From Thermoplasmata archaeon (GTDB lineage: Archaea > Thermoplasmatota > Thermoplasmata > Lutacidiplasmatales > UBA184), in assembly GCA_021816865.1 (NCBI GenBank), contig JAKAWX010000001.1, positions 40,794-104,793 of the forward strand: a stretch of 64,000 bases of DNA. Reading direction: 5' to 3'. Under the pieces are notes generated by a model. The model was not told the origin of the DNA and did no database searches. It worked only from the letters and a program-made list of their open reading frames with translations. The position numbers and the translations under genes were made by a program. Shown one piece after another: positions 1-64,000 of the stretch (the first letter of the stretch is position 1; every line of letters starts with the position of its first letter).

Positions 1-241
1 CGTTCCGAAGGCGCTCCAGTTCATCCCAGGGTAGCAGCGGGTTCGCGGTTCGGAACGGTCGCCCCAACTTGGTGGCGGTCTCCGTGAAGTGCAGAATCCG
101 AAGCTCCACCGCATCTCGGATCTCGGGCGTCCGGATGTCGAAGAAGACCGCTTTTCCCCGGCTGGCGTACCGCGCGGCCGCCGTCGCCTCCCGGAGCATT
201 CGATCGACCAGGGCCCTGGCCCGTGCTTCGGCCTCCTTCAT
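1..241 (-). CDS. HepT/DUF86-family toxin, N-terminal part (gene runs off the window edge)
   Basis: Not in the ORF track because it is truncated by the window. Manual reverse translation from the ATG at 241 gives MKEAEARARALVDRMLREATAAARYASRGKAVFFDIRTPEIRDAVELRILHFTETATKLGRPFRTANPLLPWDELERLRN. The window ends where the HepT R-x4-H-x-Y motif normally starts. ATGA start/stop overlap with the upstream MNT gene (stop 238-240). Confidence 0.6.
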   Translation of the reverse strand, partial: MKEAEARARALVDRMLREATAAARYASRGKAVFFDIRTPEIRDAVELRILHFTETATKLGRPFRTANPLLPWDELERLRN

Positions 242-675
242 AACGGGACGGCCTCGGTGAGGACCTGGGGCCGGATCGACCACGGAAGGGCGGCCTCCTC
301 CACCACGTCGACCGAACGTCCGAGGAGCCGGCTCAATTCGACTTCGAGTCGGGCAACGTCGAGTACGGATGCCCCCGGAAGGTCGTCTACGAGGAGGTCG
401 ATATCACTCCGCCGGGTGGCCGTCCGCCGTCGCACCGAGCCGAACAGTCGGACACGTTTCGCCCCGTACTTCCGAGCCAAGGCGAGCACTGCCCCTCGAT
501 GGGGCCCCAGGATTTCGTCCGGCCCGAGCCGACCTTCGGACCGAACCTCTCGAATCGTGGGTCGGTCCCACAGTCTGGACTTGCATCGTGGGCACATACG
601 AACCGGGACACGCCGTGGCGTCCAAGTATACACGCACCGATGGCAATGTAGCTCGGGCAAGGTCGCGACGGCCAT
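238..675 (-). CDS. MNT-type nucleotidyltransferase (antitoxin of HepT/MNT pair) with N-terminal CxxC..CxxC zinc ribbon
   Basis: ORF track, 145 aa. NTase-fold signature LFGSVRRRTATRRSDIDLLVD (G-S...D-x-D). N-terminal HCHRC...CPRC ribbon. Directly upstream of and overlapping a DUF86-like gene. Confidence 0.8.
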   Translation of the reverse strand: MAVATLPELHCHRCVYTWTPRRVPVRMCPRCKSRLWDRPTIREVRSEGRLGPDEILGPHRGAVLALARKYGAKRVRLFGSVRRRTATRRSDIDLLVDDLPGASVLDVARLEVELSRLLGRSVDVVEEAALPWSIRPQVLTEAVPL

Positions 676-1557
676 GGTGGCCTACCGTAGGTGGTTCAAC
701 GGATATCAGGGTTACTCATGAGGAAGGTTGTACGGGGTAATCTCCTCGGACTTAGGGGCAGATCTGCCGCCTTGCAACTGGCGCGCGCACGGCCGTGAAG
801 TGCCTCCGAGACCGAAGATGACTCTCTTCCTCCGTGTGGCGGTACGGCCGGAAGTGTTGCTCGCGAGGTCGCCGTTGGGAGATCCTCCACCGAACGCGTT
901 CGGTGGCTTCCTCGGTGGGAGTGGAGCTATTCCGGAACGGAGGGGGACCCTATCAGGGGCTCGCCAACCCCCCGACAAGTTCGGGGGGGGCGGCCCTCGC
1001 CGTCATTGTCGAGAGCGTCGCCGCCCCGCCCGATCGCCGCTTCGACCTAGGAGGCGCCTCCAGACTCCAGCCGGCGGGACCAAGGAGCGCTCGTGCGGCG
1101 GGGAGCGACCCCTGGGGTGCTCGTCCACGAGGCGGCTACGCCGGCCGGCTGGTCGGCGGGTGCCGGCTCGGAACCGGCCCCGAACTTCCCCGCGTCGACG
1201 CCGGCCCGAGGTATCGACCGCTCGGGCTTCCGCCGACCCACGGGCCGCTCGGGAGGATCCCCGCCTTCTTGGTCGATCGGGTTCGAGGTTGGGAACGCCC
1301 GCCCGGGTACGCACTGCACGCCGTGCTCGAGGCGAGGGGACGGGCCAGTGGGGGATCGTCGAGGCCGGCCCGCTCGCAAACCTCCGCGCGGAGGCGATCG
1401 GGTCCGGGACGATCTCGAGGTTCGGACGAAAGAGGTTCCCCGCCGTCGCACCGCTCGGGCCCGGCCCGCGACGGATGCGGCGCCCGCTCGTCGACCGCTC
1501 GCACGGTCCCATCCCGACGGGCTCGCACGGCGTCCGAGCGGACTCCCGCTCTCTAGC

Positions 1558-1983
1558 CTACGGGTCGGAGGGGACCCGGGCCGCGGTCTCGACGAGCTCC
1601 TTCGCGGCCCGCGTGAACCGCATCGCCTTCGCGAGGTTCCCCTTGATGCGGAACGTTCCATCGAGGATCGCCTTCACGGGGTCGACCTCCCGGCGCATGA
1701 GGCGCGCCCAGTTCTCCGGCGAACCCTCATAGACGAACTCGCTCGCGACCTCGCGCGCGTCGGGATGGTAGGCCGCCGCCGAGCATTCTCCGTGGGCGAG
1801 CGTGAGATGGACCCCCGGTGCCGGTGCGTTCGCGTCGTCCGGTCGGACGAGGAGCAAGATGTCGCCGACCCACGCCTTCGCCGCCTCGCGGTAGGCCGGG
1901 CTCTCGTTCAGCGCGTGCCGGTACGCCTCCGCCCATTCGGCCGACGGGAACTGCATCGGGTGCCCGACCGCGTCCTCCGCCAA
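1558..1983 (-). CDS. SCP2 sterol-carrier-like domain protein
   Basis: ORF track, 141 aa. C-terminal DPVKAILDGTFRIKGNLAKAMRF is typical of SCP2 domains. Lies beside beta-oxidation-type genes. Confidence 0.7.
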   Translation of the reverse strand: MAEDAVGHPMQFPSAEWAEAYRHALNESPAYREAAKAWVGDILLLVRPDDANAPAPGVHLTLAHGECSAAAYHPDAREVASEFVYEGSPENWARLMRREVDPVKAILDGTFRIKGNLAKAMRFTRAAKELVETAARVPSDP

Positions 1984-2040
1984 AAGGCTAACCGGCCCGG
2001 GCCCGGGACGACCGCCGGGGGTCGGCCGAGGGCTCGCGCG

Positions 2041-3006
2041 TCAGGTCGGGTACTCGTAGAACCCGCGGCCGGTCTTCCGGCCGAGGTGCCCGGCGTCGAC
2101 CAGCCGACGGAGGAGGGGCGAGGGACGGTACTTCGGGTCGCCGAACCCCCGGAAGAGCGTCTCGGCGACCTCGAGGGAGACGTCGAGCCCGATCATGTCG
2201 GCGAGCTCGAACGGGCCCATCGGCATCCCCGCGCCGGTCTTCATCGCGAGATCGATGTCCCGGGACGAAGCCAGGTTCTCGTCGAGCGCGAAGCACGCCT
2301 CGTTGAGGACGGGGATGAGCAGCCGGTTGACGACGAACGCCGGGGCTTCGCGGACCCGGATCGGTACGAGCGGGTAGCGGTGGTTGCGCAGGCCCTGGAG
2401 GAAATCGATGGTGTCCGTGACCACGTCCTCGCGCGTATCGACGCCGCCCGCCACCTCGACGAGCGGGAGAGTGTAGGGAGGGTTGAAGAAGTGCGTTACG
2501 AGGGTCTCACGGACGTGCTTCAAGCCGCGCGCGAGCCGGGTGATCGAGAGCGACGAGGTGTTCGACCCCACGACCGCGTGGTCCGGCAGGACCCGGTCGA
2601 GCGCCTCGAGGACGGGCCGCTTCACCTCGTCGCGCTCGAAGACCGCCTCGACCACGAGGTCGACGTCCGCGAACGACGCGTAGTCGGTCGTGCCGTGGAC
2701 GCGCGCAACGACCTCGTCGCCGCGCTCGCGCGTGACCTTCGGGGCGAGGCGCGCCCGCGCCTTCGCGCGTTGCTCCTCGGAGAGCTCGCCGACGATCTCG
2801 CGGATCCGGGCGAGCTCATGGTCGGCGCGCCCCTCGTGGAAGGCGACGAGCTCGTCGACGATCCCCTTCACCCTGGCGAGGCCCTTCTCGACGAGCGGGC
2901 CGTCCACGTCCTTCAGCACGACCTCGATCCCGTTGAACGCGAGCACCTCGGCGATCGCGGCCCCCATCGTCCCCGCACCGACCACTCCGGCCTTCGCGAC
3001 CCGCAT
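2041..3006 (-). CDS. 3-hydroxyacyl-CoA (3-hydroxybutyryl-CoA) dehydrogenase
   Basis: C-terminal 321 codons of the 501-aa ORF 2041..3546. Start re-set to the ATG at 3006 ([21 protein letters not shown], a Rossmann GxGxxG motif). The upstream 180 codons are Arg/Pro-rich and overlap the tRNA and DUF35 gene. Confidence 0.9.
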
Positions 3007-3085
3007 CGGCGTCCTCGGCCGCCGAGCACGGGCCGGATAATAACCTCGGAGGCTGCGCCTCCGCGACGGGCGCGACCGGTTCCGG

Positions 3086-3098
3086 ATAAGCTTTAAGG
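3086..3098 (+). promoter_or_regulatory. Putative TATA box for tRNA-Ser(GCU)
   Basis: ATAAGCTTTAAGG is the only A/T-rich patch in the area and is centred about 30 nt upstream of tRNA position 1 (3124). Confidence 0.35.
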
Positions 3099-3123
3099 CG
3101 TGGCCCGGGCTCGGTCGCCCTGC

Positions 3124-3238
3124 GCGGGGATGGCCCAGCCCGGTAAGGCGCTGGATTGCTAATCCAGTGGTGGTTTCACCTCGGGGGTTCAAAGGAGGCG
3201 CCGGGAGTTCCGGTCCTCGGAGATTCCCCCTCCCCGCG
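3124..3238 (+). tRNA. tRNA-Ser (anticodon GCU) interrupted by a ~31-nt insertion in the T-loop
   Basis: Hand fold. Acceptor GCGGGGA/TCCCCGC (7/7 bp). D-arm GCC-CAGCCCGGTAA-GGC. Anticodon arm CTGGA-TTGCTAA-TCCAG. Long variable arm GGTG-GTTT-CACC. T-stem GGGGG (3183-3187) pairs with CCCCC (3226-3230) only if about 3194-3224 is removed, which leaves the T-loop TTCAAAT. Discriminator G; no encoded CCA. Confidence 0.8.
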
Positions 3239-3571
3239 TTCGGGTCCGGGCGCATCTTCCGCTCGGGCGCGGTAGATATCGCCCTCGCGCCGCACCCGGA
3301 CGGCCGACCCGACGGCGGGGAGCTCGCCGTCCACGATCGCGAGGAGCCGGACCTCCTCCGCGACCTCGACGAGCGCGAGCCGGTGCGGGCTCTCCCAGCC
3401 GGCCGCCGGATGGACGAGCTCCGTGGAGGCGAGCACCGTGCCGCCGGCGGCCACCGCGTACGGCTCCCGCTCGGTCGACCCGCACCTTGGGCACGGCGCG
3501 TCGGAGGGGAGGAAACGGGCCTGACAGGACGCGCAGCGGGAGACATCGAGGGTCTCCGGCTCCGCCGTCAC
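3176..3571 (-). CDS. DUF35 family Zn-ribbon/OB-fold protein (thiolase partner)
   Basis: C-terminal 131 codons of ORF 3176..3814. GTG start at 3571 overlaps the thiolase stop (GTGA). CASCQARF...CPRCGS rubredoxin-like ribbon followed by an OB-like region ([16 protein letters not shown]). The 3' end overlaps the tRNA-Ser gene antisense. Confidence 0.8.
3194..3224 (+). other. Non-canonical tRNA intron (T-loop position); exact boundaries +/-1-2 nt
   Basis: GGAGGCGCCGGGAGTTCCGGTCCTCGGAGAT lies between TTCAAA and T-CCCCC. It contains an internal CCGG-GAGTT-CCGG hairpin flanked by GAGG/CCTC pairing. Confidence 0.65.
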
Positions 3572-4701
3572 GCGCCCTCCCGGCCGAGGATCGTCACGAA
3601 ATTGTGGGAGGCGAGCCCGCTCATCGCGTGCGCGAGACCGATCTTGGGGGCGCGGGCGACCGCGTGGCGACCGGCCTCTCCGCGGAGCTGGAGAGCGACC
3701 TCCCCGACCTCGGCGAGGCCCGACGCGGCGACCGGATGGCCGCGCCCGACGACGCCGCCGCTCGGGTTCACCGGCACGCGTCCGTCGCGTCGGACCCACC
3801 CTCGCTCGAACCACTCGGCCGCCTCGCCGGGGCCGCAGATCCCGAGGTCCTCGATGTGGAAGAGCGCGAACGGGGAGAAGGCGTCGTGCACTTCCACGAG
3901 GTCGATCTGCTTGCGGGTGAGCCGCGCCGATTCGTACGCCCGCTGGGCGGCGACCCGGGTCGCCGCGAAGGAGGTGAGGTCGGCCCGGTCGACGATCCGC
4001 AGGGCCTCGAACCCTTGGCCCAGCCCGAGCACGGTGGCGGGTCCCTGGCCGCGCTCGAGCACCAGGGCGGTCGCCCCGTCCGAGATCGGCGAGCAGTGCA
4101 GGAGGCGGAGCGGGAGCGCGACCGGCCGGCTCGTCGCCACCTCGGAGGCGCTGACGGCCTTCTGGAACTGGGCGTTCGGGTTGTCGACGGCCATCGCCCG
4201 GGCGTGGACCGACGCGAGGTCGCAGACGTCCGTCGTCCGGCGGTAGCGCTCGAGGTAGCGCTGGGTGATCAGCGCCGCGAGCGCCGGCATCGTCGCCCCG
4301 ACCGCCACTTCGCTCGCGTGCAGCGAGGCGGCGAGCTCCTTCGTGATGATCGCGGTCGAGCGGTCGGTCATCTTCTCGGCCCCCACCACGAGGGCCCGCT
4401 CGAAGCGGCCCGACTCGAGGGCGAGCACCGCCGCGTGGAACGCCATGCCGCCGGTCCCGCTCGCGGAGTCGACCCGGAACCCCGACGCCGACTCGAGGCT
4501 GAGGTGGCTCGCGAGGCGCGGCAGGAACGCTTCCGCCCCGTAGGGGCCGTGCGCGAGCATCGTTCCCCCGACGAGAAGGTCGACCGGTTTGCGGCCGATC
4601 CCCTCGAGCGCTCTCCGCGCGGCTTCCGCCGCGAGGTCGAAGAGGCCCTCCGGGCGCTTGCCGTACCGGCCCATCCCCACGGACGCGACGTGGACGCTCA
4701 C
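3568..4701 (-). CDS. Thiolase-like acetyl-CoA C-acyltransferase (archaeal type)
   Basis: ORF track, 377 aa, GTG start. Thiolase-like motifs include VDSASGTGGMAF, CSPISDGATALVL and NPSGG. Followed by a DUF35 gene, the usual archaeal pairing. Confidence 0.9.
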   Translation of the reverse strand: MSVHVASVGMGRYGKRPEGLFDLAAEAARRALEGIGRKPVDLLVGGTMLAHGPYGAEAFLPRLASHLSLESASGFRVDSASGTGGMAFHAAVLALESGRFERALVVGAEKMTDRSTAIITKELAASLHASEVAVGATMPALAALITQRYLERYRRTTDVCDLASVHARAMAVDNPNAQFQKAVSASEVATSRPVALPLRLLHCSPISDGATALVLERGQGPATVLGLGQGFEALRIVDRADLTSFAATRVAAQRAYESARLTRKQIDLVEVHDAFSPFALFHIEDLGICGPGEAAEWFERGWVRRDGRVPVNPSGGVVGRGHPVAASGLAEVGEVALQLRGEAGRHAVARAPKIGLAHAMSGLASHNFVTILGREGA

Positions 4702-5252
4702 GCGCTCGCGCCCTCCGGCCGCTCGAGCAGGAACCGGGTCCGCGCGAGGAACTTCGAGAGCGGAACCCCTTCCTCCCAGCGGAGGATGCCGTTCCCCTCC
4801 CGGGTCGCCCCGACGGCCGGCAGGCGTCGGCAGACGAGCCCGAGCACGCCCGACGACGATCCCGAGTTCGCGACGTAGAAGCGCCAGGCCTCCTCGCCGC
4901 GCAGGCCGAGCCGTCGGTACGCGTAGAGGACCGTGAGACCGGCGCGTCCGACCGCCTTGCGGTGGGCCTCGAGCTGCAGGTTCGCGCGCCCGCTCGCGGC
5001 CGTGAACCGGATCACCGGCTCGGCCGAGGCCTTGACCTCGATCGGGAACGCGAGCTCCCGCCGGAGCGCGACCAGGTCGAGGCCCAGCGAGCCAGCCCCT
5101 CGGATCACGAGGAACGGCTCGTCGATGACCCGCTCGAACTCGGACCGTTCGGGGGGTGGCAGGGCGCGGGCGTAGGAACGGACGGCGGTGGGCTGGCCCT
5201 CGAGCAGGTAGCGGAGCTCGCGCTCATACCCGGAGAAGCTGTGGCCGACCAC
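4698..5252 (-). CDS. hjc: Hjc-type Holliday-junction resolvase-like PD-(D/E)xK nuclease with C-terminal extension
   Basis: ORF 4698..5327. Hjc motifs: SGYERELRYLLEG, VIRGAGS, DLVALRR, IEVKAS. I prefer the GTG at 5252. The 5327 start would translate the A/T-rich TATA patch (rare TTA TAT TAT codons) and overlap the divergent gene start. About 60 residues longer at the C-terminus than classic Hjc. Confidence 0.65.
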   Translation of the reverse strand: MVGHSFSGYERELRYLLEGQPTAVRSYARALPPPERSEFERVIDEPFLVIRGAGSLGLDLVALRRELAFPIEVKASAEPVIRFTAASGRANLQLEAHRKAVGRAGLTVLYAYRRLGLRGEEAWRFYVANSGSSSGVLGLVCRRLPAVGATREGNGILRWEEGVPLSKFLARTRFLLERPEGASA

Positions 5253-5282
5253 GGGTCTATCGCGCCCGGCACGCCGAAACGC

Positions 5283-5291
5283 ATAATATAA
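5283..5291. promoter_or_regulatory. Shared A/T-rich TATA element for divergent genes
   Basis: ATAATATAA is the only A/T-rich patch between the two genes. It lies about 31 nt from the GTG at 5318 (+) and about 35 nt from the GTG at 5252 (-). Confidence 0.45.
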
Positions 5292-5317
5292 GGCGGTCGG
5301 CGGACTCGCGAGGTTCC

Positions 5318-6772
5318 GTGGCAGCACCGGCGACCCTCGAGATCGCGCCGTCGGAGGTCCCGGTGGCCCGGACGCTCGCCGTCCTCGTCACCGACTCCGA
5401 CCGCCGACGGACGGTCCGGGGGCTCGCGACCCAGGTCGCTCGCTTCCGTCTCTCGGAGCTGCGGGGCCGGCTCCTCAAGGACCGGGTCTTCGAGGACCCG
5501 GGACGCTTGATCTCGCGGCTCAAGCGGCGGGGCCTGCTCCTCGAGATCCCGACCGGGGGCGGCGAGAAGACCTACCAGGTCCCGTACCCCGACGACCTCC
5601 GCCAGCTTCTCCTCGAGGAGACGTCCCGACCGGAAGGCCTCGAGCCGGGCCCGCTCCTTCCGATCCCCGACGAGCGCGCGGAGATCCGGTCGATGGACGG
5701 GGAGTTCCTCGACCACCTGCGCGACGTCCTGCACGATCGCCTCGAGGAGACGCTCGAGTTCGGACGGACGTTCGACGTCGAGACGCTCGCCGGCTACCTG
5801 CGCGGCCTCTTCGGCGAGGAGCTCTACTTCGACTCGCTGATCTCGCTGCTCCAGCAGTACGCCCTCGCCGACGCGCCTTTGGTCGCCCCGACGGGCCGCA
5901 CGACCGGAGCGACCGGCTTCCACCTCGCGCTCTTCGGGCCGCCGGGGACCGGCAAGACGTTCTCGATCGACGACCTCGTCCGGGGGAACCCGCGCAGCGG
6001 AGTCCCGCCGCACGGGCTCCCGGGCCGGAACCGCTACTGCGGCGGGATCACGCCTGTACAGTTCCTGCGTGTCGGGAGCGCGTACACGGGCCGGACGTTC
6101 AACTTCATCGTTCCGGAGTTCAATGACTGGTTCAAGTACCGCGGGATGGTCGAGCCGCTCAAGCTCGTGATGGAGCAGCGCGAGGTGAAGTGGGAGACGA
6201 CCCTCGGCACGGTCGGCCCCTACACGTTCCGCTCGTTCTTCTCGGTGAACTACAACGTGAGGACCGCCGGCGCCCAGGACTACTGGACGACGATCGGCGA
6301 CCCGAACTTCGCCGCGCTCGAGGACCGGATGTTGCTGCGCTTCCATCCGATGACCCGCGCCCGGTTCCGGGCCGTCGAGTCGAGCGCGGAACGCCTCGAG
6401 CTCGGCGAGATCGACTTCTCCCTCGCCGAGCGGATCCGGGACCACCTCACGCTCGTCCACGCGGTCGAGACCGGCCACCCGCTCGTCGCCGCGCGGTTCC
6501 GCGCGCGTCCCGTCCGCCTCGAGCGCACGCTTTACGAGCGCCTGCGCGAGGTTTCGGAGCGGGCGCTCAAAGTGACGAACTTCCCGAAGTTCTCTCCGCG
6601 GCTCAAGCTGCGCGCCGTGCGCCTCGCCGCGGCGGCCGCCCTGCTCCGCACGTTCGCCGAGCCGGGGCCGGGCCCCCTCACGATCGGGCCGCTCGAGGTC
6701 GAGTTCGCGCGACGGTTCTACGAGGAGGAGATCCGTGCCCGAGAAGGCCGACACGGACGCGCCGCGGCCTAG
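5318..6772 (+). CDS. Orphan P-loop (AAA-like) ATPase with N-terminal wHTH-like region
   Basis: In-frame part of ORF 5156..6772; start set to the GTG at 5318, downstream of the TATA patch. Walker A LFGPPGTGKTF. Candidate Walker B FNFIVPEFND. No family name can be assigned by eye. Confidence 0.7.
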   Translation: MAAPATLEIAPSEVPVARTLAVLVTDSDRRRTVRGLATQVARFRLSELRGRLLKDRVFEDPGRLISRLKRRGLLLEIPTGGGEKTYQVPYPDDLRQLLLEETSRPEGLEPGPLLPIPDERAEIRSMDGEFLDHLRDVLHDRLEETLEFGRTFDVETLAGYLRGLFGEELYFDSLISLLQQYALADAPLVAPTGRTTGATGFHLALFGPPGTGKTFSIDDLVRGNPRSGVPPHGLPGRNRYCGGITPVQFLRVGSAYTGRTFNFIVPEFNDWFKYRGMVEPLKLVMEQREVKWETTLGTVGPYTFRSFFSVNYNVRTAGAQDYWTTIGDPNFAALEDRMLLRFHPMTRARFRAVESSAERLELGEIDFSLAERIRDHLTLVHAVETGHPLVAARFRARPVRLERTLYERLREVSERALKVTNFPKFSPRLKLRAVRLAAAAALLRTFAEPGPGPLTIGPLEVEFARRFYEEEIRAREGRHGRAAA

Positions 6773-7202
6773 GCGCGAGCGGACGGTGAAGTTCCGCCGG
6801 CCCGCGGCGGAGCTCGTCCAGCGCGCCGCCCGCCGCGTCGTCCGGGGCGGGAAAGCGACGTTCACCTCGCAGGCCGAGTTCCGGTCGGCGCTCTTGCGGT
6901 TGCTGCGCCGGGACGAGCCCCTCGCCGCGGTCGGAGGGGCCCGGCTCCGTCGCCTTTTGATCGGAGTCCCGGGCGTGCGCCTGACGGTCCGGTACACGGA
7001 ACGACCGGGCCGGGGGCCGCTCGAGCGGTGCCCCGTCTGCGCGTCGGCCCTTGCGCCGATCCGCAACCGAACGCTGACCGGGGAGACGATCGTCCTCGGC
7101 CAGCGATGCACGCGCTGCGACTACTGGAGCCACGCGGAGCGTCGGGTGCCGGTGCGCTACGTCTTCTCGAGCGCGGGGATCGACGGCGGTCCCTCGCGCT
7201 AG
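6735..7202 (+). CDS. Small basic protein with C-terminal CxxC..CxxC zinc ribbon
   Basis: ORF track, 155 aa, GTG start overlapping the ATPase 3' end by 38 nt. Ribbon CPVCASAL...CTRCDYW. Start uncertain. Confidence 0.5.
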   Translation: MPEKADTDAPRPRRERTVKFRRPAAELVQRAARRVVRGGKATFTSQAEFRSALLRLLRRDEPLAAVGGARLRRLLIGVPGVRLTVRYTERPGRGPLERCPVCASALAPIRNRTLTGETIVLGQRCTRCDYWSHAERRVPVRYVFSSAGIDGGPSR

Positions 7203-7206
7203 GCGC

Positions 7207-10200
7207 TTACTCCCTCCACGGCGGAACGGAGACGTTCGCGGGCGGCACGTACGGCGACGGCGGGTGGGGAGGCCGCCGACGCGATCGGTGCGCGAGATGG
7301 AGGACGACCGCGGCGATCGTTCCTCCCACGACGAGCCCGAGGAAGAGCGCCGCGAGCGAGCTCCCCGACCCAAGAGCCGTCGGGGAGGCTGGAGTGATCG
7401 TGAACGGGAGCTTCGCAAAGACGCGGGCGCCGGCGGCGTCCACGAGGGTGACGTTGATCGAGTACGCGCCCGGCCCGCCGTACGTGTGGGCCACGTCGAC
7501 GCCGCTCGCGGAAGAGCCGTCCCCGAACGACCAGTCGACGGAGTAAGGAGGGGTCCCCCCCTGGAACGCGGCCCGGAACTCGACCCCGGTGCCGACGGGA
7601 ACGGAATCGGTCGCGTTCCGCCCGACCGCGTAGAACGTCCCCGAAAGGTCGGGGTTCACGGTGACGTTCTCGGTGCGGTTGGCGTACGCGCCCCGGGCGT
7701 CCTGGTAGTCGAAGAGGACGGCGTACCGGCCCGCACGGTTCCAGGAGTGCGAGACGTTGAGTCCCGTCGCGGTCGTCCCGTCGCCGAACGTCCACTCCTC
7801 CGCGGACGCGCCCGACCCTCCCGAGACGATCGCGCTCAGGTTGATCGTTTGCCCCACGTCCGTCGCGTTCCCCGGGCTCGCGGAGACCGCGGTCACCGGG
7901 CGGGGCTGGACCTCGACGACGCTGCTGACGGAGACCGTCCGCCCCGTCGAATCTGCCACGGTCACCGTCAGGAGGTACGTCCCCGCCGTCGAATAGGCAT
8001 GAACGACCGAGAGGCCGGTGGCCGTGCCTCCGTCCCCGAAGTCCCAGGACGCGCCATAGCTCGGGATCCCGCCGGTGACGGTCACCTGGGCGGAGAGAGA
8101 GCCGCCCGCGTCGAGGGCCGGGAGAGGACCCGGTGTCAGGGCGAGGAGCGCGGTCAGGCGGGCCCCCACCGTGAGGTTCGTCGACGCACTCGCCGCGTGA
8201 CCGAGAGAGTCGGTCACGGTCGCGGCGAGGGTGTAGCTTCCGTTCACGGCGGGCGTGCAGTTCAGCGACAGTACGTCGGCGGAAAGGCAACCCGGCGGCA
8301 GCCCGGAGTAGGCGACGCTGACCGGTCCCGTGCCCCCGACGTATCCCAACAGAACGTGCGTGGTTGAGTTCACGTCGACCGTCGACGGCGACGCGGAGAG
8401 GAAAGTGATCTGGGGCAAGGTGGCGATCTCGCTGAGCGTGCCCGAGTGGGTGTTGGCCACGATCAGGGCGCCCGCCGCGGGGGCGGTGCTCCCGACCAGC
8501 GTTACGGGGTCGGGGTCGAAGGGCATTTCGCCCACCGCCATGCTGACCACCGAGGCCCGACTGGCGACCACGCTCGAGCCGTCCAGCACCGAGACCACGC
8601 CCGCGTTCGACGAACCTCCCGTCGTCATCGAGGCGTAGAGGAGTTCCCGCGTCGGGTCGAAGGCAAGTCCCGTGGTGAGGACGTGTGTCGGGAGGGGGAT
8701 CGGAGCGCCGACGACCGAGTTCGTGGTCGGGTCGATGACGGAGATGTTCGTCCCGAGCGCGTAGACGGCACCATCGGCGGCGTCGTAGGCCACGGAGCTG
8801 ACCCCGGTCCCCGCGAAGAGCGCCGGCACGACGACCCCGCCGGAGGCCGAGTCGACCACCTCGAGTTCGCCGGACGAGGTGTTCACCACGAAGAGTTCAC
8901 TAACCGCCGGATCCAAGGTCATCATCTGCTGCGACACGAGCCCCGTGGGCACATCGATCGAGTACGCGGGAGTCAGCCCTGCGAGGTGGAGTGCGACAAG
9001 ACCCCGGGGACCGTTCGCGAGCCACAGGAGGCCGTCCCCGGGGTCAACGAGCAGCGCCGAATTGGAGCCGGTGAGCCCCGAGTCGCTCGCGAGAAGCTGA
9101 CCGGTGGCGGGGTCGACGGCGTCCACCGCGTTGGCCAGACCGACGTACACGGTGCCGGTCGCGGGATCGACGGCGACCGAAGCGACCCCCGCGCCGAGGT
9201 GCAGGGGGGCGAGAGCGGTACGGCCCGTAGTCGCGTTCAGGACGATGACCGAGCTCGAGAAACTGTCGGTGACGAACAATTCGTTCGTCACGGGGTCGTA
9301 GCTCGAGCTCGCCGGTTGCGATCCGAGGGTGGGGGACCGGGCGGTGACGTCATGGGCGACCAGGTTGACCGTGCTCACGTTGCGTCCCACCGTGGACCAG
9401 ACCAGTGCATTGGAGCCACTACTTTCGACCACTACCGAGGTCAAGTTGGACCCGACACCAATAGCGGCGTCGAGAATGGCCCCTGAGGAGGAGTTCACGA
9501 TGACAAGGTTGGACCCCGAAGAGTTCCCCACAATGTACTCGGTCCCGTTGGCCGTCGTTGCCACCGGAGCCGAGCCGATGCCGGTGAGTTGAACCGCCTG
9601 AGGTGCCAGCACCGTCGCGTTCAAAATCACGATCTGCGATTTGGACGGTACGGTAACACCTACGGTTCCCGAGGACCTAGAGTAGGCCACCCCAGCGGGT
9701 GTCCCTTGCAAAGTGATTGATGGTCCGGAACCATCCGTCGTGACGTTAACGCTTCTCAGCAATCTATCACCACTATCCGCGATGAACAGGAATCCGTCAG
9801 CCGCGTCGAAAGCGAGGGCTGCTGGTCTTAGCCCGGTGGGAATGCCGCCATTCGCGACCGTGTTGCTCGAGGCATCGATGACGGTGATGTTGTTCGAGCC
9901 TGCGTTCGCGACGTACAAAGAGTTCGTCGCCGGGTCGAGGGCCAGGGCGACGGGGTCGGCCCCGACGGGGATCGCCGGGTGGAGCCAGGCTCCGGTGGTG
10001 GCGTTCAGGACCCCGACGCTCGCGTTCGCGTAGTCCGCCGAGTACAGGAGATCGTTGACGGGGTCGAAGAGGAACGCCGAGGTGTTCTCGACCGAGAGGG
10101 CGATCCCGACGAACCGGTTGGCGTTCGCGTTGAACTCCACGGCCGGGGCAACATTCGGCGCCGGGAGGCCGCCGACCGAGACCGCCCGTTCCGGGAGCCA

Positions 10201-10584
10201 GAGGTCGCCCGTCGACGGCACGTAGGCCGGGCTGCCCACCTGCCAGCCGGCGACCGAGGAAGGGAAGTTGCCGGGGAGGGACCCGTTGTAGTTCGGCAGG
10301 ATCGACCGGAGGACGGAACCCGCGCCCGCCCGCGGCGACGACGACGACGCTGACGCGGCGCCCGCCGGAGGGGCGGGGAACGTGACGTGCGGCGAGAGAA
10401 GGCTCGGGGAGGCCCCGGCGGCGGAGGTCCCGGCCTCACCGGCGAGACCCATCGACGTCCGTTCCCCGGGAACGAAGGCGGAGCCGTACGCGGCCAGGGA
10501 GGCGAGCAGCAAGCAGCCGACCACGGCGAGGACGCGCGCTCGGGGCCGGAACCCGCCGGGGCCCCGGCGTCGACGGGAGGCCAT
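7207..10584 (-). CDS. Surface protein: signal/anchor + YVTN beta-propeller repeats + 4 PKD/Ig-like modules + C-terminal TM anchor
   Basis: ORF track, 1125 aa. N-terminal RVLAVVGCLLLASLAAYG. YVTN-like repeats, e.g. LYVANAGSNNITVIDASSNTV and LFVTDSFSSSVIVLNATTG. W-x-FGDG PKD motifs (WDFGDGGTATG, WTFGDGTTATG, WSFGDGSSASG). C-terminal LAALFLGLVVGGTIAAVVL followed by a basic tail. Confidence 0.9.
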   Translation of the reverse strand: MASRRRRGPGGFRPRARVLAVVGCLLLASLAAYGSAFVPGERTSMGLAGEAGTSAAGASPSLLSPHVTFPAPPAGAASASSSSPRAGAGSVLRSILPNYNGSLPGNFPSSVAGWQVGSPAYVPSTGDLWLPERAVSVGGLPAPNVAPAVEFNANANRFVGIALSVENTSAFLFDPVNDLLYSADYANASVGVLNATTGAWLHPAIPVGADPVALALDPATNSLYVANAGSNNITVIDASSNTVANGGIPTGLRPAALAFDAADGFLFIADSGDRLLRSVNVTTDGSGPSITLQGTPAGVAYSRSSGTVGVTVPSKSQIVILNATVLAPQAVQLTGIGSAPVATTANGTEYIVGNSSGSNLVIVNSSSGAILDAAIGVGSNLTSVVVESSGSNALVWSTVGRNVSTVNLVAHDVTARSPTLGSQPASSSYDPVTNELFVTDSFSSSVIVLNATTGRTALAPLHLGAGVASVAVDPATGTVYVGLANAVDAVDPATGQLLASDSGLTGSNSALLVDPGDGLLWLANGPRGLVALHLAGLTPAYSIDVPTGLVSQQMMTLDPAVSELFVVNTSSGELEVVDSASGGVVVPALFAGTGVSSVAYDAADGAVYALGTNISVIDPTTNSVVGAPIPLPTHVLTTGLAFDPTRELLYASMTTGGSSNAGVVSVLDGSSVVASRASVVSMAVGEMPFDPDPVTLVGSTAPAAGALIVANTHSGTLSEIATLPQITFLSASPSTVDVNSTTHVLLGYVGGTGPVSVAYSGLPPGCLSADVLSLNCTPAVNGSYTLAATVTDSLGHAASASTNLTVGARLTALLALTPGPLPALDAGGSLSAQVTVTGGIPSYGASWDFGDGGTATGLSVVHAYSTAGTYLLTVTVADSTGRTVSVSSVVEVQPRPVTAVSASPGNATDVGQTINLSAIVSGGSGASAEEWTFGDGTTATGLNVSHSWNRAGRYAVLFDYQDARGAYANRTENVTVNPDLSGTFYAVGRNATDSVPVGTGVEFRAAFQGGTPPYSVDWSFGDGSSASGVDVAHTYGGPGAYSINVTLVDAAGARVFAKLPFTITPASPTALGSGSSLAALFLGLVVGGTIAAVVLHLAHRSRRRPPHPPSPYVPPANVSVPPWRE
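7395..8410 (-). repeat. Tandem PKD/Ig-like domain repeats (protein level) inside the surface-protein gene
   Basis: About four ~85-aa modules, three of them with the W-x-FGDG...H-x-Y motif. Boundaries approximate. Confidence 0.6.
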
Positions 10585-10642
10585 CTCGGAAAGCTCAGCC
10601 GCGGGCCAACTTAAACCCGTCCGTCGAGTCGCGGCGCGCCGG

Positions 10643-11629
10643 TCAGTCCATCGTGCGGATGACCCGGGCCGCGTGGGCGTCCACGATGATGGCGTACGGT
10701 TTTCCCTTGCGTTCCAGGCGGAACTGCCAGAGCGGAACGTGCAGGAGCTCGCCGTCCTGGATGTCGACCTGAGTGTTCAGGTTCGAGACCATGCTGTGCT
10801 TCTTGTGCGCCGCCTCGCTCTGGAGCTCCTGTACGTGCGCCCGGGCGCTCCCCTTCGCGGCGTCCTCGGTGAGGTCGCCGTTGAGGACCGGGGCGGTCGA
10901 TGGGATCGACTTCTTGTCGAAGAGGGTCCGGTCGTCGAGGCCGAACTGGTACTCCTTGGGCTGGTAGGCGCTCATCGCCTTCACCGCGATGACCGGGAAC
11001 TCGTACTGGCCCGAGATCGTCTCGGAGCGGGTCGGGTTGACGACGGGCCCGGTCATGATCGGGATCGGGACGAACCCTCCCTGTCGTCCCCCGCCGAGCG
11101 CGCTCCCGAGGACCTCGGCGGCGGCGATCGTGCCGATCGTCGCGCCGACGCTCGTGGCGACCGCCTGGTACTGGTACGTCGTCGACGCCGACGCCGGTAG
11201 TACCCAGAACGGCACGTAGGAGAGCTTCGAGTCGACGACCTTCGACTCCTCGAAGTCGTGGCGGTGGAAGAACCCCGAGTCGATCCAATCGTGGACGACC
11301 TTGATCGCCGCCGCGGGGTCCGCGACCTTGAGCGGGAGCATCGTGTGCTTGTTGATCTCCTTCCAGCCGGCGCCGCCGAGCGTCACCGAGCCGCCGCAGT
11401 AGTCGCAGGTGACGACCGTCTCGCCGAACGTCGGGTGGATCGGCGCGCCGCACGACGGACACTTGAGCTCCTGGGCCCCCGAAGCCCCGATCGTCGCGCT
11501 CGCCGAGGAGCTCGACGGCGCGGTCGGTGCGGTCGGGGCCGTTCCCCCCGGACCCGCCATGGGCGCGCCGCACTTCGGGCAGAATCGGGCGTCGTCGGGC
11601 ATCGAGGTGCCGCACTTCATGCAGAACAT
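10643..11629 (-). CDS. Double zinc-ribbon protein with unassigned ~230-aa C-terminal domain (possible YdjG-like partner of the SPFH protein)
   Basis: ORF track, 328 aa. FCMKCG...FCPKCG and CPSCG...CDYCGG ribbons. Lies 40 nt downstream of the SPFH gene on the same strand. Confidence 0.75.
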   Translation of the reverse strand: MFCMKCGTSMPDDARFCPKCGAPMAGPGGTAPTAPTAPSSSSASATIGASGAQELKCPSCGAPIHPTFGETVVTCDYCGGSVTLGGAGWKEINKHTMLPLKVADPAAAIKVVHDWIDSGFFHRHDFEESKVVDSKLSYVPFWVLPASASTTYQYQAVATSVGATIGTIAAAEVLGSALGGGRQGGFVPIPIMTGPVVNPTRSETISGQYEFPVIAVKAMSAYQPKEYQFGLDDRTLFDKKSIPSTAPVLNGDLTEDAAKGSARAHVQELQSEAAHKKHSMVSNLNTQVDIQDGELLHVPLWQFRLERKGKPYAIIVDAHAARVIRTMD

Positions 11630-11669
11630 CGTCGATCCTCGCTCCGTGGTGCCGTCGACCCCGGGCGCC

Positions 11670-12827
11670 TCAGCCGAGCGCCGCGCCGCAGTTCGGACAG
11701 AACTTTCCCGCGCTCGTCACGTCGAGGCCGCACTTCGGGCACTTGCGCGGCGGCGGGGGAGCGAGGGACGCCCCGCAGCTCGGGCAGAACTTGGCCCCGG
11801 GCGCGGTCGGCTGGCCGCACTTCGGGCACGGGGGTCCTCCGGCCGCCGCGGGAGCGGCGCCGAGGGGGTTCCCGCATCCCGGGCAGAACCGCGTCCCGGC
11901 CGGGACGAGCGTGCCGCACTTCGGGCACGGCTGGCCGGGGCCCTGAGCGTACGCGCCCTGCATCTGGCCGGCCATGCCGTAGCCGATCCCGAGTCCCGCG
12001 CCGAGCCCGACGCCCGCGCTCGCGAGCGCCCCCGCGCCGCCCGACGGATTCGCCGCCGCGGTCGTCATCGCCTGGCCGGCCTGGTACTGCATGTAGTTCA
12101 CACCGAGCACGCTCATCGTCGAGCGCGTGTCGACCGCCTTCTGGACCTCGTCCGGGAGGTTGATCGAGATTCCCTGCAGCTGCAGCACCTCGACGCCGAG
12201 CGGGCCGAAATGCTGGGGAGAGAACCCGAGGACCGCCTGTTCGATCGTGGAGAGCTGGGTCGCGATGTCGGTGACGCGCATCCCCTGCTCCTTCAGCTTC
12301 CCGAGCGTGTTGTAGACGAGGAGGACCATCTGGTCCCGAAGGCGCCCCTCGACGTCCGAGGCCGTCGCGGCACCGAACGTCCCGACGAACTGGTTGATGA
12401 AGTTGTCCGGAGCCCCGACCTTCCAACGATAGCTGCCGAAGACGCGGAGGGAGACGAGGCCGAAGTCGGGGTCCCGGAAGACGTACGGCTCGGCGCTGCC
12501 GTACTTGCCGTCGAAGATGCGTCGCTGAAGGTAGTACACCTCCGCCTCCTGCCGGACGCCCGAGAGCGCCTGGACCAGGTTGCCGATCAGCGGGGCGTTC
12601 ATGCTCGTGAGCGCGTAGCGGTCCGGCTTCTCGAGGTAGGCGAGGACCTTGCCGTCCCGGTAGAAGACGGCGGTCTCGTCCTCCCGGACGACGATGTTGT
12701 CGTTCCATCGGATGTTCCGGGGAACGCGCCACATGACGTTGGCGCCCTTGTAGGCGTCCTCCCAGTTGACCGTCGTGGCGCCGATCAGGCTCCCGCCCTT
12801 CGCCGGAATGGGGTTGTTCGTGACCAT
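11670..12827 (-). CDS. SPFH/Band-7 family protein of the YdjI type (COG4260-like) with three C-terminal zinc ribbons
   Basis: ORF track, 385 aa. N-terminal region VMWRVPRNIRWNDNIVVREDETAVFYRDGKVLAYLEKPDRYALTSMNAPL and LRVFGSYRWKV fit the YdjI-type SPFH pattern. C-terminus has CPKCG..FCPGCG, CPKCG..FCPSCG and CPKCG..FCPNCG. GAGGA lies upstream of the ATG. Confidence 0.85.
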   Translation of the reverse strand: MVTNNPIPAKGGSLIGATTVNWEDAYKGANVMWRVPRNIRWNDNIVVREDETAVFYRDGKVLAYLEKPDRYALTSMNAPLIGNLVQALSGVRQEAEVYYLQRRIFDGKYGSAEPYVFRDPDFGLVSLRVFGSYRWKVGAPDNFINQFVGTFGAATASDVEGRLRDQMVLLVYNTLGKLKEQGMRVTDIATQLSTIEQAVLGFSPQHFGPLGVEVLQLQGISINLPDEVQKAVDTRSTMSVLGVNYMQYQAGQAMTTAAANPSGGAGALASAGVGLGAGLGIGYGMAGQMQGAYAQGPGQPCPKCGTLVPAGTRFCPGCGNPLGAAPAAAGGPPCPKCGQPTAPGAKFCPSCGASLAPPPPRKCPKCGLDVTSAGKFCPNCGAALG

Positions 12828-12843
12828 CGTCCTCTTCCTTCTC

Positions 12844-13539
12844 CTAGGCGACCCGGATCCCCTCGACCGTCTGCATCCGTGCGCGGAACGCCTGATCGAG
12901 CTGGCTCACTTGACCGCGGGCGGTGGAGACGAGCGCCGCCACCGCGGCGGGGGCTCCCCCGACCGCCAGCGACGGCAACGAGGCGATCGTCCGGTTGAGC
13001 TCGTCGGCCGCCTCGACGAACCCGTAGTCGTACTCGTAGAGCCGGTCGAGCTGCTGGGGATTGACGCGAACCGCCGGAGAGATGCCGGTGTACCCCTGCT
13101 CGGCGTGGCGGATCTCGCCTTCGAGCCGCATCAGGTCGGCGATCATCGGGGCGAGGTCGTTGAGGGCGGAGAACTGGCCGGCGTTCGCGAGCGCCGTGCG
13201 AGAGTTCTCGATCGTGGTCCGGGCGTTCTTCACCTTGTCGGCGATCTGGAGCCTCAGGAAGCTGTCCGCCTCGCGGAGGTCCTCCCCCTGGCGGTAGCCG
13301 CGGAAGCCGGGGACGAGCAACTGCAGGCGCTTCAGCCAACCCCGGTCGTTCTCGACCTTCTGGCGGATGTCGAGCGGAGGAGCGCCGGGGGAAACGGCCG
13401 TCCCGGTCGAGCTGCCTCCCGTCACGACGAGCGACGAGCCGCACACGTTGCAGAACCGCGCGCCCGCGGGCGACGGCGTGCCGCACTTCGGACAGGTCGC
13501 GCTCGGGCCGGGGGGAGTGGGAGGAGCGCTCGCGGCCAT
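12844..13539 (-). CDS. Zinc-ribbon + helical/coiled-coil protein
   Basis: C-terminal 231 codons of ORF 12844..13719. The ATG at 13539 lies 1 nt after the stop of the upstream membrane-protein gene (13541-13543). CPKCG..FCNVCG ribbon, then a helical region (LRLQIADKVKNARTTIENSRTALANAG...). Confidence 0.75.
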   Translation of the reverse strand: MAASAPPTPPGPSATCPKCGTPSPAGARFCNVCGSSLVVTGGSSTGTAVSPGAPPLDIRQKVENDRGWLKRLQLLVPGFRGYRQGEDLREADSFLRLQIADKVKNARTTIENSRTALANAGQFSALNDLAPMIADLMRLEGEIRHAEQGYTGISPAVRVNPQQLDRLYEYDYGFVEAADELNRTIASLPSLAVGGAPAAVAALVSTARGQVSQLDQAFRARMQTVEGIRVA

Positions 13540-13540
13540 G

Positions 13541-14095
13541 TCACGGGCTCCGGGGAGGGGGAGGGGCGCCCGGGGAGGAAGGGGGCGGAGGCACCTCGGG
13601 AACGCTCGGGGAGTTCGCGGCCGCGTACGAGAACGCGGAGCGGGCCGGTTCGCCCTGCCACGCGGCCCGGGCCACCTGCTGGTTCTGCGTGGCGCGGACG
13701 GCGCGACCGCGCCAGGCAATCAACGCGACGGCGACGATCAGCACGACGACGATGATCAAGAGCGCCCAGAGCTGCGCGACGACGCCGAGGACCCCGTACG
13801 TCGGGCCGAGGCCGACCGTGAGCAGGAGGACGGCGAACCCCATCCCGAAGAATCCCCAGGCGAGCGACCGCTGGGCGGTGGGGTCGCGCGAGAACGACTC
13901 CGCGAGGTAGGACCCGAGGGCGAGCAGGAGCGCGACGATCCCGATGGAGATGAGCGCGAAGAAGTGTTGGTTGGCCGGCAGGGTGTAGTAGATCGCGAGG
14001 AAGAGGAGAACCGCCGCGACCAGGAAAAGGCCCGTGAGCAGCCAGCCGCTATACCGGTCGCGAACCGGCGCCAGCGCCGGTGAAGTTCCCTGCAT
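13541..14095 (-). CDS. Integral membrane protein (about 4 TM helices) with Pro-rich C-terminus
   Basis: ORF track, 184 aa. Hydrophobic segments: WLLTGLFLVAAVLLFLAIYY, FFALISIGIVALLLALGSYL, LAWGFFGMGFAVLLLTVGLG, LWALLIIVVVLIVAVALIAW. Confidence 0.8.
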   Translation of the reverse strand: MQGTSPALAPVRDRYSGWLLTGLFLVAAVLLFLAIYYTLPANQHFFALISIGIVALLLALGSYLAESFSRDPTAQRSLAWGFFGMGFAVLLLTVGLGPTYGVLGVVAQLWALLIIVVVLIVAVALIAWRGRAVRATQNQQVARAAWQGEPARSAFSYAAANSPSVPEVPPPPSSPGAPPPPRSP

Positions 14096-14127
14096 ATTCC
14101 CCGTGCCGGTGGAAAATGCAGATGCGA

Positions 14128-14134
14128 CTATAAG
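14128..14134 (-). promoter_or_regulatory. Putative TATA box for the membrane-protein/SPFH operon
   Basis: Minus-strand CTTATAG, about 35 nt upstream of the ATG at 14095, in the 63-nt gap after the TPR gene stop. Confidence 0.3.
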
Positions 14135-14158
14135 AGCCTGCGGCCGAGGGCCGGCGGC

Positions 14159-17100
14159 TCAGAGGCGTGGCTCGTCGTCGTGTTTCTCGCGTTTCGGGCG
14201 GACGGCGGCGGGTACGGGAGGGGGCGGGGGCTCGGGGATCGCCTTCGAGGCCGTCTTGGCTTCCTTCGGGGGAGCGGCCGCGTTCGGGGCTTCCTTGCGG
14301 ACGGGGAGCGTGGCCGGAGGCCCCTTCGTCCTATCGGGCGAAGGCGGCTTGGACGTGTGGTCGGCGTGCGGAGGGGTCTTCGCGGGTCCCTCCCGGGGGA
14401 GCGCGACCGGTTTCGTCCGCTGGAAGACCCCTCGGAGCCCCCCGCCCCCGGTCGACGGACGGGCGACCGGTCGGCCCGACGGTGCGTGGACGCTCACGCC
14501 CTCGAGCGGTCGGGTCGACTCGGTCGTGATCGGCTGGCCGCACTTTGGGCAGTGCGGGAACTGGCCGACACAATGCTGGCAGAGCGGGGCGGAGCAGGTG
14601 TGCAGGACCGAAGCGATTCCCCCGCAGCCGACGCACCGAGCGACCGGGGTACTGGTGCCGTGGGCAGTGCCGGCGGCGCGGGGGCCCGCCCCCGATGCGG
14701 CCGTCGGAGGACGAGCCCAGTCGGACGAGGGGGCCACGGACACGGTCGAGGCCCCGGAAGCCGCCCCCCGCGCCTCCGCGGGGCCCGTGGGCTCGCCGTC
14801 CGGCTCCTCCGAGGTCCGGAACTCGGGGGAGTACGCCCCGAGGTCGAGCGCGGGAAGCGGCGCGTGGGCCGCGGCCCCGGCGGATTCGACGACCTTGATG
14901 AGGCGGGCCTTGTACACCCCGACCTTGAGGTTCTTCACGATCTGGAACAGCGTGCGCTGCTCCGCCGGGAGCCCGAGCGCTTGCCGGGCGAGGTCCTCGA
15001 CGTCGGGCGTCAGCTCGAGGTTTTCCGCCTTCAGGTTCGTCTCGAGGACCGCTTTGAGGTAGCCGAAGAGCCGCTGGATCCGGTCGAGCGTGTACGACGA
15101 GGGGGCGAGGGCCGCGACGTCGGCGAGGGTGAGCCCACGTCGCTCGATCCCCGGGGACCGACGTTCGAGCGCGGACGTGATGAGATGGTAGGAGGCGTTC
15201 TCGAGCTCTCGCACTTCGGCGGCGTCGAGATGGTCGAGGTCGACGGTGTCGGCGTGCGAGATCGTCGTGAGGACCGGTTCGAGGAACTCGTACGGCACGT
15301 GGAGCGTGACGAAGAGGTCGTTCTTGGTGACCGTGCGGCCGAGTCGCGCCTCGAGGAGGAGTGCCTCCCGGCCGTGGCGCTGGATCTCCGTGTCCCGGGT
15401 CTTCTGCACCGCGACCTTCTTCCCCTCCTTCGCCGGCGCGAAATCGGAGTCGAGCGCGAGCGCCCGGTCGAAGGACGCGACCGCGTCGGTGGGCCGTCCG
15501 ATCGCGACGAGCGCGAGTCCGCGGCTCGTCCACGCCTGCTTGTGGTTCGGGTCGGCCGCGGTCGCCCGGTCGTAGAGCGCCAGCGCCTCGTTGGGGTGCT
15601 GGAGGCGCATCGCGACCAGCCCGGCCCGCAGGAGGACCTCGACGTTCGCCGGGGCGAGCGAGAGGGCGTGCGCGAACGCGTCCGACGCCTCCGACCACGC
15701 CTGCCGGGCGGTCGCGAGCTCCCCGAGGCGGACCCAGAGCGGGACGCTCTTCGGGAGGAGCTCGACCCCCTTGCGGAGCGTTTCGTCGGCGACGTCGAGG
15801 TGCGCGAGGCCACTCTCGGCCTCGGCGAGGAGCAGGTAGAGCGACTCCTGGGGGGGGACCTGGGGGAGCGCGGCCCGGACAAACTCGGCCGCCTCGGCGT
15901 GCTTGCCTTCCTCGAGCATCGACTTCGCGATGCCGGCGAGCGCGATCGGGGACTTCGGCTCGCGCCGGCGCACCTCCTCGAAGACCCCGCGGGCTTCCGC
16001 CGGACGTTCGAGGCCGCTCAGGATCTCCGCGCGCAGGAGCTGGGCCGCGAGGTTCGAGGGGCCGCCCTCGGGCACGGCCTTCAGGCCGTCGTCCAGGACC
16101 TCGAGCGCGAGGTCGGGTCGCCCCGCAGTAAGGCGAAGCCGGGCGCGTCGGATCGCGATCTCGACCTTGAGGACGGGGTCGACCTGGGCCGCCCGTTCGT
16201 ACGCCTGGTTCGCCTCCTCCGCGAGGCCGAGCGCCGCGGCGAGGTCGCCGCGGTCGAGCTGGAGCGCGGCGTCGCTCGCCTCGGGGGCATCGGTCGCGAG
16301 CAAGCGGGTGAGGTCGTCGTACGCCTCGCGCGTCTCGCCCGCGTCGCGGTGGAGCCGGTACATCTCGAGCAGCGCGGGACCGTTCTCGGGCTCGAGGAGG
16401 AGGATCGCCCTGAGCGAGTAAAGAACCTCGCTCGGACGTCCGAGCGACCGCAGCGCGTCGCCCCGCACCTTCCACGCCGCGAGGTCGTTCGGCTCCTCGA
16501 CGAGCAGCGGGTCGACGATCTGAACGACCTCGGAATACTGCCCGGCGAGCTGGAGGGTCTCCGCGAGGGCGAGACGGCCGTGGCGGTTCTTCGGGTCGAT
16601 CGTGAGCCCTTGACGGTAGTACGCGATCGCGTCGGCGTACGCCCCCTGCGCCCGCAGCGCTTCGGCGACCTCGAAATGGGCGTGCGGGTCGCCGCGGGTC
16701 GTCTGGACCGCCTGCTGGAGGACGGAAAGCGCCTCGGCCCGCCGCCCGGTCTTGAGGAGGAGCTGGCCCTTCTTTCTCAGGAAGAGGGGGTTCGACGGTT
16801 CGCGCCGGAGCAGGAGGTCGAGCAGCTGGAGGGCGCGGGCGTCCTGGTTGAGGAGCGCCAGGACCTCGACGGCGCCCCAGAAGAGGTCGGGGTCCTCGGC
16901 GCCTCCCGAGATGGCCCGGCCGTACGCCTCGTTCGCCTCCGAGTAGTGCCCGGTCTCGCGCAGGGTGTGCGCGAGCTCCTTCAGGATGTCGAACCGCCGC
17001 GCGTTGTCCGGGTCGTCGAGGAACCGCCGGTACGCCTCGATCGCCCGCTCGGGGTCCCCCACGAGCCGGGAGGCCCGAGCGATCCCGAGCTCCGCGACGT

Positions 17101-18694
17101 TCGCGGCTTCCGCGGCGCTCGACGCTCGCTCGTAGGAGACGAGCGCGGTCCGGGCGGCCCGGTCACGCTCCGCCGAGCCTTCGGGCTGGTCGTAGGCGAG
17201 CGCGAGCCAGAGGTTCCCTCGCTCGACCGCGACGTCCGTCCGGGTGGGGTCGAGCCGGAAGAGCTCGTCCAGGACCGGCGCCAGGGCCGCAGGGTCGTTC
17301 GTTCGGGAAACAACAGCTTTCTTCTCGAGCAGGTACTCGACCTCGCCCGGGCGCGCGCTCAGGAGCGCGTCGTAGGCTCCGATCGCCCCGGCGAGGTCGC
17401 CTTCGGCGGTCAGGGTACGGGCGAGGGCGAGCCGGGCGGCCGGGTCCCCCGGTTCGTCGGCGAGGATCGCGTTCGCAAAGTCGCGGACGACCTCCGGCCG
17501 CTTCAGCGTTTGCGCGACCTCGAGCCCCTTGCGGATCTCCGCGACCGCGTGCGGATGGGCCGCGCGCAAGGTCCGGTAGGCCTCGACAGCGCCGTCCGCG
17601 TGGCCGAGCGCGAGCTCGATCTCCGCGATCCCGCGCATCGCCTCGAGATTGTCCGGATAGGCCGCGAGCACCGCCCGGCACGCCCCGAGCGCGACGTCGG
17701 ATTTCTCGAGGCGGACCGCGAGCGAGCGGAGTTCGAGGAGGTTCTGCAGGTTGCGGGGCTCGACGTCCCTCAGGCGCTCCCGGGCGGCGAGCGCGAGCTC
17801 GGGCGCCCCCGATTCGGTGAGCGCAGCGACCTCGGCGAGCGCGGGGGCGTCCGGGGGCGCCGAAGTCTCCACGATCGCCTTCACGATCGGCAGGCCCTCG
17901 ACGGTGCGCCCGAGGCGGAAGAGGAGACGGGCGTAGAGGAGGGTCGCGCGGGCATCGTCCGGATGGCCCGCGAGAATCGTCTTGAGCGGCTCGAGAGCGT
18001 CCTCGGTTCGGCCGACCGAGGCGAGGAGCTCGGCGCGCGCGCGCAGGAGGTCGAGGTCGCCGGGGTTCTCCTTGAGCAGCTCTTCGCACGCCGCGAGCGC
18101 GGGCAGGTCCCCGCCGACCGCCCGCGCGAGCTCGAGCTTCGTCCGGAGCACCCGAGGGTCGTGGGGCGCGAGCTTGAGAGCCCGATCGACGTACTGTGTC
18201 GACGCCGCGTCGAGCTGCTGCGCCCGGAGGTACGCCTCGACCGCGTCGGCGGTTTCGCCCTCCAGCCGGAGGGCGTCGCCGCGCGTCGCCCAGAGGCTCT
18301 TGTCGTGCGGGCTCCCTTCGAGCGCCTTGTCCACGAGCGCGACGACCTCGGGAAGGTCCCGGTTCTGCGCCAGGAGGATGAGCGCTTTGTGGTGGAGGAG
18401 GCCGGAGTGGCCCGGGGCGAGCTTGAGCCCGAGGTCGGCGGCCCGGCGGGCGAGCTCGGGCTGGGAGGCTCGCGAGAACGCGAGCGACGCTTCGTCGAGC
18501 CACGGCGCCACCTCGCTGCCGGCTCGCGCCACTTCGGCCGAATGCTGCTCGACGGTCGCCAGGAACGCCTTCAGCGCCCCGAGATGCCGCGGCCGGTCCG
18601 GGCGGGACTCCGCCTCCTGAGCGGCCTGCCAGCGGAGTCGTACCGCCTCGAGCGGGTCGGCCGTACGCTCGGCCGCGGACTCCCGTTCTCCCAT
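14159..18694 (-). CDS. Giant TPR-repeat protein (1511 aa) with C-terminal Cys-rich zinc finger and Pro/Lys-rich tail
   Basis: ORF 14159..19957 trimmed to the ATG at 18694 (MGERESAAER), because the upstream 421 codons are antisense to the HD-domain gene. More than 25 TPR-like units (e.g. AEALRAQGAYADAIAYYRQGLTIDPKN). C-terminus has CVGCGG...HTCSAPLCQHCVGQFPHCPKCG. Confidence 0.85.
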   Translation of the reverse strand: MGERESAAERTADPLEAVRLRWQAAQEAESRPDRPRHLGALKAFLATVEQHSAEVARAGSEVAPWLDEASLAFSRASQPELARRAADLGLKLAPGHSGLLHHKALILLAQNRDLPEVVALVDKALEGSPHDKSLWATRGDALRLEGETADAVEAYLRAQQLDAASTQYVDRALKLAPHDPRVLRTKLELARAVGGDLPALAACEELLKENPGDLDLLRARAELLASVGRTEDALEPLKTILAGHPDDARATLLYARLLFRLGRTVEGLPIVKAIVETSAPPDAPALAEVAALTESGAPELALAARERLRDVEPRNLQNLLELRSLAVRLEKSDVALGACRAVLAAYPDNLEAMRGIAEIELALGHADGAVEAYRTLRAAHPHAVAEIRKGLEVAQTLKRPEVVRDFANAILADEPGDPAARLALARTLTAEGDLAGAIGAYDALLSARPGEVEYLLEKKAVVSRTNDPAALAPVLDELFRLDPTRTDVAVERGNLWLALAYDQPEGSAERDRAARTALVSYERASSAAEAANVAELGIARASRLVGDPERAIEAYRRFLDDPDNARRFDILKELAHTLRETGHYSEANEAYGRAISGGAEDPDLFWGAVEVLALLNQDARALQLLDLLLRREPSNPLFLRKKGQLLLKTGRRAEALSVLQQAVQTTRGDPHAHFEVAEALRAQGAYADAIAYYRQGLTIDPKNRHGRLALAETLQLAGQYSEVVQIVDPLLVEEPNDLAAWKVRGDALRSLGRPSEVLYSLRAILLLEPENGPALLEMYRLHRDAGETREAYDDLTRLLATDAPEASDAALQLDRGDLAAALGLAEEANQAYERAAQVDPVLKVEIAIRRARLRLTAGRPDLALEVLDDGLKAVPEGGPSNLAAQLLRAEILSGLERPAEARGVFEEVRRREPKSPIALAGIAKSMLEEGKHAEAAEFVRAALPQVPPQESLYLLLAEAESGLAHLDVADETLRKGVELLPKSVPLWVRLGELATARQAWSEASDAFAHALSLAPANVEVLLRAGLVAMRLQHPNEALALYDRATAADPNHKQAWTSRGLALVAIGRPTDAVASFDRALALDSDFAPAKEGKKVAVQKTRDTEIQRHGREALLLEARLGRTVTKNDLFVTLHVPYEFLEPVLTTISHADTVDLDHLDAAEVRELENASYHLITSALERRSPGIERRGLTLADVAALAPSSYTLDRIQRLFGYLKAVLETNLKAENLELTPDVEDLARQALGLPAEQRTLFQIVKNLKVGVYKARLIKVVESAGAAAHAPLPALDLGAYSPEFRTSEEPDGEPTGPAEARGAASGASTVSVAPSSDWARPPTAASGAGPRAAGTAHGTSTPVARCVGCGGIASVLHTCSAPLCQHCVGQFPHCPKCGQPITTESTRPLEGVSVHAPSGRPVARPSTGGGGLRGVFQRTKPVALPREGPAKTPPHADHTSKPPSPDRTKGPPATLPVRKEAPNAAAPPKEAKTASKAIPEPPPPPVPAAVRPKREKHDDEPRL

Positions 18695-18719
18695 GAGCGC
18701 TCTCCGACCGCTCCGTGCC

Positions 18720-18729
18720 GATAAATACG
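18720..18729. promoter_or_regulatory. A/T-rich TATA-like element between divergent TPR and HD genes
   Basis: GATAAATACG is centred about 30 nt upstream of the TPR ATG (18694, minus strand) and about 64 nt upstream of the HD gene GTG (18788). Confidence 0.35.
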
Positions 18730-18787
18730 TTCGGACTCGGGGGAACCGAACGCGCCGCTCTCCCGTTCGCTTATCCGTTCTCGGCGG

Positions 18788-20068
18788 GTGGGCGCGGCCG
18801 TGCCGCCCCGAGGGAACCGGTCGGCTCCGCACAAGTTGATCTTCGACCCCGTGCACGGTCCGATCGCCTTCCACGGCGCGCCGCTCGCGCTGCTCGGCAC
18901 GCCCGAGTTCCAGCGGCTGTGGGGCATCCGGCAGACGGGGTTTGCCCACCTCGTGTTCCCGGGGGCGAACCACACGCGGCTCGAACACTCGCTCGGGGCG
19001 TACTGGGTCGCCGAGCAGATGGCCGCGCACCTCGGCCTCGACCCGGCCGCCGTCAGTCGGGTCACGGTCGGCGCGCTCCTCCACGACCTCGGCCACGGGC
19101 CGTTCTCGCACACGCTCGACGGGCCGATGGTCGAAGTGCTCGGCCACGGCCACGAGAGGCTCTCGCGGCGGAGGATCGAGGGCTCCGACCGCGAGTGGCC
19201 GGAGAAGCGGGTCGAGGTCCCGCGGGTCCTCGAACGCCACGGGCACTCGCCCCGGTCGGTCGCCGACCTCGTCGACCCGCCGGGCGATGGCCCCGGTCCC
19301 GCGCTCCTTCGCGAAATCCTCCACGGGGCGGTCGACGCCGACCGCATCGACTACCTGCAGCGCGACGCGTACTACACCGGTGTCGCCCACGGGGCGATCG
19401 ACGCCGTCCGCCTGCTCGACACCGTGCGGTCGGTCCACGGACGGGTCGCGTTCGCGGAGAAGGGCCGCAGCGCGGTCGAGGGGTTCCTGGCCGGTCGGGC
19501 GCTGATGTACTCGTCCGTGTACTACCACAAGACCGTCCGCGCGGCCGAGATGATGGCCCAAGCGGCGTTCGAGCGCCAATCCGGCTACCCCGACGTGGCC
19601 CGGAGCCTCTTCCGCGTCACCGACGGTGAACTCCTCGTGCGGCTCGCCGACGGCGGCCCCGTGAGCGCGGCTCTGGTCCGCGGGCTCCTCGACCGGCGCC
19701 TCTACAAGCGGGCGTACGGAGCCCGTTCGGTGACCCGGTCCACGCGCGCGGCGTGGCGCCGGTTCGTCCGGGCGCCCCCGGAGCGACGGGCGCTCGAGGA
19801 CGAGATCGCCGGGCGCGCTCGGGCGCCGCCCGGCTCGGTCCTCATCGACCTTGCCGGCCTCGAGCCCCGCGGCGTCCCCGAGGAGGACTGGGACCGCCTC
19901 GGCCTGCAGGTCGGCGCGAGGACCACGTACCCGTTCCGGGCGCCGAGTCCGTGGCACGCGCTCGCCACGCGCGCTCCCGCCGACTGGCCCGTCAGCGTCT
20001 TCGCGGCCCCGCGGTGGCGCGCTTCGGTGGCGCGGGTGCTGTCGACCGGCCGCGTCGCGCTCCCGTAG
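18788..20068 (+). CDS. HD-domain phosphohydrolase, SAMHD1/dGTPase-like (COG1078 type)
   Basis: ORF track, 426 aa. Motifs: LIFDPVHGPI, NHTRLEHSLG, LLHDLGHGPFSH, DADRIDYLQRDAYYTG. Confidence 0.85.
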   Translation: MGAAVPPRGNRSAPHKLIFDPVHGPIAFHGAPLALLGTPEFQRLWGIRQTGFAHLVFPGANHTRLEHSLGAYWVAEQMAAHLGLDPAAVSRVTVGALLHDLGHGPFSHTLDGPMVEVLGHGHERLSRRRIEGSDREWPEKRVEVPRVLERHGHSPRSVADLVDPPGDGPGPALLREILHGAVDADRIDYLQRDAYYTGVAHGAIDAVRLLDTVRSVHGRVAFAEKGRSAVEGFLAGRALMYSSVYYHKTVRAAEMMAQAAFERQSGYPDVARSLFRVTDGELLVRLADGGPVSAALVRGLLDRRLYKRAYGARSVTRSTRAAWRRFVRAPPERRALEDEIAGRARAPPGSVLIDLAGLEPRGVPEEDWDRLGLQVGARTTYPFRAPSPWHALATRAPADWPVSVFAAPRWRASVARVLSTGRVALP

Positions 20069-20489
20069 ACAAGGGCGGCCGGGCCGCCGTGTCCTCGTGG
20101 GCCATCAATCGGTCCCACGTGTCGTCGGGGACCCGCACCACGGAGAGGCGCGGCAGCCGCACGAGGTCGAAGCCGGCGAGCGCCGGGTCGGCTTTCACTT
20201 CGGCGAGGGGGATGGGGCGACGGAGGGCCCGGACCGGCGCGACCTCGACCGACCAGGAGCCCCGGGGGTCCGTCGGGTCCGGGTGCGGCGCGGCCAGGAC
20301 CTTCACTAGTCCGACGAGCGCGCGCTCCGTACCGGTGTGGTAGAAGATCGCGCGCTCCCCTACGGACATCGACCGGAGATTTCGCAGGGCGAGGGCATTG
20401 TGGACGCCGTTCCAGTCGGTCCGCCCGTCCCGGACCAGGTCGGTCCAGGCGTAGTGATCCGGCTCTTCCTTCAGGATCCAGTGTGCCAC
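19992..20489 (-). CDS. EVE (PUA-like, DUF55) domain protein
   Basis: ORF track, 165 aa, GTG start. Motifs: HWILKEEPDHYAW, WNGVHNALALRNLRSM, AIFYHTG, RLSVVRV. The 3' end overlaps the convergent HD gene by 77 nt. Confidence 0.85.
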   Translation of the reverse strand: MAHWILKEEPDHYAWTDLVRDGRTDWNGVHNALALRNLRSMSVGERAIFYHTGTERALVGLVKVLAAPHPDPTDPRGSWSVEVAPVRALRRPIPLAEVKADPALAGFDLVRLPRLSVVRVPDDTWDRLMAHEDTAARPPLSTGARRGRSTAPAPPKRATAGPRRR

Positions 20490-20688
20490 GCGACGGGATA
20501 CGGCCGCTCCCTCTTAGTCCTGGCTGGGGCCCCCCGAGCGACGGCGCGGCGGCCGAACCCGGACCGGAGGGGAGCCCATCGCTCCCCCCCGTGGGCGTTC
20601 GGCCGCGGCCGGCCCGTAGCGTGCGGGGTCCCGGACAGGTCGCCCGGTCGGGTCGCCCGGACGGGTCGGGGCCTCCGCGGCCCCCCGG

Positions 20689-21468
20689 CTAGCCGAGGAG
20701 GATCCCCTGGTGCGTGATGAGGAACGGTCGACGTTCCGGGTCGTGGGCGCAGCCGCGCATCCGGACGATCTTGATCTGGCGGACCGAGCGGTCGCCGACC
20801 CACTTCCGCGTCAGGAGGATCTCCCCGCGCGTCAGGACCTCCTCGGGCGTTAGAACGCCGGGGTCCTTCGGTGTCGCCGTGATGAGCGCGGTGACCCCGG
20901 ACTCCGAGAAGAAGCGCAGGAGCGACTGTATCTCCGTCCGTTCGGCCTGCGGGTCCGCGGACGCCTTGATCGTGAACCGGCGGATCGACGTGATCGAATC
21001 GACCAGGACCCGGCGGAACGGGACGTCCGCCATCTGCTGCCGGAGCTTGAGCTGGATCGACTGGATCGAGATCTCTTCGGCGTCCCCGCCGCGCTTCGCC
21101 TCGAGCGAGAGGTCGCGCATCGACTTGAGGTCGGTCATCGTCCGGATCTCTTGCACGGCCATGTTGCGCTTGATCGCGCGGGTTCCCGGGTTCGCTTCGA
21201 GGGTCTGGATGGCCGAGAGGTCCCAGCCGAACGACTGGACGTTCTCGATGATCTCGTTGGGCGGCTCGTCGACGGCGACGAGCAGGACCTTCTCGCCTCG
21301 GCGCAGGCCCTCGAGGAGGAACGTGAGGCCGAGGAGGGTCTTCCCGCTGCCCGACCCCCCAGTGACGAGGTACGGCCGGCCCGCCACGAGCCCTCCGCCG
21401 AGCATGCGGTCGAGGCCCGGGATCCCGGTCGCGACGCGGTGCTCCGCCAGGAGGGCGCTCGCGCTCAC
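20689..21468 (-). CDS. KaiC/RecA-superfamily ATPase, single domain (second of pair)
   Basis: C-terminal 259 codons of ORF 20689..22239. The GTG at 21468 overlaps the upstream stop (GTGA). Motifs: GIPGLDRMLGGGL, Walker A GGSGSGKT, Walker B-like RVLVDSIT. Confidence 0.85.
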   Translation of the reverse strand: MSASALLAEHRVATGIPGLDRMLGGGLVAGRPYLVTGGSGSGKTLLGLTFLLEGLRRGEKVLLVAVDEPPNEIIENVQSFGWDLSAIQTLEANPGTRAIKRNMAVQEIRTMTDLKSMRDLSLEAKRGGDAEEISIQSIQLKLRQQMADVPFRRVLVDSITSIRRFTIKASADPQAERTEIQSLLRFFSESGVTALITATPKDPGVLTPEEVLTRGEILLTRKWVGDRSVRQIKIVRMRGCAHDPERRPFLITHQGILLG

Positions 21469-23936
21469 GGCCCCTCCGTCCGAGTCGTGCTCTCCGCCGG
21501 TACCGGCGGATCGACCGGTTCGGCGGCGGGCGGCGCTGCCGGCGACGGGTCGGCCGGGGGAATCGCCACCGCGGTCGCGGCGAGCACGGTCGGCGCCTTC
21601 CGCTTGCGCGGGGCTCGTCGCTTCGGCTTCGTCGACGGGCCCGTCGCGACGGGCAAGGCCCCCGTCGCCTCCGTGGGGGGAGAGGCGGCCGCCGGGGCGG
21701 GGCCCCCGATGGTAGCCGGCGGTGCCGGGACCTCTTCCCGACGAGGCCGCGAAGGCCCGGCCCGGCCCGACTCGGACGGTCGGCGGCGTCGTTTCGCGGC
21801 GGAGGCGGGTTTGGTCGAGGGACGGCCACGGACCGACGCTCCTTCCGCGGGGACCGCCCCTACCGTGGCGCCGGTGAGCGCCGGCGCCGGGGTCGTCGCG
21901 GGGGTCGGCCCCCGTTCGAACGCGGGCGACGTGGTCTCGATCGACGCCGGGCCCAGAATCGTCGGGAGGGGAGGTCGACCCCCGTCGGAGACGGGGCGGT
22001 TCTCCAACGGAGGGAACCGGTCGACCCCTAGCTCGGGTCGGGTCGACGCCGACACGAGCTTCCGGTCGGGGAAGGCCACCGGCAGAGGCGGCACGGGCCG
22101 TGGGGTGGCGGCCGCCGCGGACTCCGGGCTCATCGGCGGACGGCTCCGGGAGGAGTCGACCGCTGCGGAGGGTTGGGGTCCGGCCTCCAGGGGGACCGCG
22201 CCGGGCTCGCCGCCGGCCACCGCTCCCTCCGGCGCCCACCCGCTCCGCCCGGCGCCGGACGACCTCTCGGGAATCGGAGACGCCGGCGTGGTCTCCCGCG
22301 CGATCGGGGAGAAGAACCGGTCCGTACCGTTCGACGGCGCGCCCACGGCCCCGCCGGGGGTCGGCACGAGCGCCGCCACAAGACCGGGCGACTCGGCCCG
22401 GTCCCGGGCGACCGTCGCGTCCGGCCCTTCGGGGAGCTCGGCCAACGTTCTGGACGACGTTCCGAGGTCCGGGCCGATCACGGTGGCCGTCGGTTCGACC
22501 TCGGGTTCGGCCCCCGGGGATTCGATCGAAGATGGGAGGCTCGCATCGACGGCCGGCCCCGCCGGTGTCGACGGCATCCCCGCATCGTCCTCGACGACCG
22601 CCCCTTCCTCACCGACCGGGGCGGGCCTTTCGGCGACCGCGCTGTCCCAAACCCCCGCCCGGGCGAGGGAGGACTCATCCACCGGCGCCATCGGCTCGGT
22701 CGGAGCGGGGGGGATCAGCGAGAGGACCCAAGCGAGCTGAACCTCGAGGATGCGCCGGGGCGGCAACCGTAGCGGCGGAAGGCCCGTGCGCGCCGACTCG
22801 CTGCGCTGACGGATCCTCTGATACGCTTCGGCGACCTTCGGGTCCGGGCCCGCGGACCGAGCGACCTCCCCCCGCAGTCCGTCGACGAGCCCGATGACGC
22901 ACGCCGAGACCCGGGAGAGATGGCCGCGAGCGGCGTCGAGGTCGCCGGCCGTGACGGCGCCGAGCGCCGACTCGAGCTCGACGCGGACCGGCCGGACGTC
23001 AGCGCCAACGAGCACGAGGTCACGGACCTCGTCCGCGAGGGGGTCGACCGGGGAGGTCGTCTCCTCGGCCGAATCCGCGGGCGGGGCGACCACGGTTCGC
23101 TCCGTCGTGTGCACCGCCTCGATGATCTGGCGCGTGTCGCGCGAGATCGTGGTCGAGAGCTGGATGTCGATCCCGTGGGGCCCGATGCGGTAGGGGTGGA
23201 GGCGCACGTCGTGTGGGCTTCCGCGAAACTTCTCGACGCCGATCGCACGGACGGACCGGCTCTCGAGCTCCCAGCGAAAGAGCCGTATCTCGCCCCGCGC
23301 GAGCATCCGCTCGGGCGTCTCGACGTCTTCGAGCGGGGACTCGACCGTCAGGAGCGTCGTGACCCTCAGGTCGGAGAGGAACCGCAGGAACGCCTGAGCG
23401 CCGGCGATCGGGTCGAACCCCTTCATGCAGAAGTACTGCAGGGCCGTCAGGGAGTCGACCGCGATACGGGAGTACCCCCGCCGGACGACCTCGGTCCGGA
23501 GCATCTGCTCGAGACCGGCCATGGTGACCTCGACCGCCGAGAGCTCGGGCGAAGTGCGGATCGTGAGAGGGATCTCCTTGAAGGGCGTCGCGTTCCGCAC
23601 GGAGGCGATGTCCTTGAACGGCGCTCGCTCGTAGCGCATGATGTCGGGGATCGCGTCGAAGACATCGACCTCGTCGAGCGCGGGCCCGAGACCCCGGTGG
23701 TTGATCCGCGTCTCGTTCGGGGGTTCCTCGACCGTGACGAGGAGCACGCGCTCGCCGTGACGGACCCCCTCGCACAGGAACTGGAGGGCGACCGTGGTCT
23801 TGCCCGTACCCGACGGTCCCACGATCAGGTACGGTCGACGGCCGACCAGGCCACCCTGGAGCATGGTGTCCAGTTCCGGGTTCCCGGTCGAAACGCGACC
23901 CTCCGGAAGCCCCGTGGAGACCTTCTCGCTCGGCAT
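21465..23936 (-). CDS. KaiC/RecA-superfamily ATPase domain (~270 aa) fused to a ~550-aa helical then Pro/Ala-rich low-complexity region
   Basis: ORF track, 823 aa. Motifs: GNPELDTMLQGGL, Walker A GPSGTGKT, RIAVDSLT. After residue ~330 the composition becomes P/A/G/S/E-rich, with basic clusters KRRRRPSESGR and KPKRRAPRKRKAP near the C-terminus. Confidence 0.8.
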   Translation of the reverse strand: MPSEKVSTGLPEGRVSTGNPELDTMLQGGLVGRRPYLIVGPSGTGKTTVALQFLCEGVRHGERVLLVTVEEPPNETRINHRGLGPALDEVDVFDAIPDIMRYERAPFKDIASVRNATPFKEIPLTIRTSPELSAVEVTMAGLEQMLRTEVVRRGYSRIAVDSLTALQYFCMKGFDPIAGAQAFLRFLSDLRVTTLLTVESPLEDVETPERMLARGEIRLFRWELESRSVRAIGVEKFRGSPHDVRLHPYRIGPHGIDIQLSTTISRDTRQIIEAVHTTERTVVAPPADSAEETTSPVDPLADEVRDLVLVGADVRPVRVELESALGAVTAGDLDAARGHLSRVSACVIGLVDGLRGEVARSAGPDPKVAEAYQRIRQRSESARTGLPPLRLPPRRILEVQLAWVLSLIPPAPTEPMAPVDESSLARAGVWDSAVAERPAPVGEEGAVVEDDAGMPSTPAGPAVDASLPSSIESPGAEPEVEPTATVIGPDLGTSSRTLAELPEGPDATVARDRAESPGLVAALVPTPGGAVGAPSNGTDRFFSPIARETTPASPIPERSSGAGRSGWAPEGAVAGGEPGAVPLEAGPQPSAAVDSSRSRPPMSPESAAAATPRPVPPLPVAFPDRKLVSASTRPELGVDRFPPLENRPVSDGGRPPLPTILGPASIETTSPAFERGPTPATTPAPALTGATVGAVPAEGASVRGRPSTKPASAAKRRRRPSESGRAGPSRPRREEVPAPPATIGGPAPAAASPPTEATGALPVATGPSTKPKRRAPRKRKAPTVLAATAVAIPPADPSPAAPPAAEPVDPPVPAESTTRTEGP

Positions 23937-24065
23937 GGCCTACCCCCTCCGGACCATCGGCTCTCGCCCGGTCGGTGAACGATGGGAGGCCGTGCTTCAA
24001 GTAGTTTCCTCGATAGAGGCGGCGCCCCGTAAGGACTATCTCCCGGCAAGCCAGCGGGGAAAACC

Positions 24066-25109
24066 ATGCCGCGCCCCACTTCGGACGGAGCCGCTACCAT
24101 GCTCGGGCTTGCCGCCGCGCTCCCGACGGCGTTCGGGGAGAGTTTCCGCCGAGGGCGGGACGTCGCCCCACCCCCGGGCCGGGGCCCCCCGGAGGTCGTC
24201 CTCGTCGGCATGGGAGGCTCGGGGATCGCCGCCGAGCTCGCGCGCGGAACCGTCGAGGCGGAGACCCGGGTCCGCCTCGCGGTCGTCCGCTCGGCCGAGA
24301 TGCCACGGTACCTCGGACCGGAGAGCCACGTGGTGCTCGTGAGCTACTCGGGCAACACGTGGGAGACCCTGCGCGCCTACGACGCGGCGGGTCGGGCGGG
24401 CGCGCAGCGCACCGTGCTGACCTCGGGCGGGGCCCTCGGCGATCGGGCCGTCCGTGATTCGGCCCGGCTCCTGCCGATCCCGACGGGGATGCCTCCCCGC
24501 TCGGCGGTCGGCCACCTCCTCGGGGCGATCCTTGGGCTCCTCGACCCGCACTTCCCCGAGTCGAACGAGTCGCGTGTCGGAAGGATCGTGGACCGGGCGC
24601 ACCGCTTGGTGCGGGAGTACGCCCGGCCCAACGGCCCGGCCGCCGCGATCGCCGAGCGCATCGGCCCCCGGTTGCCGCTCGTGTACGCCGAGAGCGGGTT
24701 CCTCGGCCTCGCCCGCCGGTGGAAGACGCAGGTCGAGGAGAACGCGAAGCGGCTCGCCGCATTCGATGAGGTTCCCGAGCTGTTCCACAACGCGATCGTC
24801 GGGTGGGATGCGATGCGGCGAACGGAGGCGGGTCGGTACGCGGCCGTGCTCCTCGAATGGTCGGGCGAACATGCGCTCTTGCGCCAGAGCTACCGGTACC
24901 TCGAACGCCTGCTGGCACGCAAAGGAGTGCGAGTCGTCCGCGTTCCCCTGGCCGCCGAGGACCGCCTCGAGGCCCTGGTCGGCGGGATCTCGCTCGGCGA
25001 CCATGCGAGCCTCTTCCTCGCTGACCGGCGCCGGGTCGACCCGCTGCCGGTCGAGGCGATCGGCCGCCTCAAGGCCGCCGTGAAGGGGCCCGGGCCCCCG
25101 GTCCACTAG
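24066..25109 (+). CDS. Bifunctional phosphoglucose/phosphomannose isomerase (SIS domain, archaeal PGI/PMI type)
   Basis: ORF track, 347 aa. Motifs: VGMGGSGIAAE and VSYSGNTWETL. Confidence 0.8.
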   Translation: MPRPTSDGAATMLGLAAALPTAFGESFRRGRDVAPPPGRGPPEVVLVGMGGSGIAAELARGTVEAETRVRLAVVRSAEMPRYLGPESHVVLVSYSGNTWETLRAYDAAGRAGAQRTVLTSGGALGDRAVRDSARLLPIPTGMPPRSAVGHLLGAILGLLDPHFPESNESRVGRIVDRAHRLVREYARPNGPAAAIAERIGPRLPLVYAESGFLGLARRWKTQVEENAKRLAAFDEVPELFHNAIVGWDAMRRTEAGRYAAVLLEWSGEHALLRQSYRYLERLLARKGVRVVRVPLAAEDRLEALVGGISLGDHASLFLADRRRVDPLPVEAIGRLKAAVKGPGPPVH

Positions 25110-25210
25110 ACCACCCGCCGGAGGCGACCGGCCTCTCCGACCGGAGGGGCTACGACCCTCGCCTCTCTCGGGTACGCGGTGGCGACGCGGGCGGGGCCCG
25201 CGGCGGCAAA

Positions 25211-25221
25211 CCCCTAAAAGC
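25211..25221 (+). promoter_or_regulatory. Putative TATA box for tRNA-Ser(CGA)
   Basis: CCCCTAAAAGC is centred about 30 nt upstream of tRNA position 1 (25246). Confidence 0.35.
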
Positions 25222-25245
25222 GGGCGCCGCTCCCCTCGCTCGGGT

Positions 25246-25365
25246 GCTGAGGTAGCCTAGCTCGGCCAAGGCGCCAGATTCGAGATCTGGTGATGCGTAT
25301 GCATCGCGGGAGTTCAAAAGGCGTCCGGGAATCCCCCCGGGCGGCAGGGAGTCTCCCCCTCAGCG
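25246..25365 (+). tRNA. tRNA-Ser (anticodon CGA) interrupted by a ~33-nt insertion in the T-loop
   Basis: Hand fold. Acceptor GCTGAGG/CCTCAGC (7/7 bp). D-arm GCC-TAGCTCGGCCAA-GGC. Anticodon arm CCAGA-TTCGAGA-TCTGG. Variable arm GATGC-GTA-GCATC. T-stem GGGAG (25308-25312) pairs with CTCCC (25353-25357) only after removing about 25319-25351. Discriminator G. Confidence 0.8.
25319..25351 (+). other. Non-canonical tRNA intron (T-loop position); boundaries +/-1-2 nt
   Basis: AGGCGTCCGGGAATCCCCCCGGGCGGCAGGGAG is inserted after TTCAAA. Its 5' part (AGGCGYCCGGGARTYCC) resembles the insertion in the other tRNA-Ser. Confidence 0.65.
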
Positions 25366-25388
25366 CTTCCCCTTCCTCCGTCCGGGTC

Positions 25389-25592
25389 GTGCTCGAGATC
25401 ACCCGGGGTTCGTCCGTCGACCGACGCGACCATGTGGTCGATTCGGGGACGAGCGTTCGCGCGGTGCTCCGCCGGGCCGGGCAGCCCGGCGAAGGCTGCG
25501 CCGTCCTGCTCGACGGCACGCCGATCCCCCTGGACACCCCGATCGACCGTGCGCTGACGCTCGTGGTCGTGCCGACGTTCTCGGGCGGGTGA
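25389..25592 (+). CDS. Ubiquitin-like beta-grasp protein with C-terminal Gly-Gly (SAMP/ThiS/MoaD family)
   Basis: 3' part of ORF 25290..25592, whose 5' part overlaps the tRNA. GTG at 25389 gives a 67-aa product (M)LEITRGSS...ALTLVVVPTFSGG ending in GG immediately before the stop. Start uncertain. Confidence 0.65.
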   Translation: MLEITRGSSVDRRDHVVDSGTSVRAVLRRAGQPGEGCAVLLDGTPIPLDTPIDRALTLVVVPTFSGG

Positions 25593-25690
25593 CTCCGGCG
25601 AGGCGTAAAACTCCGGCCGGCGGGTCCGTTCGCCGAACGCAAGCCCTTAAGGTCACGGCCACCGTTTCTCACACCGCATAGGGTCGCACC

Positions 25691-26917
25691 TTGCCGTCGA
25701 GCTGTCCCATTTGCGAACAACCGATCGCCTCCACCGCGGCCCACTGCTCGGTGTGCGGGTTCCCGACGGCGCTCGCGATCGAAGGGCTCCGGTCTCTCGG
25801 CGGGTTCGACGGACCGCCGGCCGCCGCGGGGTCCACGTCGCCCGCCGCCTCGGTCGCGGGGCTGCGCCCGAAGGCTCCGACGCCGGCCCCGTCGCCCGAG
25901 GAGGAGCTCAACACGGCGATCAGCCGGGACCTGAGGGCCCGCATGCAGTTCGCCCGCGAGCTCGGCCAGGGCCCCGACCTCACGTCCGAGCTCTGCCACG
26001 CCGCGCTCAGCGAGGCGGAAGGACGGAGCGCGGAGGCGCTCGACATCCTCCGGTCCGCGCAAGGTCGCTACGAGGCGGAGACGGACGAGGTGCTCCAGCA
26101 CCGGCTCGCGACGTTGCGCGAGCGGCAGGACCTTCTCGAGAAGACCGGTGTGCGGTTCGCGCTCGACACCGACTTAGACCGCATCGGCGACGCGAAGCGT
26201 TCGGAGGACCAGGGGGCGGCGATCGCGCTCCTCCTCCAGGCCGAGCGCCGTGTGGGGCAGCTCGAGTCCGACTGGAAAGGGCTCCAGGGTCTCCTCGCCC
26301 AGATCGAGAGCCTGCGGAACGAGGCGCTCGAGCTCGGCATCCCGCTCGGGGAGATCTCGGGGGAGCTCGATGCGATCCACGACCGCCTCCGCACCACCGA
26401 GGTGACCGAGGAGGCGCTCGACTCGTTCGCGCAGGAGGCCGCGCAGGTCCTGATGCTCCTGCACGAAGCGATCCCCGCAGGCCTCGCCCAGGAGCTCACG
26501 AGGCACGAGGAGGCGCTCTCCCGGTTCCCCGAGGACCACGCCCCGAGCGCGGGGGCGCGTCGCCTCGCGCTGGACGTCTCCCGCCATCTCACGAAAGGTC
26601 GGCTCTCCGAAGCCGTCCAGAGCGTCCGCGACCTCCGCCAGGCGATCGCCGAGCTCGAACGGGCGCCCGGACCGGCCCGCGGCGAGCCGGGAGCCTCGCA
26701 TGAGTCCGACGACGAGGCGCTCAACCGTCTCCTCAAGAAGGCCCGGAGCCTGGCGGGCCGCATCCGCACGCTGGCCCCCGACAGCGAGGCCGCGCGGGAC
26801 GCGGCGGTCCAGATCCGCGAGGCGACCGAGCTCTTGCGCGACCGGCAGCTCGAGGAAGCCGACCTCACCCTCACCCGGTTGATGCGGATGCTCGCGAGCG
26901 AGTCGCCGAGGACCTAG
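25691..26917 (+). CDS. N-terminal zinc-ribbon + long alpha-helical protein
   Basis: ORF track, 408 aa, TTG start. CPICEQPI...CSVCGFP ribbon, a Pro/Ala linker, then ~330 aa of Glu/Arg/Leu/Ala-rich helical sequence. Confidence 0.7.
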   Translation: MPSSCPICEQPIASTAAHCSVCGFPTALAIEGLRSLGGFDGPPAAAGSTSPAASVAGLRPKAPTPAPSPEEELNTAISRDLRARMQFARELGQGPDLTSELCHAALSEAEGRSAEALDILRSAQGRYEAETDEVLQHRLATLRERQDLLEKTGVRFALDTDLDRIGDAKRSEDQGAAIALLLQAERRVGQLESDWKGLQGLLAQIESLRNEALELGIPLGEISGELDAIHDRLRTTEVTEEALDSFAQEAAQVLMLLHEAIPAGLAQELTRHEEALSRFPEDHAPSAGARRLALDVSRHLTKGRLSEAVQSVRDLRQAIAELERAPGPARGEPGASHESDDEALNRLLKKARSLAGRIRTLAPDSEAARDAAVQIREATELLRDRQLEEADLTLTRLMRMLASESPRT

Positions 26918-26919
26918 CG

Positions 26920-28071
26920 ATGAGCGGCGACACCTCCGTGGACGATACCCCCCTGCGCCCGCGGCTCGAGGCGCTGGTCGCTCAGGGACGCGCGCTGGAG
27001 ACGGAGGGGCTGCCGTTCCCGACCGATCAGGTCGTGCGGGCGTTCGACCAGGCGATGGCCGAGCGGGCGCCAGCCCAGGCGACGACGGTCCTCCGGCGCG
27101 CCGAGGCGCTGCTCGCCCGGGTCCGGACCGACTGGACCTGGGTCCGTGAGCTCCTCCGCCGCGTCGACGAACTGCGCGCCGTCGCCGAGACGATCGGCGT
27201 CGACGTCGCGCACCTCGACCACCGGGTCGGGAATCCCCGCGAACACCTCGCGAGCGAGCCGCTCAGCGCCGGGTCCCTTGAAAAAGCCGCGGCGAGCGCG
27301 TCGCTCGCCCTCGCCGTGCTCAACGACGCGGTCCCGAAGTTCATCGTCAGGGAGGCCGAGCCGCTCGGTGCGTCGATCCGCCGCGCCCGCGACCGCGGCG
27401 AGGATGTCCGGGAGCCGGCGAAGTCGTTCGCCCTCCTGCTCCAGGCGGTCCAGGACCACAACGTCCCGACCGCGGCCCAGCGCCTGGTCGAGACCCGACG
27501 CAGCGTCGCCCGCATCCCGCGCGCGCCGCCGATGCCCGCGATCTCCCCGAAAGAGGAGGAGGAGATCCTTAGCGAGGCCCGGAACCTGGCCCGCCGGCTC
27601 CAGCAGATCAAGGGAAAGGCGCGCAACGCGCAGAGCGCCGCGCGTCTGATGGCGCAGGTCCGCGCCGCGATCAGCGAGGAGCGACGGTACGGGACCCCCG
27701 AGGAGGAGATCGAGGCGCTCTGGGCCGAGGTCGACCGGATCACGAAGGAGAAGAAGCGCGCGAGCGCGGGCCCGCCGCTCGCCCCAGTTCCCGAGGCCGA
27801 CGGGTCCGAGAGCCTTTCGGATCCGATCCTCGCCGACCGGGCGCCTGCCGAACCCGCGGCGAACCCGCCGGCTAGGCCTGCGCCCGGCACGAACGACACG
27901 GAGACGGCCGACCGCCCGGAGGAGCCCGAGGACGCCGACGAGCGGCTCTACCGCTCGTCCCTGTACGTGCCGTACGCTCCCCCCGACTACCCCGCCCCCG
28001 GCGGGGAGGAGGCGACCGCGTCGGCCGAGGCGCTCGGACGCGGACGTCCGAGACCCCGGGGTCGCCCGTAA
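26920..28071 (+). CDS. Alpha-helical protein with acidic Pro-rich C-terminal tail
   Basis: ORF track, 383 aa. The ATG lies 2 nt after the preceding stop. Helical repeats, then PAEPAANPPARPAPGTNDTETADRPEEPEDADE and a YVPYAPPDYPAPGG tail. Confidence 0.7.
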   Translation: MSGDTSVDDTPLRPRLEALVAQGRALETEGLPFPTDQVVRAFDQAMAERAPAQATTVLRRAEALLARVRTDWTWVRELLRRVDELRAVAETIGVDVAHLDHRVGNPREHLASEPLSAGSLEKAAASASLALAVLNDAVPKFIVREAEPLGASIRRARDRGEDVREPAKSFALLLQAVQDHNVPTAAQRLVETRRSVARIPRAPPMPAISPKEEEEILSEARNLARRLQQIKGKARNAQSAARLMAQVRAAISEERRYGTPEEEIEALWAEVDRITKEKKRASAGPPLAPVPEADGSESLSDPILADRAPAEPAANPPARPAPGTNDTETADRPEEPEDADERLYRSSLYVPYAPPDYPAPGGEEATASAEALGRGRPRPRGRP

Positions 28072-28084
28072 TCCTTATATAGGT
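28072..28084 (+). promoter_or_regulatory. TATA box for gar1-tfb
   Basis: TCCTTATATAGGT is centred about 28 nt upstream of the TTG start at 28106. Confidence 0.5.
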
Positions 28085-28088
28085 ATCG

Positions 28089-28108
28089 CAAGTGGTTTAT
28101 ACCACTTG
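28089..28108 (+). promoter_or_regulatory. Perfect 7-bp inverted repeat around a second TTTATA element, overlapping the gar1 start
   Basis: CAAGTGG-TTTATA-CCACTTG. The right arm contains the TTG start codon at 28106. Confidence 0.4.
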
Positions 28109-28372
28109 TCGCGAGGCGGCGACCGCTCGGCATCCCCCGACGTCGGGACGGTCCTCGCGGTCACTCCCACCGGTCAGTTCACGGTCCGCTCGCGGTCCGC
28201 GGACGTCGCACCGGAGGGGACGCTGGTGCGGGACGCGCGGGGCACCGTGCGCGGTCGGGTCGTCCGGGTCTTCGGTCCGGTCGCCCGACCCTACCTTACG
28301 GTACGCCCGCGGCGCCCCCCAACGCCCGCCGAGGGTCTCGCGCTCCTCGGCACGACCCTGATCCGAGAGTAG
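28106..28372 (+). CDS. gar1: H/ACA RNP component Gar1
   Basis: ORF track, 88 aa. GRVVRVFGPVARPYLTV matches the Gar1 core motif (vFGPv..PY..v). Located directly upstream of tfb, the conserved archaeal arrangement. Confidence 0.8.
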   Translation: MSRGGDRSASPDVGTVLAVTPTGQFTVRSRSADVAPEGTLVRDARGTVRGRVVRVFGPVARPYLTVRPRRPPTPAEGLALLGTTLIRE

Positions 28373-28383
28373 GTGGGTAGAGA

Positions 28384-29352
28384 ATGCCGAACGGCGAAGC
28401 TCCGACGAACCCGGAAAAGCGCTCGGCCACCGCGGAGGACGTCGTCGTCGCCACCCGATGCACGAGTTGCGGATCGAACCACCTGACGCGCGACTACGAA
28501 CGGGGGGAGCTCGTCTGCGACGAGTGCGGCCTCGTCCTCGAGGAGTCGATGATCGACCAGGGCCCGGACTGGCGGGCGTTCGACGCCGAGCAGGGCGAGA
28601 AACGCGCCCGCACGGGCGCCCCGACGACGTTGACGATCCACGACAAGGGCCTCTCGACCGAGATCGGCTGGAAGAACCGCGACCCGTACGGGAAATCGAT
28701 CCCGACCCGCAACCGGGCGCAGCTCTACCGCCTGCGCAAGTGGCAACGGCGCATCCGGGTCTCCAACGCGACCGAGCGAAACCTCGCGTTCGCGCTGGCC
28801 GAGCTCGACCGCATCGCGTCGGGGATGGCGCTCCCGCGCAACGTGCGCGAGACCGCCGCGATGATCTACCGTAAGGCGGTCAACCGCAACCTCATCCGGG
28901 GCCGCTCGATCGAGGGCGTCGTCGCCGCGTCGCTCTACGGGAGCTGCCGCCAGTGCAACGTCCCGCGAACGCTCGACGAGATCGCCTCGAAATCGCGGAT
29001 CGGTCGCAAGGAGATCGGGCGGACGTACCGATTCATGACCCGCGAGCTCCACCTCAAGCTGATGCCGACGAGGCCGCAGGACTACATCCAGCGGTTCTGC
29101 TCGGAGCTGAAGCTCAAGGGCGAGATCCAGACGCGCGCGAACGAGATCCTCAAGGAGGCGACCGAGCGCGAGCTGACGAGCGGTCGGGGCCCGACCGGCG
29201 TCGCCGCGGCGGCGATCTACATCGCGAGCGTCCAGTGCGGGGAGCGGCGGACCCAGCGCGAGGTCGCCGAGGTCGCCGGCGTCACGGAAGTGACGATCCG
29301 CAACCGCTACAAGGAGCTCACCGAGAAGCTCAACCTTCGGGTGATGCTCTAG
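28384..29352 (+). CDS. tfb: Transcription initiation factor IIB (TFB)
   Basis: ORF track, 322 aa. Zn ribbon CTSCGS...CDECGLV, B-finger region DQGPDWRAF, and two cyclin folds ([33 protein letters not shown]). Confidence 0.97.
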
Positions 29353-29445
29353 AGGAGTCCGGTGCCCGCCGGCGTGGAACGGCGCGCGATACGGCGGCGC
29401 ACCCCGGGGCGCAGGCCCTAAATCGGACCGGACGCTGGGCGGTCC

Positions 29446-29850
29446 ATGGCACGCGGGATCGACGTCGGGATCTATCTTCGGCCGGGAATCCCCGACGAGG
29501 CGTTCGTCGCCGGAGCGCTCGGCAACCTGGCCGCGCTCCAACTCGAGCGGGAGCGCGGAGAAGCGCTCGAGTGGCAGGTCCTCCGGGTCGAGGGGAGCCG
29601 CCCCCACCATTACCGCCTGGTCGTGCGCCATCCCGCGCGGGCGCTCGATTTCGGTCTCCGGGGGAACCTCGGCCGCGTGCTCGACCAGCTCTCGGCCGAG
29701 AGCTCGGAGGAGCTCCGGGCGCGATTGCGGGCTGCGGTCGCCGCGGGGGCGAAGCCGGTGGCGCTGCGCACGGTCCGCGACGAGGTCGACTTCTGGCAGG
29801 ACGACTTCTGGACGTTCCTCGGCGGACCGATGGGGTTCGGCCCGATCTGA
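29446..29850 (+). CDS. Hypothetical protein
   Basis: ORF track, 134 aa. CCTAAATCGG TATA-like element lies 25 nt upstream of the ATG. Balanced amino-acid composition. No family recognised. Confidence 0.5.
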   Translation: MARGIDVGIYLRPGIPDEAFVAGALGNLAALQLERERGEALEWQVLRVEGSRPHHYRLVVRHPARALDFGLRGNLGRVLDQLSAESSEELRARLRAAVAAGAKPVALRTVRDEVDFWQDDFWTFLGGPMGFGPI

Positions 29851-29914
29851 CCGGGAGGCCGCGTCCCTGCCGCATCACCGGGTCACCCTCGTCGCGGACC
29901 AGGACGCGGGCTGG

Positions 29915-30349
29915 GTGTTCGTCACCGAACCGGACGAGCCGCTCGCGCGATGGCTCACGGCCGGTGCGGAACGGGACTGGGGGGACGCACGGACCCTCGG
30001 GATGGCCCCGGGCCAGCCGGTCCTCTTCCTCCGGGCCGGGGGATCCGGGGCGTGGTGGGTCGGTTCGGGGAGGGTCGTCGAGGTCACCGAGCGGTGGAAG
30101 GCGTTCGGCGTCCGCACCCGGTGCGTGCGCCGGTCCTCGCCGCCGATACCGGCGGTACCGCCCGACGCCGTCCCGACCTCGGGTCCGGTCGCGTGGGAGA
30201 ACCGCGCGCTCGCCGCCCGGCTGGGGCTCGACCGGTTCCGCAGCCGCACGCCGTACCTCGACGCCTCGCGGGCGATGCGACTGACGAGCCTCGACCTCGA
30301 CCGCCTCGAGCAGATCCAGCCTCGGCTCGTAGCCCTCTGGCCGGAGTGA
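29915..30349 (+). CDS. Hypothetical protein (possibly PUA/EVE-like fold; weak)
   Basis: ORF track, 144 aa, GTG start. GQPVLFLRAGGSGAWWVGSGRVVEV faintly resembles PUA-like domains. Not assignable by eye. Confidence 0.4.
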   Translation: MFVTEPDEPLARWLTAGAERDWGDARTLGMAPGQPVLFLRAGGSGAWWVGSGRVVEVTERWKAFGVRTRCVRRSSPPIPAVPPDAVPTSGPVAWENRALAARLGLDRFRSRTPYLDASRAMRLTSLDLDRLEQIQPRLVALWPE

Positions 30350-30494
30350 GCCGTCGGGGGACCGCTTCCGAGTTCCTGGCCCGCGACCGCTCGGCCGCGC
30401 GGCACCGCCGCGCGAGCACCCCCCGGGGTCCCCCATGCGCTCGCTCCGGCGCAACCGTCTTCTAATCGCTTCCGGTCGTGCGGGCGTGGCGCGG

Positions 30495-31145
30495 ATGCTC
30501 TCGGTCGGGGTCCTCGTTTCGGGCGAAGGCACGACGCTCGACGCGCTCGCCGAGCTCGCGCTCGGCCATCATCTGCCCGCGCGGATCGCGCTGGTCGTCT
30601 CCGACCGCCCGCACGCGCCGGCGATCGAGAAGGCACGACGGCGAGGGCTCCCGACGCTCGTGCTCCCGTCGCGGGGGGTCGACCCCCGGGGATGGGGAGA
30701 CCGGCTGACCGAGGCGCTCGAGTCGCACGGGGTCGAGCTCGTCCTCCTCGCGGGCTTTCTCACGATCCTCCCGGACGACTGGGTCCGGCGCTGGCGCGGC
30801 CGCGCCGTGAACCTCCACCCGTCGCTCCTCCCGAAGTACGGCGGGCCCGGCATGTACGGGCCGCGCGTCCACCGGGCCGTCCTGGCCGCCGGCGACGCGG
30901 AGAGCGGGGCGACCGTCCACCTCGTCACCGGGGACGTCGACGCGGGACCGCCGATCGCCCAGGCGCGGATCCCCGTCCTCCCCGGCGACACGCCCGAAAC
31001 CCTCCGGGCGCGGTTGCACCCGGTCGAGGTCGAGCTCGTCGCCGAGACGCTCCGACGGTTCGCCGACGGGAGTTACCCGCTCCCTCACCCCGGTCGCGAA
31101 GAGTCGGCCGTGCGCGGACCCGGCGGGTCCGACCGGCCCCGGTGA
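30495..31145 (+). CDS. purN: Phosphoribosylglycinamide formyltransferase
   Basis: ORF 30435..31145 trimmed to the internal ATG (MLSVGVLVSGEGTTL). Motifs: AGFLTIL, NLHPSLLPKYGG, GATVHLVTGDVDAGP. Confidence 0.85.
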   Translation: MLSVGVLVSGEGTTLDALAELALGHHLPARIALVVSDRPHAPAIEKARRRGLPTLVLPSRGVDPRGWGDRLTEALESHGVELVLLAGFLTILPDDWVRRWRGRAVNLHPSLLPKYGGPGMYGPRVHRAVLAAGDAESGATVHLVTGDVDAGPPIAQARIPVLPGDTPETLRARLHPVEVELVAETLRRFADGSYPLPHPGREESAVRGPGGSDRPR

Positions 31146-31576
31146 ACCGATCCGGGGCTTTCGCCGTGGAAGAGGTCGGCGAGCGGCGTCGGTCGGAGCG
31201 GCAGCTCCGAGCGCACGCGATGCCGGGTCGTCTTCGGCGGGTAGAGGGCCCCCGAACGGGCGCGCCGGACGACCTCGGCTTTCGTGATCGGGAGGCCCGG
31301 ACGCCACGGTTCGAGCGAGACGATGTCGGTCTCGTAGTCGAGGACCCACGCGGGCGCGCGGACCGCGCGCAGCCGCTTGAGCGCCTCCACCCGGTGGTGG
31401 CCGTTCAGGATCACGAACGAGCCCCGCGCCACCCAGATCGGATCGGCGAAGACTCCGGTGCGGCGGATCTCCTCGACGAGCTCCGCCACGTTCGCCTCTT
31501 CGACCTCCTCGTGGGCGCGCAGGCGCTCGATCGGCACGAGCACGAACTCGGGTTCGTGCGACGCGGACGGCGTCAT
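31085..31576 (-). CDS. ParB/sulfiredoxin-like N-terminal-domain protein
   Basis: C-terminal 163 codons of ORF 31085..32134. The ATG at 31576 overlaps the upstream stop (ATGA). Motifs: LVPIERLRAHEEV and ILNGHHRVEALKRL. The 3' end overlaps convergent purN by 61 nt. Confidence 0.65.
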   Translation of the reverse strand: MTPSASHEPEFVLVPIERLRAHEEVEEANVAELVEEIRRTGVFADPIWVARGSFVILNGHHRVEALKRLRAVRAPAWVLDYETDIVSLEPWRPGLPITKAEVVRRARSGALYPPKTTRHRVRSELPLRPTPLADLFHGESPGSVHRGRSDPPGPRTADSSRPG

Positions 31577-32556
31577 CCCGCCGACCCCTCTCGGGCCTCG
31601 GCCAGCGCGCGCCGCACGTAGACGCCGACCATCCGGCGCCGGTAGTCCGGAGGCAGGAAGGTGTTGTGGACCGGACGGACGCGACGTTGCACCTCGTCGG
31701 CGAGGCGATTCACGGTCTCGGGGGTGAGCGGCGCCCCGACGAGGGGGTCGGTCAGGTCGTCGAAGCGTCGCGGCAACGTCTCGACCCCGCCGACCGCGAG
31801 CCGCAACGACCGCACGCGGTCCGAGTCCCACGCACCGGCGACCGCTACGCCCAGTTCCGGGAAGTCGTAGGACGGTCGCACCCGGAGCTTCTTGTAGCGC
31901 GCCCGCCGGCCCGGGGCCCCCGGCGGCAAGTGGACGGCGACCAGCAGGTCGCCCGGCGCAAGCCGCGTGCGTCGGATCCCGTCCCCGGCCGGGTCGTAGA
32001 GCGCCCCGAGCGGCAGGCGGCGGCGCCCCGTCGGACCGGCCACCTCCACCTCCGCGTCCAGCACGAGGAGCGCCGGCGCGAGGTCGCCCGAGAACGTCGC
32101 GTAGCACCGTTCGGCCTGGGGCACGACGTGGCAACGGTCCCCGTCGGCCTTCAGGCAGAACCCGAGGCTCGAACGCCAGAAGTAGCTCTGGTTGAAGAAG
32201 AAGCAGCGCGTGTCGACCAGGAGGTTCCCCCCGACGGTTCCGCTCGAGCGCACGAGCGGCGTCGCGACCTCGCCGATCGCGTCCGAGAGGCCCGGGTGGA
32301 CCCGGCCGAACGCGCGGTCGGCCTCGAGGTCGGCGAGCCGCTCCATCGCGCCGAGCCGCGTCTCGGAATGACCGCGAAGCTCGCCCACGTCCTCGAGGGC
32401 GACCAGGTGCGGTTTCGCGTTGAGGTGCATCTTGTAGTTGGGGAGGAGGTCCGTGCCTCCGGCCAGGTAGTCGAAGCGGCCGGCGAGCTCGGTCGCGAGC
32501 CGCACGACCTCGTCGACCGTCGTCGGCCGGTGGAGCTCGAACGGGTCGAGGTGCAC
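31573..32556 (-). CDS. Molybdenum hydroxylase FAD-binding (medium, CoxM/XdhB-like) subunit
   Basis: In-frame 327 codons of ORF 31573..34740 from the GTG at 32556. Motifs: YLAGGTDLLPNYK, TVGGNL, and a CO dehydrogenase flavoprotein C-terminal-like region. Confidence 0.85.
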   Translation of the reverse strand: MHLDPFELHRPTTVDEVVRLATELAGRFDYLAGGTDLLPNYKMHLNAKPHLVALEDVGELRGHSETRLGAMERLADLEADRAFGRVHPGLSDAIGEVATPLVRSSGTVGGNLLVDTRCFFFNQSYFWRSSLGFCLKADGDRCHVVPQAERCYATFSGDLAPALLVLDAEVEVAGPTGRRRLPLGALYDPAGDGIRRTRLAPGDLLVAVHLPPGAPGRRARYKKLRVRPSYDFPELGVAVAGAWDSDRVRSLRLAVGGVETLPRRFDDLTDPLVGAPLTPETVNRLADEVQRRVRPVHNTFLPPDYRRRMVGVYVRRALAEAREGSAG

Positions 32557-32561
32557 CGGTC

Positions 32562-34889
32562 TCAGGCCCCCTTCCACGGACGGTGCTCGGCCGCGCGGAG
32601 GTCGAGCCCGCGCAGCACGCGGTCGGGCGTGATCGGGAGCTCGTGGAACCGCACGCCGACCGCGTCGTAGAGCGCGTTTCCCACCGCGGGGAGAGTCGCG
32701 ATCAGCGGGCCCTCGCCCGCCTCCTTGGCGCCGAACGGGCCCTCGGGGTCGTCGTCGCCCACGAGGAGGATCTCGACCTTCGGCATCTGCTGGGGCATCG
32801 GGATCTTGTACTCGAGCAGGGAGGGGTTGAGGAGCCGGCTCGACCGATAGTTCATCGACTCCCCCATCACCTGACCGAGTCCCATGTGGATCGAGCCCTC
32901 GATCTGCCCCTCCACCGCGAGGCGGTTGAGCGCGCGGCCGCAATCGAACGCGGCCCAGAGGCGAGGGATCCGGTACGCCCCGGTCTCGACGTCGACGTCG
33001 ACCTCGGCGACGTACGCCGCGAACGAGTACGCGGGCGCCGTTCCCGCCCGGGCTCCCTTGAACGTCCCGCCCAGCGTCGGGGAACGGTACGACCCCGAGG
33101 CCGTGAGGGCGCCCGACGTCTCCATCGCGGCATGCAGCGCGTCGAGGAACGTCACGAAGCGGTCCGGCCGACCCCGAACGGCGATCCGTTCGTGCCCGAC
33201 CTCGAGCGATCCGGCCGGTTCCCCGAGGGTCCGGGCGGCGGCCGCGACGAGCCGGTCGCGGAGCGACTCCGCGGCCTCGCGCGCCGCGTTCCCCATCATG
33301 AACGTCACCCGGCTCGAGTAGGAGCCGAGGTCGACGGGGCTCACGTCCGAGTCGACGCGCTGGACGTGGACGCGCTCGAGGTCGACGCCCAGCACCTCGG
33401 CGACGATCGCGGCGAGGAGCGTGTTCGACCCCTGGCCGATGTCGGCCTGCATCGAGTGGACGGCGATCCCGCCGTCCATGTCGACCTTGAGGTGGACCGT
33501 CGACTGCGGCATCTTCGGCGTGAAGTGGATCGGGCTGTTCGAGCCCGAGATGTAGAACCCGCAGCCGAGGCCGACGCCCCGGCCGTAGGGCAGCCGACGG
33601 AACTTCGCGTCCCAGCCGCTGCGCTCGCGCACGGCGGTGAGGCACTTCACGAACGACGTCGACGTGATGCGGAACTGGTTGATGGTCGTCGAGTTCGGCG
33701 GGAGCGCGTTGCGCTCCCTCAGGTCGAAGGGGTCTACCCCCAACTTCTCGGCGAGCGCGTCGAGCGCGAGCTCGATCGAATAGCGGAGGTTCGTCCCCCC
33801 GTGCGCGCGCATCGCGCCGGACGGAGGCTTCGTCGTGTAGACCCGTTGGCCCTTGTAGCGGAAGTTCGGGACCCGGTAGGGACCCATCGCGAGGACCCCG
33901 TTGTAGTACGTCGTGACCGTGCCGAACGAGCTCCACGCGCCGCCGTCGATCAGCGCCTCGATGTCGTAGCCGAGGAAAGTGCCGTCCGCATCCGCCGCGA
34001 TCCGCACGTCGTTCTGGGTCGGGTGCCGACCGTGGTTCGTGTAGAACACGTCCTCGCGGTCGAAGAGGATCTTGACCGGTCGCCCGGTCTCGAGCGCGAG
34101 CGCCGCGCAGACGATCTCGTGCGGAAGGGGGTCCGACTTGCCCCCGAACCCGCCACCGACCTCGGGCTTGATCACGCGGATGCGGTGCATCGGGATCTCG
34201 AGCACTTCGGAGAGGGTGCGGTGGAGGTAGTGGGGAACCTGCGTCGCGCTCCAGACCGTGAGGCGCCCGTCGGGCGTCGCCTCCGCGACGGTCGCCATCG
34301 GTTCGGTGAAGGCGTGGGTCACACCCGCGAACCGGCCCCGGACCCGGACCGTCACGGCCGCCCTCGCGAACGCGGCGTCGACGTCCCCGAAATGCTGGAC
34401 GACCTCTTTCTGGATGTTCGAACCGAGGAGCCCGCGCGCGTGGATCGGTTCGGCGACCTTCGAGAGCCCGGACCGGGGGTCCGAGTACTCGGGCAACGGC
34501 TCGACCTTGAACCGAACGAGCGAGAGCGCCTTCTCCGCGGTGAGCTCGTCCGTCGCCGCGACCGCCGCGACGATGTCGCCGATGTACCGGGCCTTCCCGA
34601 CGGCGATCGCGGTCTCGTCGTGCGTGATGGGCAGGACCCCGAACGGGGTGGGGTACCGGTCCCCGGTAAGGACGGCGAGGACCCCCGGGAGCGCACGGGC
34701 CGCCCGCACGTCGACCGACACGAGGCGGGCGTGCGGCCACGGGCTCCGCAACAGGCGGCCGACGAGCATGCCGGGGCGCTGGATGTCGTCGGTGTACTCC
34801 GCGCGGCCGGTGACCTTGAGGGGTCCCTCGACGTACGGGATCCGCCCCCCCAGGAGGCGGTACGGCCCGGGCTCGGGCGACGACATCAT
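32562..34889 (-). CDS. Molybdopterin-binding aldehyde oxidase/xanthine dehydrogenase-family large subunit
   Basis: In-frame 775 codons of ORF 32562..35303 from the ATG at 34889 (ATGA overlap with the small-subunit stop). Motifs: VTGRAEYTDD, GGGFGGK, GAKEAGEGP. Confidence 0.9.
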   Translation of the reverse strand: MMSSPEPGPYRLLGGRIPYVEGPLKVTGRAEYTDDIQRPGMLVGRLLRSPWPHARLVSVDVRAARALPGVLAVLTGDRYPTPFGVLPITHDETAIAVGKARYIGDIVAAVAATDELTAEKALSLVRFKVEPLPEYSDPRSGLSKVAEPIHARGLLGSNIQKEVVQHFGDVDAAFARAAVTVRVRGRFAGVTHAFTEPMATVAEATPDGRLTVWSATQVPHYLHRTLSEVLEIPMHRIRVIKPEVGGGFGGKSDPLPHEIVCAALALETGRPVKILFDREDVFYTNHGRHPTQNDVRIAADADGTFLGYDIEALIDGGAWSSFGTVTTYYNGVLAMGPYRVPNFRYKGQRVYTTKPPSGAMRAHGGTNLRYSIELALDALAEKLGVDPFDLRERNALPPNSTTINQFRITSTSFVKCLTAVRERSGWDAKFRRLPYGRGVGLGCGFYISGSNSPIHFTPKMPQSTVHLKVDMDGGIAVHSMQADIGQGSNTLLAAIVAEVLGVDLERVHVQRVDSDVSPVDLGSYSSRVTFMMGNAAREAAESLRDRLVAAAARTLGEPAGSLEVGHERIAVRGRPDRFVTFLDALHAAMETSGALTASGSYRSPTLGGTFKGARAGTAPAYSFAAYVAEVDVDVETGAYRIPRLWAAFDCGRALNRLAVEGQIEGSIHMGLGQVMGESMNYRSSRLLNPSLLEYKIPMPQQMPKVEILLVGDDDPEGPFGAKEAGEGPLIATLPAVGNALYDAVGVRFHELPITPDRVLRGLDLRAAEHRPWKGA

Positions 34890-35359
34890 CCCTCCGTCCG
34901 CGCGGCGCTTTCGATCGCCTCGATGATCTTGAGGTAGCCCGTGCACCGGCACAGGTTCCCCGAGATCGCGCGTTCGATCTCGGCCCGACTGGGTCGGGGG
35001 TTCGAGCGCAGGAGCGCGGTCGCGGTCACGACGAACCCGGGGGTGCAGAAGCCGCACTGGGTCGCGCCGTGCGCCACGAAGGCAGCCTGGACGGGGTTGA
35101 GGCCGCGCGGCGGCGAGACCCCCTCGATCGTCTCCACCGAGCGGCCGTCGACGAGCCGGGCGAGCGTGAGGCAGCTCAGGGTCGGGCGGCCGTCGACGAG
35201 GACCGTGCAGCACCCGCAGGTGCCGAGGTCGCAACCCCGTTTCGTGCCCGTGAGCCGGAGGTCCTCTCGCAACAGGTCGAGAAGGACCCGGGGCGACGGG
35301 CATGGGACGTCGACCGGGTGGCCGTTCAAGCGGAAGCTAAGGAGATCTCGGGACGACAT
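34886..35359 (-). CDS. [2Fe-2S]-binding small subunit (CoxS/XdhC-iron-sulfur type)
   Basis: ORF 34886..35389; the internal ATG at 35359 (MSSRDLLSFRLNG) is preferred. Motifs: CDLGTCGCCTV, QCGFCTPG, CRCTGY. Confidence 0.9.
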   Translation of the reverse strand: MSSRDLLSFRLNGHPVDVPCPSPRVLLDLLREDLRLTGTKRGCDLGTCGCCTVLVDGRPTLSCLTLARLVDGRSVETIEGVSPPRGLNPVQAAFVAHGATQCGFCTPGFVVTATALLRSNPRPSRAEIERAISGNLCRCTGYLKIIEAIESAARTEG

Positions 35360-36182
35360 CGCCCTCCGATAGGGACGGGCGTACCTCACGCCCGTGCCCG
35401 GGTAAGGTGTTCGGGTGCGCCTCTTGGACGAGCTCGGCGACGATGCTGACCGCGATCTCGGCCGGGCTCTCCGCGCCGATGCCGAGGCCCACCGGCGAGC
35501 GGATGCGCTCGAGGGCGGAGCGTGCGAAGCCGCGATCGCGTAGGAGCCCGAAAAGATGCCCGCGCTTCGAGGCGCTCGCGATGAGCCCGATCGCGTTGGG
35601 GAACCGGTCGATCGCCCCCGCCAGGACCTCGAGGTCCTTCATGGCGTCGTACCCGAGCACGTAGAGATGGGTGAACGACGCGGGGTCGAACCGTTCCCAG
35701 AGCGCCTCGGGCTCGACAACCTCGCGCCGGTCGGCGGTGGGGAACCGGTCGTCACCGACCCAGTCGGGGCGGTCGTCGGCCACGCTATAGTCGTACTCGA
35801 GCGTCGGGAGGAGCGCGGCGAGCGCGTGGGCGACGTGGCCGCCCCCCCAGAGGAGAAGGTTCGGACGGGCGGGAACGTACTCGAGGGCGACGTCCACCGA
35901 GCCGCCGCACAGGCTCGGGAGACCGCCGTCCGTCCAGGCCTGGAGCGCGAAGTGCCGGAGATCGCCCTCCCGCAGCTCGAGGGCGGTCCGGGCGAACCGC
36001 TTCACCTCCTCGTCGAGCGCAGCACCCCCGACGGTCCCGACCGACGATCCGTCGGCCCGGACGAGCATGGACGCGCCCCGCTTCCCGGGCACCGACCCCG
36101 TCGTCCGGACGACGACGGCGCGGACGAACGGCTGGTGGGACTCGAGCAGGCGCAACGCCTCGCGGGTCTGGCGTCGGTCCAC
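35337..36182 (-). CDS. XdhC/CoxI-family molybdenum-cofactor insertion chaperone
   Basis: In-frame 281 codons of ORF 35337..36569 from the GTG at 36182, which shares 1 nt with the upstream TAG. Motifs: VVVRTTGSVPGKRGASMLV and LLLWGGGHVAHALA. Confidence 0.8.
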   Translation of the reverse strand: MDRRQTREALRLLESHQPFVRAVVVRTTGSVPGKRGASMLVRADGSSVGTVGGAALDEEVKRFARTALELREGDLRHFALQAWTDGGLPSLCGGSVDVALEYVPARPNLLLWGGGHVAHALAALLPTLEYDYSVADDRPDWVGDDRFPTADRREVVEPEALWERFDPASFTHLYVLGYDAMKDLEVLAGAIDRFPNAIGLIASASKRGHLFGLLRDRGFARSALERIRSPVGLGIGAESPAEIAVSIVAELVQEAHPNTLPGHGREVRPSLSEGDVVPRSP

Positions 36183-36790
36183 TAGAATCCCCCCCGGCTC
36201 GTCCACTCGTCCCGCGCCGCGCGGTAGCTCTCGGGGGTGTCGATGTTCGCCACGACCCCCGGGTCGTCGACCTCCACCCGGCGGATCTGGGGCCCGAACT
36301 CGGGCAGAAGGGCCCGGACCGGAGCGTCCGGCCGCAGCTCGAGAAGGTCGGGTCGGATCGAGGAGCGCCACAGGACCGGATGGCCGCCGTGCCCGCGGTA
36401 GGTCGGTATGAACCAGACGCCGAGCAGGTCGCGGCTCGCGACCGACTCGAGGCGCTCGACCGTCGTCGCGGCGACGAACGGATGGTCGACCGGCCAGAAG
36501 AGGATATCCCGCCCGGGCGGGATGGCGTTCACGCCGGCCTGGACGGAGGCGGTCCGCCCCTCGAACCACCGCTCCGCCTCGACGACCTCCACGGGGAGGC
36601 CGTGGAGCGCCCGGACCACCGGGGCGCGGTGGGCGCCGACGACGACGCTGATCGGGTCGTACCCCTCCGCGAGGCAGATCTCGGCGATCCGGCGGATCGC
36701 GCTCGTCTCCCCGACGTCCACGAGGGCCTTCGGGAGCTCCCCGAAGCGGCTCGACTCGCCGGCGGCGAGCAGGAGAGCGGCGATCGTCAT
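36182..36790 (-). CDS. MobA/MocA-like molybdenum cofactor nucleotidyltransferase
   Basis: ORF 36182..36832; the internal ATG at 36790 (MTIAALLLAAGESSRFG) is the typical N-terminus. Confidence 0.8.
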   Translation of the reverse strand: MTIAALLLAAGESSRFGELPKALVDVGETSAIRRIAEICLAEGYDPISVVVGAHRAPVVRALHGLPVEVVEAERWFEGRTASVQAGVNAIPPGRDILFWPVDHPFVAATTVERLESVASRDLLGVWFIPTYRGHGGHPVLWRSSIRPDLLELRPDAPVRALLPEFGPQIRRVEVDDPGVVANIDTPESYRAARDEWTSRGGF

Positions 36791-36987
36791 CCGGACCGGG
36801 CCCCCGGGGTCACGGGCGGCGCTCTCGGGCACGACCCTCGGTTAGTTAAGGGTCCGGTCCTGCCGTCGGGGCCGCGGGACCGCGGGCCCGGTGCGGTCGG
36901 CCTCTCGCGCGCGTTCGCCGGCGAGCGTCCTCCCCCGAGCTTCCGGGTCAGCGCTTAAATAGCACGGCCGGGTGGGCGCGCCGCCTC

Positions 36988-37443
36988 ATGACCCATCCGA
37001 ACGACGTGCCCCCGTCGATGCTCCTCCCGCAGCTCGCGACCGAGCTGAGGAACCGGCAGGCCGTCGCCCCCCCCGCCTGGGCGACGTTCGTGAAGACCGG
37101 CGTGCACAAGCAGCGCGCCCCCGCGGAGCCCGACTGGTGGTACCTGCGCAGCGCCTCGGTGCTTCGGAAGATCTACGTGAAGGGGCACATCGGGGTCACC
37201 CGCCTCAGCGCCGAGTACGGCGGCAAGCGGGATCGGGGCAGCGCCCCATACCACGCCCGGAGCGGCTCGCGCTCGATCCTGCGCGAGATCGTCCACCAGC
37301 TCGAGAAGTCCGGGCTCGTCCAGCCCTACAAGACCCGGGGACGCCGCCTCACGCCCGAGGGCGAAAAGCTGCTCTCCGCGGTCGCCACGGAGATCCTTCA
37401 GAAGCTCGTGACGAGCCGACCCGAACTCGCCAAGTACCTCTAG
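36988..37443 (+). CDS. rps19e: 30S ribosomal protein S19e
   Basis: ORF track, 151 aa. Motifs: PAWATFVKTG, DWWYLRSASVLRKIY, GGKRDRG. Confidence 0.95.
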   Translation: MTHPNDVPPSMLLPQLATELRNRQAVAPPAWATFVKTGVHKQRAPAEPDWWYLRSASVLRKIYVKGHIGVTRLSAEYGGKRDRGSAPYHARSGSRSILREIVHQLEKSGLVQPYKTRGRRLTPEGEKLLSAVATEILQKLVTSRPELAKYL

Positions 37444-37475
37444 CGACCGTACGGTGGGGCGAGGAGGAGTGCTCG

Positions 37476-37835
37476 ATGGCGTACGGAGAGGACCCCGAAC
37501 TGAACGAGCTCCGCCGTCGACGCGTGCGCCAGATCCAGGACCTTCAGGGGGCCGAGGCCTCGAACGCCGGCGCCTACGCGGCCCAAGAGGCCGAGATGCA
37601 GCGGCGCGACGCCGAGCGGGCCGAGATCCTCCGACGGATCCTATCGCCCGAAGCCCGCGAACGACTCGGCCGCATCCGCCTCGCGAAGCCGGACGTGGCG
37701 GCGTCGGTCGAGCAACAGCTCATCCAACTCGCCGCGAGCGGACGGATCCAGCGGCAGGTCGACGACGCGACCTTGCGCGCCCTGCTCGAGCGGATCGCGC
37801 CCGACCGACGGGAGATCCGGATCACGCGGCGTTGA
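37476..37835 (+). CDS. PDCD5/TFAR19-like DNA-binding protein (COG2118)
   Basis: In-frame 119 codons of ORF 36972..37835 from the ATG at 37476, preceded by GAGGAGG. Motif: ILRRILSPEARERLGRIRLAKPDVAASVEQQLIQLAASGRI. Confidence 0.85.
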   Translation: MAYGEDPELNELRRRRVRQIQDLQGAEASNAGAYAAQEAEMQRRDAERAEILRRILSPEARERLGRIRLAKPDVAASVEQQLIQLAASGRIQRQVDDATLRALLERIAPDRREIRITRR

Positions 37836-37847
37836 CGGGGGAAGTCG

Positions 37848-38006
37848 ATGGCAAACCGTAGGAAGAGCCTCGCACGGAAGACCCGCCTGTTCCGGGTGGT
37901 CAAGAGCAACCGCCGGGTCCCGGCGTGGGTCATGCAGCGGACGGACCGACGGGTGACGCGCCACCCGAAGCGTCACACCTGGAAGCGGGGCCACCTGCAC
38001 AAGTGA
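37848..38006 (+). CDS. rpl39e: 50S ribosomal protein L39e
   Basis: Below the ORF-track size cut-off. Manual translation: MANRRKSLARKTRLFRVVKSNRRVPAWVMQRTDRRVTRHPKRHTWKRGHLHK (52 aa), showing the NRRVPAWV motif in the conserved position between the PDCD5-like and L31e genes. Confidence 0.85.
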   Translation: MANRRKSLARKTRLFRVVKSNRRVPAWVMQRTDRRVTRHPKRHTWKRGHLHK

Positions 38007-38026
38007 GCGAACGGAGGTAGAGGACG

Positions 38027-38323
38027 ATGGCCCCGAAGACCCCCGCCCGTCGAGGAGAGGAACTCGAACGGGAGTACGTGATCCCGCTGCGCGCGAGCCA
38101 GCATGCGCCGTCGCGCCGCCGTCGGGCCGGCCACGCGCTCGAGACCGTCCGACGGTTCGTCGTGCAGCACATGAAGGGAAAGCCGGAGGACGTCTGGATC
38201 GACCCCCGGCTCAACGAAAAGATCTGGACGCGCGGGATCCAGCACATCCCGAGCAAGGTCCGGGTCAAAGCGATTCGGTTCGAGGACGGCCTCATCGAGG
38301 TCGACCTCCTCGAGACGGAGTAA
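38027..38323 (+). CDS. rpl31e: 50S ribosomal protein L31e
   Basis: ORF track, 98 aa. Motifs: EREYVIPLR, VWIDPRLNEKIW, RVKA. Confidence 0.9.
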   Translation: MAPKTPARRGEELEREYVIPLRASQHAPSRRRRAGHALETVRRFVVQHMKGKPEDVWIDPRLNEKIWTRGIQHIPSKVRVKAIRFEDGLIEVDLLETE

Positions 38324-38346
38324 ACCGCACCGCGGGAGAGGCCTGA

Positions 38347-39012
38347 GTGCCGGTCGGTCGCGCCCTATTCGGTGGGAGCCCGTACCTCGGCGTCTACGTG
38401 CGCGTCGGCGACCGGGCGGCGATCGGGCCCGCGAACCTCGACCGCCCGTTCGAACGGGACCTCGAGCGTCTGCTCGGCGTGACGGTCGTGCGAACCTCGG
38501 TGTTCGATGCCGAGGTCGTCGGGGCGATGATCGCCTCGAACTCGCACGGGATCGTCGTCGGCGACCGCCTGGACGCCGACGAGCGGCGGCCGCTCGAGGC
38601 GATCGCCCCGGTCACGGTCGTCCCGAGCCGCCTGAACGCGCTGGGGAACAACATCCTCGCGAACGACCACGGGGCGCTCGTCCACCCGGAATTCTCGAAC
38701 GAGGCCGTCGACTCGATCGCGGCGGCGCTCGGTGTCCGGACGGTCCGCGGCACGCTGGCCGGGCTCGGTACCGTCGGGATGGCCGGGGTCGCGACCAACC
38801 GGGGGGTGGTGGTCCACCCGAAGGCGACGGAACGCGAGGCGGAGCTCGTCGAGCAGCACCTCGAGGTGCCGGTCCATCGCTCGACCGCGAACTTCGGGGT
38901 GCCGGTCGTCGGCGCCTGCCTGGTCGCGAACTCCCGGGGATTCATCGTGGGGCGCCCGACGACCCCGGTCGAGATCGTCCACCTGCAGGAAGGCCTGGGG
39001 ATCCTCGACTGA
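38347..39012 (+). CDS. eif6: Translation initiation factor 6 (aIF6)
   Basis: ORF track, 221 aa, GTG start. Repeated pentein pattern (GSPYLGVY, SNSHGIVVG, ANDHGALVHP, TNRGVVVHP, ANSRGFIVG). Confidence 0.93.
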   Translation: MPVGRALFGGSPYLGVYVRVGDRAAIGPANLDRPFERDLERLLGVTVVRTSVFDAEVVGAMIASNSHGIVVGDRLDADERRPLEAIAPVTVVPSRLNALGNNILANDHGALVHPEFSNEAVDSIAAALGVRTVRGTLAGLGTVGMAGVATNRGVVVHPKATEREAELVEQHLEVPVHRSTANFGVPVVGACLVANSRGFIVGRPTTPVEIVHLQEGLGILD

Positions 39013-39071
39013 ACCTCGGCTTCGGTCGCTCCGCGAACCCCGCCCCACCCCCGGTGGGGACCCGGTCAAGG

Positions 39072-39296
39072 TTACGTTCCGCGCTTGCGCTTGACGTATC
39101 GGGTCGCGTATCCCGCGATCCGGTTCGCGAGCTTCTTATGGGTCGCCTGGAGCCTTCCGTCGACCGTCACTCCGAGGTCGGTGAGCTCGAGGACCTTCCG
39201 CTTGTTGTTGGCGAACTCCCCCGTGAACGTCTCGGGGTAGTTTCGGATCAGCTCGATCGCGACCCGTTTGATGTACGTCTGGCGGATGTTGCCCAT
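39072..39296 (-). CDS. rps17e: 30S ribosomal protein S17e
   Basis: ORF 39072..39401; conserved S17e sequence starts at the ATG at 39296 (MGNIRQTYIKRVAIELIRNYPETFT...NRIAGYATRY). The alternative start at 39401 would add a 35-aa Ala/Arg-rich extension and sits about 25 nt below a TATTTA element. Confidence 0.85.
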   Translation of the reverse strand: MGNIRQTYIKRVAIELIRNYPETFTGEFANNKRKVLELTDLGVTVDGRLQATHKKLANRIAGYATRYVKRKRGT

Positions 39297-39511
39297 GCGG
39301 GCGGGGCCGACCCGAGTCGTGGTTATAACCTTGCCGGCGACCGGACGGGCCGCGCGTCCCCGGGCGCTCGCCGGCCCGGCGGCGGGAGCGGCGGAAGCCA
39401 CAAATACCCTGCCCGAGGTAAATACCCTCGGGAGGAAGGCGGGGGGCCGTCCGGCGGGCTCCCATCTTCTGGTACCGGGGAAACCCTGACCGAGGACACG
39501 AGCGGGAACGG

Positions 39512-41017
39512 ATGACGGACGAATCGGCCGGACACCCCCTACCGCCGCGTCGCGAGCGCCACGTGCTCCTGCTCGACCTTTCGAAGAGCATGCTCGCCCC
39601 GCTCCCCGACCCCAAGGAAGAGCGGACCGAGCACCAGAAGATCGAGGTCGCGCGGACCGCCGTCTTCCGGATCCTCCAGGACGCCGTCACGTCGGGTTCC
39701 CTGTTCGGGCTCGTCACCTTCACCGAAGCGGTGCGGGTACCCGTGCCGCTCGGCGAGATCCACAAGGAGAACCTCCCGTACATCGAGAACTTGATCTCCC
39801 TCCTCGCCCCGAGCGGCCGCTCGGCGATCTGGGACGCCATCGCGGTCGGGGCCGACCTGCTCCGAATGGGCACGGACGGCGTCCGAGGCAACCTCGTCCT
39901 CGTGACCGATGGCTGGGACAATGCCTCCGCGCGGTTCGACGTGCGCCCCGGTCCGAGCGACCCCCTTCCGGAAGGTCGCGTCGACCTCGTGCCGTACGTG
40001 CTCCCCGCCAACTCCCGCCTCACGCTCCGCATCATCGGCATCGGGAGCGGGGACGAGCGCGACAAAGGCGTCGACGCCGGCCGGATGCACACCCTCCTCG
40101 ATCAGATGACCGAACGGGCGCAGACCCTCGGGCTCCCGCCGGCGTTCAGCTTCCAGGAGGTCACGACCGGCTCGGCGCTCTTCGCGCAGATGGTCCACGC
40201 GTTCGTCGACGTGGGCTACGAGGGCGACCCATCGATCACCGACCTCCACCCGGAGGAGCTCGCGCAGCACGCCGCGAGCGCGGCCCGGGCGCTGAAGGAG
40301 CCTCAGCAGCACGCGACCGTCTCGCGCATCCGCACCGGTTCGGCTCTCCCCCGCCCGGGGTCCGACGACGGCTACCACGAGGCCCCCGACCTCGAGGTCG
40401 ACGTGCTCGCCGCGTCCCCGGTCGGCCCGCCTGCGTACCTTAAAGAACGGTACGGGCCTCTCGGCGAGGTCGTGGAAGCCTACCTGGCCGGCGATTACGA
40501 CCGCGCGCTCGGACAGCTCGCCCGGTCGCAAGCGGTCCTTCCCGCCGTCACCCGGCTCTACTGGGAGGCTCGCGTCCAGTACGCCCGGCACGCGGTCGTC
40601 GAGGCCGCGCGTGCCCTCCTGGGGGCGTGGACGGAGGCCGAACGGCTGCCGCTCGCCTCCCAGTCGCCAATCCTTCGCCGTCTCGCGATGCTCCAGGCCC
40701 GGATGCAGAACGACAAGGAGACCGAGACGCTCGTCAAGTTCATCGACCACACCGAGCACGGGCTGGCGGTCGGCGAACCTGAGACCCGCGACCGACTCAT
40801 GGACCTGTTCGACCGGCTCCTCGAGCTGCGGGGGACCTACCAGCTGACGCGGATCGCGAACGAAGGGGATCTCCAGGACGCGGCGCTCAAGCACGAAGCC
40901 GCCGTCGAGGACGTGTTCGGCCGTCTCCAGGACGCCCGGCTCGACCTCGCGACGAGCGGGGCGGTCGTCGAGGGCGCCCTGGACTTCATTGAAATATGCC
41001 TCGCGGAGATGCGGTAG
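39512..41017 (+). CDS. von Willebrand factor A (vWA) domain protein with C-terminal helical/TPR-like domain
   Basis: ORF track, 501 aa. MIDAS motif VLLLDLSKSM (DxSxS), plus LVTFTEAV and LVLVTDGWDN. The C-terminal ~250 aa are helical (EAYLAGDYDRALGQLARSQ). Confidence 0.85.
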   Translation: MTDESAGHPLPPRRERHVLLLDLSKSMLAPLPDPKEERTEHQKIEVARTAVFRILQDAVTSGSLFGLVTFTEAVRVPVPLGEIHKENLPYIENLISLLAPSGRSAIWDAIAVGADLLRMGTDGVRGNLVLVTDGWDNASARFDVRPGPSDPLPEGRVDLVPYVLPANSRLTLRIIGIGSGDERDKGVDAGRMHTLLDQMTERAQTLGLPPAFSFQEVTTGSALFAQMVHAFVDVGYEGDPSITDLHPEELAQHAASAARALKEPQQHATVSRIRTGSALPRPGSDDGYHEAPDLEVDVLAASPVGPPAYLKERYGPLGEVVEAYLAGDYDRALGQLARSQAVLPAVTRLYWEARVQYARHAVVEAARALLGAWTEAERLPLASQSPILRRLAMLQARMQNDKETETLVKFIDHTEHGLAVGEPETRDRLMDLFDRLLELRGTYQLTRIANEGDLQDAALKHEAAVEDVFGRLQDARLDLATSGAVVEGALDFIEICLAEMR

Positions 41018-41028
41018 GGCGGAGTCGC

Positions 41029-42198
41029 ATGCCCGAGGTCAAGGTCACCACGAGGACCCGCCGGACGGCGGGGGCGAAGCGCGAGCCGAAGGCCCCGGCG
41101 ACCGACACCGCCCGGATCGCGGTCGTCGGGATCCCGGCGTCGGGGAAGACGACGTACTTCCGGTTCCTTTCCGGCCACTTCGGGCTCAACCTCCCCATCC
41201 TCTACGTGCCGGCGCGGGCCGATGACGGGACGCTGCCGCTCTACGGGGACCTCGAGAACGACGTCGCGCTCGAAGAGACGACGTACGAGACGACCGACCC
41301 GACCGATCCCGAAGGAAGCCTAGAGACCACGACCCGGTTCTATGTGAACCGACCGATGGAGGACCGTCGCAAGCTCTGGGTCGAGCTCTCCGCGGGCCGC
41401 GACGAGCAGGGCGTCCTGACCAAGTACCCGCTCCCGACGAAGTTCAACCAGTTCGTCGAGATGAAGATGCGCTTCCGCTACGGCGCGCCGGACGGGGAGG
41501 CCGGCTCGCGCCCGATGGAGCTGCGCACGATCGACGAGGCCGGCGGGATCATCGCCGACTACTTCACCTACGACCGGCTCTGGGTCGATTCGCCGGAAGG
41601 TGAGGTCCCGGAGAAATCCTGCCGCGTGATCCCGCATTTCGAGTCTTGGCGGCCGGACCGCCGCGACCTCTGGCGTCGCGGTCTCACCCTCCTCGGGCGA
41701 TTCGTCCACGGCGCCGACGCGATCATTCTCCTGCTCTCCCCGTCGCTCCCGTCGTTGCGCGACCAGGCCCAGCAGATCAACCTCGCCCGCGGGGTCTTCC
41801 GGTACGTCAAGAGCCGCAACCTGCCGCTCGTGATCGCGGTCTCGAAGGCCGACAAACTGAAGGAGTTCTACGGCGAGATCGAACAATCGGTCCGCGAGCG
41901 AACGTACCGGTCCGCATTCGACCCGGTCGATTTCCTGCTGCGTCGGGACGGCGCGGGGCTGGGGACGATTCTCGTCGCCCAGGAGGGTCGGGGGATCTCG
42001 ACGAGGTCGGACGTCTTTCTCGTCTCGAGCGCGGTCTCGACGGGGGAAGGCCATCCGCTCTTCGTCGCCGAGACCGGCGAGGAGGCCCCCAACGTGGGGA
42101 CCCCTACCGTGGGGATCCCCGTGATGGTGAACACGCTGCTCCCGCTCGCGCGGGCGTGCGAGCGCGTCCTCGAACGACGCCGAACCAAGGAGAACTGA
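41029..42198 (+). CDS. Divergent P-loop GTPase-like protein
   Basis: ORF 40996..42198 trimmed to the ATG at 41029 (GGAG 5 nt upstream, 11 nt after the vWA stop). G1 VVGIPASGKTT, G3 TIDEAGG, G4-like AVSKAD, possible G5 VSSAVS. About 130-aa insert between G1 and G3. Confidence 0.75.
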   Translation: MPEVKVTTRTRRTAGAKREPKAPATDTARIAVVGIPASGKTTYFRFLSGHFGLNLPILYVPARADDGTLPLYGDLENDVALEETTYETTDPTDPEGSLETTTRFYVNRPMEDRRKLWVELSAGRDEQGVLTKYPLPTKFNQFVEMKMRFRYGAPDGEAGSRPMELRTIDEAGGIIADYFTYDRLWVDSPEGEVPEKSCRVIPHFESWRPDRRDLWRRGLTLLGRFVHGADAIILLLSPSLPSLRDQAQQINLARGVFRYVKSRNLPLVIAVSKADKLKEFYGEIEQSVRERTYRSAFDPVDFLLRRDGAGLGTILVAQEGRGISTRSDVFLVSSAVSTGEGHPLFVAETGEEAPNVGTPTVGIPVMVNTLLPLARACERVLERRRTKEN

Positions 42199-42201
42199 CG
42201 G

Positions 42202-45171
42202 ATGGAGAGCCCCGCGGCGAACCTGCCCGCCGGCATCGCCCCGACCGCGGTCGTCTGGTGCCGCCAGGTCGACAACGAGGCGGAGAGCCCGGGGTACACC
42301 ACCATCCCCGAGGAGTTCCCGGGGCGCCGGGAGACGCTCGAAACGATCCGCCTGGTCGGCAACCTGACGATCAACGTCGCCGACACCCACGACTACTGGG
42401 ATCCCGACCCGGCCCAGCCGCTCTCCTACTACCCGAACCTGTTCCTCTACCCGGCCGCGAACGGCCGCTACACGTGCGTCGGACGGATGTTCTTATCGAC
42501 CGAGGACCGGCCGCGGCTCGGGATGAAGACGCTCGTCTTCCCGACGGTCGAGCTCGTCGCCAGCGGTGAGTTCGGGGCGGCCGTCCTGCGGGCCCACGCC
42601 ACCATGGGTGGCCGTTCCGGCCCGATGCGACCGACCGCGGAACCGGACGGGTCGGTCTACCAGGCCGTCGGGGAAGGTTTCCTCTTCCACCGGGGGTCGA
42701 CCGAGCCGACGGTTATCGTCGCGGCGGAACAGTGGGAGGCGGCCTCCGAGGTCGTCCTCGACCTGGTACGCCTCCTGCCGAGCGCGCTTGTCGCCCTGAG
42801 CGCGTTCCTCGTGTTCCCGTACTTCCTCCCCGAGGCGAAGGTCAACCTGCACGAGTTCACGGAGCAGCTGCCGCTCGCGCTTGCGATCATGCGGGTCCCG
42901 AAGGGGGAGGCCTACGGTGACCGCCACACGAAACGGCTCCAGAGCTGGCAGGCCGCCCCGGTCGGTCTGAGGGACCTCACGAAGCCGTCGGCCTCCCGGG
43001 CTCGGGATAACCTGCCGCTGGTGCTCCAGTACGCCCGGGACCACCTCGAGCAAAAGCTTGTGGAGGTGGCGCGACGCGTCGACCTCGTGGAAGGGAGCCG
43101 CACCCGGGGCCACCTCCACGACCCGGACCACCAGGGCGGGCGGGACCGTCGCAAGGAGATGTGGCGGATCGGGACGGCGATGGAAACGGCCGCGCTCTTG
43201 CTCGCCCGCCCGAAGGGCCGGACCGTGCCGATGACCGGCGACGCGGCGAAGCGGGCGAACGAGTACCTCCGGGCCGAACCTCCGGCGCCGCTCTCCGTTG
43301 CTCCCGAACCGCTCCCCGCGGCCGCTACGGCTTTTGCCGCCAACCAGCTCCCTCCGTGGCTGCGGAGTCCCACCGAGATCAGGGTCCCGCCCCCCGGGCC
43401 CGTCGCCGTGCCGGTTTCGGTGAGCGACGATCCGTCGGCGCGCGCCGCGCCGGCCCCCGCCGCGTCGGTACCGGCCTCATCGGAGACCTCGACGGCCCTC
43501 CGACCGTCGGCCGCCGTAACGCCGACGGCCGTTCTCCCTCCCCCCGCCTCCGCCCCGACGACGGCTTTGTTCGTCCCGTTCCGGCCCGGGCCGGCCGAGC
43601 CCGAGCCGTCCCGGCCCGTGGCCCGACCCGTCCCACCGGTCGCCGACACGGCCGAGGTGGAGGCCCGGCTCCTCGCAACCCTCGATCGCCAACTGCGCGA
43701 ATCGGCCGATCGGACCGCGCGGAGTCTCGTCGAGCTGCGCGCCGACCTGTCGAGCCGCCTCGCCGCGGTGGAGGGTCGGCCGTCGGTGAACCCGGGCGAA
43801 GTGATCGAGGCGGCCGAACGCAAGGCCCGGGAGGCCGTCGACCCGCTGGTCAACGGATTCGAGGAACGGACCAAGCAGTCCGTCCAGTCCGCCGGGGAGC
43901 GGTGGGCAGCGAGGCTGCGGGAGGAGCTCCGCCAGGGCGTCGACGAGCTGAAGGCCCAGTCGCTGCGCGCCGAGGAGGAGCTAAGGGCGGCGCTGGTCAC
44001 CCAACTCGACCTCGAGCTCGCGGAGTCCCGCGAGCAGGGGAACGCCCTGCGCGAGGCGATCGAGGAACGCGTTCGTGACCTCCTCAAGGATCGTACGACC
44101 GAGGCGGACCAGCGGCGGACGAAGGAGCTGCGCGACGTCGAACAGCGCGTCGCGATCCTCGTCGACGGCCGAACGCGTGACCTCGAGAACCGTATCAAGG
44201 CGACCGTCGCGGAACAGGAGGCGAGGCTCTTGGCGCTCTCCGATGAGCGCGCGGTGCGGGCCGAGCAGCGCTCCGCGACCGAGAGGGAAGCGCGCGTTAG
44301 CGAGCTCTCCGAGGCCCAGACCCAGGCGCTCGCGGGCCTGCAGGTCCGCATGCAGGCGTACTTCGAGCAGAAGCTGCGCGAGAACCAGGAGCGGGAGCGC
44401 GAGAAGTATGTAGAGCTCCTCGCCCGACTCAAGGTCGAGGTCGACCAGTCGCTCGCGAAGTCGATCGATTCGGCCCAGTTCGAGACCGCCGTCCGCGACC
44501 GCGTCGCCCAGGTGCTCGAACGCGCCCGCGCCGACCAGGAGAAGGTTGTGGCGTCCGGGCTCGCCGACACCGAGCTTCGCCTTCGCCAGCACCAGGAGGA
44601 GGCGGTCAGCCGCGTCGAGCGCGTCGAGGCGAAGCTCCAGCAGCGCGAGGCCGACCTCGCCCGCCTCGAGCGCAGCGTGCGGCACGAGGCCGACGACCTC
44701 GACCGGCGGCTCCAGGTGTTGAGCGACCGGATGATGCCGGTCGTCCGCAAGACCTGGCTCAAGATCTCGGAGCTCGAGAAGGGCGGAGGGTCACCCGAGG
44801 ACGGGGCGAACCGGGTCGGCGAGCTGCGACGTGAGCTCACGCGTGAGCTGCGCCGGGTCGAGGGCGAGCTCCTCGAGCAGACGAGCGAGCTACGCGACCG
44901 GCTCGAAGGCACCATCGCCCACCAGGGCCGGATCTGGCTCAACCTTCTGCGGCAGATGTCGTCCGACTCCGGAGACGGCCCCGGCTCGGCGGTCCGGACG
45001 GCGAAGAGGGGAGCCCGTCCCACCGAGGAGCTCACGGACGAGGAGTTCCTGAGCACGGACCTTAGGTCGGCGGCGGGTTACCCGGGGTTCGACGACCCGC
45101 CGAACCCTCTCAGCCCGCGAGTCGACCCCGAGCTCGACCCTCCGGCCCGCCGACGCGCCCGTCGGACCTAG
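42202..45171 (+). CDS. 989-aa protein: unassigned N-terminal globular domain + Pro/Ala linker + ~450-aa coiled coil
   Basis: ORF track. The ATG lies 3 nt after the GTPase stop. N-terminal ~330 aa are globular (VVWCRQVDNEAESPGYTTIPEEF...). Residues ~370-520 are P/A/S-rich. Residues ~520-960 are a continuous E/R/L/A-rich helical repeat. C-terminus is basic (PPARRRARRT). Confidence 0.8.
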   Translation: MESPAANLPAGIAPTAVVWCRQVDNEAESPGYTTIPEEFPGRRETLETIRLVGNLTINVADTHDYWDPDPAQPLSYYPNLFLYPAANGRYTCVGRMFLSTEDRPRLGMKTLVFPTVELVASGEFGAAVLRAHATMGGRSGPMRPTAEPDGSVYQAVGEGFLFHRGSTEPTVIVAAEQWEAASEVVLDLVRLLPSALVALSAFLVFPYFLPEAKVNLHEFTEQLPLALAIMRVPKGEAYGDRHTKRLQSWQAAPVGLRDLTKPSASRARDNLPLVLQYARDHLEQKLVEVARRVDLVEGSRTRGHLHDPDHQGGRDRRKEMWRIGTAMETAALLLARPKGRTVPMTGDAAKRANEYLRAEPPAPLSVAPEPLPAAATAFAANQLPPWLRSPTEIRVPPPGPVAVPVSVSDDPSARAAPAPAASVPASSETSTALRPSAAVTPTAVLPPPASAPTTALFVPFRPGPAEPEPSRPVARPVPPVADTAEVEARLLATLDRQLRESADRTARSLVELRADLSSRLAAVEGRPSVNPGEVIEAAERKAREAVDPLVNGFEERTKQSVQSAGERWAARLREELRQGVDELKAQSLRAEEELRAALVTQLDLELAESREQGNALREAIEERVRDLLKDRTTEADQRRTKELRDVEQRVAILVDGRTRDLENRIKATVAEQEARLLALSDERAVRAEQRSATEREARVSELSEAQTQALAGLQVRMQAYFEQKLRENQEREREKYVELLARLKVEVDQSLAKSIDSAQFETAVRDRVAQVLERARADQEKVVASGLADTELRLRQHQEEAVSRVERVEAKLQQREADLARLERSVRHEADDLDRRLQVLSDRMMPVVRKTWLKISELEKGGGSPEDGANRVGELRRELTRELRRVEGELLEQTSELRDRLEGTIAHQGRIWLNLLRQMSSDSGDGPGSAVRTAKRGARPTEELTDEEFLSTDLRSAAGYPGFDDPPNPLSPRVDPELDPPARRRARRT

Positions 45172-45227
45172 CGAGCCCACGGGACCGGCGGCAAGGCTAA
45201 GCGCGTCCCTGAGGTAGTCCCCTCATC

Positions 45228-45419
45228 GTGCCCCCACCCCCCGATCACCGGCATTGCAAGGTCTGCGGTCGCGCCTGCGACGTCGGATCCGAGACGTGCA
45301 GTGCATCGTGCGCCGCGAAGCGGGCGCAGCAGCTCACGAGCCGTCGGACCTACACGTACCTCCTGTACGGCGCTATCGCACTGTTGCTGATCGTCTTCGC
45401 CAGCCGGTTCTTCGTGTAG
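45228..45419 (+). CDS. Small Zn-ribbon + single-TM protein (DUF2116-like)
   Basis: ORF track, 63 aa, GTG start. Motifs: CKVCGRAC...CSASC, then YLLYGAIALLLIVFASRFF. Confidence 0.6.
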   Translation: MPPPPDHRHCKVCGRACDVGSETCSASCAAKRAQQLTSRRTYTYLLYGAIALLLIVFASRFFV

Positions 45420-45429
45420 GAGGTCGACC

Positions 45430-46269
45430 GTGCGGCCGAAAGGACACGCCGTGCTCGGCGGCACGTTCGACCACTTCCACGTCGGACACGCGGCGCTGCT
45501 CGATGCGGCGTTCCGCGCGGGCCGGACGGTCTCGGTCGGCGTGACGACCGACCGCTACCTCGCCCTCCATCCGAAACCCGAGGCCGAGAGGCTCCAGCCG
45601 TACGCCGCCCGTGTGCGTGCGGTGCGCCGATACCTCGCCGGCCGCCACCCGACCGACCGGTTCCGCACGGTCCCCCTGGAAGACCGGTTCGGACGTTCGG
45701 TCGGGGAGGGGGTCGACCGCCTCGTCGTTTCGGTCGAGACGGTCGGGGGCGCCCGGGCCGTCAACGCCGAGCGCCGTCGCCTCGGCCGCCGGCCGCTTCC
45801 GGTGCTGGTCGTCCCGCTCGTGCTCGCCGACGACCTCGAACCGGTGAGCGCGCGACGTATCCGCGCGGGCACGATCGACCGCGACGGACGGCGCCGCTCC
45901 CCGATCCGGGTCGGTCTGCAGGTCGAGGACGCCCGGGACTCCGCGGCCGCCCGTCGTGCCGTTCGTCGCATCTTCCGATCCTCCCGGATCGATTCCGGGC
46001 CCCCCGTCCGCCCGACCGGGCGACGTTCGGCCGCGTCCCGGGCGACCCGACTGGCCAAGGCCGGGGCCGCGGGTCGCGACCTCGGTCTCGGCGTCGCGCG
46101 CGACCCGAAGGGAGGTTGGTTGCTCGCCGAGCGCTCGCGGACCCTGGCACTGGCGCCGCGACGCGTTCGGGCGGGCGGCCCCGACCGGCTCGCGCGCGCG
46201 CTCGAGGAGCTCCTGCGCCCGTCGGTCGAGCGCAACGCCTTTCCCCTCCGACGGCCCTCTCGCCGCTGA
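45430..46269 (+). CDS. Phosphopantetheine adenylyltransferase (archaeal cytidylyltransferase-fold PPAT) with ~125-aa C-terminal extension
   Basis: ORF track, 279 aa. Motifs: AVLGGTFDHFHVGHAALL, VSARRIRAGTIDRDG. The extension has no family I can name. Confidence 0.8.
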   Translation: MRPKGHAVLGGTFDHFHVGHAALLDAAFRAGRTVSVGVTTDRYLALHPKPEAERLQPYAARVRAVRRYLAGRHPTDRFRTVPLEDRFGRSVGEGVDRLVVSVETVGGARAVNAERRRLGRRPLPVLVVPLVLADDLEPVSARRIRAGTIDRDGRRRSPIRVGLQVEDARDSAAARRAVRRIFRSSRIDSGPPVRPTGRRSAASRATRLAKAGAAGRDLGLGVARDPKGGWLLAERSRTLALAPRRVRAGGPDRLARALEELLRPSVERNAFPLRRPSRR

Positions 46270-46490
46270 TGGAGACCTACCTGCGCGTCTCGTTCGGAAG
46301 CGAGGGAGCGAAGCCGTCCGCGGTCGCCGACCGCCTCCGGTCGTGCGGGTTTCTGCCGACGCAGGGGAACTACGACTTCGTCTACGACTGGCAGGGCTCG
46401 GCGACCCGGGACCAGGTCCTCGACCTCTCGGACGAGATCTCCCGGCAGCTGCGCGGCCTCCGCGTGCTGGTCGAGGTCGAGACGGTATAG
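46269..46490 (+). CDS. Small hypothetical protein (73 aa)
   Basis: In-frame part of ORF 46116..46490 from the ATG at 46269, which shares 1 nt with the PPAT stop (TGATG). Sequence: METYLRVSFGSEGAKPSAVADRLRSCGFLPTQGNYDFVYDW... Confidence 0.5.
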   Translation: METYLRVSFGSEGAKPSAVADRLRSCGFLPTQGNYDFVYDWQGSATRDQVLDLSDEISRQLRGLRVLVEVETV

Positions 46491-46538
46491 GCCCGCGGAA
46501 CGCCCGCGGCGCGGACGACCCGCGAGAGCTTTTATCGA

Positions 46539-46886
46539 GTGCCGGGCTCGCACGTTCCCGTGCAGACCTACCCGGTCCGTGCGAGCCACCGGGCCCAGCT
46601 CACCCCCGAGTCGCTCGCGCGCCTCGTCACGGCGCACTTCGGATCGGCCGAGACCCAGGGCGATTCGGTGAGCACCGCCTGCGGCGCCATCTCCCGCCTG
46701 GTCGTCCGCGGCCATAACCGGGCGCTCGTCGTCGACGTCACGATGAACGCGAAGGTCGCCGAGGACGTCGCCCGCGACACGATCGGTCGGTACAACCGCT
46801 TCCTCGAGGAGACGACCGGGTACAGTTCGAAGGAGCGGGCCCGGCGGCTCCGCAAGTCCGCGGGAGGGCCGACATCGGGGGCCTGA
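46539..46886 (+). CDS. Hypothetical protein
   Basis: ORF track, 115 aa. GCTTTTATCGA TATA-like patch at about 46523-46533 suggests the true start may be the in-frame GTG at 46560. No family recognised. Confidence 0.5.
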   Translation: MPGSHVPVQTYPVRASHRAQLTPESLARLVTAHFGSAETQGDSVSTACGAISRLVVRGHNRALVVDVTMNAKVAEDVARDTIGRYNRFLEETTGYSSKERARRLRKSAGGPTSGA

Positions 46887-46890
46887 CGGT

Positions 46891-48468
46891 ATGACCGCCG
46901 CGGCTCCGGGACCGCTCCCGTCCTCGGGAGCCACCGAGCTCGAGAAGATCCGGGCGGTCGTCGCGGCGTACTTCCCCGTCTACGAGACCCGGGTCGGGCC
47001 GCAGTCGCTCCTGCTCGCCGTCCACGTCGACCGCGCCGAGCTTGCCGAGAAGTTCGACCGCCTTCGCCAGGAGCTCTGGGGGCTCGGCTACATCCCCCTC
47101 GTCCGTCGCCAGTCGGGCGAGGACTTCATCGAGGTCGTCCGGCGCTCGCGCACGGGTCGGCCGCGGATCTGGATCAACCTCTTGCTCCTCGCCGGGACGG
47201 TCGCGACGACCGCGTTCGCGGGGGCGCTCATCTGGCTCACGTACGCCGGAGGAACGGCCCTCACGCCGACCGATTTCCTCCTCGGGGCGCTCTACTTCGC
47301 CGCGCCGGTGATGACGATCCTCGGCCTGCACGAGTCCGCTCATTACGTGATGGCGCGGCGACGCCACGTCGAGGCATCGCTGCCGTACTTCGTGCCGGTC
47401 CCACCGCCGTTCCTCTTCGGCACGCTCGGGGCGTTCGTCAGCATCCGCGAGCCGTTTCCCGACCGCAAGACGCTCTTCGACATCGGGGCCGCCGGTCCGG
47501 TCGCGGGGTTCCTCGCGTCGGTGCCGATCGCCATTGCCGGCCTCTACCTCTCGATCCACGCCCCGGTCCTTCCCGCGACGTACTGCGGCCCGACGATCCT
47601 CGGCCAGAGCTACGGGAACCTCGAGGTCGGCACGCCGATCTTCTGGTTCCTGCTGGCGCAATTCTTCCCGCCGAACCTCGTGAACCTCCACCCGCTCGCG
47701 CTCGCCGGCTGGGTCGGGATCTTCGTCACGGCCATCAACCTCCTGCCGGCGGGCCAGCTCGACGGCGGCCACGTCTTCCGTGCCCTTTTCGGCGAGCGGT
47801 CCCGCTACGTCAGCTACGGGATCGTCGTCCTGCTCTTCGGCCTCGGCCTCTTCTACACGGGGTGGCTCTTCTTCGCGGTCCTGATCCTGGTCCTCGGCTT
47901 TCGCCATCCGCCGCCCCTCAACGACTACACCCCGCTCGGCCCGACGCGCTACGCGGTCGGCGGGCTCGTCCTCGTCCTCCTCGTGACGGGGTTCGTCGTC
48001 GTGCCGCTCGCGGTCCCGCCAGGGTCGGTCTCGTTCCAGAACGCAAGCTCCGCGATCCCCGTCTCGCTCCCGCCGGGCGCCCAGGTCGCCGCGAACCTCA
48101 CGGCGACGCTCGCGAACGGCGACCAGTTCCCGCACGGCTACGGGCTGAGCGCCGCGGTGACGAACGTCACGAACGCGACCGGGGTCTACCTCACGGGCAC
48201 AGCGTTCCAGGAGTGGGCCGCGAACGCGACGTGGCGGTTCTTCCTTCCCGGCGGCACCACCGTCGTCCTCACCGGCGCCTCGGTGACGCTTCCCCAGAGC
48301 GACTTCGTCACGGTCGACGAGACGACCGCCTACAAGGTCCCGATCGCGGTCGAGTTCTCCGACACCGGGCTCGCCCGGCAGGCGACGCTCGTCCTCACGG
48401 CGACCCAGTTCTGCGCCCCGTCGGGCGCGCAGCCCGCGAGCGCGTCGTTCTCCCCGCTGTTCCTCTGA
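46891..48468 (+). CDS. Site-2 protease family (M50) membrane metalloprotease with C-terminal extracellular domain
   Basis: ORF track, 525 aa. HExxH (LHESAHYV), NLLPAGQLDGGH, and multiple TM segments. Confidence 0.9.
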   Translation: MTAAAPGPLPSSGATELEKIRAVVAAYFPVYETRVGPQSLLLAVHVDRAELAEKFDRLRQELWGLGYIPLVRRQSGEDFIEVVRRSRTGRPRIWINLLLLAGTVATTAFAGALIWLTYAGGTALTPTDFLLGALYFAAPVMTILGLHESAHYVMARRRHVEASLPYFVPVPPPFLFGTLGAFVSIREPFPDRKTLFDIGAAGPVAGFLASVPIAIAGLYLSIHAPVLPATYCGPTILGQSYGNLEVGTPIFWFLLAQFFPPNLVNLHPLALAGWVGIFVTAINLLPAGQLDGGHVFRALFGERSRYVSYGIVVLLFGLGLFYTGWLFFAVLILVLGFRHPPPLNDYTPLGPTRYAVGGLVLVLLVTGFVVVPLAVPPGSVSFQNASSAIPVSLPPGAQVAANLTATLANGDQFPHGYGLSAAVTNVTNATGVYLTGTAFQEWAANATWRFFLPGGTTVVLTGASVTLPQSDFVTVDETTAYKVPIAVEFSDTGLARQATLVLTATQFCAPSGAQPASASFSPLFL

Positions 48469-48477
48469 CCCAACGGC

Positions 48478-49488
48478 TCAGGCGCCGCCCGCCCGCTCGT
48501 AGACCCGGAACTCGCGCGTGAGGCTCCGGTGGACCCGGACCGCCACCGCGAGCCGGAGCTCGAACGGGGAGGGAAGCGCTTCCGCGCCGGAAGGAACGAT
48601 CAGGACGACACGCCCCCCGGCGCTCAGTCGCTCGCCCCACCGAGGCACCGTCCGCGCGATCAGGCGGTCGGCGGACTCCGCGCCGGTGCTCGAAGAGCGG
48701 CCGTACGGCGGGTCGGTGAGCACGGCCCGGAACGGGCCCGTCTCGGACGCGAAGCCGACCGTCGCCGCGTCCCCGACGACGAGCTCCTCCGCCGAGACGC
48801 CGAGGTGGGCGAAGTTCGCGAGCGCCCCCCGCACCATCGTCGCATCGCGGTCGATTCCGTAGAGGCGGCTGCCGAGCAGGCCCGCCTCGGCGAGCAGCGC
48901 GCCCGTGCCGAGGAACGGGTCGAGCACCCGGTCCCCGGGCCGGACGCGCGCGAGGTTCGCCGCGGCGCGCGCGAGCCGCGGCGCGAGGCTCACCGGGCGG
49001 CGGAACGGGAGGAGCGGCATGCGTCGTCGGGACGCCGCCGCGCGGTCGATGGTCCCGATCTCCTCGAGGAGGCGGTCGACCCCGCTCCCGTCCCGGGCGA
49101 GCCAGAACCGCCGCCGGGGCGCGTCGAGGTCGATACGACCCCCGGCGGACTTGTAGGCCCGGCCGGCGGCGAGGACCCCCGTGTCGGCGGCACCGCCCGG
49201 CCGCCCGAGGCGACGGAATGCGGCCGCGTCGCCGAGGGTTCCCGCACGGGCCGCGGCGAGCTCGGCGGGTTCTGTCGCGGCGACCCGGGCCAAGCAGCGG
49301 TGCGCGAGGGCGAGACGGTCCGAGAGAAGGGCGGCCGAGACACCGTCGGGGAGATCGACCGCAACGAGGCCGCTCACGTCGCTCTCGGCCCCGGGGGCCC
49401 GACCTCCGAGGGCCTCGGCCGCGGCGACGGCCTCCGCCTCCGCGAGTGCCGGGCTCTCCCCGGACGGCTCGACGTACACTCGGATCAA
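48478..49488 (-). CDS. RNA (guanine-N2) methyltransferase, Trm11/Trm-G10-like
   Basis: In-frame 336 codons of ORF 48478..49743 from the TTG at 49488 (TTGA overlap with the upstream stop). Motifs: VLDPFLGTGALL (SAM motif I) and LTDPPYG (motif IV). Confidence 0.7.
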   Translation of the reverse strand: MIRVYVEPSGESPALAEAEAVAAAEALGGRAPGAESDVSGLVAVDLPDGVSAALLSDRLALAHRCLARVAATEPAELAAARAGTLGDAAAFRRLGRPGGAADTGVLAAGRAYKSAGGRIDLDAPRRRFWLARDGSGVDRLLEEIGTIDRAAASRRRMPLLPFRRPVSLAPRLARAAANLARVRPGDRVLDPFLGTGALLAEAGLLGSRLYGIDRDATMVRGALANFAHLGVSAEELVVGDAATVGFASETGPFRAVLTDPPYGRSSSTGAESADRLIARTVPRWGERLSAGGRVVLIVPSGAEALPSPFELRLAVAVRVHRSLTREFRVYERAGGA

Positions 49489-49967
49489 GCCCGGGCCTCG
49501 TCGGCCCACTCCGCGAGCTGAGCGCGGATCCGGGCCGTGTGGGTGCCTTCCCAGTAGAGATGGCCGCACGCCGCGCAACGGTAGATCGAGAGGCCGCTCG
49601 CGACGCGGTCGCGGGGCACGCCTTCGGGCCACGAGCCGGCCGAGGGGGGATCCTCGATATGCAGAAGTCCGTTGCACACGGTGCAACGGTCGAACCGAAC
49701 CTCGAAGGGAACCTCCGGGTGCGCGGCGCGGACCTGCGCCCACTGCTCGGAAAGCCGGGGGCTCGTGAGAAGGACCGCGCGGGGGGCACGGCGGGCGAGC
49801 GCCCGATCCCGCGTCACGAGGATACGGCCTTCCTCGGAAGCCGTGCGGAGGATCTCGTCGTCCGAGAGACCCCGCACGTAGAGGGTATCGAGCCCGACGA
49901 ACCTGAGGTAGCGGGCGAGGCGGCCCACCATCTCGTCGGCGAGCCAGCGGGACGGCGCCACGCCCAC
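49485..49967 (-). CDS. Mut7-C (DUF82) PIN-like RNase domain protein with Zn ribbon
   Basis: ORF track, 160 aa. Motifs: LADEMVGRLARYLRFVGLDT, ILVTRD, CTVCNG...CAACGHLYWEGTH. Confidence 0.8.
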   Translation of the reverse strand: MGVAPSRWLADEMVGRLARYLRFVGLDTLYVRGLSDDEILRTASEEGRILVTRDRALARRAPRAVLLTSPRLSEQWAQVRAAHPEVPFEVRFDRCTVCNGLLHIEDPPSAGSWPEGVPRDRVASGLSIYRCAACGHLYWEGTHTARIRAQLAEWADEARA

Positions 49968-50040
49968 CGACCCCCGGCCCGGGATTTACCGTTGGCTGTC
50001 ATATAAGGCCCCGTCACTCTGCCGGACGGCAGGGACGGAC

Positions 50041-51417
50041 GTGCGGCTTTTCGGGACGAACGGGATTCGCGAGGTTGTTGGAGAGGCGTTCACGGCCCCG
50101 TTCGTCACGAGGGTCGTCGGGGCGATCGCCGCGCAACTGCCCGTCGGCGCCCCCATTGTCGTCGGGCGGGACGCCCGGACCTCGAGCGCCGCCTTCGCCC
50201 AGATCGCAAGCGCGACGCTCGCGCTCGCGGGCCACCGCGTGGTCGACGTCGGCCTGCTGCCGACCCCCGCGATCCAGTGGATGGTCGTCCACCACCGCGC
50301 GCAGCTGGGCGTCATCCTGACGGCGTCACACAATCCGCCCGAGTTCAACGGGGTGAAGTGCATCGCCGCCGACGGCCTCGAGGTCCCGCGGCCGGTCGAG
50401 GAGGCCATCGAGGCGGCCGTCGAGCGCGGGGAGGCACCGGCCGTGCCGTTCGACCGGGTCGGAGAAGTGGCCGCCGACCCGTCGGGCGCGGGCCGGTACG
50501 TCGACGCCATCCTCGGCCAGGTCGACGCCGCCGCGATCGCCGCGCGTCGGCTCACGGTCGTGCTCGACTGCGGCAACGGCGCGTCGACGGTCACGAGCCC
50601 GACGCTCCTCCGACGGCTCGGATGCCGGGTCATCTCCCTCAACGGGCAGCCGGACGGCACGTTCCCGGGCCATCTCTCCGAGCCGACCGAAGCGAACCTC
50701 GTCGACCTCCGACGGGTCGTCCCCGCGGTCGGAGCCGACCTCGGGATCGCGCACGACGGGGACGCCGACCGCGCGGTCTTTGTCGAGTCGGGGGGCCGCT
50801 ACGTTCCGGGCGAGGAGATCCTCACGCTGCTCGCCCGGGACGCGGTCGAGCGGGCGCGCGGCGGGGTCGTGGTGACGCCCGTGTCGGCGTCGCAGGCCGT
50901 CGAGGATGCGATCGCTCCGCTGAACGGGACGGTCGTGTACACGCGTGTCGGCTCCCCGGCCGTCACGCGCGCGATGCTCGAACACCGGGCCGTTTTCGGG
51001 GGCGAGGAGAACGGTGGGCTGATCCTACCGAAACACCAACTGGCGCGCGACGGTGCGATGACCGCCGCCGCGGTGCTCGACCTCATGGCCCGCCGGACGG
51101 CTTCGCTCGCCGAGATCCTTCGGGACCTTCCGCGCTACACGCTGGTGAAGGAGAAGACGGCTTGCCCCGCCCCGTTGCGGTCGGCCGTCCAGGACCGGGT
51201 CGCGAGCGCGCTCGCGAGCGACAGCGACCGGGTCGTCACGATCGACGGCGTCAAGGCGTTCCGCGAGGGCGGCTGGGTCCTGATCCGACCCTCGGGGACC
51301 GAGCCGCTCTTCCGGATCTTCGCCGAATCGAGAGACCCGGCGGTCGCGCGCCGGATCGCCGACCATGGACTCGCCGTCGTCCGGGCGGCCGTCGTGCAGG
51401 CACAGAAGACCGCCTGA
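50041..51417 (+). CDS. Phosphoglucosamine/phosphomannomutase (alpha-D-phosphohexomutase family)
   Basis: ORF track, 458 aa, GTG start. Motifs: LFGTNGIRE, TASHNPPEFNGVK, AHDGDADR, GGEENGG. CATATAAGG TATA-like element lies about 35 nt upstream. Confidence 0.9.
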   Translation: MRLFGTNGIREVVGEAFTAPFVTRVVGAIAAQLPVGAPIVVGRDARTSSAAFAQIASATLALAGHRVVDVGLLPTPAIQWMVVHHRAQLGVILTASHNPPEFNGVKCIAADGLEVPRPVEEAIEAAVERGEAPAVPFDRVGEVAADPSGAGRYVDAILGQVDAAAIAARRLTVVLDCGNGASTVTSPTLLRRLGCRVISLNGQPDGTFPGHLSEPTEANLVDLRRVVPAVGADLGIAHDGDADRAVFVESGGRYVPGEEILTLLARDAVERARGGVVVTPVSASQAVEDAIAPLNGTVVYTRVGSPAVTRAMLEHRAVFGGEENGGLILPKHQLARDGAMTAAAVLDLMARRTASLAEILRDLPRYTLVKEKTACPAPLRSAVQDRVASALASDSDRVVTIDGVKAFREGGWVLIRPSGTEPLFRIFAESRDPAVARRIADHGLAVVRAAVVQAQKTA

Positions 51418-51516
51418 TCCAGGGGCCGGGCCGTCGGCTCGGCCGTCGGACCGCAACCTCCCGGCTCGCCAAACCTCAAAACATCCCCTCACGTGGGAAG
51501 ACCCGAGGGCGAACGC

Positions 51517-53949
51517 ATGGAACCTCGAGGCGAACGCAACGCGTTCGGGGCCCCGGGGATGCCGCCGCGCTGGTCGCACAGCAACAAGGAGGGCGTCGGG
51601 ACCGCCTACTCCGCCGATTCTCGGCTATGGTTCACCGTCTGGCGGGGGATCGTCACCGAGGTCTACTTTCCCCGAATCGACCGACCGCAGCTGCGCGACC
51701 TTGAGTTCCTGGTGACCGACGGGGAGACGTTCTTCCACGAGGAGAAGCGCCACCTTCCCACGATCACCGAGCGGCCCGCCGACCACGCCCTCGCCTACGA
51801 GACCCGGGCGGACGACCCCGAAGGCCGCTATCGCCTCCGCAAGTCGGTGATCGGCGACCCCCACCTTCCCTGCCTTCTGCTGCACACGCGCTTCGAGGTC
51901 CTGCGGCCCGAGCTCGAGCACCGGCTGCGCCTCTTCGTCCTGGCGGCCCCCCACCTCGACGTCTCGGGATGGGGGAACACGGCGACCGTCTACGACATCC
52001 TCGGGCAGCCGGTCCTCACCGCGGAGCACAACGGCGTCGCCCTCGCGCTCGCGAGCCGGCGTCCGTTCGTCCGCTCCTCGGTCGGCTACGTCGGGGCGAG
52101 CGACGGGTGGACCGACCTCGCCCAGCATCGGTCGCTCGCCTGGGAGTTCGACCGTGCCTCGAACGGCAACGTCGCGCTGACGGGGGAGATCCCGCACGAC
52201 GGACGGTCCTCGTTCACGCTCGGGCTCGCCTTCGGCGAGTCGGTGCCGGCCGCCGTGACGACGCTCTTCCAGTCGTTGAGCACGCCGTTCGAGGTCCACC
52301 ACCGCCGGTTCGTCGAGCAGTGGAACCGTTCGGCGATGCACGCGCTCCCGATCGACCGCGCCGCGCACGACCGGGGTCGCCTCTATCGCGCCAGCCGGTC
52401 GATCCTCCTCGCCCACGAGGACAAGGTCTTTCCGGGCGCCTTCATCGCGTCGCTCTCGATCCCGTGGGGTGCTTCGAAGGGAGACGAGGACCCGGGCGGC
52501 TACCACCTCGTCTGGACCCGGGACCTCGTACACACCGCCACGGCGCTCCTCGCCACGGGGAACATCGAGGCCCCCTTGCGGGCGCTCGTCTACCTCGCCA
52601 CACGCCAGCGACCCGACGGGGGGTTCCCTCAGAACTTCTGGGTCGACGGGACGCCGTACTGGCAGGGGATCCAGCTCGACGAGGTGGCGCTCCCGATCCT
52701 CCTGGCCGCGCGCCTACGTGCGGCGGGAGCCCTCGAGCAGTTCGACCCTCACCCGATGGTCCATCGGGCGGCGCGCTTCCTCATCGAGCACGGCCCCGCG
52801 ACCCAGGAGGACCGCTGGGAGGAGGTCGGGGGGTACTCGCCGTCCACGCTGGCCGCGTGCATCGCCGCGCTGACGGTCGTCGCCCATTTCGCGCGCGAGC
52901 GAGGCGACGCGACGACCGCGACGTTCGTCCAGGAGTACGCGGACTTCCTCGAAGCGAAGGTCGACCCTTGGACCACGACCCCGCGCGGCTCGCTGGTCGA
53001 CGGGGTGCCCCGGCACTACGTGCGCCTTCGTCCGGTCGCGGTCGACGACGTGGAGCCGGACGAAGGCCCCGACCTCGGGCTTCTCGCCCTCCCGAACCTC
53101 CCGCCCGGGGTGCCGAACGTCTTCCCCGCGAGCGAGGTCGTCGACGGCGGGTTCCTCGACCTCGTCCGCTACGGGATCCGACGGGCCGACGACCCGCTGG
53201 TCCGGGCGTCCGTCCGGGTGGTCGACGAGGTGCTGCGGGTCGAGACGCCGTTCGGGCCGGTCTGGCGGCGGTACAACCACGACGGGTACGGCCAACGGGA
53301 CGATGGGGGGCCGTTCGCCCGCTGGGGGGTCGGGCGGGGCTGGCCGCTCCTCACCGGCGAGCGGGGGATGTACGAGCTCGCGCTCGGACAGGACCCGGGG
53401 CCGTACCTCCGCGCCCTCGAACGGTTCGCGACCCCGACCGGGCTCCTCACCGAGCAGGTCTGGGACGCGGCCGACCGCCCGGCCCTCCACCTCGCCCTCG
53501 GCCGCCCGACCGAGGCCGCGATGCCCCTCGTCTGGGCGCACGCGGAGTACCTGACGCTCCTGCGCTCGGCCGCCGACGGGCAGGTCTTCGACCGCATCCC
53601 CGAGGTCACCGACCGCTACGTCCTCGACCGCCAAACCCGCTCGCCGCTCGAGGTGTGGAAGTTCAACCGGCGGCCGCGCACGATCGACCCGGGGGCTCGG
53701 CTGAGGGTGATCGCCGCCCAGCCGTTCCGACTGCACGCGAGCGACGACGGCTGGCGCAGCGCGATCGACGTCGACTCGACCGAGACGTCGCTCGGCCTCC
53801 ACTTCGCGGACCTCGCCGCGCTCGGCTCCGCCGGGCGGTCGTGGACGTTCACGTTCTTCTGGCCGCTCGCGGACCGCTGGGAGGGTGGGGACTACTCGAC
53901 GGTCGCGACCGAGCTCCCCGCGGCACCGGGCGACGTCACTCGACCCTGA
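51517..53949 (+). CDS. GH15-family glucoamylase/glucodextranase
   Basis: ORF 51493..53949. ATG at 51517 preferred (GAGG upstream); GTG at 51493 is possible. Motifs: NAFGAPGMPPRWS, YHLVWTRD, RWEEVGGYSPSTLAA, WAHAEYL. Confidence 0.85.
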   Translation: MEPRGERNAFGAPGMPPRWSHSNKEGVGTAYSADSRLWFTVWRGIVTEVYFPRIDRPQLRDLEFLVTDGETFFHEEKRHLPTITERPADHALAYETRADDPEGRYRLRKSVIGDPHLPCLLLHTRFEVLRPELEHRLRLFVLAAPHLDVSGWGNTATVYDILGQPVLTAEHNGVALALASRRPFVRSSVGYVGASDGWTDLAQHRSLAWEFDRASNGNVALTGEIPHDGRSSFTLGLAFGESVPAAVTTLFQSLSTPFEVHHRRFVEQWNRSAMHALPIDRAAHDRGRLYRASRSILLAHEDKVFPGAFIASLSIPWGASKGDEDPGGYHLVWTRDLVHTATALLATGNIEAPLRALVYLATRQRPDGGFPQNFWVDGTPYWQGIQLDEVALPILLAARLRAAGALEQFDPHPMVHRAARFLIEHGPATQEDRWEEVGGYSPSTLAACIAALTVVAHFARERGDATTATFVQEYADFLEAKVDPWTTTPRGSLVDGVPRHYVRLRPVAVDDVEPDEGPDLGLLALPNLPPGVPNVFPASEVVDGGFLDLVRYGIRRADDPLVRASVRVVDEVLRVETPFGPVWRRYNHDGYGQRDDGGPFARWGVGRGWPLLTGERGMYELALGQDPGPYLRALERFATPTGLLTEQVWDAADRPALHLALGRPTEAAMPLVWAHAEYLTLLRSAADGQVFDRIPEVTDRYVLDRQTRSPLEVWKFNRRPRTIDPGARLRVIAAQPFRLHASDDGWRSAIDVDSTETSLGLHFADLAALGSAGRSWTFTFFWPLADRWEGGDYSTVATELPAAPGDVTRP

Positions 53950-54703
53950 GCCACCGCGCCGAGACGTAGTAGCCGATCGCGAGCATCCCGACCGCGAAGA
54001 TGCCGAGGTAACCGAGATACTCCCACGGGATGGGCCGCCCGAGCACGAAACTGCGCCCGAGGAGGGCGCTGAACGTGATCGGGTTGACGTCCGAGATCGC
54101 CTGCATCCACGCCGGGAACTGACTCGAGGAGAACAGCGAGGCGCTCGCGAACATGAGCGGCATCGTGATGAAGTTCGAGACGACGCCCGGCGTCTGCCAG
54201 TCGGTCGACGGCGCCGTGACGGCCAGGAAGAGGCTCGAAAAGCCGATCGCGAGGCAGAAGAGGCCGGCGATCCACGCCGCCCACTCGAGGGGCGAGAGGC
54301 CGAACGACACGCCGAACGCGACGGCGGCCACCACCATGACGGGGATCTGGACGAGCCCCCGGGTCGCCGACCCGAGCGCCTTCGAGAGGAAGATGATCTC
54401 CTTCGACGTCGGCGTGATCAGGATCCGCTTCATGAAACCGAAGCGCTTGTCCTGGATCGTGCTCATCGAGCCGAACATCCCGACCGAGAGCATCGAGGTC
54501 GAGAGGACGCCCGGCAAGAGGAACTCGATGTAGTTCGTCGTCCCGAAGAGCCCCTTGAGGTAGATCGGGCTCACGTTGCCGAAGCTCGAGCCGAAGAACG
54601 CGAGCCACATGAACGGCTGGACGACCGTGATGAGCAGGACGAACGGGTTGCGGAAGGTGCGCAGGATCTCCCGGACGTAGAGGCCCCAGAACTGGCTCCT
54701 CAC
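53936..54703 (-). CDS. ABC-2 type transporter permease
   Basis: In-frame 255 codons of ORF 53936..56383 from the GTG at 54703 (GTGA overlap with the ATPase stop). Six hydrophobic segments. Confidence 0.85.
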   Translation of the reverse strand: MRSQFWGLYVREILRTFRNPFVLLITVVQPFMWLAFFGSSFGNVSPIYLKGLFGTTNYIEFLLPGVLSTSMLSVGMFGSMSTIQDKRFGFMKRILITPTSKEIIFLSKALGSATRGLVQIPVMVVAAVAFGVSFGLSPLEWAAWIAGLFCLAIGFSSLFLAVTAPSTDWQTPGVVSNFITMPLMFASASLFSSSQFPAWMQAISDVNPITFSALLGRSFVLGRPIPWEYLGYLGIFAVGMLAIGYYVSARWLRVE

Positions 54704-55695
54704 TGCCGGGCCCTCCGCATCTGCATGTAGAACTTCCGCACGTCGCGCATCGGTTCGTCCTGTCCGATGCGCCGGCCGGTGAGGTCGAGGAAGACCGTCT
54801 CGAGGCTCGGCTTTTCGACGCTGATGCGACGGATGTGGTCGGTCGGCACCCGGGCGAACAGGCGCGGCAGGAACTCCTCCGACGAGGCGACGCGGACCAC
54901 CCACTCGTTCCCCTGGGACCGCACTTCCTGCACGCCGGGAAGGTCCGAGAGGGCGCGGACGTCCACCCCGTCGGACGTCTCGAGCTCCACCAGGTCCGCC
55001 TTCACGCGCGCCTTGAGCTCCGACGGGCTCCCCTCGGCGATGATCCGGCCCTCGTCGATGATCGCGACGCGGTCGCAGAGCGCGTCGGCCTCCTCGATGT
55101 AGTGCGTCGTGAGGAGGACGGTGACCCCGAACTCCCGGTGGATGCCGGTGACGATGTCCCAGAGCATCCGGCGCGTGCCGACGTCGAGGCCGATCGTCGG
55201 CTCGTCCATGAAGATCACGCTCGGCTGGTGGAGGAGCGCGAGCGCGATCTCGAGCTTCTTGCGCATTCCGGTCGAGTAGTGGCCGACCTTGTCCTGGGCG
55301 CGGTCGGCGAGCGAGAAGTAGTCGAGGAGCTGGTGCGCCCGGTCCTCCCAGCCCGTGAGGGACTGGAGCTTCGCCTGGAGCCAGAGGTTCTCCCAGCCCG
55401 AGAAGTCGTCGTCGAGGATCACCTCGGCCGCGACCCACCCGATGCGGGCGCGGACCTCGAGGGACTGGCGACGGATGTCGAACCCGGCGACGGACCCCTC
55501 GCCGTCGGTGATCTCGCTGATGCCGGTGAGGACCTTGATGAGCGTGGTCTTTCCCGCGCCGTTCGGCCCGAGAAGCCCGAAGACGGTCCCCTTCGCGATG
55601 GAGAGGTTCACTCGGTCGAGGGCGAGCACGCTGCCGTCCCCCGTACCGTAACGCTTCGAGAGCCCGCGGAGCTCGATCGCCGGGGGGTCGGTCAT
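54700..55695 (-). CDS. ABC transporter ATP-binding protein
   Basis: In-frame 331 codons of ORF 54700..55959 from the ATG at 55695 (ATGA overlap with the PadR stop). Walker A GPNGAGKTT, signature YSTGMRKK, Walker B VIFMDEPT. Confidence 0.93.
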   Translation of the reverse strand: MTDPPAIELRGLSKRYGTGDGSVLALDRVNLSIAKGTVFGLLGPNGAGKTTLIKVLTGISEITDGEGSVAGFDIRRQSLEVRARIGWVAAEVILDDDFSGWENLWLQAKLQSLTGWEDRAHQLLDYFSLADRAQDKVGHYSTGMRKKLEIALALLHQPSVIFMDEPTIGLDVGTRRMLWDIVTGIHREFGVTVLLTTHYIEEADALCDRVAIIDEGRIIAEGSPSELKARVKADLVELETSDGVDVRALSDLPGVQEVRSQGNEWVVRVASSEEFLPRLFARVPTDHIRRISVEKPSLETVFLDLTGRRIGQDEPMRDVRKFYMQMRRARQ

Positions 55696-56243
55696 GGCCG
55701 CGGCCGGGCGGCGCGGGGGTTCGGTCGGGCCGCTCGCCGTACCGGCGGAGAGATCCTCTCCTCGGCCAGGCGGAGCTCCGTTCGGAGCTGGCGGCGGAGT
55801 TCCGGGCGGAGGCGGCCGGCCGCTGCCTCGCGCGCAAGGAACCGGGTCGCCCCGTCGAGCTGATGCTGCAACCGTCCGAGCAGGAACGCTCCCGGATCCT
55901 CGTGTCCCGCGATCTCGGACCACAGCGGGCCGATGTCCGGGCCCCCCCGGGCCCGCCACGCGATCCCCCGGCGCACGCGAGCGAGGAATGCCCGCCCCTC
56001 TCGGGTGATGCGGTAGACGCGCCGCCGCCCACGGTCGCTCGGGTGGGCCAGGTGGCGGGCGCGAAGCGACTCGAGCGCGGGGTAGATCGCACCGGCGCCG
56101 GGCCTCCAGGAACCGTCGGTCCGCTGGGCGATGCGTTCCGCCAGCTGATACCCGTAGAGGGGGCCCTCCCGTTCCATGACCGCGAGGGCGTAGAGACCGA
56201 CGATCCGGCCCGGGGACGGGCCGGGAGCAGGACGCTCGGGCAT
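55692..56243 (-). CDS. PadR-family transcriptional regulator
   Basis: ORF track, 183 aa. Motifs: LYGYQLAERIAQRT, GAIYPALESL, YRITREG. Confidence 0.85.
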   Translation of the reverse strand: MPERPAPGPSPGRIVGLYALAVMEREGPLYGYQLAERIAQRTDGSWRPGAGAIYPALESLRARHLAHPSDRGRRRVYRITREGRAFLARVRRGIAWRARGGPDIGPLWSEIAGHEDPGAFLLGRLQHQLDGATRFLAREAAAGRLRPELRRQLRTELRLAEERISPPVRRAARPNPRAARPRP

Positions 56244-56257
56244 ACTATCGGGTTATG

Positions 56258-56271
56258 TATCGAATTCGATA
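56258..56271. promoter_or_regulatory. Perfect 14-bp palindrome, candidate PadR operator
   Basis: TATCGAATTCGATA lies 15-28 nt upstream of the padR ATG (56243), embedded in the only A/T-rich stretch (TTATGTATCGAATTCGATATAAC) of the intergenic region. Confidence 0.5.
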
Positions 56272-56398
56272 TAACGCTTCTCGGGCGAATCTTCGGATCC
56301 GTGGGCCGACGCCGACGCGGTCCCCAGGGAGAGTGGGCCCGCGACCGCGTCGGTCCCGGGCGACGAGGCCGGAACGCCGCCAAGGCGCTGCATCCGGT

Positions 56399-57421
56399 CT
56401 ACCGGAGCCGGGTGAGGTCCAGCGTCGCGGCGTGGAGCGGCTGGGACCCCACCCCTCGCGCGACCGCCTGACGGAGACCGAGCGGCCGGAGCGGACGGCG
56501 GGCGAGGGCGCGGTCGAGGGCTTCGTCGAACGAGAGAAGGGTGAGAGGGATCCATCGGCGGATCTCGTTCTCGCGACAAACGACCTCCGTCGCCATGCCC
56601 TCGACCAGGAACCGGGCGACGTTCGCGGGCACCTCGGTGATGAACCCGACCCAGTGCGCCGAGAGGCCGGGCGTCAGCCACGGCAGGATCACAAGTCGCG
56701 AGCGGCGGCCCAGCCGGTCGCCGACCCGGTTCAAAAGCTCGTAGTACGGCAGCACGTCCGGTCCCCCGACGTCGAACGCGCGACCGATCGTCTCGGGCAC
56801 GGTGAGGGATCGGACCAGGTAGGCGACCAGGTCGTCGAGCGCGATCGGCTGGCACCGGGTCCGGATCCACCTCGGACAGAGCATGCCCGGCAGCCGTTCG
56901 ACGAGCTGGACCAGCATCTCGAACGAGGCTCCCCCGGCCCCGACGACGATCGCCGCCCGGAACGTCGTGAGGCGGGGTCGTCCCGACGCGAGGATCCGAG
57001 CGACCTCCCGTCGGCTCTCGAGGTGCGGCGACCGCCCTGGGGTGTCGTCCCCCAACCCCCCCACGTAGACGATCCGTTCGACCCCGGCCTCGTCGGCCGC
57101 ACGGAGGAGGTTCGCCGCCGCGACCCGGTCCCGAACCGCGAACGACCCCGTCCGGTCCGAGGAACCCATCGCATGCGCGAGGTAGTAGACGGTCCGGATC
57201 CCCCGGAGCGCCGGCGGAAGGGTCGCGGGCTCGAGCAGGTCCCCGACGACCCACTCCGTTCCGGCCGGGGGCGATGCCGGAGCCCGGCCCAAGGCTCGCA
57301 CGAACCCGCGGACGCGATGCCCCTCGCGCGCGAGCTGTTCCGTGAGCGCTCGACCCACGAAACCCGTGGCCCCCACGAGGAGGAGTTCCGCGCCGCTCGT
57401 CCGGCCCATGGGACTCGCCAT
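56399..57421 (-). CDS. NAD(P)-binding NmrA/atypical SDR-family protein
   Basis: ORF track, 340 aa. LLVGATGFVGRAL Rossmann motif; epimerase/NmrA-like length. Confidence 0.8.
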   Translation of the reverse strand: MASPMGRTSGAELLLVGATGFVGRALTEQLAREGHRVRGFVRALGRAPASPPAGTEWVVGDLLEPATLPPALRGIRTVYYLAHAMGSSDRTGSFAVRDRVAAANLLRAADEAGVERIVYVGGLGDDTPGRSPHLESRREVARILASGRPRLTTFRAAIVVGAGGASFEMLVQLVERLPGMLCPRWIRTRCQPIALDDLVAYLVRSLTVPETIGRAFDVGGPDVLPYYELLNRVGDRLGRRSRLVILPWLTPGLSAHWVGFITEVPANVARFLVEGMATEVVCRENEIRRWIPLTLLSFDEALDRALARRPLRPLGLRQAVARGVGSQPLHAATLDLTRLR

Positions 57422-57599
57422 GGTCGGCGAAGGAAAATCGCGCTATAGGAAAGCGGGACCCCTACGTCGTTCCGGGGTCCCCTCGGCGCCCGGGGGCGGA
57501 GTCGCGGAGGCGAGCCAGAAACGACGCCGTATCCATCCTCCGCCGACAACCTTCATCCGACAGAAGGCCCTGCGCCTTGGTTTGACCGGTGATCGTCCC

Positions 57600-59630
57600 A
57601 TGTCGGAGAGAGCCCGGGAGTTCGTGCGGGGTCGGGCCCGGTACGTCGATGACCTGCGGTTCCCCGAGATGCTCCACCTGAGGATCGTGCGCAGCATCTA
57701 CGCCCGGGCCCGGGTGCTAGGCGTTCGCGGAGCGATCGACGGCCACGAGCTGAAGGCGATTTTGCCGGCGAGCGGCGAGGGAGCTGGATCCGGGCCCATC
57801 GGGGTGAGCGAGCCGGCCCTCGCCCAAGGAGAGGTCCAGTACTTCGGACAGGCGGTGGGCGCGGTTGTCGCCCCCACCGTCGAGAAGGCCGAGGACCTGC
57901 TCGCCTCGGTCGAGGTCGACTACGAGCCGCTGACGCCCGTGCCGGATCTGCGCGCGGCTCGGTCGTCCCCTCCGATCCATGCAACCCTTCCATCGAACGT
58001 GATGGCCGAGTACGCGCTCGGCCCGCCGTTCGAGCCGCCGGCCGCACCGCTGGTTCTCGAGGACGAGTTCCACGTCGCCCGCGTGGCCGCGAACCCCCTC
58101 GAAACGAGGGGCGCGGTGGCGCGATTCGAATCCGGCCGGCTCACCGTCCACGCTTCGACGCAGTCCGTCTTCTCGGTCCGAGCCGGGCTCGCGACCGCCC
58201 TTGGCCTCGCCCCCGAGAACGTCCGTGTCCAAGAGGCCGACACCGGGGGAGCGTTCGGGTCCAAAGGCTCCCTCTACCCCGAGCACGTCATCGCCGCCTA
58301 CGTCGCAATGAAGACCGGCCGGCCGGTGAAGTGGGTGGAGACGCGAACGGAGCATCTCACCTCCTCCCGGCACGGGCGCGGCGCCGAGGCCCGCTTGCGC
58401 CTCTACGCCGAGCGGGACGGGACGATCCGGGCCCTCGAGGGCGACGTGGCGGTCGACGGAGGAGCGTATTTTGCCGGACTGAACGCGTTCTCGCCGCGAT
58501 TCATCGGCTTCCAGCTGACCGGCCCCTACGCGATCGAACGGGCGCACGTCCGGACGAAGGCGTTCTACACCAACCGGGTTCCGCTCGGACCCTACCGGGG
58601 CGCGGGCCGGCCCGAGGCCGCGTACTTCCTCGAACGAATGCTCGACCGCCTCGGGGACGAGACCGGGCTCGACGCGCTCGAGGTCCGTCGCCGCAACGCG
58701 ACCGCCGGACCGTTCCGCTCGCCCCTCGGCCTCGAGGTGGAGGCGACCCGGCCGTTCCTCGAGGAGGCCGCTTCCGCGCTCTCGTACGATGGGCGCCCGG
58801 CACCCGGGGTCGGCTTCTCGTTCTTCGTTCTCGTCCCGGCGTTCGGACCCGGCGAGGGCGCACGGCTGAAAGTTGAGGAGGGTCGCCTCCACGTTTGGGT
58901 CGGCTCCCACGACCACGGCCAGGATCACGGAGCGTGGCTCCGAGGTCTGCTCGTATCCGAGCTCGCCGTCCCCGAGGAGTCGATCGTGCTCGAGCGCGGC
59001 GACACGGACGCCCTCGACCGGGGGGTCGGAACGTGGGGGAGCCGCTCGGCGATGGTGGGCGCGGCGGCGGTGTGGAGCGCGGCACGGAAACTGCGCGCCT
59101 CCGTCGAATCCGAGAAGGGGCTGTACGACGTCCGGTACCTGCTCGACGGCCACGGGGACGTCACCGTGTTCGAGCCGCAGACCGGTCAATCGAACGCGCT
59201 CGGTGCGAATCTCGTGTGGGCGCACGCGGCCCCTTCGGGGGCGATCGAGGTTCGCGAGGTTCGGGCGTACTACGATGTCGGTCGAGCGCTCGATCGGTCG
59301 GCGATCGAGGCGCAGGTGGTGGGAGGCACCCTTCAGGCGGTCGGACAAACGCTCGGCGAGGAGATCGCGTACGACGACGCCGGCCAGGTCCGAACGATGA
59401 GCCTGGGCGACGCGGGGGTCGTCTCCGCGGCATCCGGCGTGCCGACGGTGGTCGGGATCGCCGAGCACCCCTCCCGTCTTCCGCACGGGGCTAAGGGCGT
59501 CGGCGAGGCGCCCACGATCGGAGTCCCACCGGCACTCGTGCGGGCCATAGAGACCGACACCGGCCGACGCTGGACGGACCTTCCCCTGCGCTCCCACGAC
59601 GTCTACCTGCGGCGCCCGGCCCGGCCGTGA
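57600..59630 (+). CDS. Second molybdopterin-dependent hydroxylase large subunit (aldehyde oxidase/xanthine dehydrogenase family), no adjacent small/medium subunits
   Basis: In-frame 676 codons of ORF 57342..59630 from the ATG at 57600 (MSERAREFVRGRARYVDD). Motifs: GGAFGSKG, PYRGAGRPEA, AKGVGEAP. Confidence 0.85.
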   Translation: MSERAREFVRGRARYVDDLRFPEMLHLRIVRSIYARARVLGVRGAIDGHELKAILPASGEGAGSGPIGVSEPALAQGEVQYFGQAVGAVVAPTVEKAEDLLASVEVDYEPLTPVPDLRAARSSPPIHATLPSNVMAEYALGPPFEPPAAPLVLEDEFHVARVAANPLETRGAVARFESGRLTVHASTQSVFSVRAGLATALGLAPENVRVQEADTGGAFGSKGSLYPEHVIAAYVAMKTGRPVKWVETRTEHLTSSRHGRGAEARLRLYAERDGTIRALEGDVAVDGGAYFAGLNAFSPRFIGFQLTGPYAIERAHVRTKAFYTNRVPLGPYRGAGRPEAAYFLERMLDRLGDETGLDALEVRRRNATAGPFRSPLGLEVEATRPFLEEAASALSYDGRPAPGVGFSFFVLVPAFGPGEGARLKVEEGRLHVWVGSHDHGQDHGAWLRGLLVSELAVPEESIVLERGDTDALDRGVGTWGSRSAMVGAAAVWSAARKLRASVESEKGLYDVRYLLDGHGDVTVFEPQTGQSNALGANLVWAHAAPSGAIEVREVRAYYDVGRALDRSAIEAQVVGGTLQAVGQTLGEEIAYDDAGQVRTMSLGDAGVVSAASGVPTVVGIAEHPSRLPHGAKGVGEAPTIGVPPALVRAIETDTGRRWTDLPLRSHDVYLRRPARP

Positions 59631-59682
59631 GCGGCCCTCGCCGCTCGATCGAGCGAGCCGGTCGGACGTCCCGGTCGGTCCG

Positions 59683-60138
59683 TCAGGCCTTCCCCGGCAC
59701 CGGGGCGGGCGGGATCTCGCCGGGCAGCGACTCCTTCTCGAACTCGTGGTCCTCCCACATGTCGTAAGCGATCGCGGCCGCCGCGACCTGGGTGATGATC
59801 GCGAGGGCGTTGACGGCGTGGAAGATCAGGATCAACCGGAAGACCGAGAAGTTGAGCCACGGCACGTTCCAGCCGCTACCGAAATCGACCCAGAGCAGGC
59901 CGCCGGTCACCAGCATGACGATCGACAGCCCGAACGTGGCGTTGGCGATCCGCTTCACGCGCCCCGGGACCCGGCTGTCGCGGAGCTGGCGGAGACTGTT
60001 GTAGACGACGCCGACGATGGCAACACCAAGGAGGAGATGTAAGTACGGAACGGAGGCCGGGGGGTCCGGCCACATCCCGAGGAGAATCTCGAAGAACACG
60101 ATCCAGATGCTCGCGTACACCGCCGCCCAGAGCCGCAT
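59683..60138 (-). CDS. Hypothetical integral membrane protein (about 4 TM)
   Basis: ORF 59683..60171; internal ATG at 60138 (MRLWAAVYASIWIVFFEILLG) preferred. Hydrophobic segments throughout. Confidence 0.65.
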   Translation of the reverse strand: MRLWAAVYASIWIVFFEILLGMWPDPPASVPYLHLLLGVAIVGVVYNSLRQLRDSRVPGRVKRIANATFGLSIVMLVTGGLLWVDFGSGWNVPWLNFSVFRLILIFHAVNALAIITQVAAAAIAYDMWEDHEFEKESLPGEIPPAPVPGKA

Positions 60139-61476
60139 CGATCCCGTCCCTCCGAAGACGGGCGGAGGCACCGCCCACCTGACGGCGCGAAGAACGGACG
60201 GACCAGGTATGTACCCTCGGTCAACCCGGGCCCACCAGCTCTGTCGCCGCCTGCCAGGGATGCCGCGAGTACGGCGCCGGGCCGGGGCCTGTACGTGGGC
60301 TTGTGCGCGACGGGGCCGGTGGCGAGCGCCCGCTATCCACCCGGCACCGCTCTACCGTGGAATCCCCCACCCTCTGCCCACCGGGCCCAGGGACCCGAGG
60401 AAGAACTCGGGGCCACGGGCCCGCGATCGGCCCCTTCGGCGGTACCCTCGTCGGCCACTTCGCGGGAGCCAAGCTTCACCCGTCGGACCCTGGCGAGCCG
60501 GAGGGACAGCACGGATTCTCGGGACGACGGCCGTGGTGCTTGCTCTCGTAGGTCGTGACCGAGCGCGACCGCCCGCACCCGTAGGGGGTGGGCCCGGAGG
60601 AGCCGGCGTGGTAGGGGGGTGAGTGGCTCTCGCTCGCAGATCACAAGTCATCTTGAGGGTGCCCGCCTCGTTCGCTGGATCGGACCCGGTGAGCCGACCG
60701 CATCCGTGAGCCCGATGGCGTCCGGACCTCAACCGGTCGCCACGGCCGTCGAGACGGTCGGAGCGAGGCGCAAACCACCGTTCTCCCCCCCACACTCGGC
60801 GGGGAAGCACGGGAGTCGGCCCGGCGGACGTGATACGCGAACTTCGCGACCGATGCGCAGAGGAAACGACCCTACCTCCGAGGATCGAGGCGCGAGGTAG
60901 CCGAGGCCGAGCCGAACAGCGGGACCTTATCACCCTCCCGAAGCTGAACCTTCGTACGGAGACCCGAGGAGATCCTCATGACCAAGACCCCCATACGGCG
61001 TCCGTCCCCGGCCGGAAAGAAACGACATCATAAGGTGCGCCAGCGAAGGATCTCGGCTCGACGCCGCCAAGTCCGGCTCGGTGGCGGGCGGCGCTGAGAC
61101 CGGGGCGACCGTCGGGGTTGAGTCCCCTCACCGTGCTTCCCGAGGCGAGGGTGAGGCGCGGGAGGGGTCTTCGGACCATGACCGGCCTCTTACGGCCGAC
61201 ACGGTCTGAGGGGAAGGTGGCCCGCCGTGCGACGCAGCCCCTTCGGATCGGGAACGACTTCTCCCCCCGAATGTTGGGGGTGAGTGTTCGCCCGGACCAC
61301 CCCCGAGCAGCCCTCAGGAGTGTTCCCGAAGTAGGGGGAGCCCCGCCGGCGGCGTACTCGCCTCGCGGTGTGGGCCGAGGTTCTGGGCGTCCGTCCGACG
61401 CACGTGCTCAGGAGTATCTTGAGAGTATCTTCGGCAACCATTCTTACGCCGGCGGGTCCTAGATGACTAGGAGCGG

Positions 61477-63666
61477 ATGTCGCGCAACCTCCCGGGTCCG
61501 AAGATCGTTCTTGCCGTCCTTGTGGCTGTCGGGATGGCCGCCTCGGGCTTCGTGTCTCTCTCGCCTTCTTGGGGTTCCAAGAGTACGATGGCCCCCCTCC
61601 CGACCGTAGCGCACGAGACGTTCTCTCGGTCGACATCGGCCGCCCATGCCGGGACGGCGTCCGTTCCGGGCCCCTCCCAGAAGCCGCCAGCTACATGCTC
61701 CCGCGGGGACTGTCCTTTCGCGAGCGGGGACAGCGCCGCTCCGGCCACATTCGGACCTTTCTGGACGAACCTGACCTCTGCGTCCAGCCCTGCCTGGACC
61801 TATAATGCCGCCATGACGTTCGACACCGCCAGCCAGTCCGTTCTCCTGTTCGGTGTGAATGGCTCGGGCGGGTCCGTCGGGGACGGCACGTGGCGCTTCT
61901 CGAGCGGCCAGTGGGCGGACCTCTCGTCCGTGGCGGGCGCGCCGCCTCCTTACCAGGCAGGGGAAAGGATGGCCTACGACGCCCGCGACGGATACGTCCT
62001 CCTGTTTGGATGCGCCGCGATAACGAGCGGCAACTGTAACGATACCTGGCAGTTCTCGGGTGGGACGTGGCATCCGGTGGGCGCCATAAGCCCCCCGCGG
62101 GCGACCGACGTGCTGGGGACTTCCGGTCAGGCGGGCCCGCTCAGCCTGGTCTACGACGCGAAGGACTCCTACGTCGTTCTGACGAACGGCATCGACACCT
62201 GGAGCTACAGCGGCGGCATCTGGTCTCCTTTCTGTCGCCTGCCGTCCAACTGCAGCGCGGGGTTCACTCCCGGGCCGAATCTGACCGGAACCGCGGTGTT
62301 CGACGCGCAGGATGGGTATGTTCTCTTTGTGGGGGTCGACGATCGTAACGGTTCGATCGTCGGGGGTGGAAGCTGGACCTGGAAGTTCAGCGGAGGCCAG
62401 TGGACCAACATCTCGGCCGTCTCGGGGACCGCACCTTCGCCCCGGGTTTCGCCCATGATGGCGTATGACTCCACCACCGGAAGTGCCCTGCTCTTCGGCG
62501 GTGCAAGTTGCACCGACCTGACCTGCGGAGGGCCGGCCTACCTCAACGACACGTGGACGTTCCGGGCGGGGGCGTGGCGGAACGTTTCCTCGGGCACCGC
62601 GCCCCCCTCTCGGTCCGACGGCCAGATCGCCGACGACCCCAAGGATTCCTCGATTCTCTTGTTCAGTGGGCAGGACGCGACCCTCCCTCGACCGAACGAC
62701 ACTTGGGCCTGGGGGGTCAGCCCGCCGATCGCGGCGCTCTCGATATCGGTGAGCCCGGCGGTTCCGGTTCCCGGCACTCCCGCGCTGTTCAACAGCTCGT
62801 TCCAAGGAGGGGTAGGGCCGTTCACCCACAGCTGGAGATTCGGCGACGGCGGCACAAGCTCGACACCGAACGCCACGCACACTTTCAGTGCCGACGGCCT
62901 TTACGTGGTGGAGCTTTGGGTGAACGACAGCGCCGGCCACACGGCCACCGCGTCCCTCCAAGTTCGGGTCTACGCCCCGTTGAGCGTGGCCATCGCAAGC
63001 GCAGCTCCCAACCCGGCGGCGCTCGGTCAACCCGTGATCTTCACCGCGAACGCGAGGGGGGGTACTCCGCCGTACACGTACGCGTGGTCGTTCGGAGACG
63101 GCGGAGTAGGAGGGAATCTCTCGGTCATCGCTCACGCCTACACAACCAACGGACCGTTCACCGCGCAGGTCACGGTCCACGACGCGGCCGGCGGCGCCGT
63201 TGGGGCGTCGGTCAGCGTCTCGATCCTGCTCCAAGCCTTGGTCGGGTCCTCGACGACGAACGGGTCTCCCCCGTTGACCGTACACTTTGTGGGACAGGCG
63301 CAAGGGGGCTCACCGCCCTACCGGTTCACTTGGACCTTCGGCGACGGCGAGAGCTCCCGGCTAGAGAACCCGACCCACACCTACGACGTCTCGGGTACGT
63401 TCACGGTGTCCTTGGCCGTTCTTGACAGCCAAAACGATAGCTCCGTGAGCTCGCTGGTCGTTCGTGTGGGGGTCTCGTCCGCCTCCGTTCCGTCGGGCCC
63501 GGGTGGGCTCTTCGACGTCGTCATCGCCGTGGGCCTCACGGCCGCGGTGGGCGCCGCATGGGTGACTTCCTACCTCGTTCAACGGTCGCGTCGCCAAGAA
63601 GGAGAACGGTGGATCAAGGAACTGAACTCGGATTCCGAGAGCCGTAGGGAGGAGCCCGAGCCATAA
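61477..63666 (+). CDS. Surface protein: N-terminal anchor + Kelch-like beta-propeller + 3 PKD modules + C-terminal TM anchor
   Basis: ORF track, 729 aa; GGAG lies 5-6 nt upstream of the ATG. Kelch-like repeats (DTWQFSGGTW, DTWSYSGGIW, WTWKFSGGQW, DTWTFRAGAW). PKD motifs WRFGDGG, WSFGDGG, WTFGDGE. C-terminal VVIAVGLTAAVGAAWVTSYL. Confidence 0.9.
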   Translation: MSRNLPGPKIVLAVLVAVGMAASGFVSLSPSWGSKSTMAPLPTVAHETFSRSTSAAHAGTASVPGPSQKPPATCSRGDCPFASGDSAAPATFGPFWTNLTSASSPAWTYNAAMTFDTASQSVLLFGVNGSGGSVGDGTWRFSSGQWADLSSVAGAPPPYQAGERMAYDARDGYVLLFGCAAITSGNCNDTWQFSGGTWHPVGAISPPRATDVLGTSGQAGPLSLVYDAKDSYVVLTNGIDTWSYSGGIWSPFCRLPSNCSAGFTPGPNLTGTAVFDAQDGYVLFVGVDDRNGSIVGGGSWTWKFSGGQWTNISAVSGTAPSPRVSPMMAYDSTTGSALLFGGASCTDLTCGGPAYLNDTWTFRAGAWRNVSSGTAPPSRSDGQIADDPKDSSILLFSGQDATLPRPNDTWAWGVSPPIAALSISVSPAVPVPGTPALFNSSFQGGVGPFTHSWRFGDGGTSSTPNATHTFSADGLYVVELWVNDSAGHTATASLQVRVYAPLSVAIASAAPNPAALGQPVIFTANARGGTPPYTYAWSFGDGGVGGNLSVIAHAYTTNGPFTAQVTVHDAAGGAVGASVSVSILLQALVGSSTTNGSPPLTVHFVGQAQGGSPPYRFTWTFGDGESSRLENPTHTYDVSGTFTVSLAVLDSQNDSSVSSLVVRVGVSSASVPSGPGGLFDVVIAVGLTAAVGAAWVTSYLVQRSRRQEGERWIKELNSDSESRREEPEP
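62745..63470 (+). repeat. Three tandem PKD domain repeats (protein level)
   Basis: Each ~80-85 aa with GG.PPY...W.FGDG...H.Y. Boundaries approximate. Confidence 0.6.
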
Positions 63667-63757
63667 TCGGGGAGAACGGGGGGTCCCGATCCGTTCCCTT
63701 CCGCCGAAGAGGACCGTCCACTTTACTTCCCCGAGGACCCATGGAGTTCTCGAGCGA

Positions 63758-64000
63758 ATGGATGCCCCGACCTGGTTCGAACTTACCCTCGTGGCCCTCG
63801 TCGGGCTCGCCGCCGGTTGGCTTCTCCGTTCGCTGTTCCGGCGCGAGCCGGTAGGGAGCCGGGTCGCGCCACCACGGGACCCGTCGGCGTCCCCCTCCTC
63901 CGCAGCGTCCGATGAAGCGGCACCGACGTACCGCCGGTCTCGCCCTGGGACAGTCGTCGTTTCCCCGCGGCTCTCGCAAGGCGCCGATACGTCGGGTCGG
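63758..64000 (+). CDS. Hypothetical membrane-anchored protein, 5' part (runs off window end)
   Basis: Manual translation from the ATG at 63758: MDAPTWFELTLVALVGLAAGWLLRSLFRREPVGSRVAPPRDPSASPSS... It is open to the window end and has an N-terminal TM helix. Weak support. Confidence 0.35.
   Translation, partial: MDAPTWFELTLVALVGLAAGWLLRSLFRREPVGSRVAPPRDPSASPSSAASDEAAPTYRRSRPGTVVVSPRLSQGADTSGR

Follow-up and report, generated by a model that had tools for sequence, protein, structure and literature searches.

What is encoded by a run of five genes in which the same cysteine motif, CPKCG, recurs from protein to protein? The genes lie on the minus strand of the window, the whole 64-kb stretch of Thermoplasmata DNA that was analysed. 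In order of transcription they encode a TPR protein of 1511 residues (14159-18694), a protein of 184 residues with four transmembrane spans (4-TM; 13541-14095), a helical protein of 231 residues (12844-13539), an SPFH protein of 385 residues (11670-12827) and a protein of 328 residues with two zinc ribbons (10643-11629). The genes are spaced 63, 1, 16 and 40 nt apart, and the start codons agree with orthologue alignments. All of the gene positions, the strand, the gaps and a TATA-like CTTATAG given in a first-pass annotation were recovered as placed. That annotation also counted seven literal or near-literal CPKCG sites. These proved to be one CMKCG and six copies of CPKCG. The SPFH protein has three of the six, and the helical, 328-residue and TPR proteins have one apiece. 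The roughly 33 other predicted proteins of the window contain no CPKCG. With all six sites confined to four cluster proteins, the clustering of the motif is therefore real. Apart from the cysteine cluster of the TPR protein, the ribbons are ordinary Zn_Ribbon_1/DZR domains, in which CPxCG is the usual first knuckle (Pfam). An Rfam search of the window gave no matches.

The clearest identity is that of the SPFH protein. Pfam Band_7_1 (PF13421) matches it with an E-value of 2e-32 and 113 bits (cut-off 24) over residues 34-239 (nt 12111-12728, minus strand). Beyond this domain lie a Gly/Ala/Met-rich low-complexity linker (residues ~255-296, nt 11940-12065, minus) and, at the C-terminus, three Zn_Ribbon_1 ribbons recognized by Pfam (residues 300-384, nt 11676-11930, minus). 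There is no membrane anchor by hydropathy, the Kyte-Doolittle maximum in 19-residue windows being 1.32 against a threshold of 1.6. [quoted passage not shown] With its Band_7_1 domain, linker and terminal ribbons, and no anchor, the archaeal protein is clearly of the YdjI/SamI type, as had been supposed from the start. Orthologues with 55-99% identity occur in 80 archaeal species genomes, and the number of ribbons they carry varies, being mostly two or three. The protein alone has no match in the PDB, and its profile finds only ribbons and, weakly, stomatins. Among plasmids there are 19 distant Band_7_1 matches. Two of these loci were inspected; the one from Nocardia was uninformative and the one from Paracoccus supplied a comparator for the 328-residue protein.

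The two ribbons of the 328-residue protein (nt 11558-11626 and 11390-11464, minus) are matched by Zn_Ribbon_1 and DZR of Pfam over residues 2-80, and their cysteines are invariant in 15 orthologues. The conserved domain that follows (nt 10646-11377, minus) is interrupted by a hydrophobic insert rich in Gly, Ala and Met (nt ~11060-11182, minus). No clear transmembrane helix is present, the hydropathy maximum of 1.53 being below the threshold, and a PDB profile search matched the ribbons only. In hhalign the family aligns with the Paracoccus ribbon protein, whose gene adjoins a Band_7_1 gene, at 97.3% (E 2e-11). The alignment pairs residues 1-327 with 10-372 of the Paracoccus protein and covers both ribbons as well as a C-terminal H-x-P-x-W motif. 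YdjG consists of two ribbons, an uncharacterized domain and a transmembrane segment (PMC11237479). The early likening of the archaeal protein to YdjG thus holds in architecture and in its homology to a bacterial SPFH-adjacent ribbon protein. The tie to B. subtilis YdjG/YdjI, which runs through the Pfam family, the architecture and the proteobacterial intermediate, is partly supported, and the protein may be called YdjG-like.

Less familiar is the helical protein. It has a zinc ribbon near its N-terminus (residues 16-37, nt 13429-13494, minus), a feature that is lineage-specific, and a helical-bundle domain making up the remainder (residues 56-231, nt 12847-13374, minus). Judged by its sequence, this domain falls into an unnamed but widespread family, about 175 residues in length and related to NCBIfam NF047596 (LIMLP_15305). 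The match to NF047596 (E 2e-11) covers 145 of 175 positions, and its 44 bits, against a curated cut-off of 210, make the protein a relative and not an equivalog member. At E <= 1e-10 the family comprises 300 representative clusters, most of them without a ribbon, and it appears to be marked by the signature IPGxxGY...R.AD..LR / RHA..GYSG / LD.LYE.D. Searches with the helical profile gave mostly archaeal matches. There is no similarity to TelA, and tblastn of the domain against plasmids found nothing. A first AF2 model, built from close homologues only, was too weak (pLDDT 67), so its Foldseek result was set aside. A model of the domain with a pLDDT of 88.4 is all-helical, and had no significant match among viral structures. 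Literature searches found a description of neither the operon nor the helical family.

Which of these genes belong together? A genome scan anchored on the SPFH protein yielded 80 archaeal loci, the nearest orthologues within one SPFH subfamily. They are related by descent, so the counts that follow are not counts of independent events. In all 78 testable loci the helical gene immediately precedes the SPFH gene, and in 69 of 75 the YdjG-like gene lies downstream of the latter. Both Thermoplasmatota (Cuniculiplasma and Sysuiplasma among them) and Nitrososphaerota are represented. When helical-family members were examined independently, nine out of ten had a Band_7_1 gene no more than two genes downstream. 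Other features are more restricted. The 4-TM gene was found at 44 of 57 Thermoplasmatota loci but at none of 16 others, and the TPR gene at 30 of 42 and none of 11. With a single exception (L057), the helical protein is ribboned wherever the 4-TM gene is found and the helical gene can be scored. The 4-TM gene, the ribbon of the helical protein and the TPR giant are all confined to one Thermoplasmata subclade. Of the five-gene association first envisaged, then, the helical-SPFH pair and the ribbon protein travel together, whereas the TPR and 4-TM genes do so only within that subclade.

The 184-residue protein is the only one of the five with hydrophobic spans by hydropathy. It has four, and a conserved tail that is predicted to be cytoplasmic. 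Pfam and NCBIfam searches gave no significant match, and it shows no similarity to a small 4-TM protein found at another locus (L096). Its stop codon ends 1 nt ahead of the helical start codon. On its other side, the region between the TPR and 4-TM genes (14096..14158, minus) holds the TATA-like CTTATAG (14128-14134, minus), 38 nt ahead of the 4-TM start codon. Among 34 orthologous upstream regions, 29 have a TATA-like pentamer, in most cases 32-41 nt ahead of the ATG, compared with a mean of 1.3 of 34 in shuffles. This box is a probable internal archaeal promoter of the operon comprising the 4-TM, helical, SPFH and ribbon genes.

Could the helical protein remodel membranes for an archaeal Psp system in the manner of PspA/ESCRT-III, whether by homology or by standing in for it directly? 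It is all-helical, and the Firmicutes pspA-ydjGHI operon, which likewise starts with PspA, also encodes a YdjI-type SPFH protein (PMC8581546). Moreover, the archaeal operons are without PspA, which leaves the effector slot open. However, the protein itself does not fit. PspA_IM30 and Snf7 are not among the Pfam matches listed for 59 members of the family, and a PDB profile search with the family includes no PspA, Vipp1 or ESCRT-III at E <= 10. In hhalign the probability is 0.2-0.4%, whereas a PspA-versus-PspA control reaches 97%. Foldseek of the pLDDT-88 model against the PDB returned generic four-helix bundles only (best E 0.05, TM < 0.55, none at E <= 0.001), with PspA, Vipp1 and ESCRT-III absent from the best 50 matches. 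The N-terminal helix is not strongly amphipathic. A further clue comes from two bacterial contigs, L091 and L094, in which the operon order is helical-PspA-SPFH (PspA_IM30 E 6e-42). The helical family therefore coexists with true PspA. The same PspA profile finds nothing at E <= 1 in the window, nor in the 80 archaeal loci out to 8 kb. The L091 protein joins the helical domain to DUF4178, which has been reported from PspA operons. The first-pass suggestion that the helical protein could be a PspA/ESCRT-III element was accordingly rejected on sequence, profile and predicted fold. Homology to PspA is disfavoured, and the wider proposal that the protein is a homologue or stand-in is improbable. 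The broader idea of an archaeal counterpart to the PspA/SPFH stress module survives in part, in that relatives of the helical protein share operons with PspA and SPFH genes, although the protein itself is not PspA.

Another possibility is that all five proteins, including the TPR giant, form one functional complex through ribbon-ribbon or ribbon-TPR contacts. The TPR gene remains adjacent at SPFH identities down to 67%, the 4-TM gene is found wherever the TPR gene is found, and the window's CPKCG motifs all fall within the cluster. The TPR protein, in which Pfam recognizes TPR families, followed by a non-TPR C-terminal region and a Pro-rich tail, also has a conserved zinc finger that ends in CPKC. 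However, this finger, with eight possible ligands (residues 1354-1386, nt 14537-14635, minus) in the pattern CxxC-x7-HxC-x4-CxxC-x6-CPKC, uses CPKC as its last knuckle. The pattern is kept in 34 of 34 TPR orthologues; DZR_2 matches only at E 0.027, and no Zn_Ribbon_1 match is reported at E <= 1. It is a finger of a different type, and the CPKCG...FCxxCG ribbon proposed for every soluble member is absent from the TPR protein. The number of SPFH ribbons is itself variable between orthologues. Furthermore, the TPR gene is missing from all Nitrososphaerota loci and from other Thermoplasmatota loci that keep the core. Three loci (L053, L065 and L073) have the 4-TM gene and a ribboned helical protein without it; they also have no YdjG-like gene. 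Of these, L073 was inspected and has a HerA-like gene in place of the TPR gene. The conserved TATA-like box separates the TPR gene from the operon, and in L040, L043 and L044 the gap grows to 0.77-2.8 kb, with candidate reading frames inside it in L043 and L044. The association noted at first is thus a weak one within a single subclade. The TPR gene is probably a separate transcription unit and a lineage-specific upstream neighbour, and a five-protein complex seems unlikely. Finally, is the cluster an antiviral defence or conflict system and not a housekeeping membrane module? Some conflict systems contain SPFH and zinc-ribbon proteins, and genes for a KaiC-like ATPase, an HD protein and an EVE protein lie nearby. 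However, these neighbours are not conserved beyond the subclade, PADLOC has no match for any of the five proteins, and the core is syntenic in the 80 recovered species genomes from two archaeal phyla, with no mobile-element context visible. A defence role is highly improbable.

The reading that we consider probable takes the cluster as the Thermoplasmata form of an SPFH membrane module of the YdjI/YdjG (SamI/SamG) type. The locus would be an archaeal variety of an SPFH stress module that is already known, joined by a conserved partner family that is new. In this model, the ancestral core comprised three genes encoding the helical bundle of the unnamed family, a soluble ribbon-ended Band_7_1 SPFH protein and a YdjG-like two-ribbon protein. 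To this core one subclade would have added the 4-TM membrane protein and the N-terminal ribbon of the helical protein. The operon would be expressed from its own TATA-like promoter, with the TPR gene a lineage-specific neighbour. The SPFH protein might oligomerize beneath the membrane, with the 4-TM protein and the hydrophobic Gly-rich insert of the YdjG-like protein keeping it in place, much as SamG and SamH anchor cytosolic SamI in Bacillus. The complex could then organize or restrain a membrane-stress sensing or maintenance function, with the helical protein serving the SPFH oligomer as an adaptor or regulator and not as a PspA homologue. Any role of the ribbons, such as the common docking handle suggested at first, is equally conjectural. 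Genomic context speaks for a link to membrane-stress systems of the Psp type. It is also conceivable, but only tentatively proposed, that the helical family is an ancient and unrecognized core partner of YdjI-type SPFH proteins in bacteria and archaea, acting as effector or regulator in the Thermoplasmatota and Nitrososphaerota operons that lack PspA. If so, it would add a new class of protein to the Psp/SPFH network, distinct from PspA homologues.

Why does this matter? Membrane organization and repair depend centrally on SPFH proteins and on the PspA/ESCRT-III superfamily, and for the soluble YdjI/SamI class the experimental work in the searchable literature is confined to Bacillus subtilis. 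Here that class and a YdjG-like partner are conserved in two archaeal phyla, which include ammonia-oxidizing Nitrososphaerota and acidophilic Thermoplasmata. In these PspA-less operons no partner is more constant than the unnamed helical family, which shares an operon with PspA in some bacteria and is a new candidate component for those who study Psp and SPFH systems. Perhaps the simpler three-gene archaeal system can reveal what an SPFH protein does without PspA.

How does the archaeal cluster compare with known systems? HflK/C-FtsH, QmcA-YbbJ/NfeD and FloA/FloT share the SPFH fold and a presumed role as oligomeric membrane scaffolds that regulate partners. However, they have transmembrane or hairpin anchors of their own, long coiled coils and NfeD or FtsH partners, whereas the archaeal SPFH protein is soluble, ribbon-ended and differently partnered. 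Another comparison is with the 'Meth_adaptin' ESCRT neighbourhoods of Methanobacteriales, in which an SPFH protein has a coiled coil and a zinc ribbon (Makarova et al., 2024, PMC10936438). Both are archaeal, combine SPFH with zinc ribbons and are linked by context to the ESCRT-III/PspA superfamily. However, Vps4, ESCRT-III and adaptin-like proteins belong to that system. None of them was found in the window's cluster, and the PspA profile finds nothing within 8 kb of the related loci.

The cluster also resembles pspA-ydjGHI (pspA-samGHI) of B. subtilis. Both have a soluble SPFH protein of the Band_7_1 type whose low-complexity linker leads to one or more C-terminal zinc fingers, a partner that combines two N-terminal zinc ribbons with an uncharacterized domain, and membrane protein(s) from the same operon. 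In contrast, the archaeal operon has a different gene order and no PspA, and the TPM_phosphatase domain of YdjH/SamH has no match in any of the five proteins, so the Bacillus system's effector side has no counterpart. It also has an extra first gene, for the helical protein, an unrelated 4-TM membrane partner, three ribbons on the SPFH protein and, in its YdjG-like protein, a Gly-rich hydrophobic insert in place of the transmembrane helix of bacterial counterparts. The operons of L091 and L094 differ in another way. No YdjG-like or 4-TM gene was seen in them, their helical proteins carry DUF4178 or a long disordered tail and no ribbon, and a true PspA_IM30 gene is inserted between the helical and SPFH genes. 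Nevertheless, they contain the same helical family and the same ribbon-bearing Band_7_1 type of SPFH protein, in the same order.

The conserved part of this cluster is a set of three genes, helical-SPFH-YdjG-like, and it is shared by two archaeal phyla. All five minus-strand genes agree in length and in spacing (63, 1, 16 and 40 nt) with the first-pass annotation, and their start codons are consistent with orthologue alignments. The window has a G+C content of about 72%. Close protein relatives all come from Thermoplasmata metagenome-assembled genomes, and the SPFH gene shares 99% identity with a gene of 'Thermoplasmata archaeon isolate LL4.bin73'. To assess co-occurrence, GTDB species genomes were scanned with an SPFH alignment and the 80 best loci were taken. 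These derive from Thermoplasmatota (including Cuniculiplasma and 'Ca. Sysuiplasma') and Nitrososphaerota (Nitrosotalea, Nitrosopumilaceae), and they were scored by profile searches of all reading frames, with denominators restricted to loci with enough flanking sequence for each gene. The helical gene lies directly upstream of SPFH in 61/61 Thermoplasmatota loci and in 17/17 loci from Nitrososphaerota and unlabelled archaea. The corresponding counts for a downstream YdjG-like gene are 54/58 and 15/17. Because the loci are orthologues sharing common descent, these counts reflect conservation and not independent events.

The expectation that all five genes travel together was borne out for this core but not for the remaining two. 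The 4-TM gene (13541-14095) was found in 44/57 Thermoplasmatota loci and 0/16 of the others, the TPR gene (14159-18694) in 30/42 and 0/11. Wherever a 4-TM gene accompanies a scorable helical gene, the helical protein carries a ribbon, with L057 the sole exception. Three loci (L053, L065, L073) retain the 4-TM gene, the ribbon-helical gene and SPFH and are missing both the TPR and the YdjG-like gene; L073, the one inspected, has a HerA-like gene upstream. In two distant lineages the helical gene is directly preceded by an unrelated small frame, predicted to encode four hydrophobic spans, in the position of the window's 4-TM gene (L096:1299-1652, 117 aa; L063:7049-7420, 124 aa). The L096 frame has no detectable sequence similarity to the window's 4-TM protein.

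What is the helical protein (12844-13539, minus strand)? Its helical domain (residues 56-231) falls in a large family of stand-alone proteins about 175 aa long; 300 representative clusters were retrieved at E <= 1e-10, and the number rises to 1050 at E <= 0.001. The majority lack a ribbon, which is a lineage-specific addition. Conserved signatures are IPGxxGY...E..R.AD..LR, RHA..GYSG and LD.LYE.D. The family is related to NCBIfam NF047596, LIMLP_15305, on which nothing functional was found in the literature. The linker between ribbon and helical domain contains an SSTGT motif (window 13395-13412, residues 43-48) that is near-invariant in 37 orthologues, and its flanking sequence is variable and Pro/Ala-rich.

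It had been proposed that this protein could be the PspA/ESCRT-III-like element of the module. An AlphaFold2 model of the helical domain, built from a diverse alignment, is indeed an all-helical bundle (pLDDT 88.4, pTM 0.84). However, Foldseek of the model against PDB returned nothing below E 0.05 and only generic four-helix bundles, with no PspA, Vipp1 or ESCRT-III entry among the top 50 matches. The family profile found no PspA or ESCRT-III match among PDB sequences at E <= 10, and PspA_IM30 and Snf7 are absent from the Pfam matches listed for 59 family members. Comparison of the family with PspA by hhalign gave a probability of 0.2-0.4%, whereas a PspA-versus-PspA control reached 97%. For the sequence used as E. 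coli PspA, the validation was a full-length match to PspA_IM30 (E 9e-49). Homology to PspA is thus disfavoured, both by this lack of profile or fold similarity and by the coexistence of the family with PspA.

This coexistence is seen in L091 and L094, where the gene order is helical, PspA_IM30, Band_7_1 with ribbons. In L091 the operon consists of a helical-DUF4178 fusion (702-1721), PspA_IM30 (1846-2526) and Band_7_1 with ribbons (2957-4039); DUF4178 is a domain reported in PspA operons. Independent look-ups of the helical family found a Band_7_1 gene no more than two genes downstream in 9 of 10 contigs with enough flanking sequence, and in the exception the helical gene adjoins an IS605-type transposase gene. 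Therefore, the helical family belongs to the Psp/SPFH neighbourhood yet is distinct from PspA. The three-gene order recurs in L094/L095 with a 435-aa helical protein that has a long disordered tail. A PspA profile detected no PspA gene in the window or within 8 kb of any of the 80 archaeal loci.

The SPFH assignment (11670-12827, minus strand) was upheld by profile search (Pfam Band_7_1, E 2e-32), and a search of solved structures in PDB by sequence gave no match. The protein is without a hydrophobic anchor and has a Gly/Ala/Met-rich linker followed by three C-terminal ribbons. These are the published features of B. subtilis YdjI/SamI (PMC8581546; bioRxiv 10.64898/2026.02.06.704340). Ribbon number varies among orthologues, mostly two or three, and this variation would be easier to reconcile with a role in valency or tethering than with one specific docking site.

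The 328-aa protein (10643-11629, minus strand) has two ribbons and then a domain that matched nothing in Pfam, NCBIfam or PDB. According to Ravi et al. (PMC11237479), YdjG combines two ribbons with an uncharacterised NTF2-like domain and a TM segment. On a Paracoccus replicon, the gene after a Band_7_1 gene encodes a 428-aa 'zinc ribbon domain-containing protein', and a profile of 15 archaeal 328-aa orthologues aligns with this protein at 97% probability (hhalign), spanning both ribbons, an LP-x-W/PFW stretch and a C-terminal H-x-P-x-W...GK motif. Given this alignment and the ribbon architecture, the 328-aa protein is named YdjG-like, a putative assignment by architecture and by homology to a bacterial SPFH-gene partner, with B. 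subtilis YdjG compared by description. The Paracoccus protein ends in a TM helix, whereas its archaeal relatives have an internal Gly/Ala/Met-rich hydrophobic insert instead. In Nitrososphaerota (L052, L066, L072, L083 and others; e.g., L072:3647-4690) the insert has grown into a long Gly/Met-rich tract such as GGMGGGRRGGMGFGTGVLEGTLIGGMVGGGGGG. This glycine zipper-like tract may be a membrane-associating stand-in for the bacterial C-terminal TM helix.

Other arrangements of the YdjG-like gene were seen. One Thermoplasmata genome has two tandem copies after the SPFH gene (L051:9208-10242 and 10301-11338). For two different cluster representatives of this family, P0344 and P0374, the longest contig is given as 339,479 bases in both cases; the two contigs may be identical. 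On Paracoccus ferrooxidans pFER4 (L090:1698-6416) the order is TelA (toxic anion resistance), DUF2927, Band_7_1 SPFH and then a YdjG-like protein that has two ribbons and a TM helix. In this possible further variant of the module, TelA would fill the upstream helical slot.

The TPR protein had been tied to the operon by a shared CPKCG ribbon module. All six CPKCG occurrences in the 64-kb window fall within four proteins of this cluster, a grouping that is not due to chance. The SPFH, helical and 328-aa ribbons are ordinary Zn_Ribbon_1/DZR domains (Pfam), and for these three proteins the shared module is valid. However, in the TPR protein the likeness is superficial because CPKC is the end of a compact cysteine cluster of a different type (CxxC-x7-HxC-x4-CxxC-x6-CPKC), which is kept in 34/34 orthologues and has no significant match to ribbon families. 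In three proteins retrieved via the ribbon only (P0192, 1317 aa; P0202; P0234), between 6 and 19 CxxC...CxxC zinc ribbons stand in tandem.

In 29/34 orthologous loci the TPR/4-TM spacer, otherwise rich in G+C, has a TATA-like pentamer (about 1.3/34 in shuffled sequences), usually 32-41 nt before the 4-TM start codon. The spacer is enlarged to 0.77-2.8 kb in L040, L043 and L044, and in the latter two it is filled by candidate reading frames, the largest phosphoesterase-like by motif only. Together with the restricted TPR distribution, this points to the TPR gene as a separate transcription unit and a lineage-specific neighbour of the operon. Transcription may nevertheless read through from TPR into the operon, and the two may be linked functionally at the local level.

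The TPR gene is divergent from an HD-domain gene (18788-20068, plus strand), whose 3' end is overlapped on the opposite strand by an EVE-domain gene (19992-20489, minus). Beyond them are two KaiC/RecA-like ATPase genes (20689-23936, minus), one with a long Pro/Ala-rich tail. The order of the HD and ATPase genes is unchanged in L001 and L002, both close relatives, the EVE gene being called in L001 only. Directly downstream of the operon is a gene for a 1125-aa predicted surface protein (7207-10584, minus). Its N-terminus is signal- or anchor-like, a TM helix lies at its C-terminus, and it contains repeated beta-propeller-like segments as well as PKD-like repeats; L001 and L002 likewise have PKD-domain genes downstream. 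PADLOC defence models gave no match for any of the cluster's five proteins.

How might the module work? By analogy with SamI and SamGH, the 4-TM protein and the Gly-rich insert of the YdjG-like protein would draw the soluble SPFH protein to the membrane's inner face, where it would oligomerise; the helical protein would be the constant adaptor or regulator of the SPFH protein. The pairing of SPFH protein and YdjG is already known in Firmicutes (PMC11237479). Literature searches found no account of the helical family as a partner of SPFH proteins, and none of a helical-SPFH-ribbon operon in archaea.

Follow-up and report, generated by a model that had tools for sequence, protein, structure and literature searches.

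A conserved vWA, GTPase-like and longin-type three-gene module of Thermoplasmata as a candidate housekeeping GTPase switch

Three adjoining genes within a 64-kb stretch of Thermoplasmata DNA (64,000 nucleotides; hereafter the window) encode a vWA protein, a GTPase-like protein and a large protein whose modeled head begins with a longin-type lobe. We give about even odds to the reading of this triad as a housekeeping GTPase switch that is inherited vertically, in which the gene 3 protein would be the cognate longin-type regulator or effector and the vWA protein a metal-dependent adaptor. Because the triad is fixed and very strongly conserved across its lineage, we favor an uncharacterized housekeeping switch over an immune system. 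The lineage that carries it is that of the soil and peat Thermoplasmata, including Ca. Lutacidiplasma.

Organization and distribution of the triad

Gene 1 (positions 39512–41017, plus strand) encodes the vWA protein of 501 aa and ends with TAG at 41015–41017. Gene 2 (41029–42198, plus strand) encodes the GTPase-like protein of 389 aa, ending with TGA at 42196–42198, and gene 3 (42202–45171, plus strand) encodes a 989-aa protein made up of a head, a linker, a helical stalk and a tail. An 11-nt spacer (GGCGGAGTCGC, with GGAG within it) separates gene 1 from the gene 2 ATG at 41029, and only 3 nt (CGG) lie between gene 2 and the gene 3 ATG at 42202. When the ORFs and junctions were re-read, the three co-directional genes and both spacers were found as the preliminary description had given them. 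The gene 2 ORF extends 5′ to 40996, overlapping the end of gene 1. We take ATG 41029 to be the real start because the gene 2 homologues are 386–390 aa long and begin with MPEVKVTT.

All three are real genes, as indicated by their coding signature and by the conservation of all three products at the protein level in more than 80 genomes. The triad has a GC3 of ∼0.90 and GC1 and GC2 values that resemble those of the eIF6 and S19e genes, and the antisense ORFs that overlap the triad have aberrant GC1 and GC2.

Relatives of the triad were found in 151 GTDB species representatives, and all but two of the records are titled as Thermoplasmata-type archaea. We read 86 of the related loci, and the order vWA, GTPase, gene 3 is kept in every one with enough flanking sequence. 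The GTPase gene was detected in 85 of the 86 and the vWA gene in 79, the misses being contig ends. In the main clade and in locus L088, the triad directly follows the S19e-dsDNA_bind-L31e-eIF6 genes and S17e. The order is likewise unchanged in four clades that are more distant and have other upstream neighbors. In three clades outside the main one, what lies upstream is unrelated (Cdc48, asparagine synthase or, on the opposite strand, a NOG1 gene), and the triad is intact. Together with the short spacers, these loci show three genes that always occur together, in constant order, and that are predicted to be translationally coupled. The synteny that had been proposed as a check on the module is thus present, and both spacers and synteny agree with the earlier view of three tightly coupled genes that make up a self-contained NTP-switch module.

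The locus is single-copy and its position is fixed in every genome examined, in line with the earlier remark that it does not sit in an island. Within the main clade, identity is 78–90% for the GTPase, 79–91% for L31e, 69–85% for S19e and 59–76% for eIF6. The GTPase is therefore conserved at the level of the adjoining ribosomal proteins. Gene 1 identity is 60–81% in the main clade and 41–49% in the distant clades. Every database name of a triad protein is either “hypothetical” or a generic GTPase label, some gene 2 homologues having been named “GTPase SAR1 family” or “SRP receptor beta” by JGI pipelines, and the earlier impression that this is not a described system holds to that extent.

The three encoded proteins

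The N-terminus of gene 1 matches Pfam VWA_2 over residues 18–134 (E=1.5e-7; 32.4 bits, the cutoff being 27), and gene 1 homologues of other clades also match VWA or VWA_2. The MIDAS motifs are D22-L-S24-K-S26, G102-R-S104 and D133 within VTDGWDN, and across 65 homologues the set D22, S24, S26, S104 and D133 is invariant or at least 90% conserved. Gene 1 thus begins with a vWA domain in which the MIDAS is complete, and metal binding is predicted. The preliminary description was right that all MIDAS positions are filled, but the residue that it had given as a downstream threonine is the invariant serine S104. The C-terminal half (approximately aa 230–501) is also conserved and ends in a near-invariant (A)LDFIEIxLAEMR. 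Neither a TPR, which the preliminary description had suggested, nor any other Pfam match was found in this half at E≤1, and a Sec23_trunk match, sought as a resemblance to the Sec23/24 trunk, was likewise not found in gene 1 at E≤1.

A complete MIDAS encoded together with a P-loop NTPase in one operon recalls midasin and the MoxR-vWA pairs RavA-ViaA and CoxD-CoxE. In contrast to these pairs, the NTPase of the triad is of the GTPase type and not AAA+ MoxR, and the C-terminal half of gene 1 belongs to no known family. No AAA+ MoxR ATPase gene lies beside the vWA gene, the adjacent NTPase having GTPase-type G3 and G4 motifs, and gene 2 showed no match to AAA+ or MoxR profiles beyond the P-loop. 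The MoxR-vWA parallel drawn earlier is therefore only thematic, since a MoxR-type ATPase is absent.

Gene 2 begins with a basic tail that precedes G1. In 43 homologues, the G34-IPASGKT-41 portion of G1 (G34-IPASGKTT-42) is invariant, as are D169-E-A-G172 of G3 (D169-EAGG-173) and the S, K and D of a G4 variant, S272-K-A/S-D275, in which serine in place of asparagine or threonine is unusual. These three motifs had been noted before, and each proved invariant or nearly so. Within G3, the catalytic glutamine is absent and a glutamate follows the Walker B aspartate. Candidate G5 is S334-A335. The separation of G1 and G3, put earlier at ∼130 aa, measures ∼129 residues. It includes a conserved acidic insert (aa 49–141; ∼95 aa) that contains β-hairpins. 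Candidate G2, assigned by position, is the invariant T137 (in LPTK), five residues before the strand at 142–151.

The AF2 model of gene 2 is moderate (pLDDT 60.6). It places G1 after the strand at 30–34, G3 at the end of the strand at 161–170 and G4 after the strand at 267–272. The modeled order is β1-α1-β2-β3-α2-β4-α3-β5-α4-β6-α5, with motifs after β1, β3, β5 and β6, showing the motif set and strand order predicted of a Ras-superfamily-type (TRAFAC) GTPase, and the acidic insert is modeled in the switch-I region. Foldseek searches with the model gave Rab27a (prob 0.97), Nog1-type GTPases, RhoA, MglA and RABL3 as best matches, all of them small GTPases and all with E of at least 0.02, so that none reached 1e-3. 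At the sequence level, no Pfam or NCBIfam GTPase model was matched at its cutoff by the gene 2 homologues. Sub-threshold Pfam matches cover the P-loop and the β4-G4 region, and in many members the G4 region aligns below threshold to GTP_EFTU (profile positions 88–151), RsgA and GPN-loop models. Thus, of the TRAFAC assignment made earlier, the motif positions fit the modeled fold but no GTPase profile is matched at cutoff. A phmmer search of gene 2 against 1.84e9 representative proteins returned 14 matches, all within its own family, and a PDB sequence search returned only noise. In hhalign comparisons of the family with HRas and Arf1, the P-loop alone aligned. Gene 2 and gene 3 both represent new families that are absent from Pfam.

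The head of gene 3 (42202–43221, plus strand; aa 1–340) is its most strongly conserved part, the stalk being less conserved. Its AF2 model, built from 20 sequences, has a pLDDT of 83.8 and a pTM of 0.87, and consists of a longin-type lobe (aa 16–134; ββαβββαα), an α/β lobe (aa 150–258) and a helical lobe (aa 273–335). The first lobe, mostly at pLDDT 85–93, comprises strands at 16–21 and 31–35, a helix at 42–57, strands at 74–85, 90–99 and 105–114, and helices at 115–120 and 124–134. This arrangement in the model shows a longin topology. Three head motifs are invariant: W19-CRQVDNEAESP-30 in the β1-β2 loop; G94-RMFLSTEDRPRLGMKT-110 in the β4-β5 hairpin, with R103 and R105 within it; and F205-PYFxP-210. 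By eye, FPYFxP resembles what we take to be the DENN motif ‘PFxW…IPxLP’.

The top PDB match of the modeled head in Foldseek, and the only one at E≤1e-3, is 7mge_C (E=3.4e-4, prob 0.84, TM 0.23, rmsd 18 Å), a weak match to a chain of the C9orf72:SMCR8:WDR41-ARF1 complex that is either C9orf72 or SMCR8, both longin-DENN proteins. Weaker matches among the top 30 include a Lokiarchaeota roadblock-longin protein, NPRL2 (6ces_N) and TagF; the last, which may be DENN-like, counts here as a weak fold match. Among the viral structures of BFVD, no meaningful match to the head was returned. Pfam searches of 20 gene 3 homologues at E≤10 yielded no DENN, uDENN, dDENN, Folliculin or C9orf72 match and only coiled-coil noise (Syntaxin, SKA2, COG5/6). 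Searches of the PDB with the head sequence and with the gene 3 profile returned noise only, the matches of these and of the gene 2 search being an adenylate kinase P-loop, bacteriorhodopsin and aminopeptidase, and hhalign found no match between the gene 3 family and human NPRL2 or C9orf72. Both human queries had been confirmed as full-length PDB matches, NPRL2 being identical residue by residue. The stretch 23-ITYQVPEDF-31 of NPRL2 resembles 31-GYTTIPEEF-39 of gene 3 by eye, a similarity that hhalign does not report. The N-terminal ∼330 aa of gene 3, which could not be assigned before, are indeed globular but can now be divided into three lobes, and their model bears a weak resemblance to longin-DENN proteins that regulate small GTPases in eukaryotes.

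The head is followed by a Pro/Ala-rich linker (43222–43641, plus strand; aa 341–480; P 24%, A 21%), in which both the main clade and the 555–580-aa relatives retain a PPW motif at approximately aa 384–386. The helical stalk (43642–45006, plus strand; aa 481–935) is rich in R, E, L and A, with 5.7% P+G. The ∼450 aa of uninterrupted coiled coil described earlier did not survive closer reading: prolines at 527, 531, 548, 846, 865 and 927 and a GGG at 861–863 break the stalk, leaving a longest proline-free run of 297 aa, and the heptad signal is significant only at ∼785–896. Stalk sequence and length vary by genome, the whole protein ranging from 555 to 1209 aa among homologues. The C-terminal stalk motifs …PVVRKTW… and …QGRIWLNL… are kept in all clades. 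The C-terminal tail (45007–45171, plus strand; aa 936–989) is poorly conserved and rich in Pro, Arg and Asp. Matches of gene 3 to NCBIfam GvpQ and PADLOC ZorA fall on the charged helical stalk, lie far below cutoff and were set aside as compositional.

A proposed GTPase switch and its alternatives

In the switch that we propose, the head of gene 3 would bind the GTPase as MglB, SRX, Ragulator, DENN, FLCN, SMCR8/C9orf72 and NPRL2 bind theirs, and would act as a GAP or GEF of gene 2. We favor a GAP because, of the invariant head motifs, one occupies the β1-β2 loop and another the β4-β5 hairpin, because this hairpin holds the invariant R103 and R105, and because the GTPase has no catalytic glutamine in cis. 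In longin GAPs, the GP motif is carried by the β1-β2 loop and the arginine finger by the β4-β5 element (PMC12290439), and in the PDB-checked human sequence R78 of NPRL2 falls within the β4-β5 loop. The Pro/Ala linker and the variable-length stalk would space the head away from the conserved C-terminal tip, which may bind another partner or site; gene 3 would therefore be a tether or ruler. Through its MIDAS and dependent on metal, the vWA protein would clamp onto a partner's acidic loop, the acidic insert of the GTPase being one candidate, and the conserved C-terminal half of gene 1 could supply a second interface. Candidate processes include membrane or envelope organization, division and intracellular positioning.

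The preliminary description had instead seen gene 3 as a filament or tether onto which the vWA protein docks. On that reading, gene 3 would serve chiefly as a structural protein, cytoskeletal or tethering, the GTPase would gate MIDAS-dependent docking of gene 1, and the head would be neither GAP nor GEF. We regard this as unlikely, though clearly the best placed of the three alternatives considered here. The long helical stalk with its significant heptad signal at 785–896 and the intact MIDAS speak for it, as does a protein length that varies between conserved ends, a usual trait of spacers and tethers, and the structural link to DENN is weak. However, the strongest conservation lies in the globular head and not in the stalk, most of the stalk lacks a heptad signal, and the first lobe has a modeled longin topology, a fold that repeatedly serves as a platform for binding GTPases. 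Since the head is longin-DENN-like, gene 3 is more likely to be the cognate regulator or effector of the GTPase than a passive filament. The structural reading is compatible with the switch that we prefer, and a regulator carried on a tether fits both.

Two further alternatives would place the triad in different processes altogether. The proximity to r-protein and eIF6 genes could mean that the triad acts on ribosomal subunits, as a ribosome-biogenesis or quality-control module in which a Nog1/EngA-like GTPase works with a MIDAS protein, comparable to Rea1/midasin and the pre-60S GTPases. MoxR/midasin-vWA proteins take part in pre-60S assembly, the conservation of the triad equals that of r-proteins, and gene 2 has pre-60S GTPase chains (prob 0.87–0.89) and PH1320 in its Foldseek list as well as weak matches to NCBIfam EngA and Pfam MMR_HSR1 and RsgA. 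Against this, all of the GTPase-family matches are sub-threshold and cover generic G-domain elements, and a longin/DENN-like head on a ∼450-aa stalk has no counterpart among assembly factors. The gene context argues the same way: the triad directly follows the ribosomal genes in the main clade and L088, but the opposite-strand S17e lies between eIF6 and gene 1, so that the triad appears to be its own transcription unit, and in the three clades with unrelated genes upstream it is intact. We consider this reading improbable. Still more so, in our judgment, is a role in conflict. Here the triad would be akin to the bacterial “GTPase-centric” DO-GTPase-GAP1 systems, domesticated or strongly diverged, and would serve as an NTP-gated sensor of the anti-invader or abortive-infection kind, in which the vWA protein would be the threshold or peptide-binding part. 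DO-GTPases are TRAFAC GTPases with a conserved Walker B glutamate (Kaur, Burroughs, Iyer, Aravind 2020; PMC7159879), as is present here in D169-E170-AGG. The triad shares with their GAP1 systems the order of a GTPase followed by a partner with three globular domains (GAP1 N, M and C), and vWA genes occur in some GAP1-N2 neighborhoods (PMC7159879). Weak DO-GTPase2 matches were found in 11 of 43 gene 2 homologues (best E=0.012), but they span 14 P-loop residues (profile positions 3–16) and, in the members scanned one by one, score 11.6–12.8 bits (E=0.012–0.22), the cutoff being 27 bits. The relation to GAP1-N raised earlier gained no support, as neither GAP1-N1, N2, M nor C was matched in Pfam at E≤10 by 20 gene 3 homologues. 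Conflict systems are mobile and variable and carry effectors, whereas the triad is single-copy and fixed, encodes no effector domain and yielded no copies in tblastn searches of plasmids and phages. PADLOC reported nothing above noise for the triad, its only matches being a PtuA P-loop and a ZorA coiled coil. The GTPase, conserved like the r-proteins, has neither a Zn ribbon nor a TM segment. A defense role is thus disfavored by the lack of PADLOC matches, of plasmid or phage copies and of an effector domain, and the abortive-infection option of the preliminary description finds no support.

With respect to the preferred switch, the closest parallel in archaea is an Asgard operon of a LAMTOR1-like Roadblock protein, a small GTPase that is Rab-like and a protein with a DENN domain (Liu et al., bioRxiv 10.1101/2020.10.19.343400). 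Both pair an archaeal small GTPase with a longin/DENN-type protein in a predicted GTPase-regulator module. The triad differs in occurring in Thermoplasmatota, in lacking a roadblock gene and in having a vWA/MIDAS gene in first place. Its GTPase, whose sequence is not Rab-like, belongs to an orphan family with the large insert. A Pro/Ala linker and a long helical stalk are joined to the DENN-like head, whose likeness to DENN is structural only and weak, the Pfam DENN models being unmatched.

We also compared the triad with the longin-DENN GAPs C9orf72-SMCR8-WDR41 (an ARF GAP), FLCN-FNIP and GATOR1 NPRL2/NPRL3 (PMC12290439; PDB 7mge, 6ces). Similar to these, the modeled gene 3 head has the order longin, α/β, helical, its invariant motifs occupy the GP-motif and Arg-finger elements, and the partner GTPase lacks its own catalytic glutamine. 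In contrast, gene 3 has no detectable sequence similarity to them, its loop reads S-P-G and not G-P, and the GTPase that it would target is neither Arf nor Rag. Those GAPs are heterodimers of two longin-DENN proteins while the triad encodes one, and a homodimer through the stalk would therefore be needed. MglA-MglB, a prokaryotic Ras-like GTPase with a roadblock/longin-related GAP that contacts it (PMC3521125), is likewise a prokaryotic GTPase-regulator gene pair, and MglA is among the fold matches of gene 2. However, MglAB operons are small, widespread and mobile, and MglB is a single roadblock domain of ∼160 aa, whereas the regulator of the triad has two extra lobes and a stalk, its vWA partner is obligatory, and its GTPase carries a large insert and is limited to one lineage.

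Pairs of longin-DENN proteins and small GTPases are regarded as hallmarks of eukaryotic membrane traffic, and prokaryotic examples have to date been reported only from Asgard archaea. A structurally similar pair, fixed in a euryarchaeal-type lineage, would mean either that this regulatory logic is older or more widespread than thought or that it can arise by convergence. That the head of gene 3 is a true homologue of the eukaryotic and Asgard longin-DENN regulators, with gene 2 as its cognate, highly derived GTPase, is a tentative proposal that we think somewhat doubtful. If it were so, a “eukaryotic-signature” GTPase-DENN pair would be an essential, lineage-wide machine of Thermoplasmatota outside Asgard, and the vWA/MIDAS adaptor and long tether would recall membrane-tethering and coat machinery. 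Although the GTPase is conserved like an r-protein in ∼150 species of uncultured archaea that abound in soil and peat, it is “hypothetical” in databases; the triad therefore probably has an important cell-biological function, so far uncharacterized. The predicted Arg-finger residues R103 and R105, the MIDAS and the G motifs are all open to direct mutation.

Sequences flanking the triad

The intergenic region at 39297–39511 is divergent, lying between S17e (minus strand) and gene 1, and the triad's promoter probably lies there. The Pfam match of S17e starts at ORF residue 36, and the true S17e start is probably the ATG near 39296. Within the intergenic region, AAATACCCT occurs twice, at 39402–39410 and 39420–39428, and a 7-bp inverted repeat (39412–39418 and 39426–39432) lies upstream of gene 1. 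Neither tRNA nor Rfam features were found in the window.

On the 3′ side, a DUF2116-like ORF (45228–45419, plus strand) encodes 63 aa with a CxxC…C…C zinc ribbon and one C-terminal TM helix. This small conserved gene was missing from the preliminary description and is added here. In loci L068, L077, L080 and L081, gene 3 and the DUF2116 gene are 1.5–3.5 kb apart, and in three of these four the DUF2116 gene is directly upstream of a PPAT-like gene, L080 having no PPAT match. It lies 4–8 nt 3′ of gene 3 in L001 and L004 and also follows gene 3 in L088, although the next gene there differs. Its membership in the module is uncertain, and its product may be a fourth, membrane-anchored component.

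Gene structure and conservation of the triad

The three plus-strand ORFs of the preliminary description are present, and the junctions at both gene boundaries were confirmed. Gene 1 (a vWA protein of 501 aa, 39512-41017) ends in a TAG stop at 41015-41017, followed by the spacer GGCGGAGTCGC and the ATG of gene 2 at 41029, and gene 2 (a GTPase-like protein of 389 aa, 41029-42198) ends in TGA at 42196-42198, followed by CGG and the ATG of gene 3 (989 aa, 42202-45171). The ORF that contains gene 2 opens at 40996; because its homologues are 386-390 aa long and have the N-terminus MPEVKVTT, we place the start at 41029. Many long spurious ORFs arise in high-GC DNA, and the window (GC ~71%) contains an example of 714 aa antisense inside gene 3. 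The plus-strand frames of the triad have a GC3 of ~0.90 and GC1/GC2 values close to those of eIF6 and S19e, and conservation of the encoded proteins extends to >80 genomes; by composition and conservation, these are the real coding frames. The triad is a predicted transcription unit of its own, with S17e encoded on the other strand in the gap between gene 1 and eIF6.

The listed S17e ORF of 109 aa, which starts with GTG (39072-39401, minus strand), is probably over-extended. Because the S17e Pfam match begins at residue 36 (MGNIRQTYIKR) and the homologue in locus L088 is 76 aa long, the true start is likely an ATG near 39296. The divergent intergenic region between S17e and gene 1 contains a 9-nt direct repeat, AAATACCCT (39402-39410 and 39420-39428), and a 7-bp inverted repeat, CCCGAGG/CCTCGGG (39412-39418 / 39426-39432), around a TAAATAC loop; these repeats may act as TATA-like elements or in regulation.

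Scanning a single genome for each GTDB species by pattern, we identified relatives of the gene 3 head (aa 1-340) in 151 GTDB species representatives. Among the 80 records listed, which include Ca. Lutacidiplasma silvani, 78 have titles that name Thermoplasmata, Thermoplasmatales or Thermoplasmatota MAGs of soil, peat or sediment origin, and two are exceptions by title (L012, 'bacterium', and L082, 'Methanobacteriota archaeon'). The window's own database matches carry the names Thermoplasmata archaeon or Ca. Lutacidiplasmatales, and one locus, L007, is 98% identical to it. Comparison of the window proteins by tblastn with all fetched loci detected the GTPase in 85 of the 86 loci and the vWA gene in 79. 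The order vWA, GTPase, gene 3 was kept wherever the contig was long enough, and the set first read as a self-contained unit is syntenic in related genomes. In the main clade, identity to the window is 78-90% for the GTPase, 79-91% for L31e, 69-85% for S19e, 68-83% for the gene 3 head, 52-81% for the vWA protein and 59-76% for eIF6. Distant clades still have the triad (identity ~59% for the GTPase, 40-46% for the head and 41-49% for the vWA protein), with upstream neighbours that are Cdc48, asparagine synthase or, on the other strand, a NOG1 gene.

The vWA protein and the putative GTPase

Pfam identifies VWA_2 in gene 1 (E=1.5e-7). The MIDAS, previously called complete, has all five positions (D22, S24, S26, S104 and D133) invariant or nearly so among 65 homologues, with the correction that the usual Thr is replaced by Ser.

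The G1, G3 and S-K-A-D motifs that had been read in gene 2 (G34-IPASGKTT, D169-EAGG and S272-KAD) are invariant or nearly so among 43 homologues. No Pfam or NCBIfam model matched gene 2 at or above its cutoff. Sub-threshold matches recurred to AAA_18, the GPN-loop ATP_bind_1, DO-GTPase2 and MMR_HSR1 at the P-loop, and to GTP_EFTU (profile positions 88-151), RsgA and GPN in the β4-G4 region. With phmmer, an exhaustive search of 1.84 billion representatives yielded 14 proteins; every one belongs to gene 2's own family, and most are fragments. Judged by its sequence, gene 2 is an orphan family; some homologues are labelled 'GTPase SAR1 family protein' or 'SRP receptor subunit beta' in the JGI annotation.

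The AF2 model of gene 2 is moderate (pLDDT 60.6, pTM 0.66). Its predicted strands and helices follow the canonical order β1-α1-β2-β3-α2-β4-α3-β5-α4-β6-α5, with G1, G3, G4 and a candidate G5 (S334-A335) after β1, β3, β5 and β6, respectively, and a low-confidence insert with β-hairpins between α1 and β2. The best Foldseek matches in the PDB belong without exception to small or assembly GTPases (Rab27a, prob 0.97; Nog1-type chains; RhoA; PH1320; MglA; RABL3), none of them below E=0.02. Because the position after G3 equivalent to Ras Gln61 is Gly (DEAGG), gene 2 is without a catalytic Gln in cis. An acidic insert, DLENDVALEETTYETTDPTDPEGSLETT, is conserved.

The head and stalk of gene 3

Four regions make up gene 3: a globular head (aa 1-340), a Pro/Ala linker with 24% P and 21% A (aa 341-480), a helical stalk rich in charged residues (aa 481-935) and a tail. 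The stalk is not the uninterrupted coiled coil initially described: it is broken by six prolines and one GGG, and its heptad signal is significant only at ~785-896. Homologues are 555-1209 aa long; they retain the head and ~100 aa of a C-terminal region (…RKTW…QGR[IL]WL…), and the stalk varies in length and sequence. Many public copies are partial, with contigs that stop inside the Pro/Ala linker or the stalk (L010, L012, L031, L033, L047, L058, L066 and L075). This region seems to break short-read assemblies, and full-length gene 3 would therefore be under-represented in automated annotation.

The N-terminal ~330 aa, which the preliminary description considered globular and could not assign, are globular and now have a predicted fold. 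In the AF2 model (20 sequences; pLDDT 83.8, pTM 0.87), lobe 1 (aa 16-134) has the longin order β-β-α-β-β-β-α-α, lobe 2 (aa 150-258) is of βαβ-type α/β structure and lobe 3 (aa 273-335) is helical. This predicted order agrees with that of the DENN module, a longin followed by an α/β DENN domain and a helical d-DENN domain (PMC3521125). The sole Foldseek match of the head in the PDB below 1e-3 was 7mge chain C (E=3.4e-4, prob 0.84), whose TM-score is low (0.23). 7mge is the C9orf72-SMCR8-WDR41-ARF1 complex, and we take chain C to be either C9orf72 or SMCR8, both longin-DENN proteins, since an alignment of 402 columns with an α/β query is out of reach for the other two chains, a β-propeller and a 181-aa GTPase. 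The Foldseek list further includes the Lokiarchaeota roadblock-longin protein 8yqg, TagF (9t0n) and 6ces_N, which was confirmed to be NPRL2. The longin-DENN resemblance of the modelled head is without support from sequence methods: 20 members of the gene 3 family gave no longin or DENN match in Pfam, a PDB profile search with gene 3 gave no supporting match, and hhalign of the family with NPRL2 and C9orf72 found nothing.

Invariance within the head is highest in two motifs, WCRQVDNEAESP in the β1-β2 loop and GRMFLSTEDRPRLGMKT in the β4-β5 hairpin. The same two elements bear the GP motif and the catalytic arginine of the longin GAPs FLCN, SMCR8 and NPRL2, facing the GTPase nucleotide (PMC12290439), and the verified NPRL2 sequence has R78 in its β4-β5 loop. 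By analogy, this shared placement would make R103 and R105 candidate arginine fingers.

A literature search found no paper linking DENN or longin proteins to Thermoplasmata or describing the triad, in line with the initial view that this is not a described archaeal system. Among prokaryotes, Asgard archaea are reported to have DENN proteins, which share an operon with a roadblock protein and a Rab-like GTPase (Liu et al., bioRxiv 10.1101/2020.10.19.343400). On our reading, the triad would be like known pairs of a small GTPase and a longin-type regulator but differs by its obligatory vWA partner and its stalk. It brings two new protein families, and there is a fair but less than even chance that the gene 3 head is a true DENN homologue outside Asgard.

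A putative GTPase switch and its surroundings

The data show the coupling of the three genes, their co-occurrence, their motifs and their predicted folds; from these we infer how the proteins interact, which way regulation runs and what the triad does in the cell. The triad would be a GTPase switch, in which the gene 3 head would serve as the cognate longin-type regulator of gene 2, more likely as a GAP than as a GEF. Gene 3 would be a long stalk protein, probably dimeric, bearing this regulator as its head, and its conserved tip would bind another site. The vWA/MIDAS protein would be an adaptor that bridges to an acidic element, for which the acidic insert of gene 2 is a candidate.

Gene 3 could instead be a purely structural filament; we regard this model, which is compatible with the tether idea, as rather unlikely. 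A function in ribosome biogenesis would suit the r-protein/eIF6 neighbourhood and the Nog1-type fold matches of gene 2, but this neighbourhood is absent in other clades and the triad unit is probably transcriptionally separate, making such a function quite unlikely. With DO-GTPase-GAP1 the triad shares its gene order, the presence of a three-domain partner and a Glu in Walker B, and an abortive-infection-type sensor had been suggested. However, the locus is fixed, single-copy and free of effectors, is absent from plasmids and phages, and is under constraint at housekeeping level. Additionally, the Pfam families of DO-GTPase-GAP1 fail to match the triad proteins, leaving the GAP1-N-type comparison without a hit, and we consider a related conflict system highly improbable.

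Downstream of gene 3 lies a possible further member of the module, a DUF2116-like ORF of 63 aa (45228-45419, plus strand) with a zinc ribbon, VPPPPDHRHCKVCGRACDVGSETCSASC…, and a C-terminal TM helix; it is too short for an ORF list with an 80-aa minimum. DUF2116 is kept 3' of gene 3 in several clades, 4-8 nt after it in L001 and L004, and follows it in L088 although the next gene differs. Several loci have extra DNA between gene 3 and DUF2116, mostly with DUF2116 still directly upstream of the PPAT-like gene. In one distant clade (L087, 11311-14331), gene 3 is followed by a Ser/Thr/Gly-rich protein of 1006 aa whose N-terminus resembles a signal anchor and whose C-terminal part has a TM helix; this protein stands in DUF2116's place within the sequence available and looks like a surface protein. 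Between the PPAT-like and M50 protease genes, a conserved ORF of ~73 aa (46269-46490, inside ORF 46116-46490, plus strand) had no match in Pfam; its arrangement is the same in L001 and L004, and a 73-aa ORF is found in L088 too.

No tRNA genes, and no Rfam families at the gathering threshold, were found in the whole 64 kb (1-64000). A giant ORF of 1932 aa (14159-19957, minus strand) carries a dense array of TPR repeats (TPR_19 at E=1.7e-54, among many TPR families matched), and an 823-aa protein (21465-23936, minus strand) carries a KaiC/RecA-type ATPase domain at its N-terminal end (E=5e-31) ahead of a long, unassigned C-terminal part. Two molybdopterin hydroxylase large subunits of the xanthine dehydrogenase/CO dehydrogenase type occur with XdhC and MobA-like maturation genes (32562-35303, minus; 57342-59630, plus; 35337-36832, minus), and the XdhC/MobA pair is directly upstream of the r-protein cluster in the window as in L088. 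Lastly, two large PKD-domain proteins (7207-10584, minus strand, and 61477-63666, plus strand, the latter with Kelch and Ig-like repeats too) are probably surface proteins.
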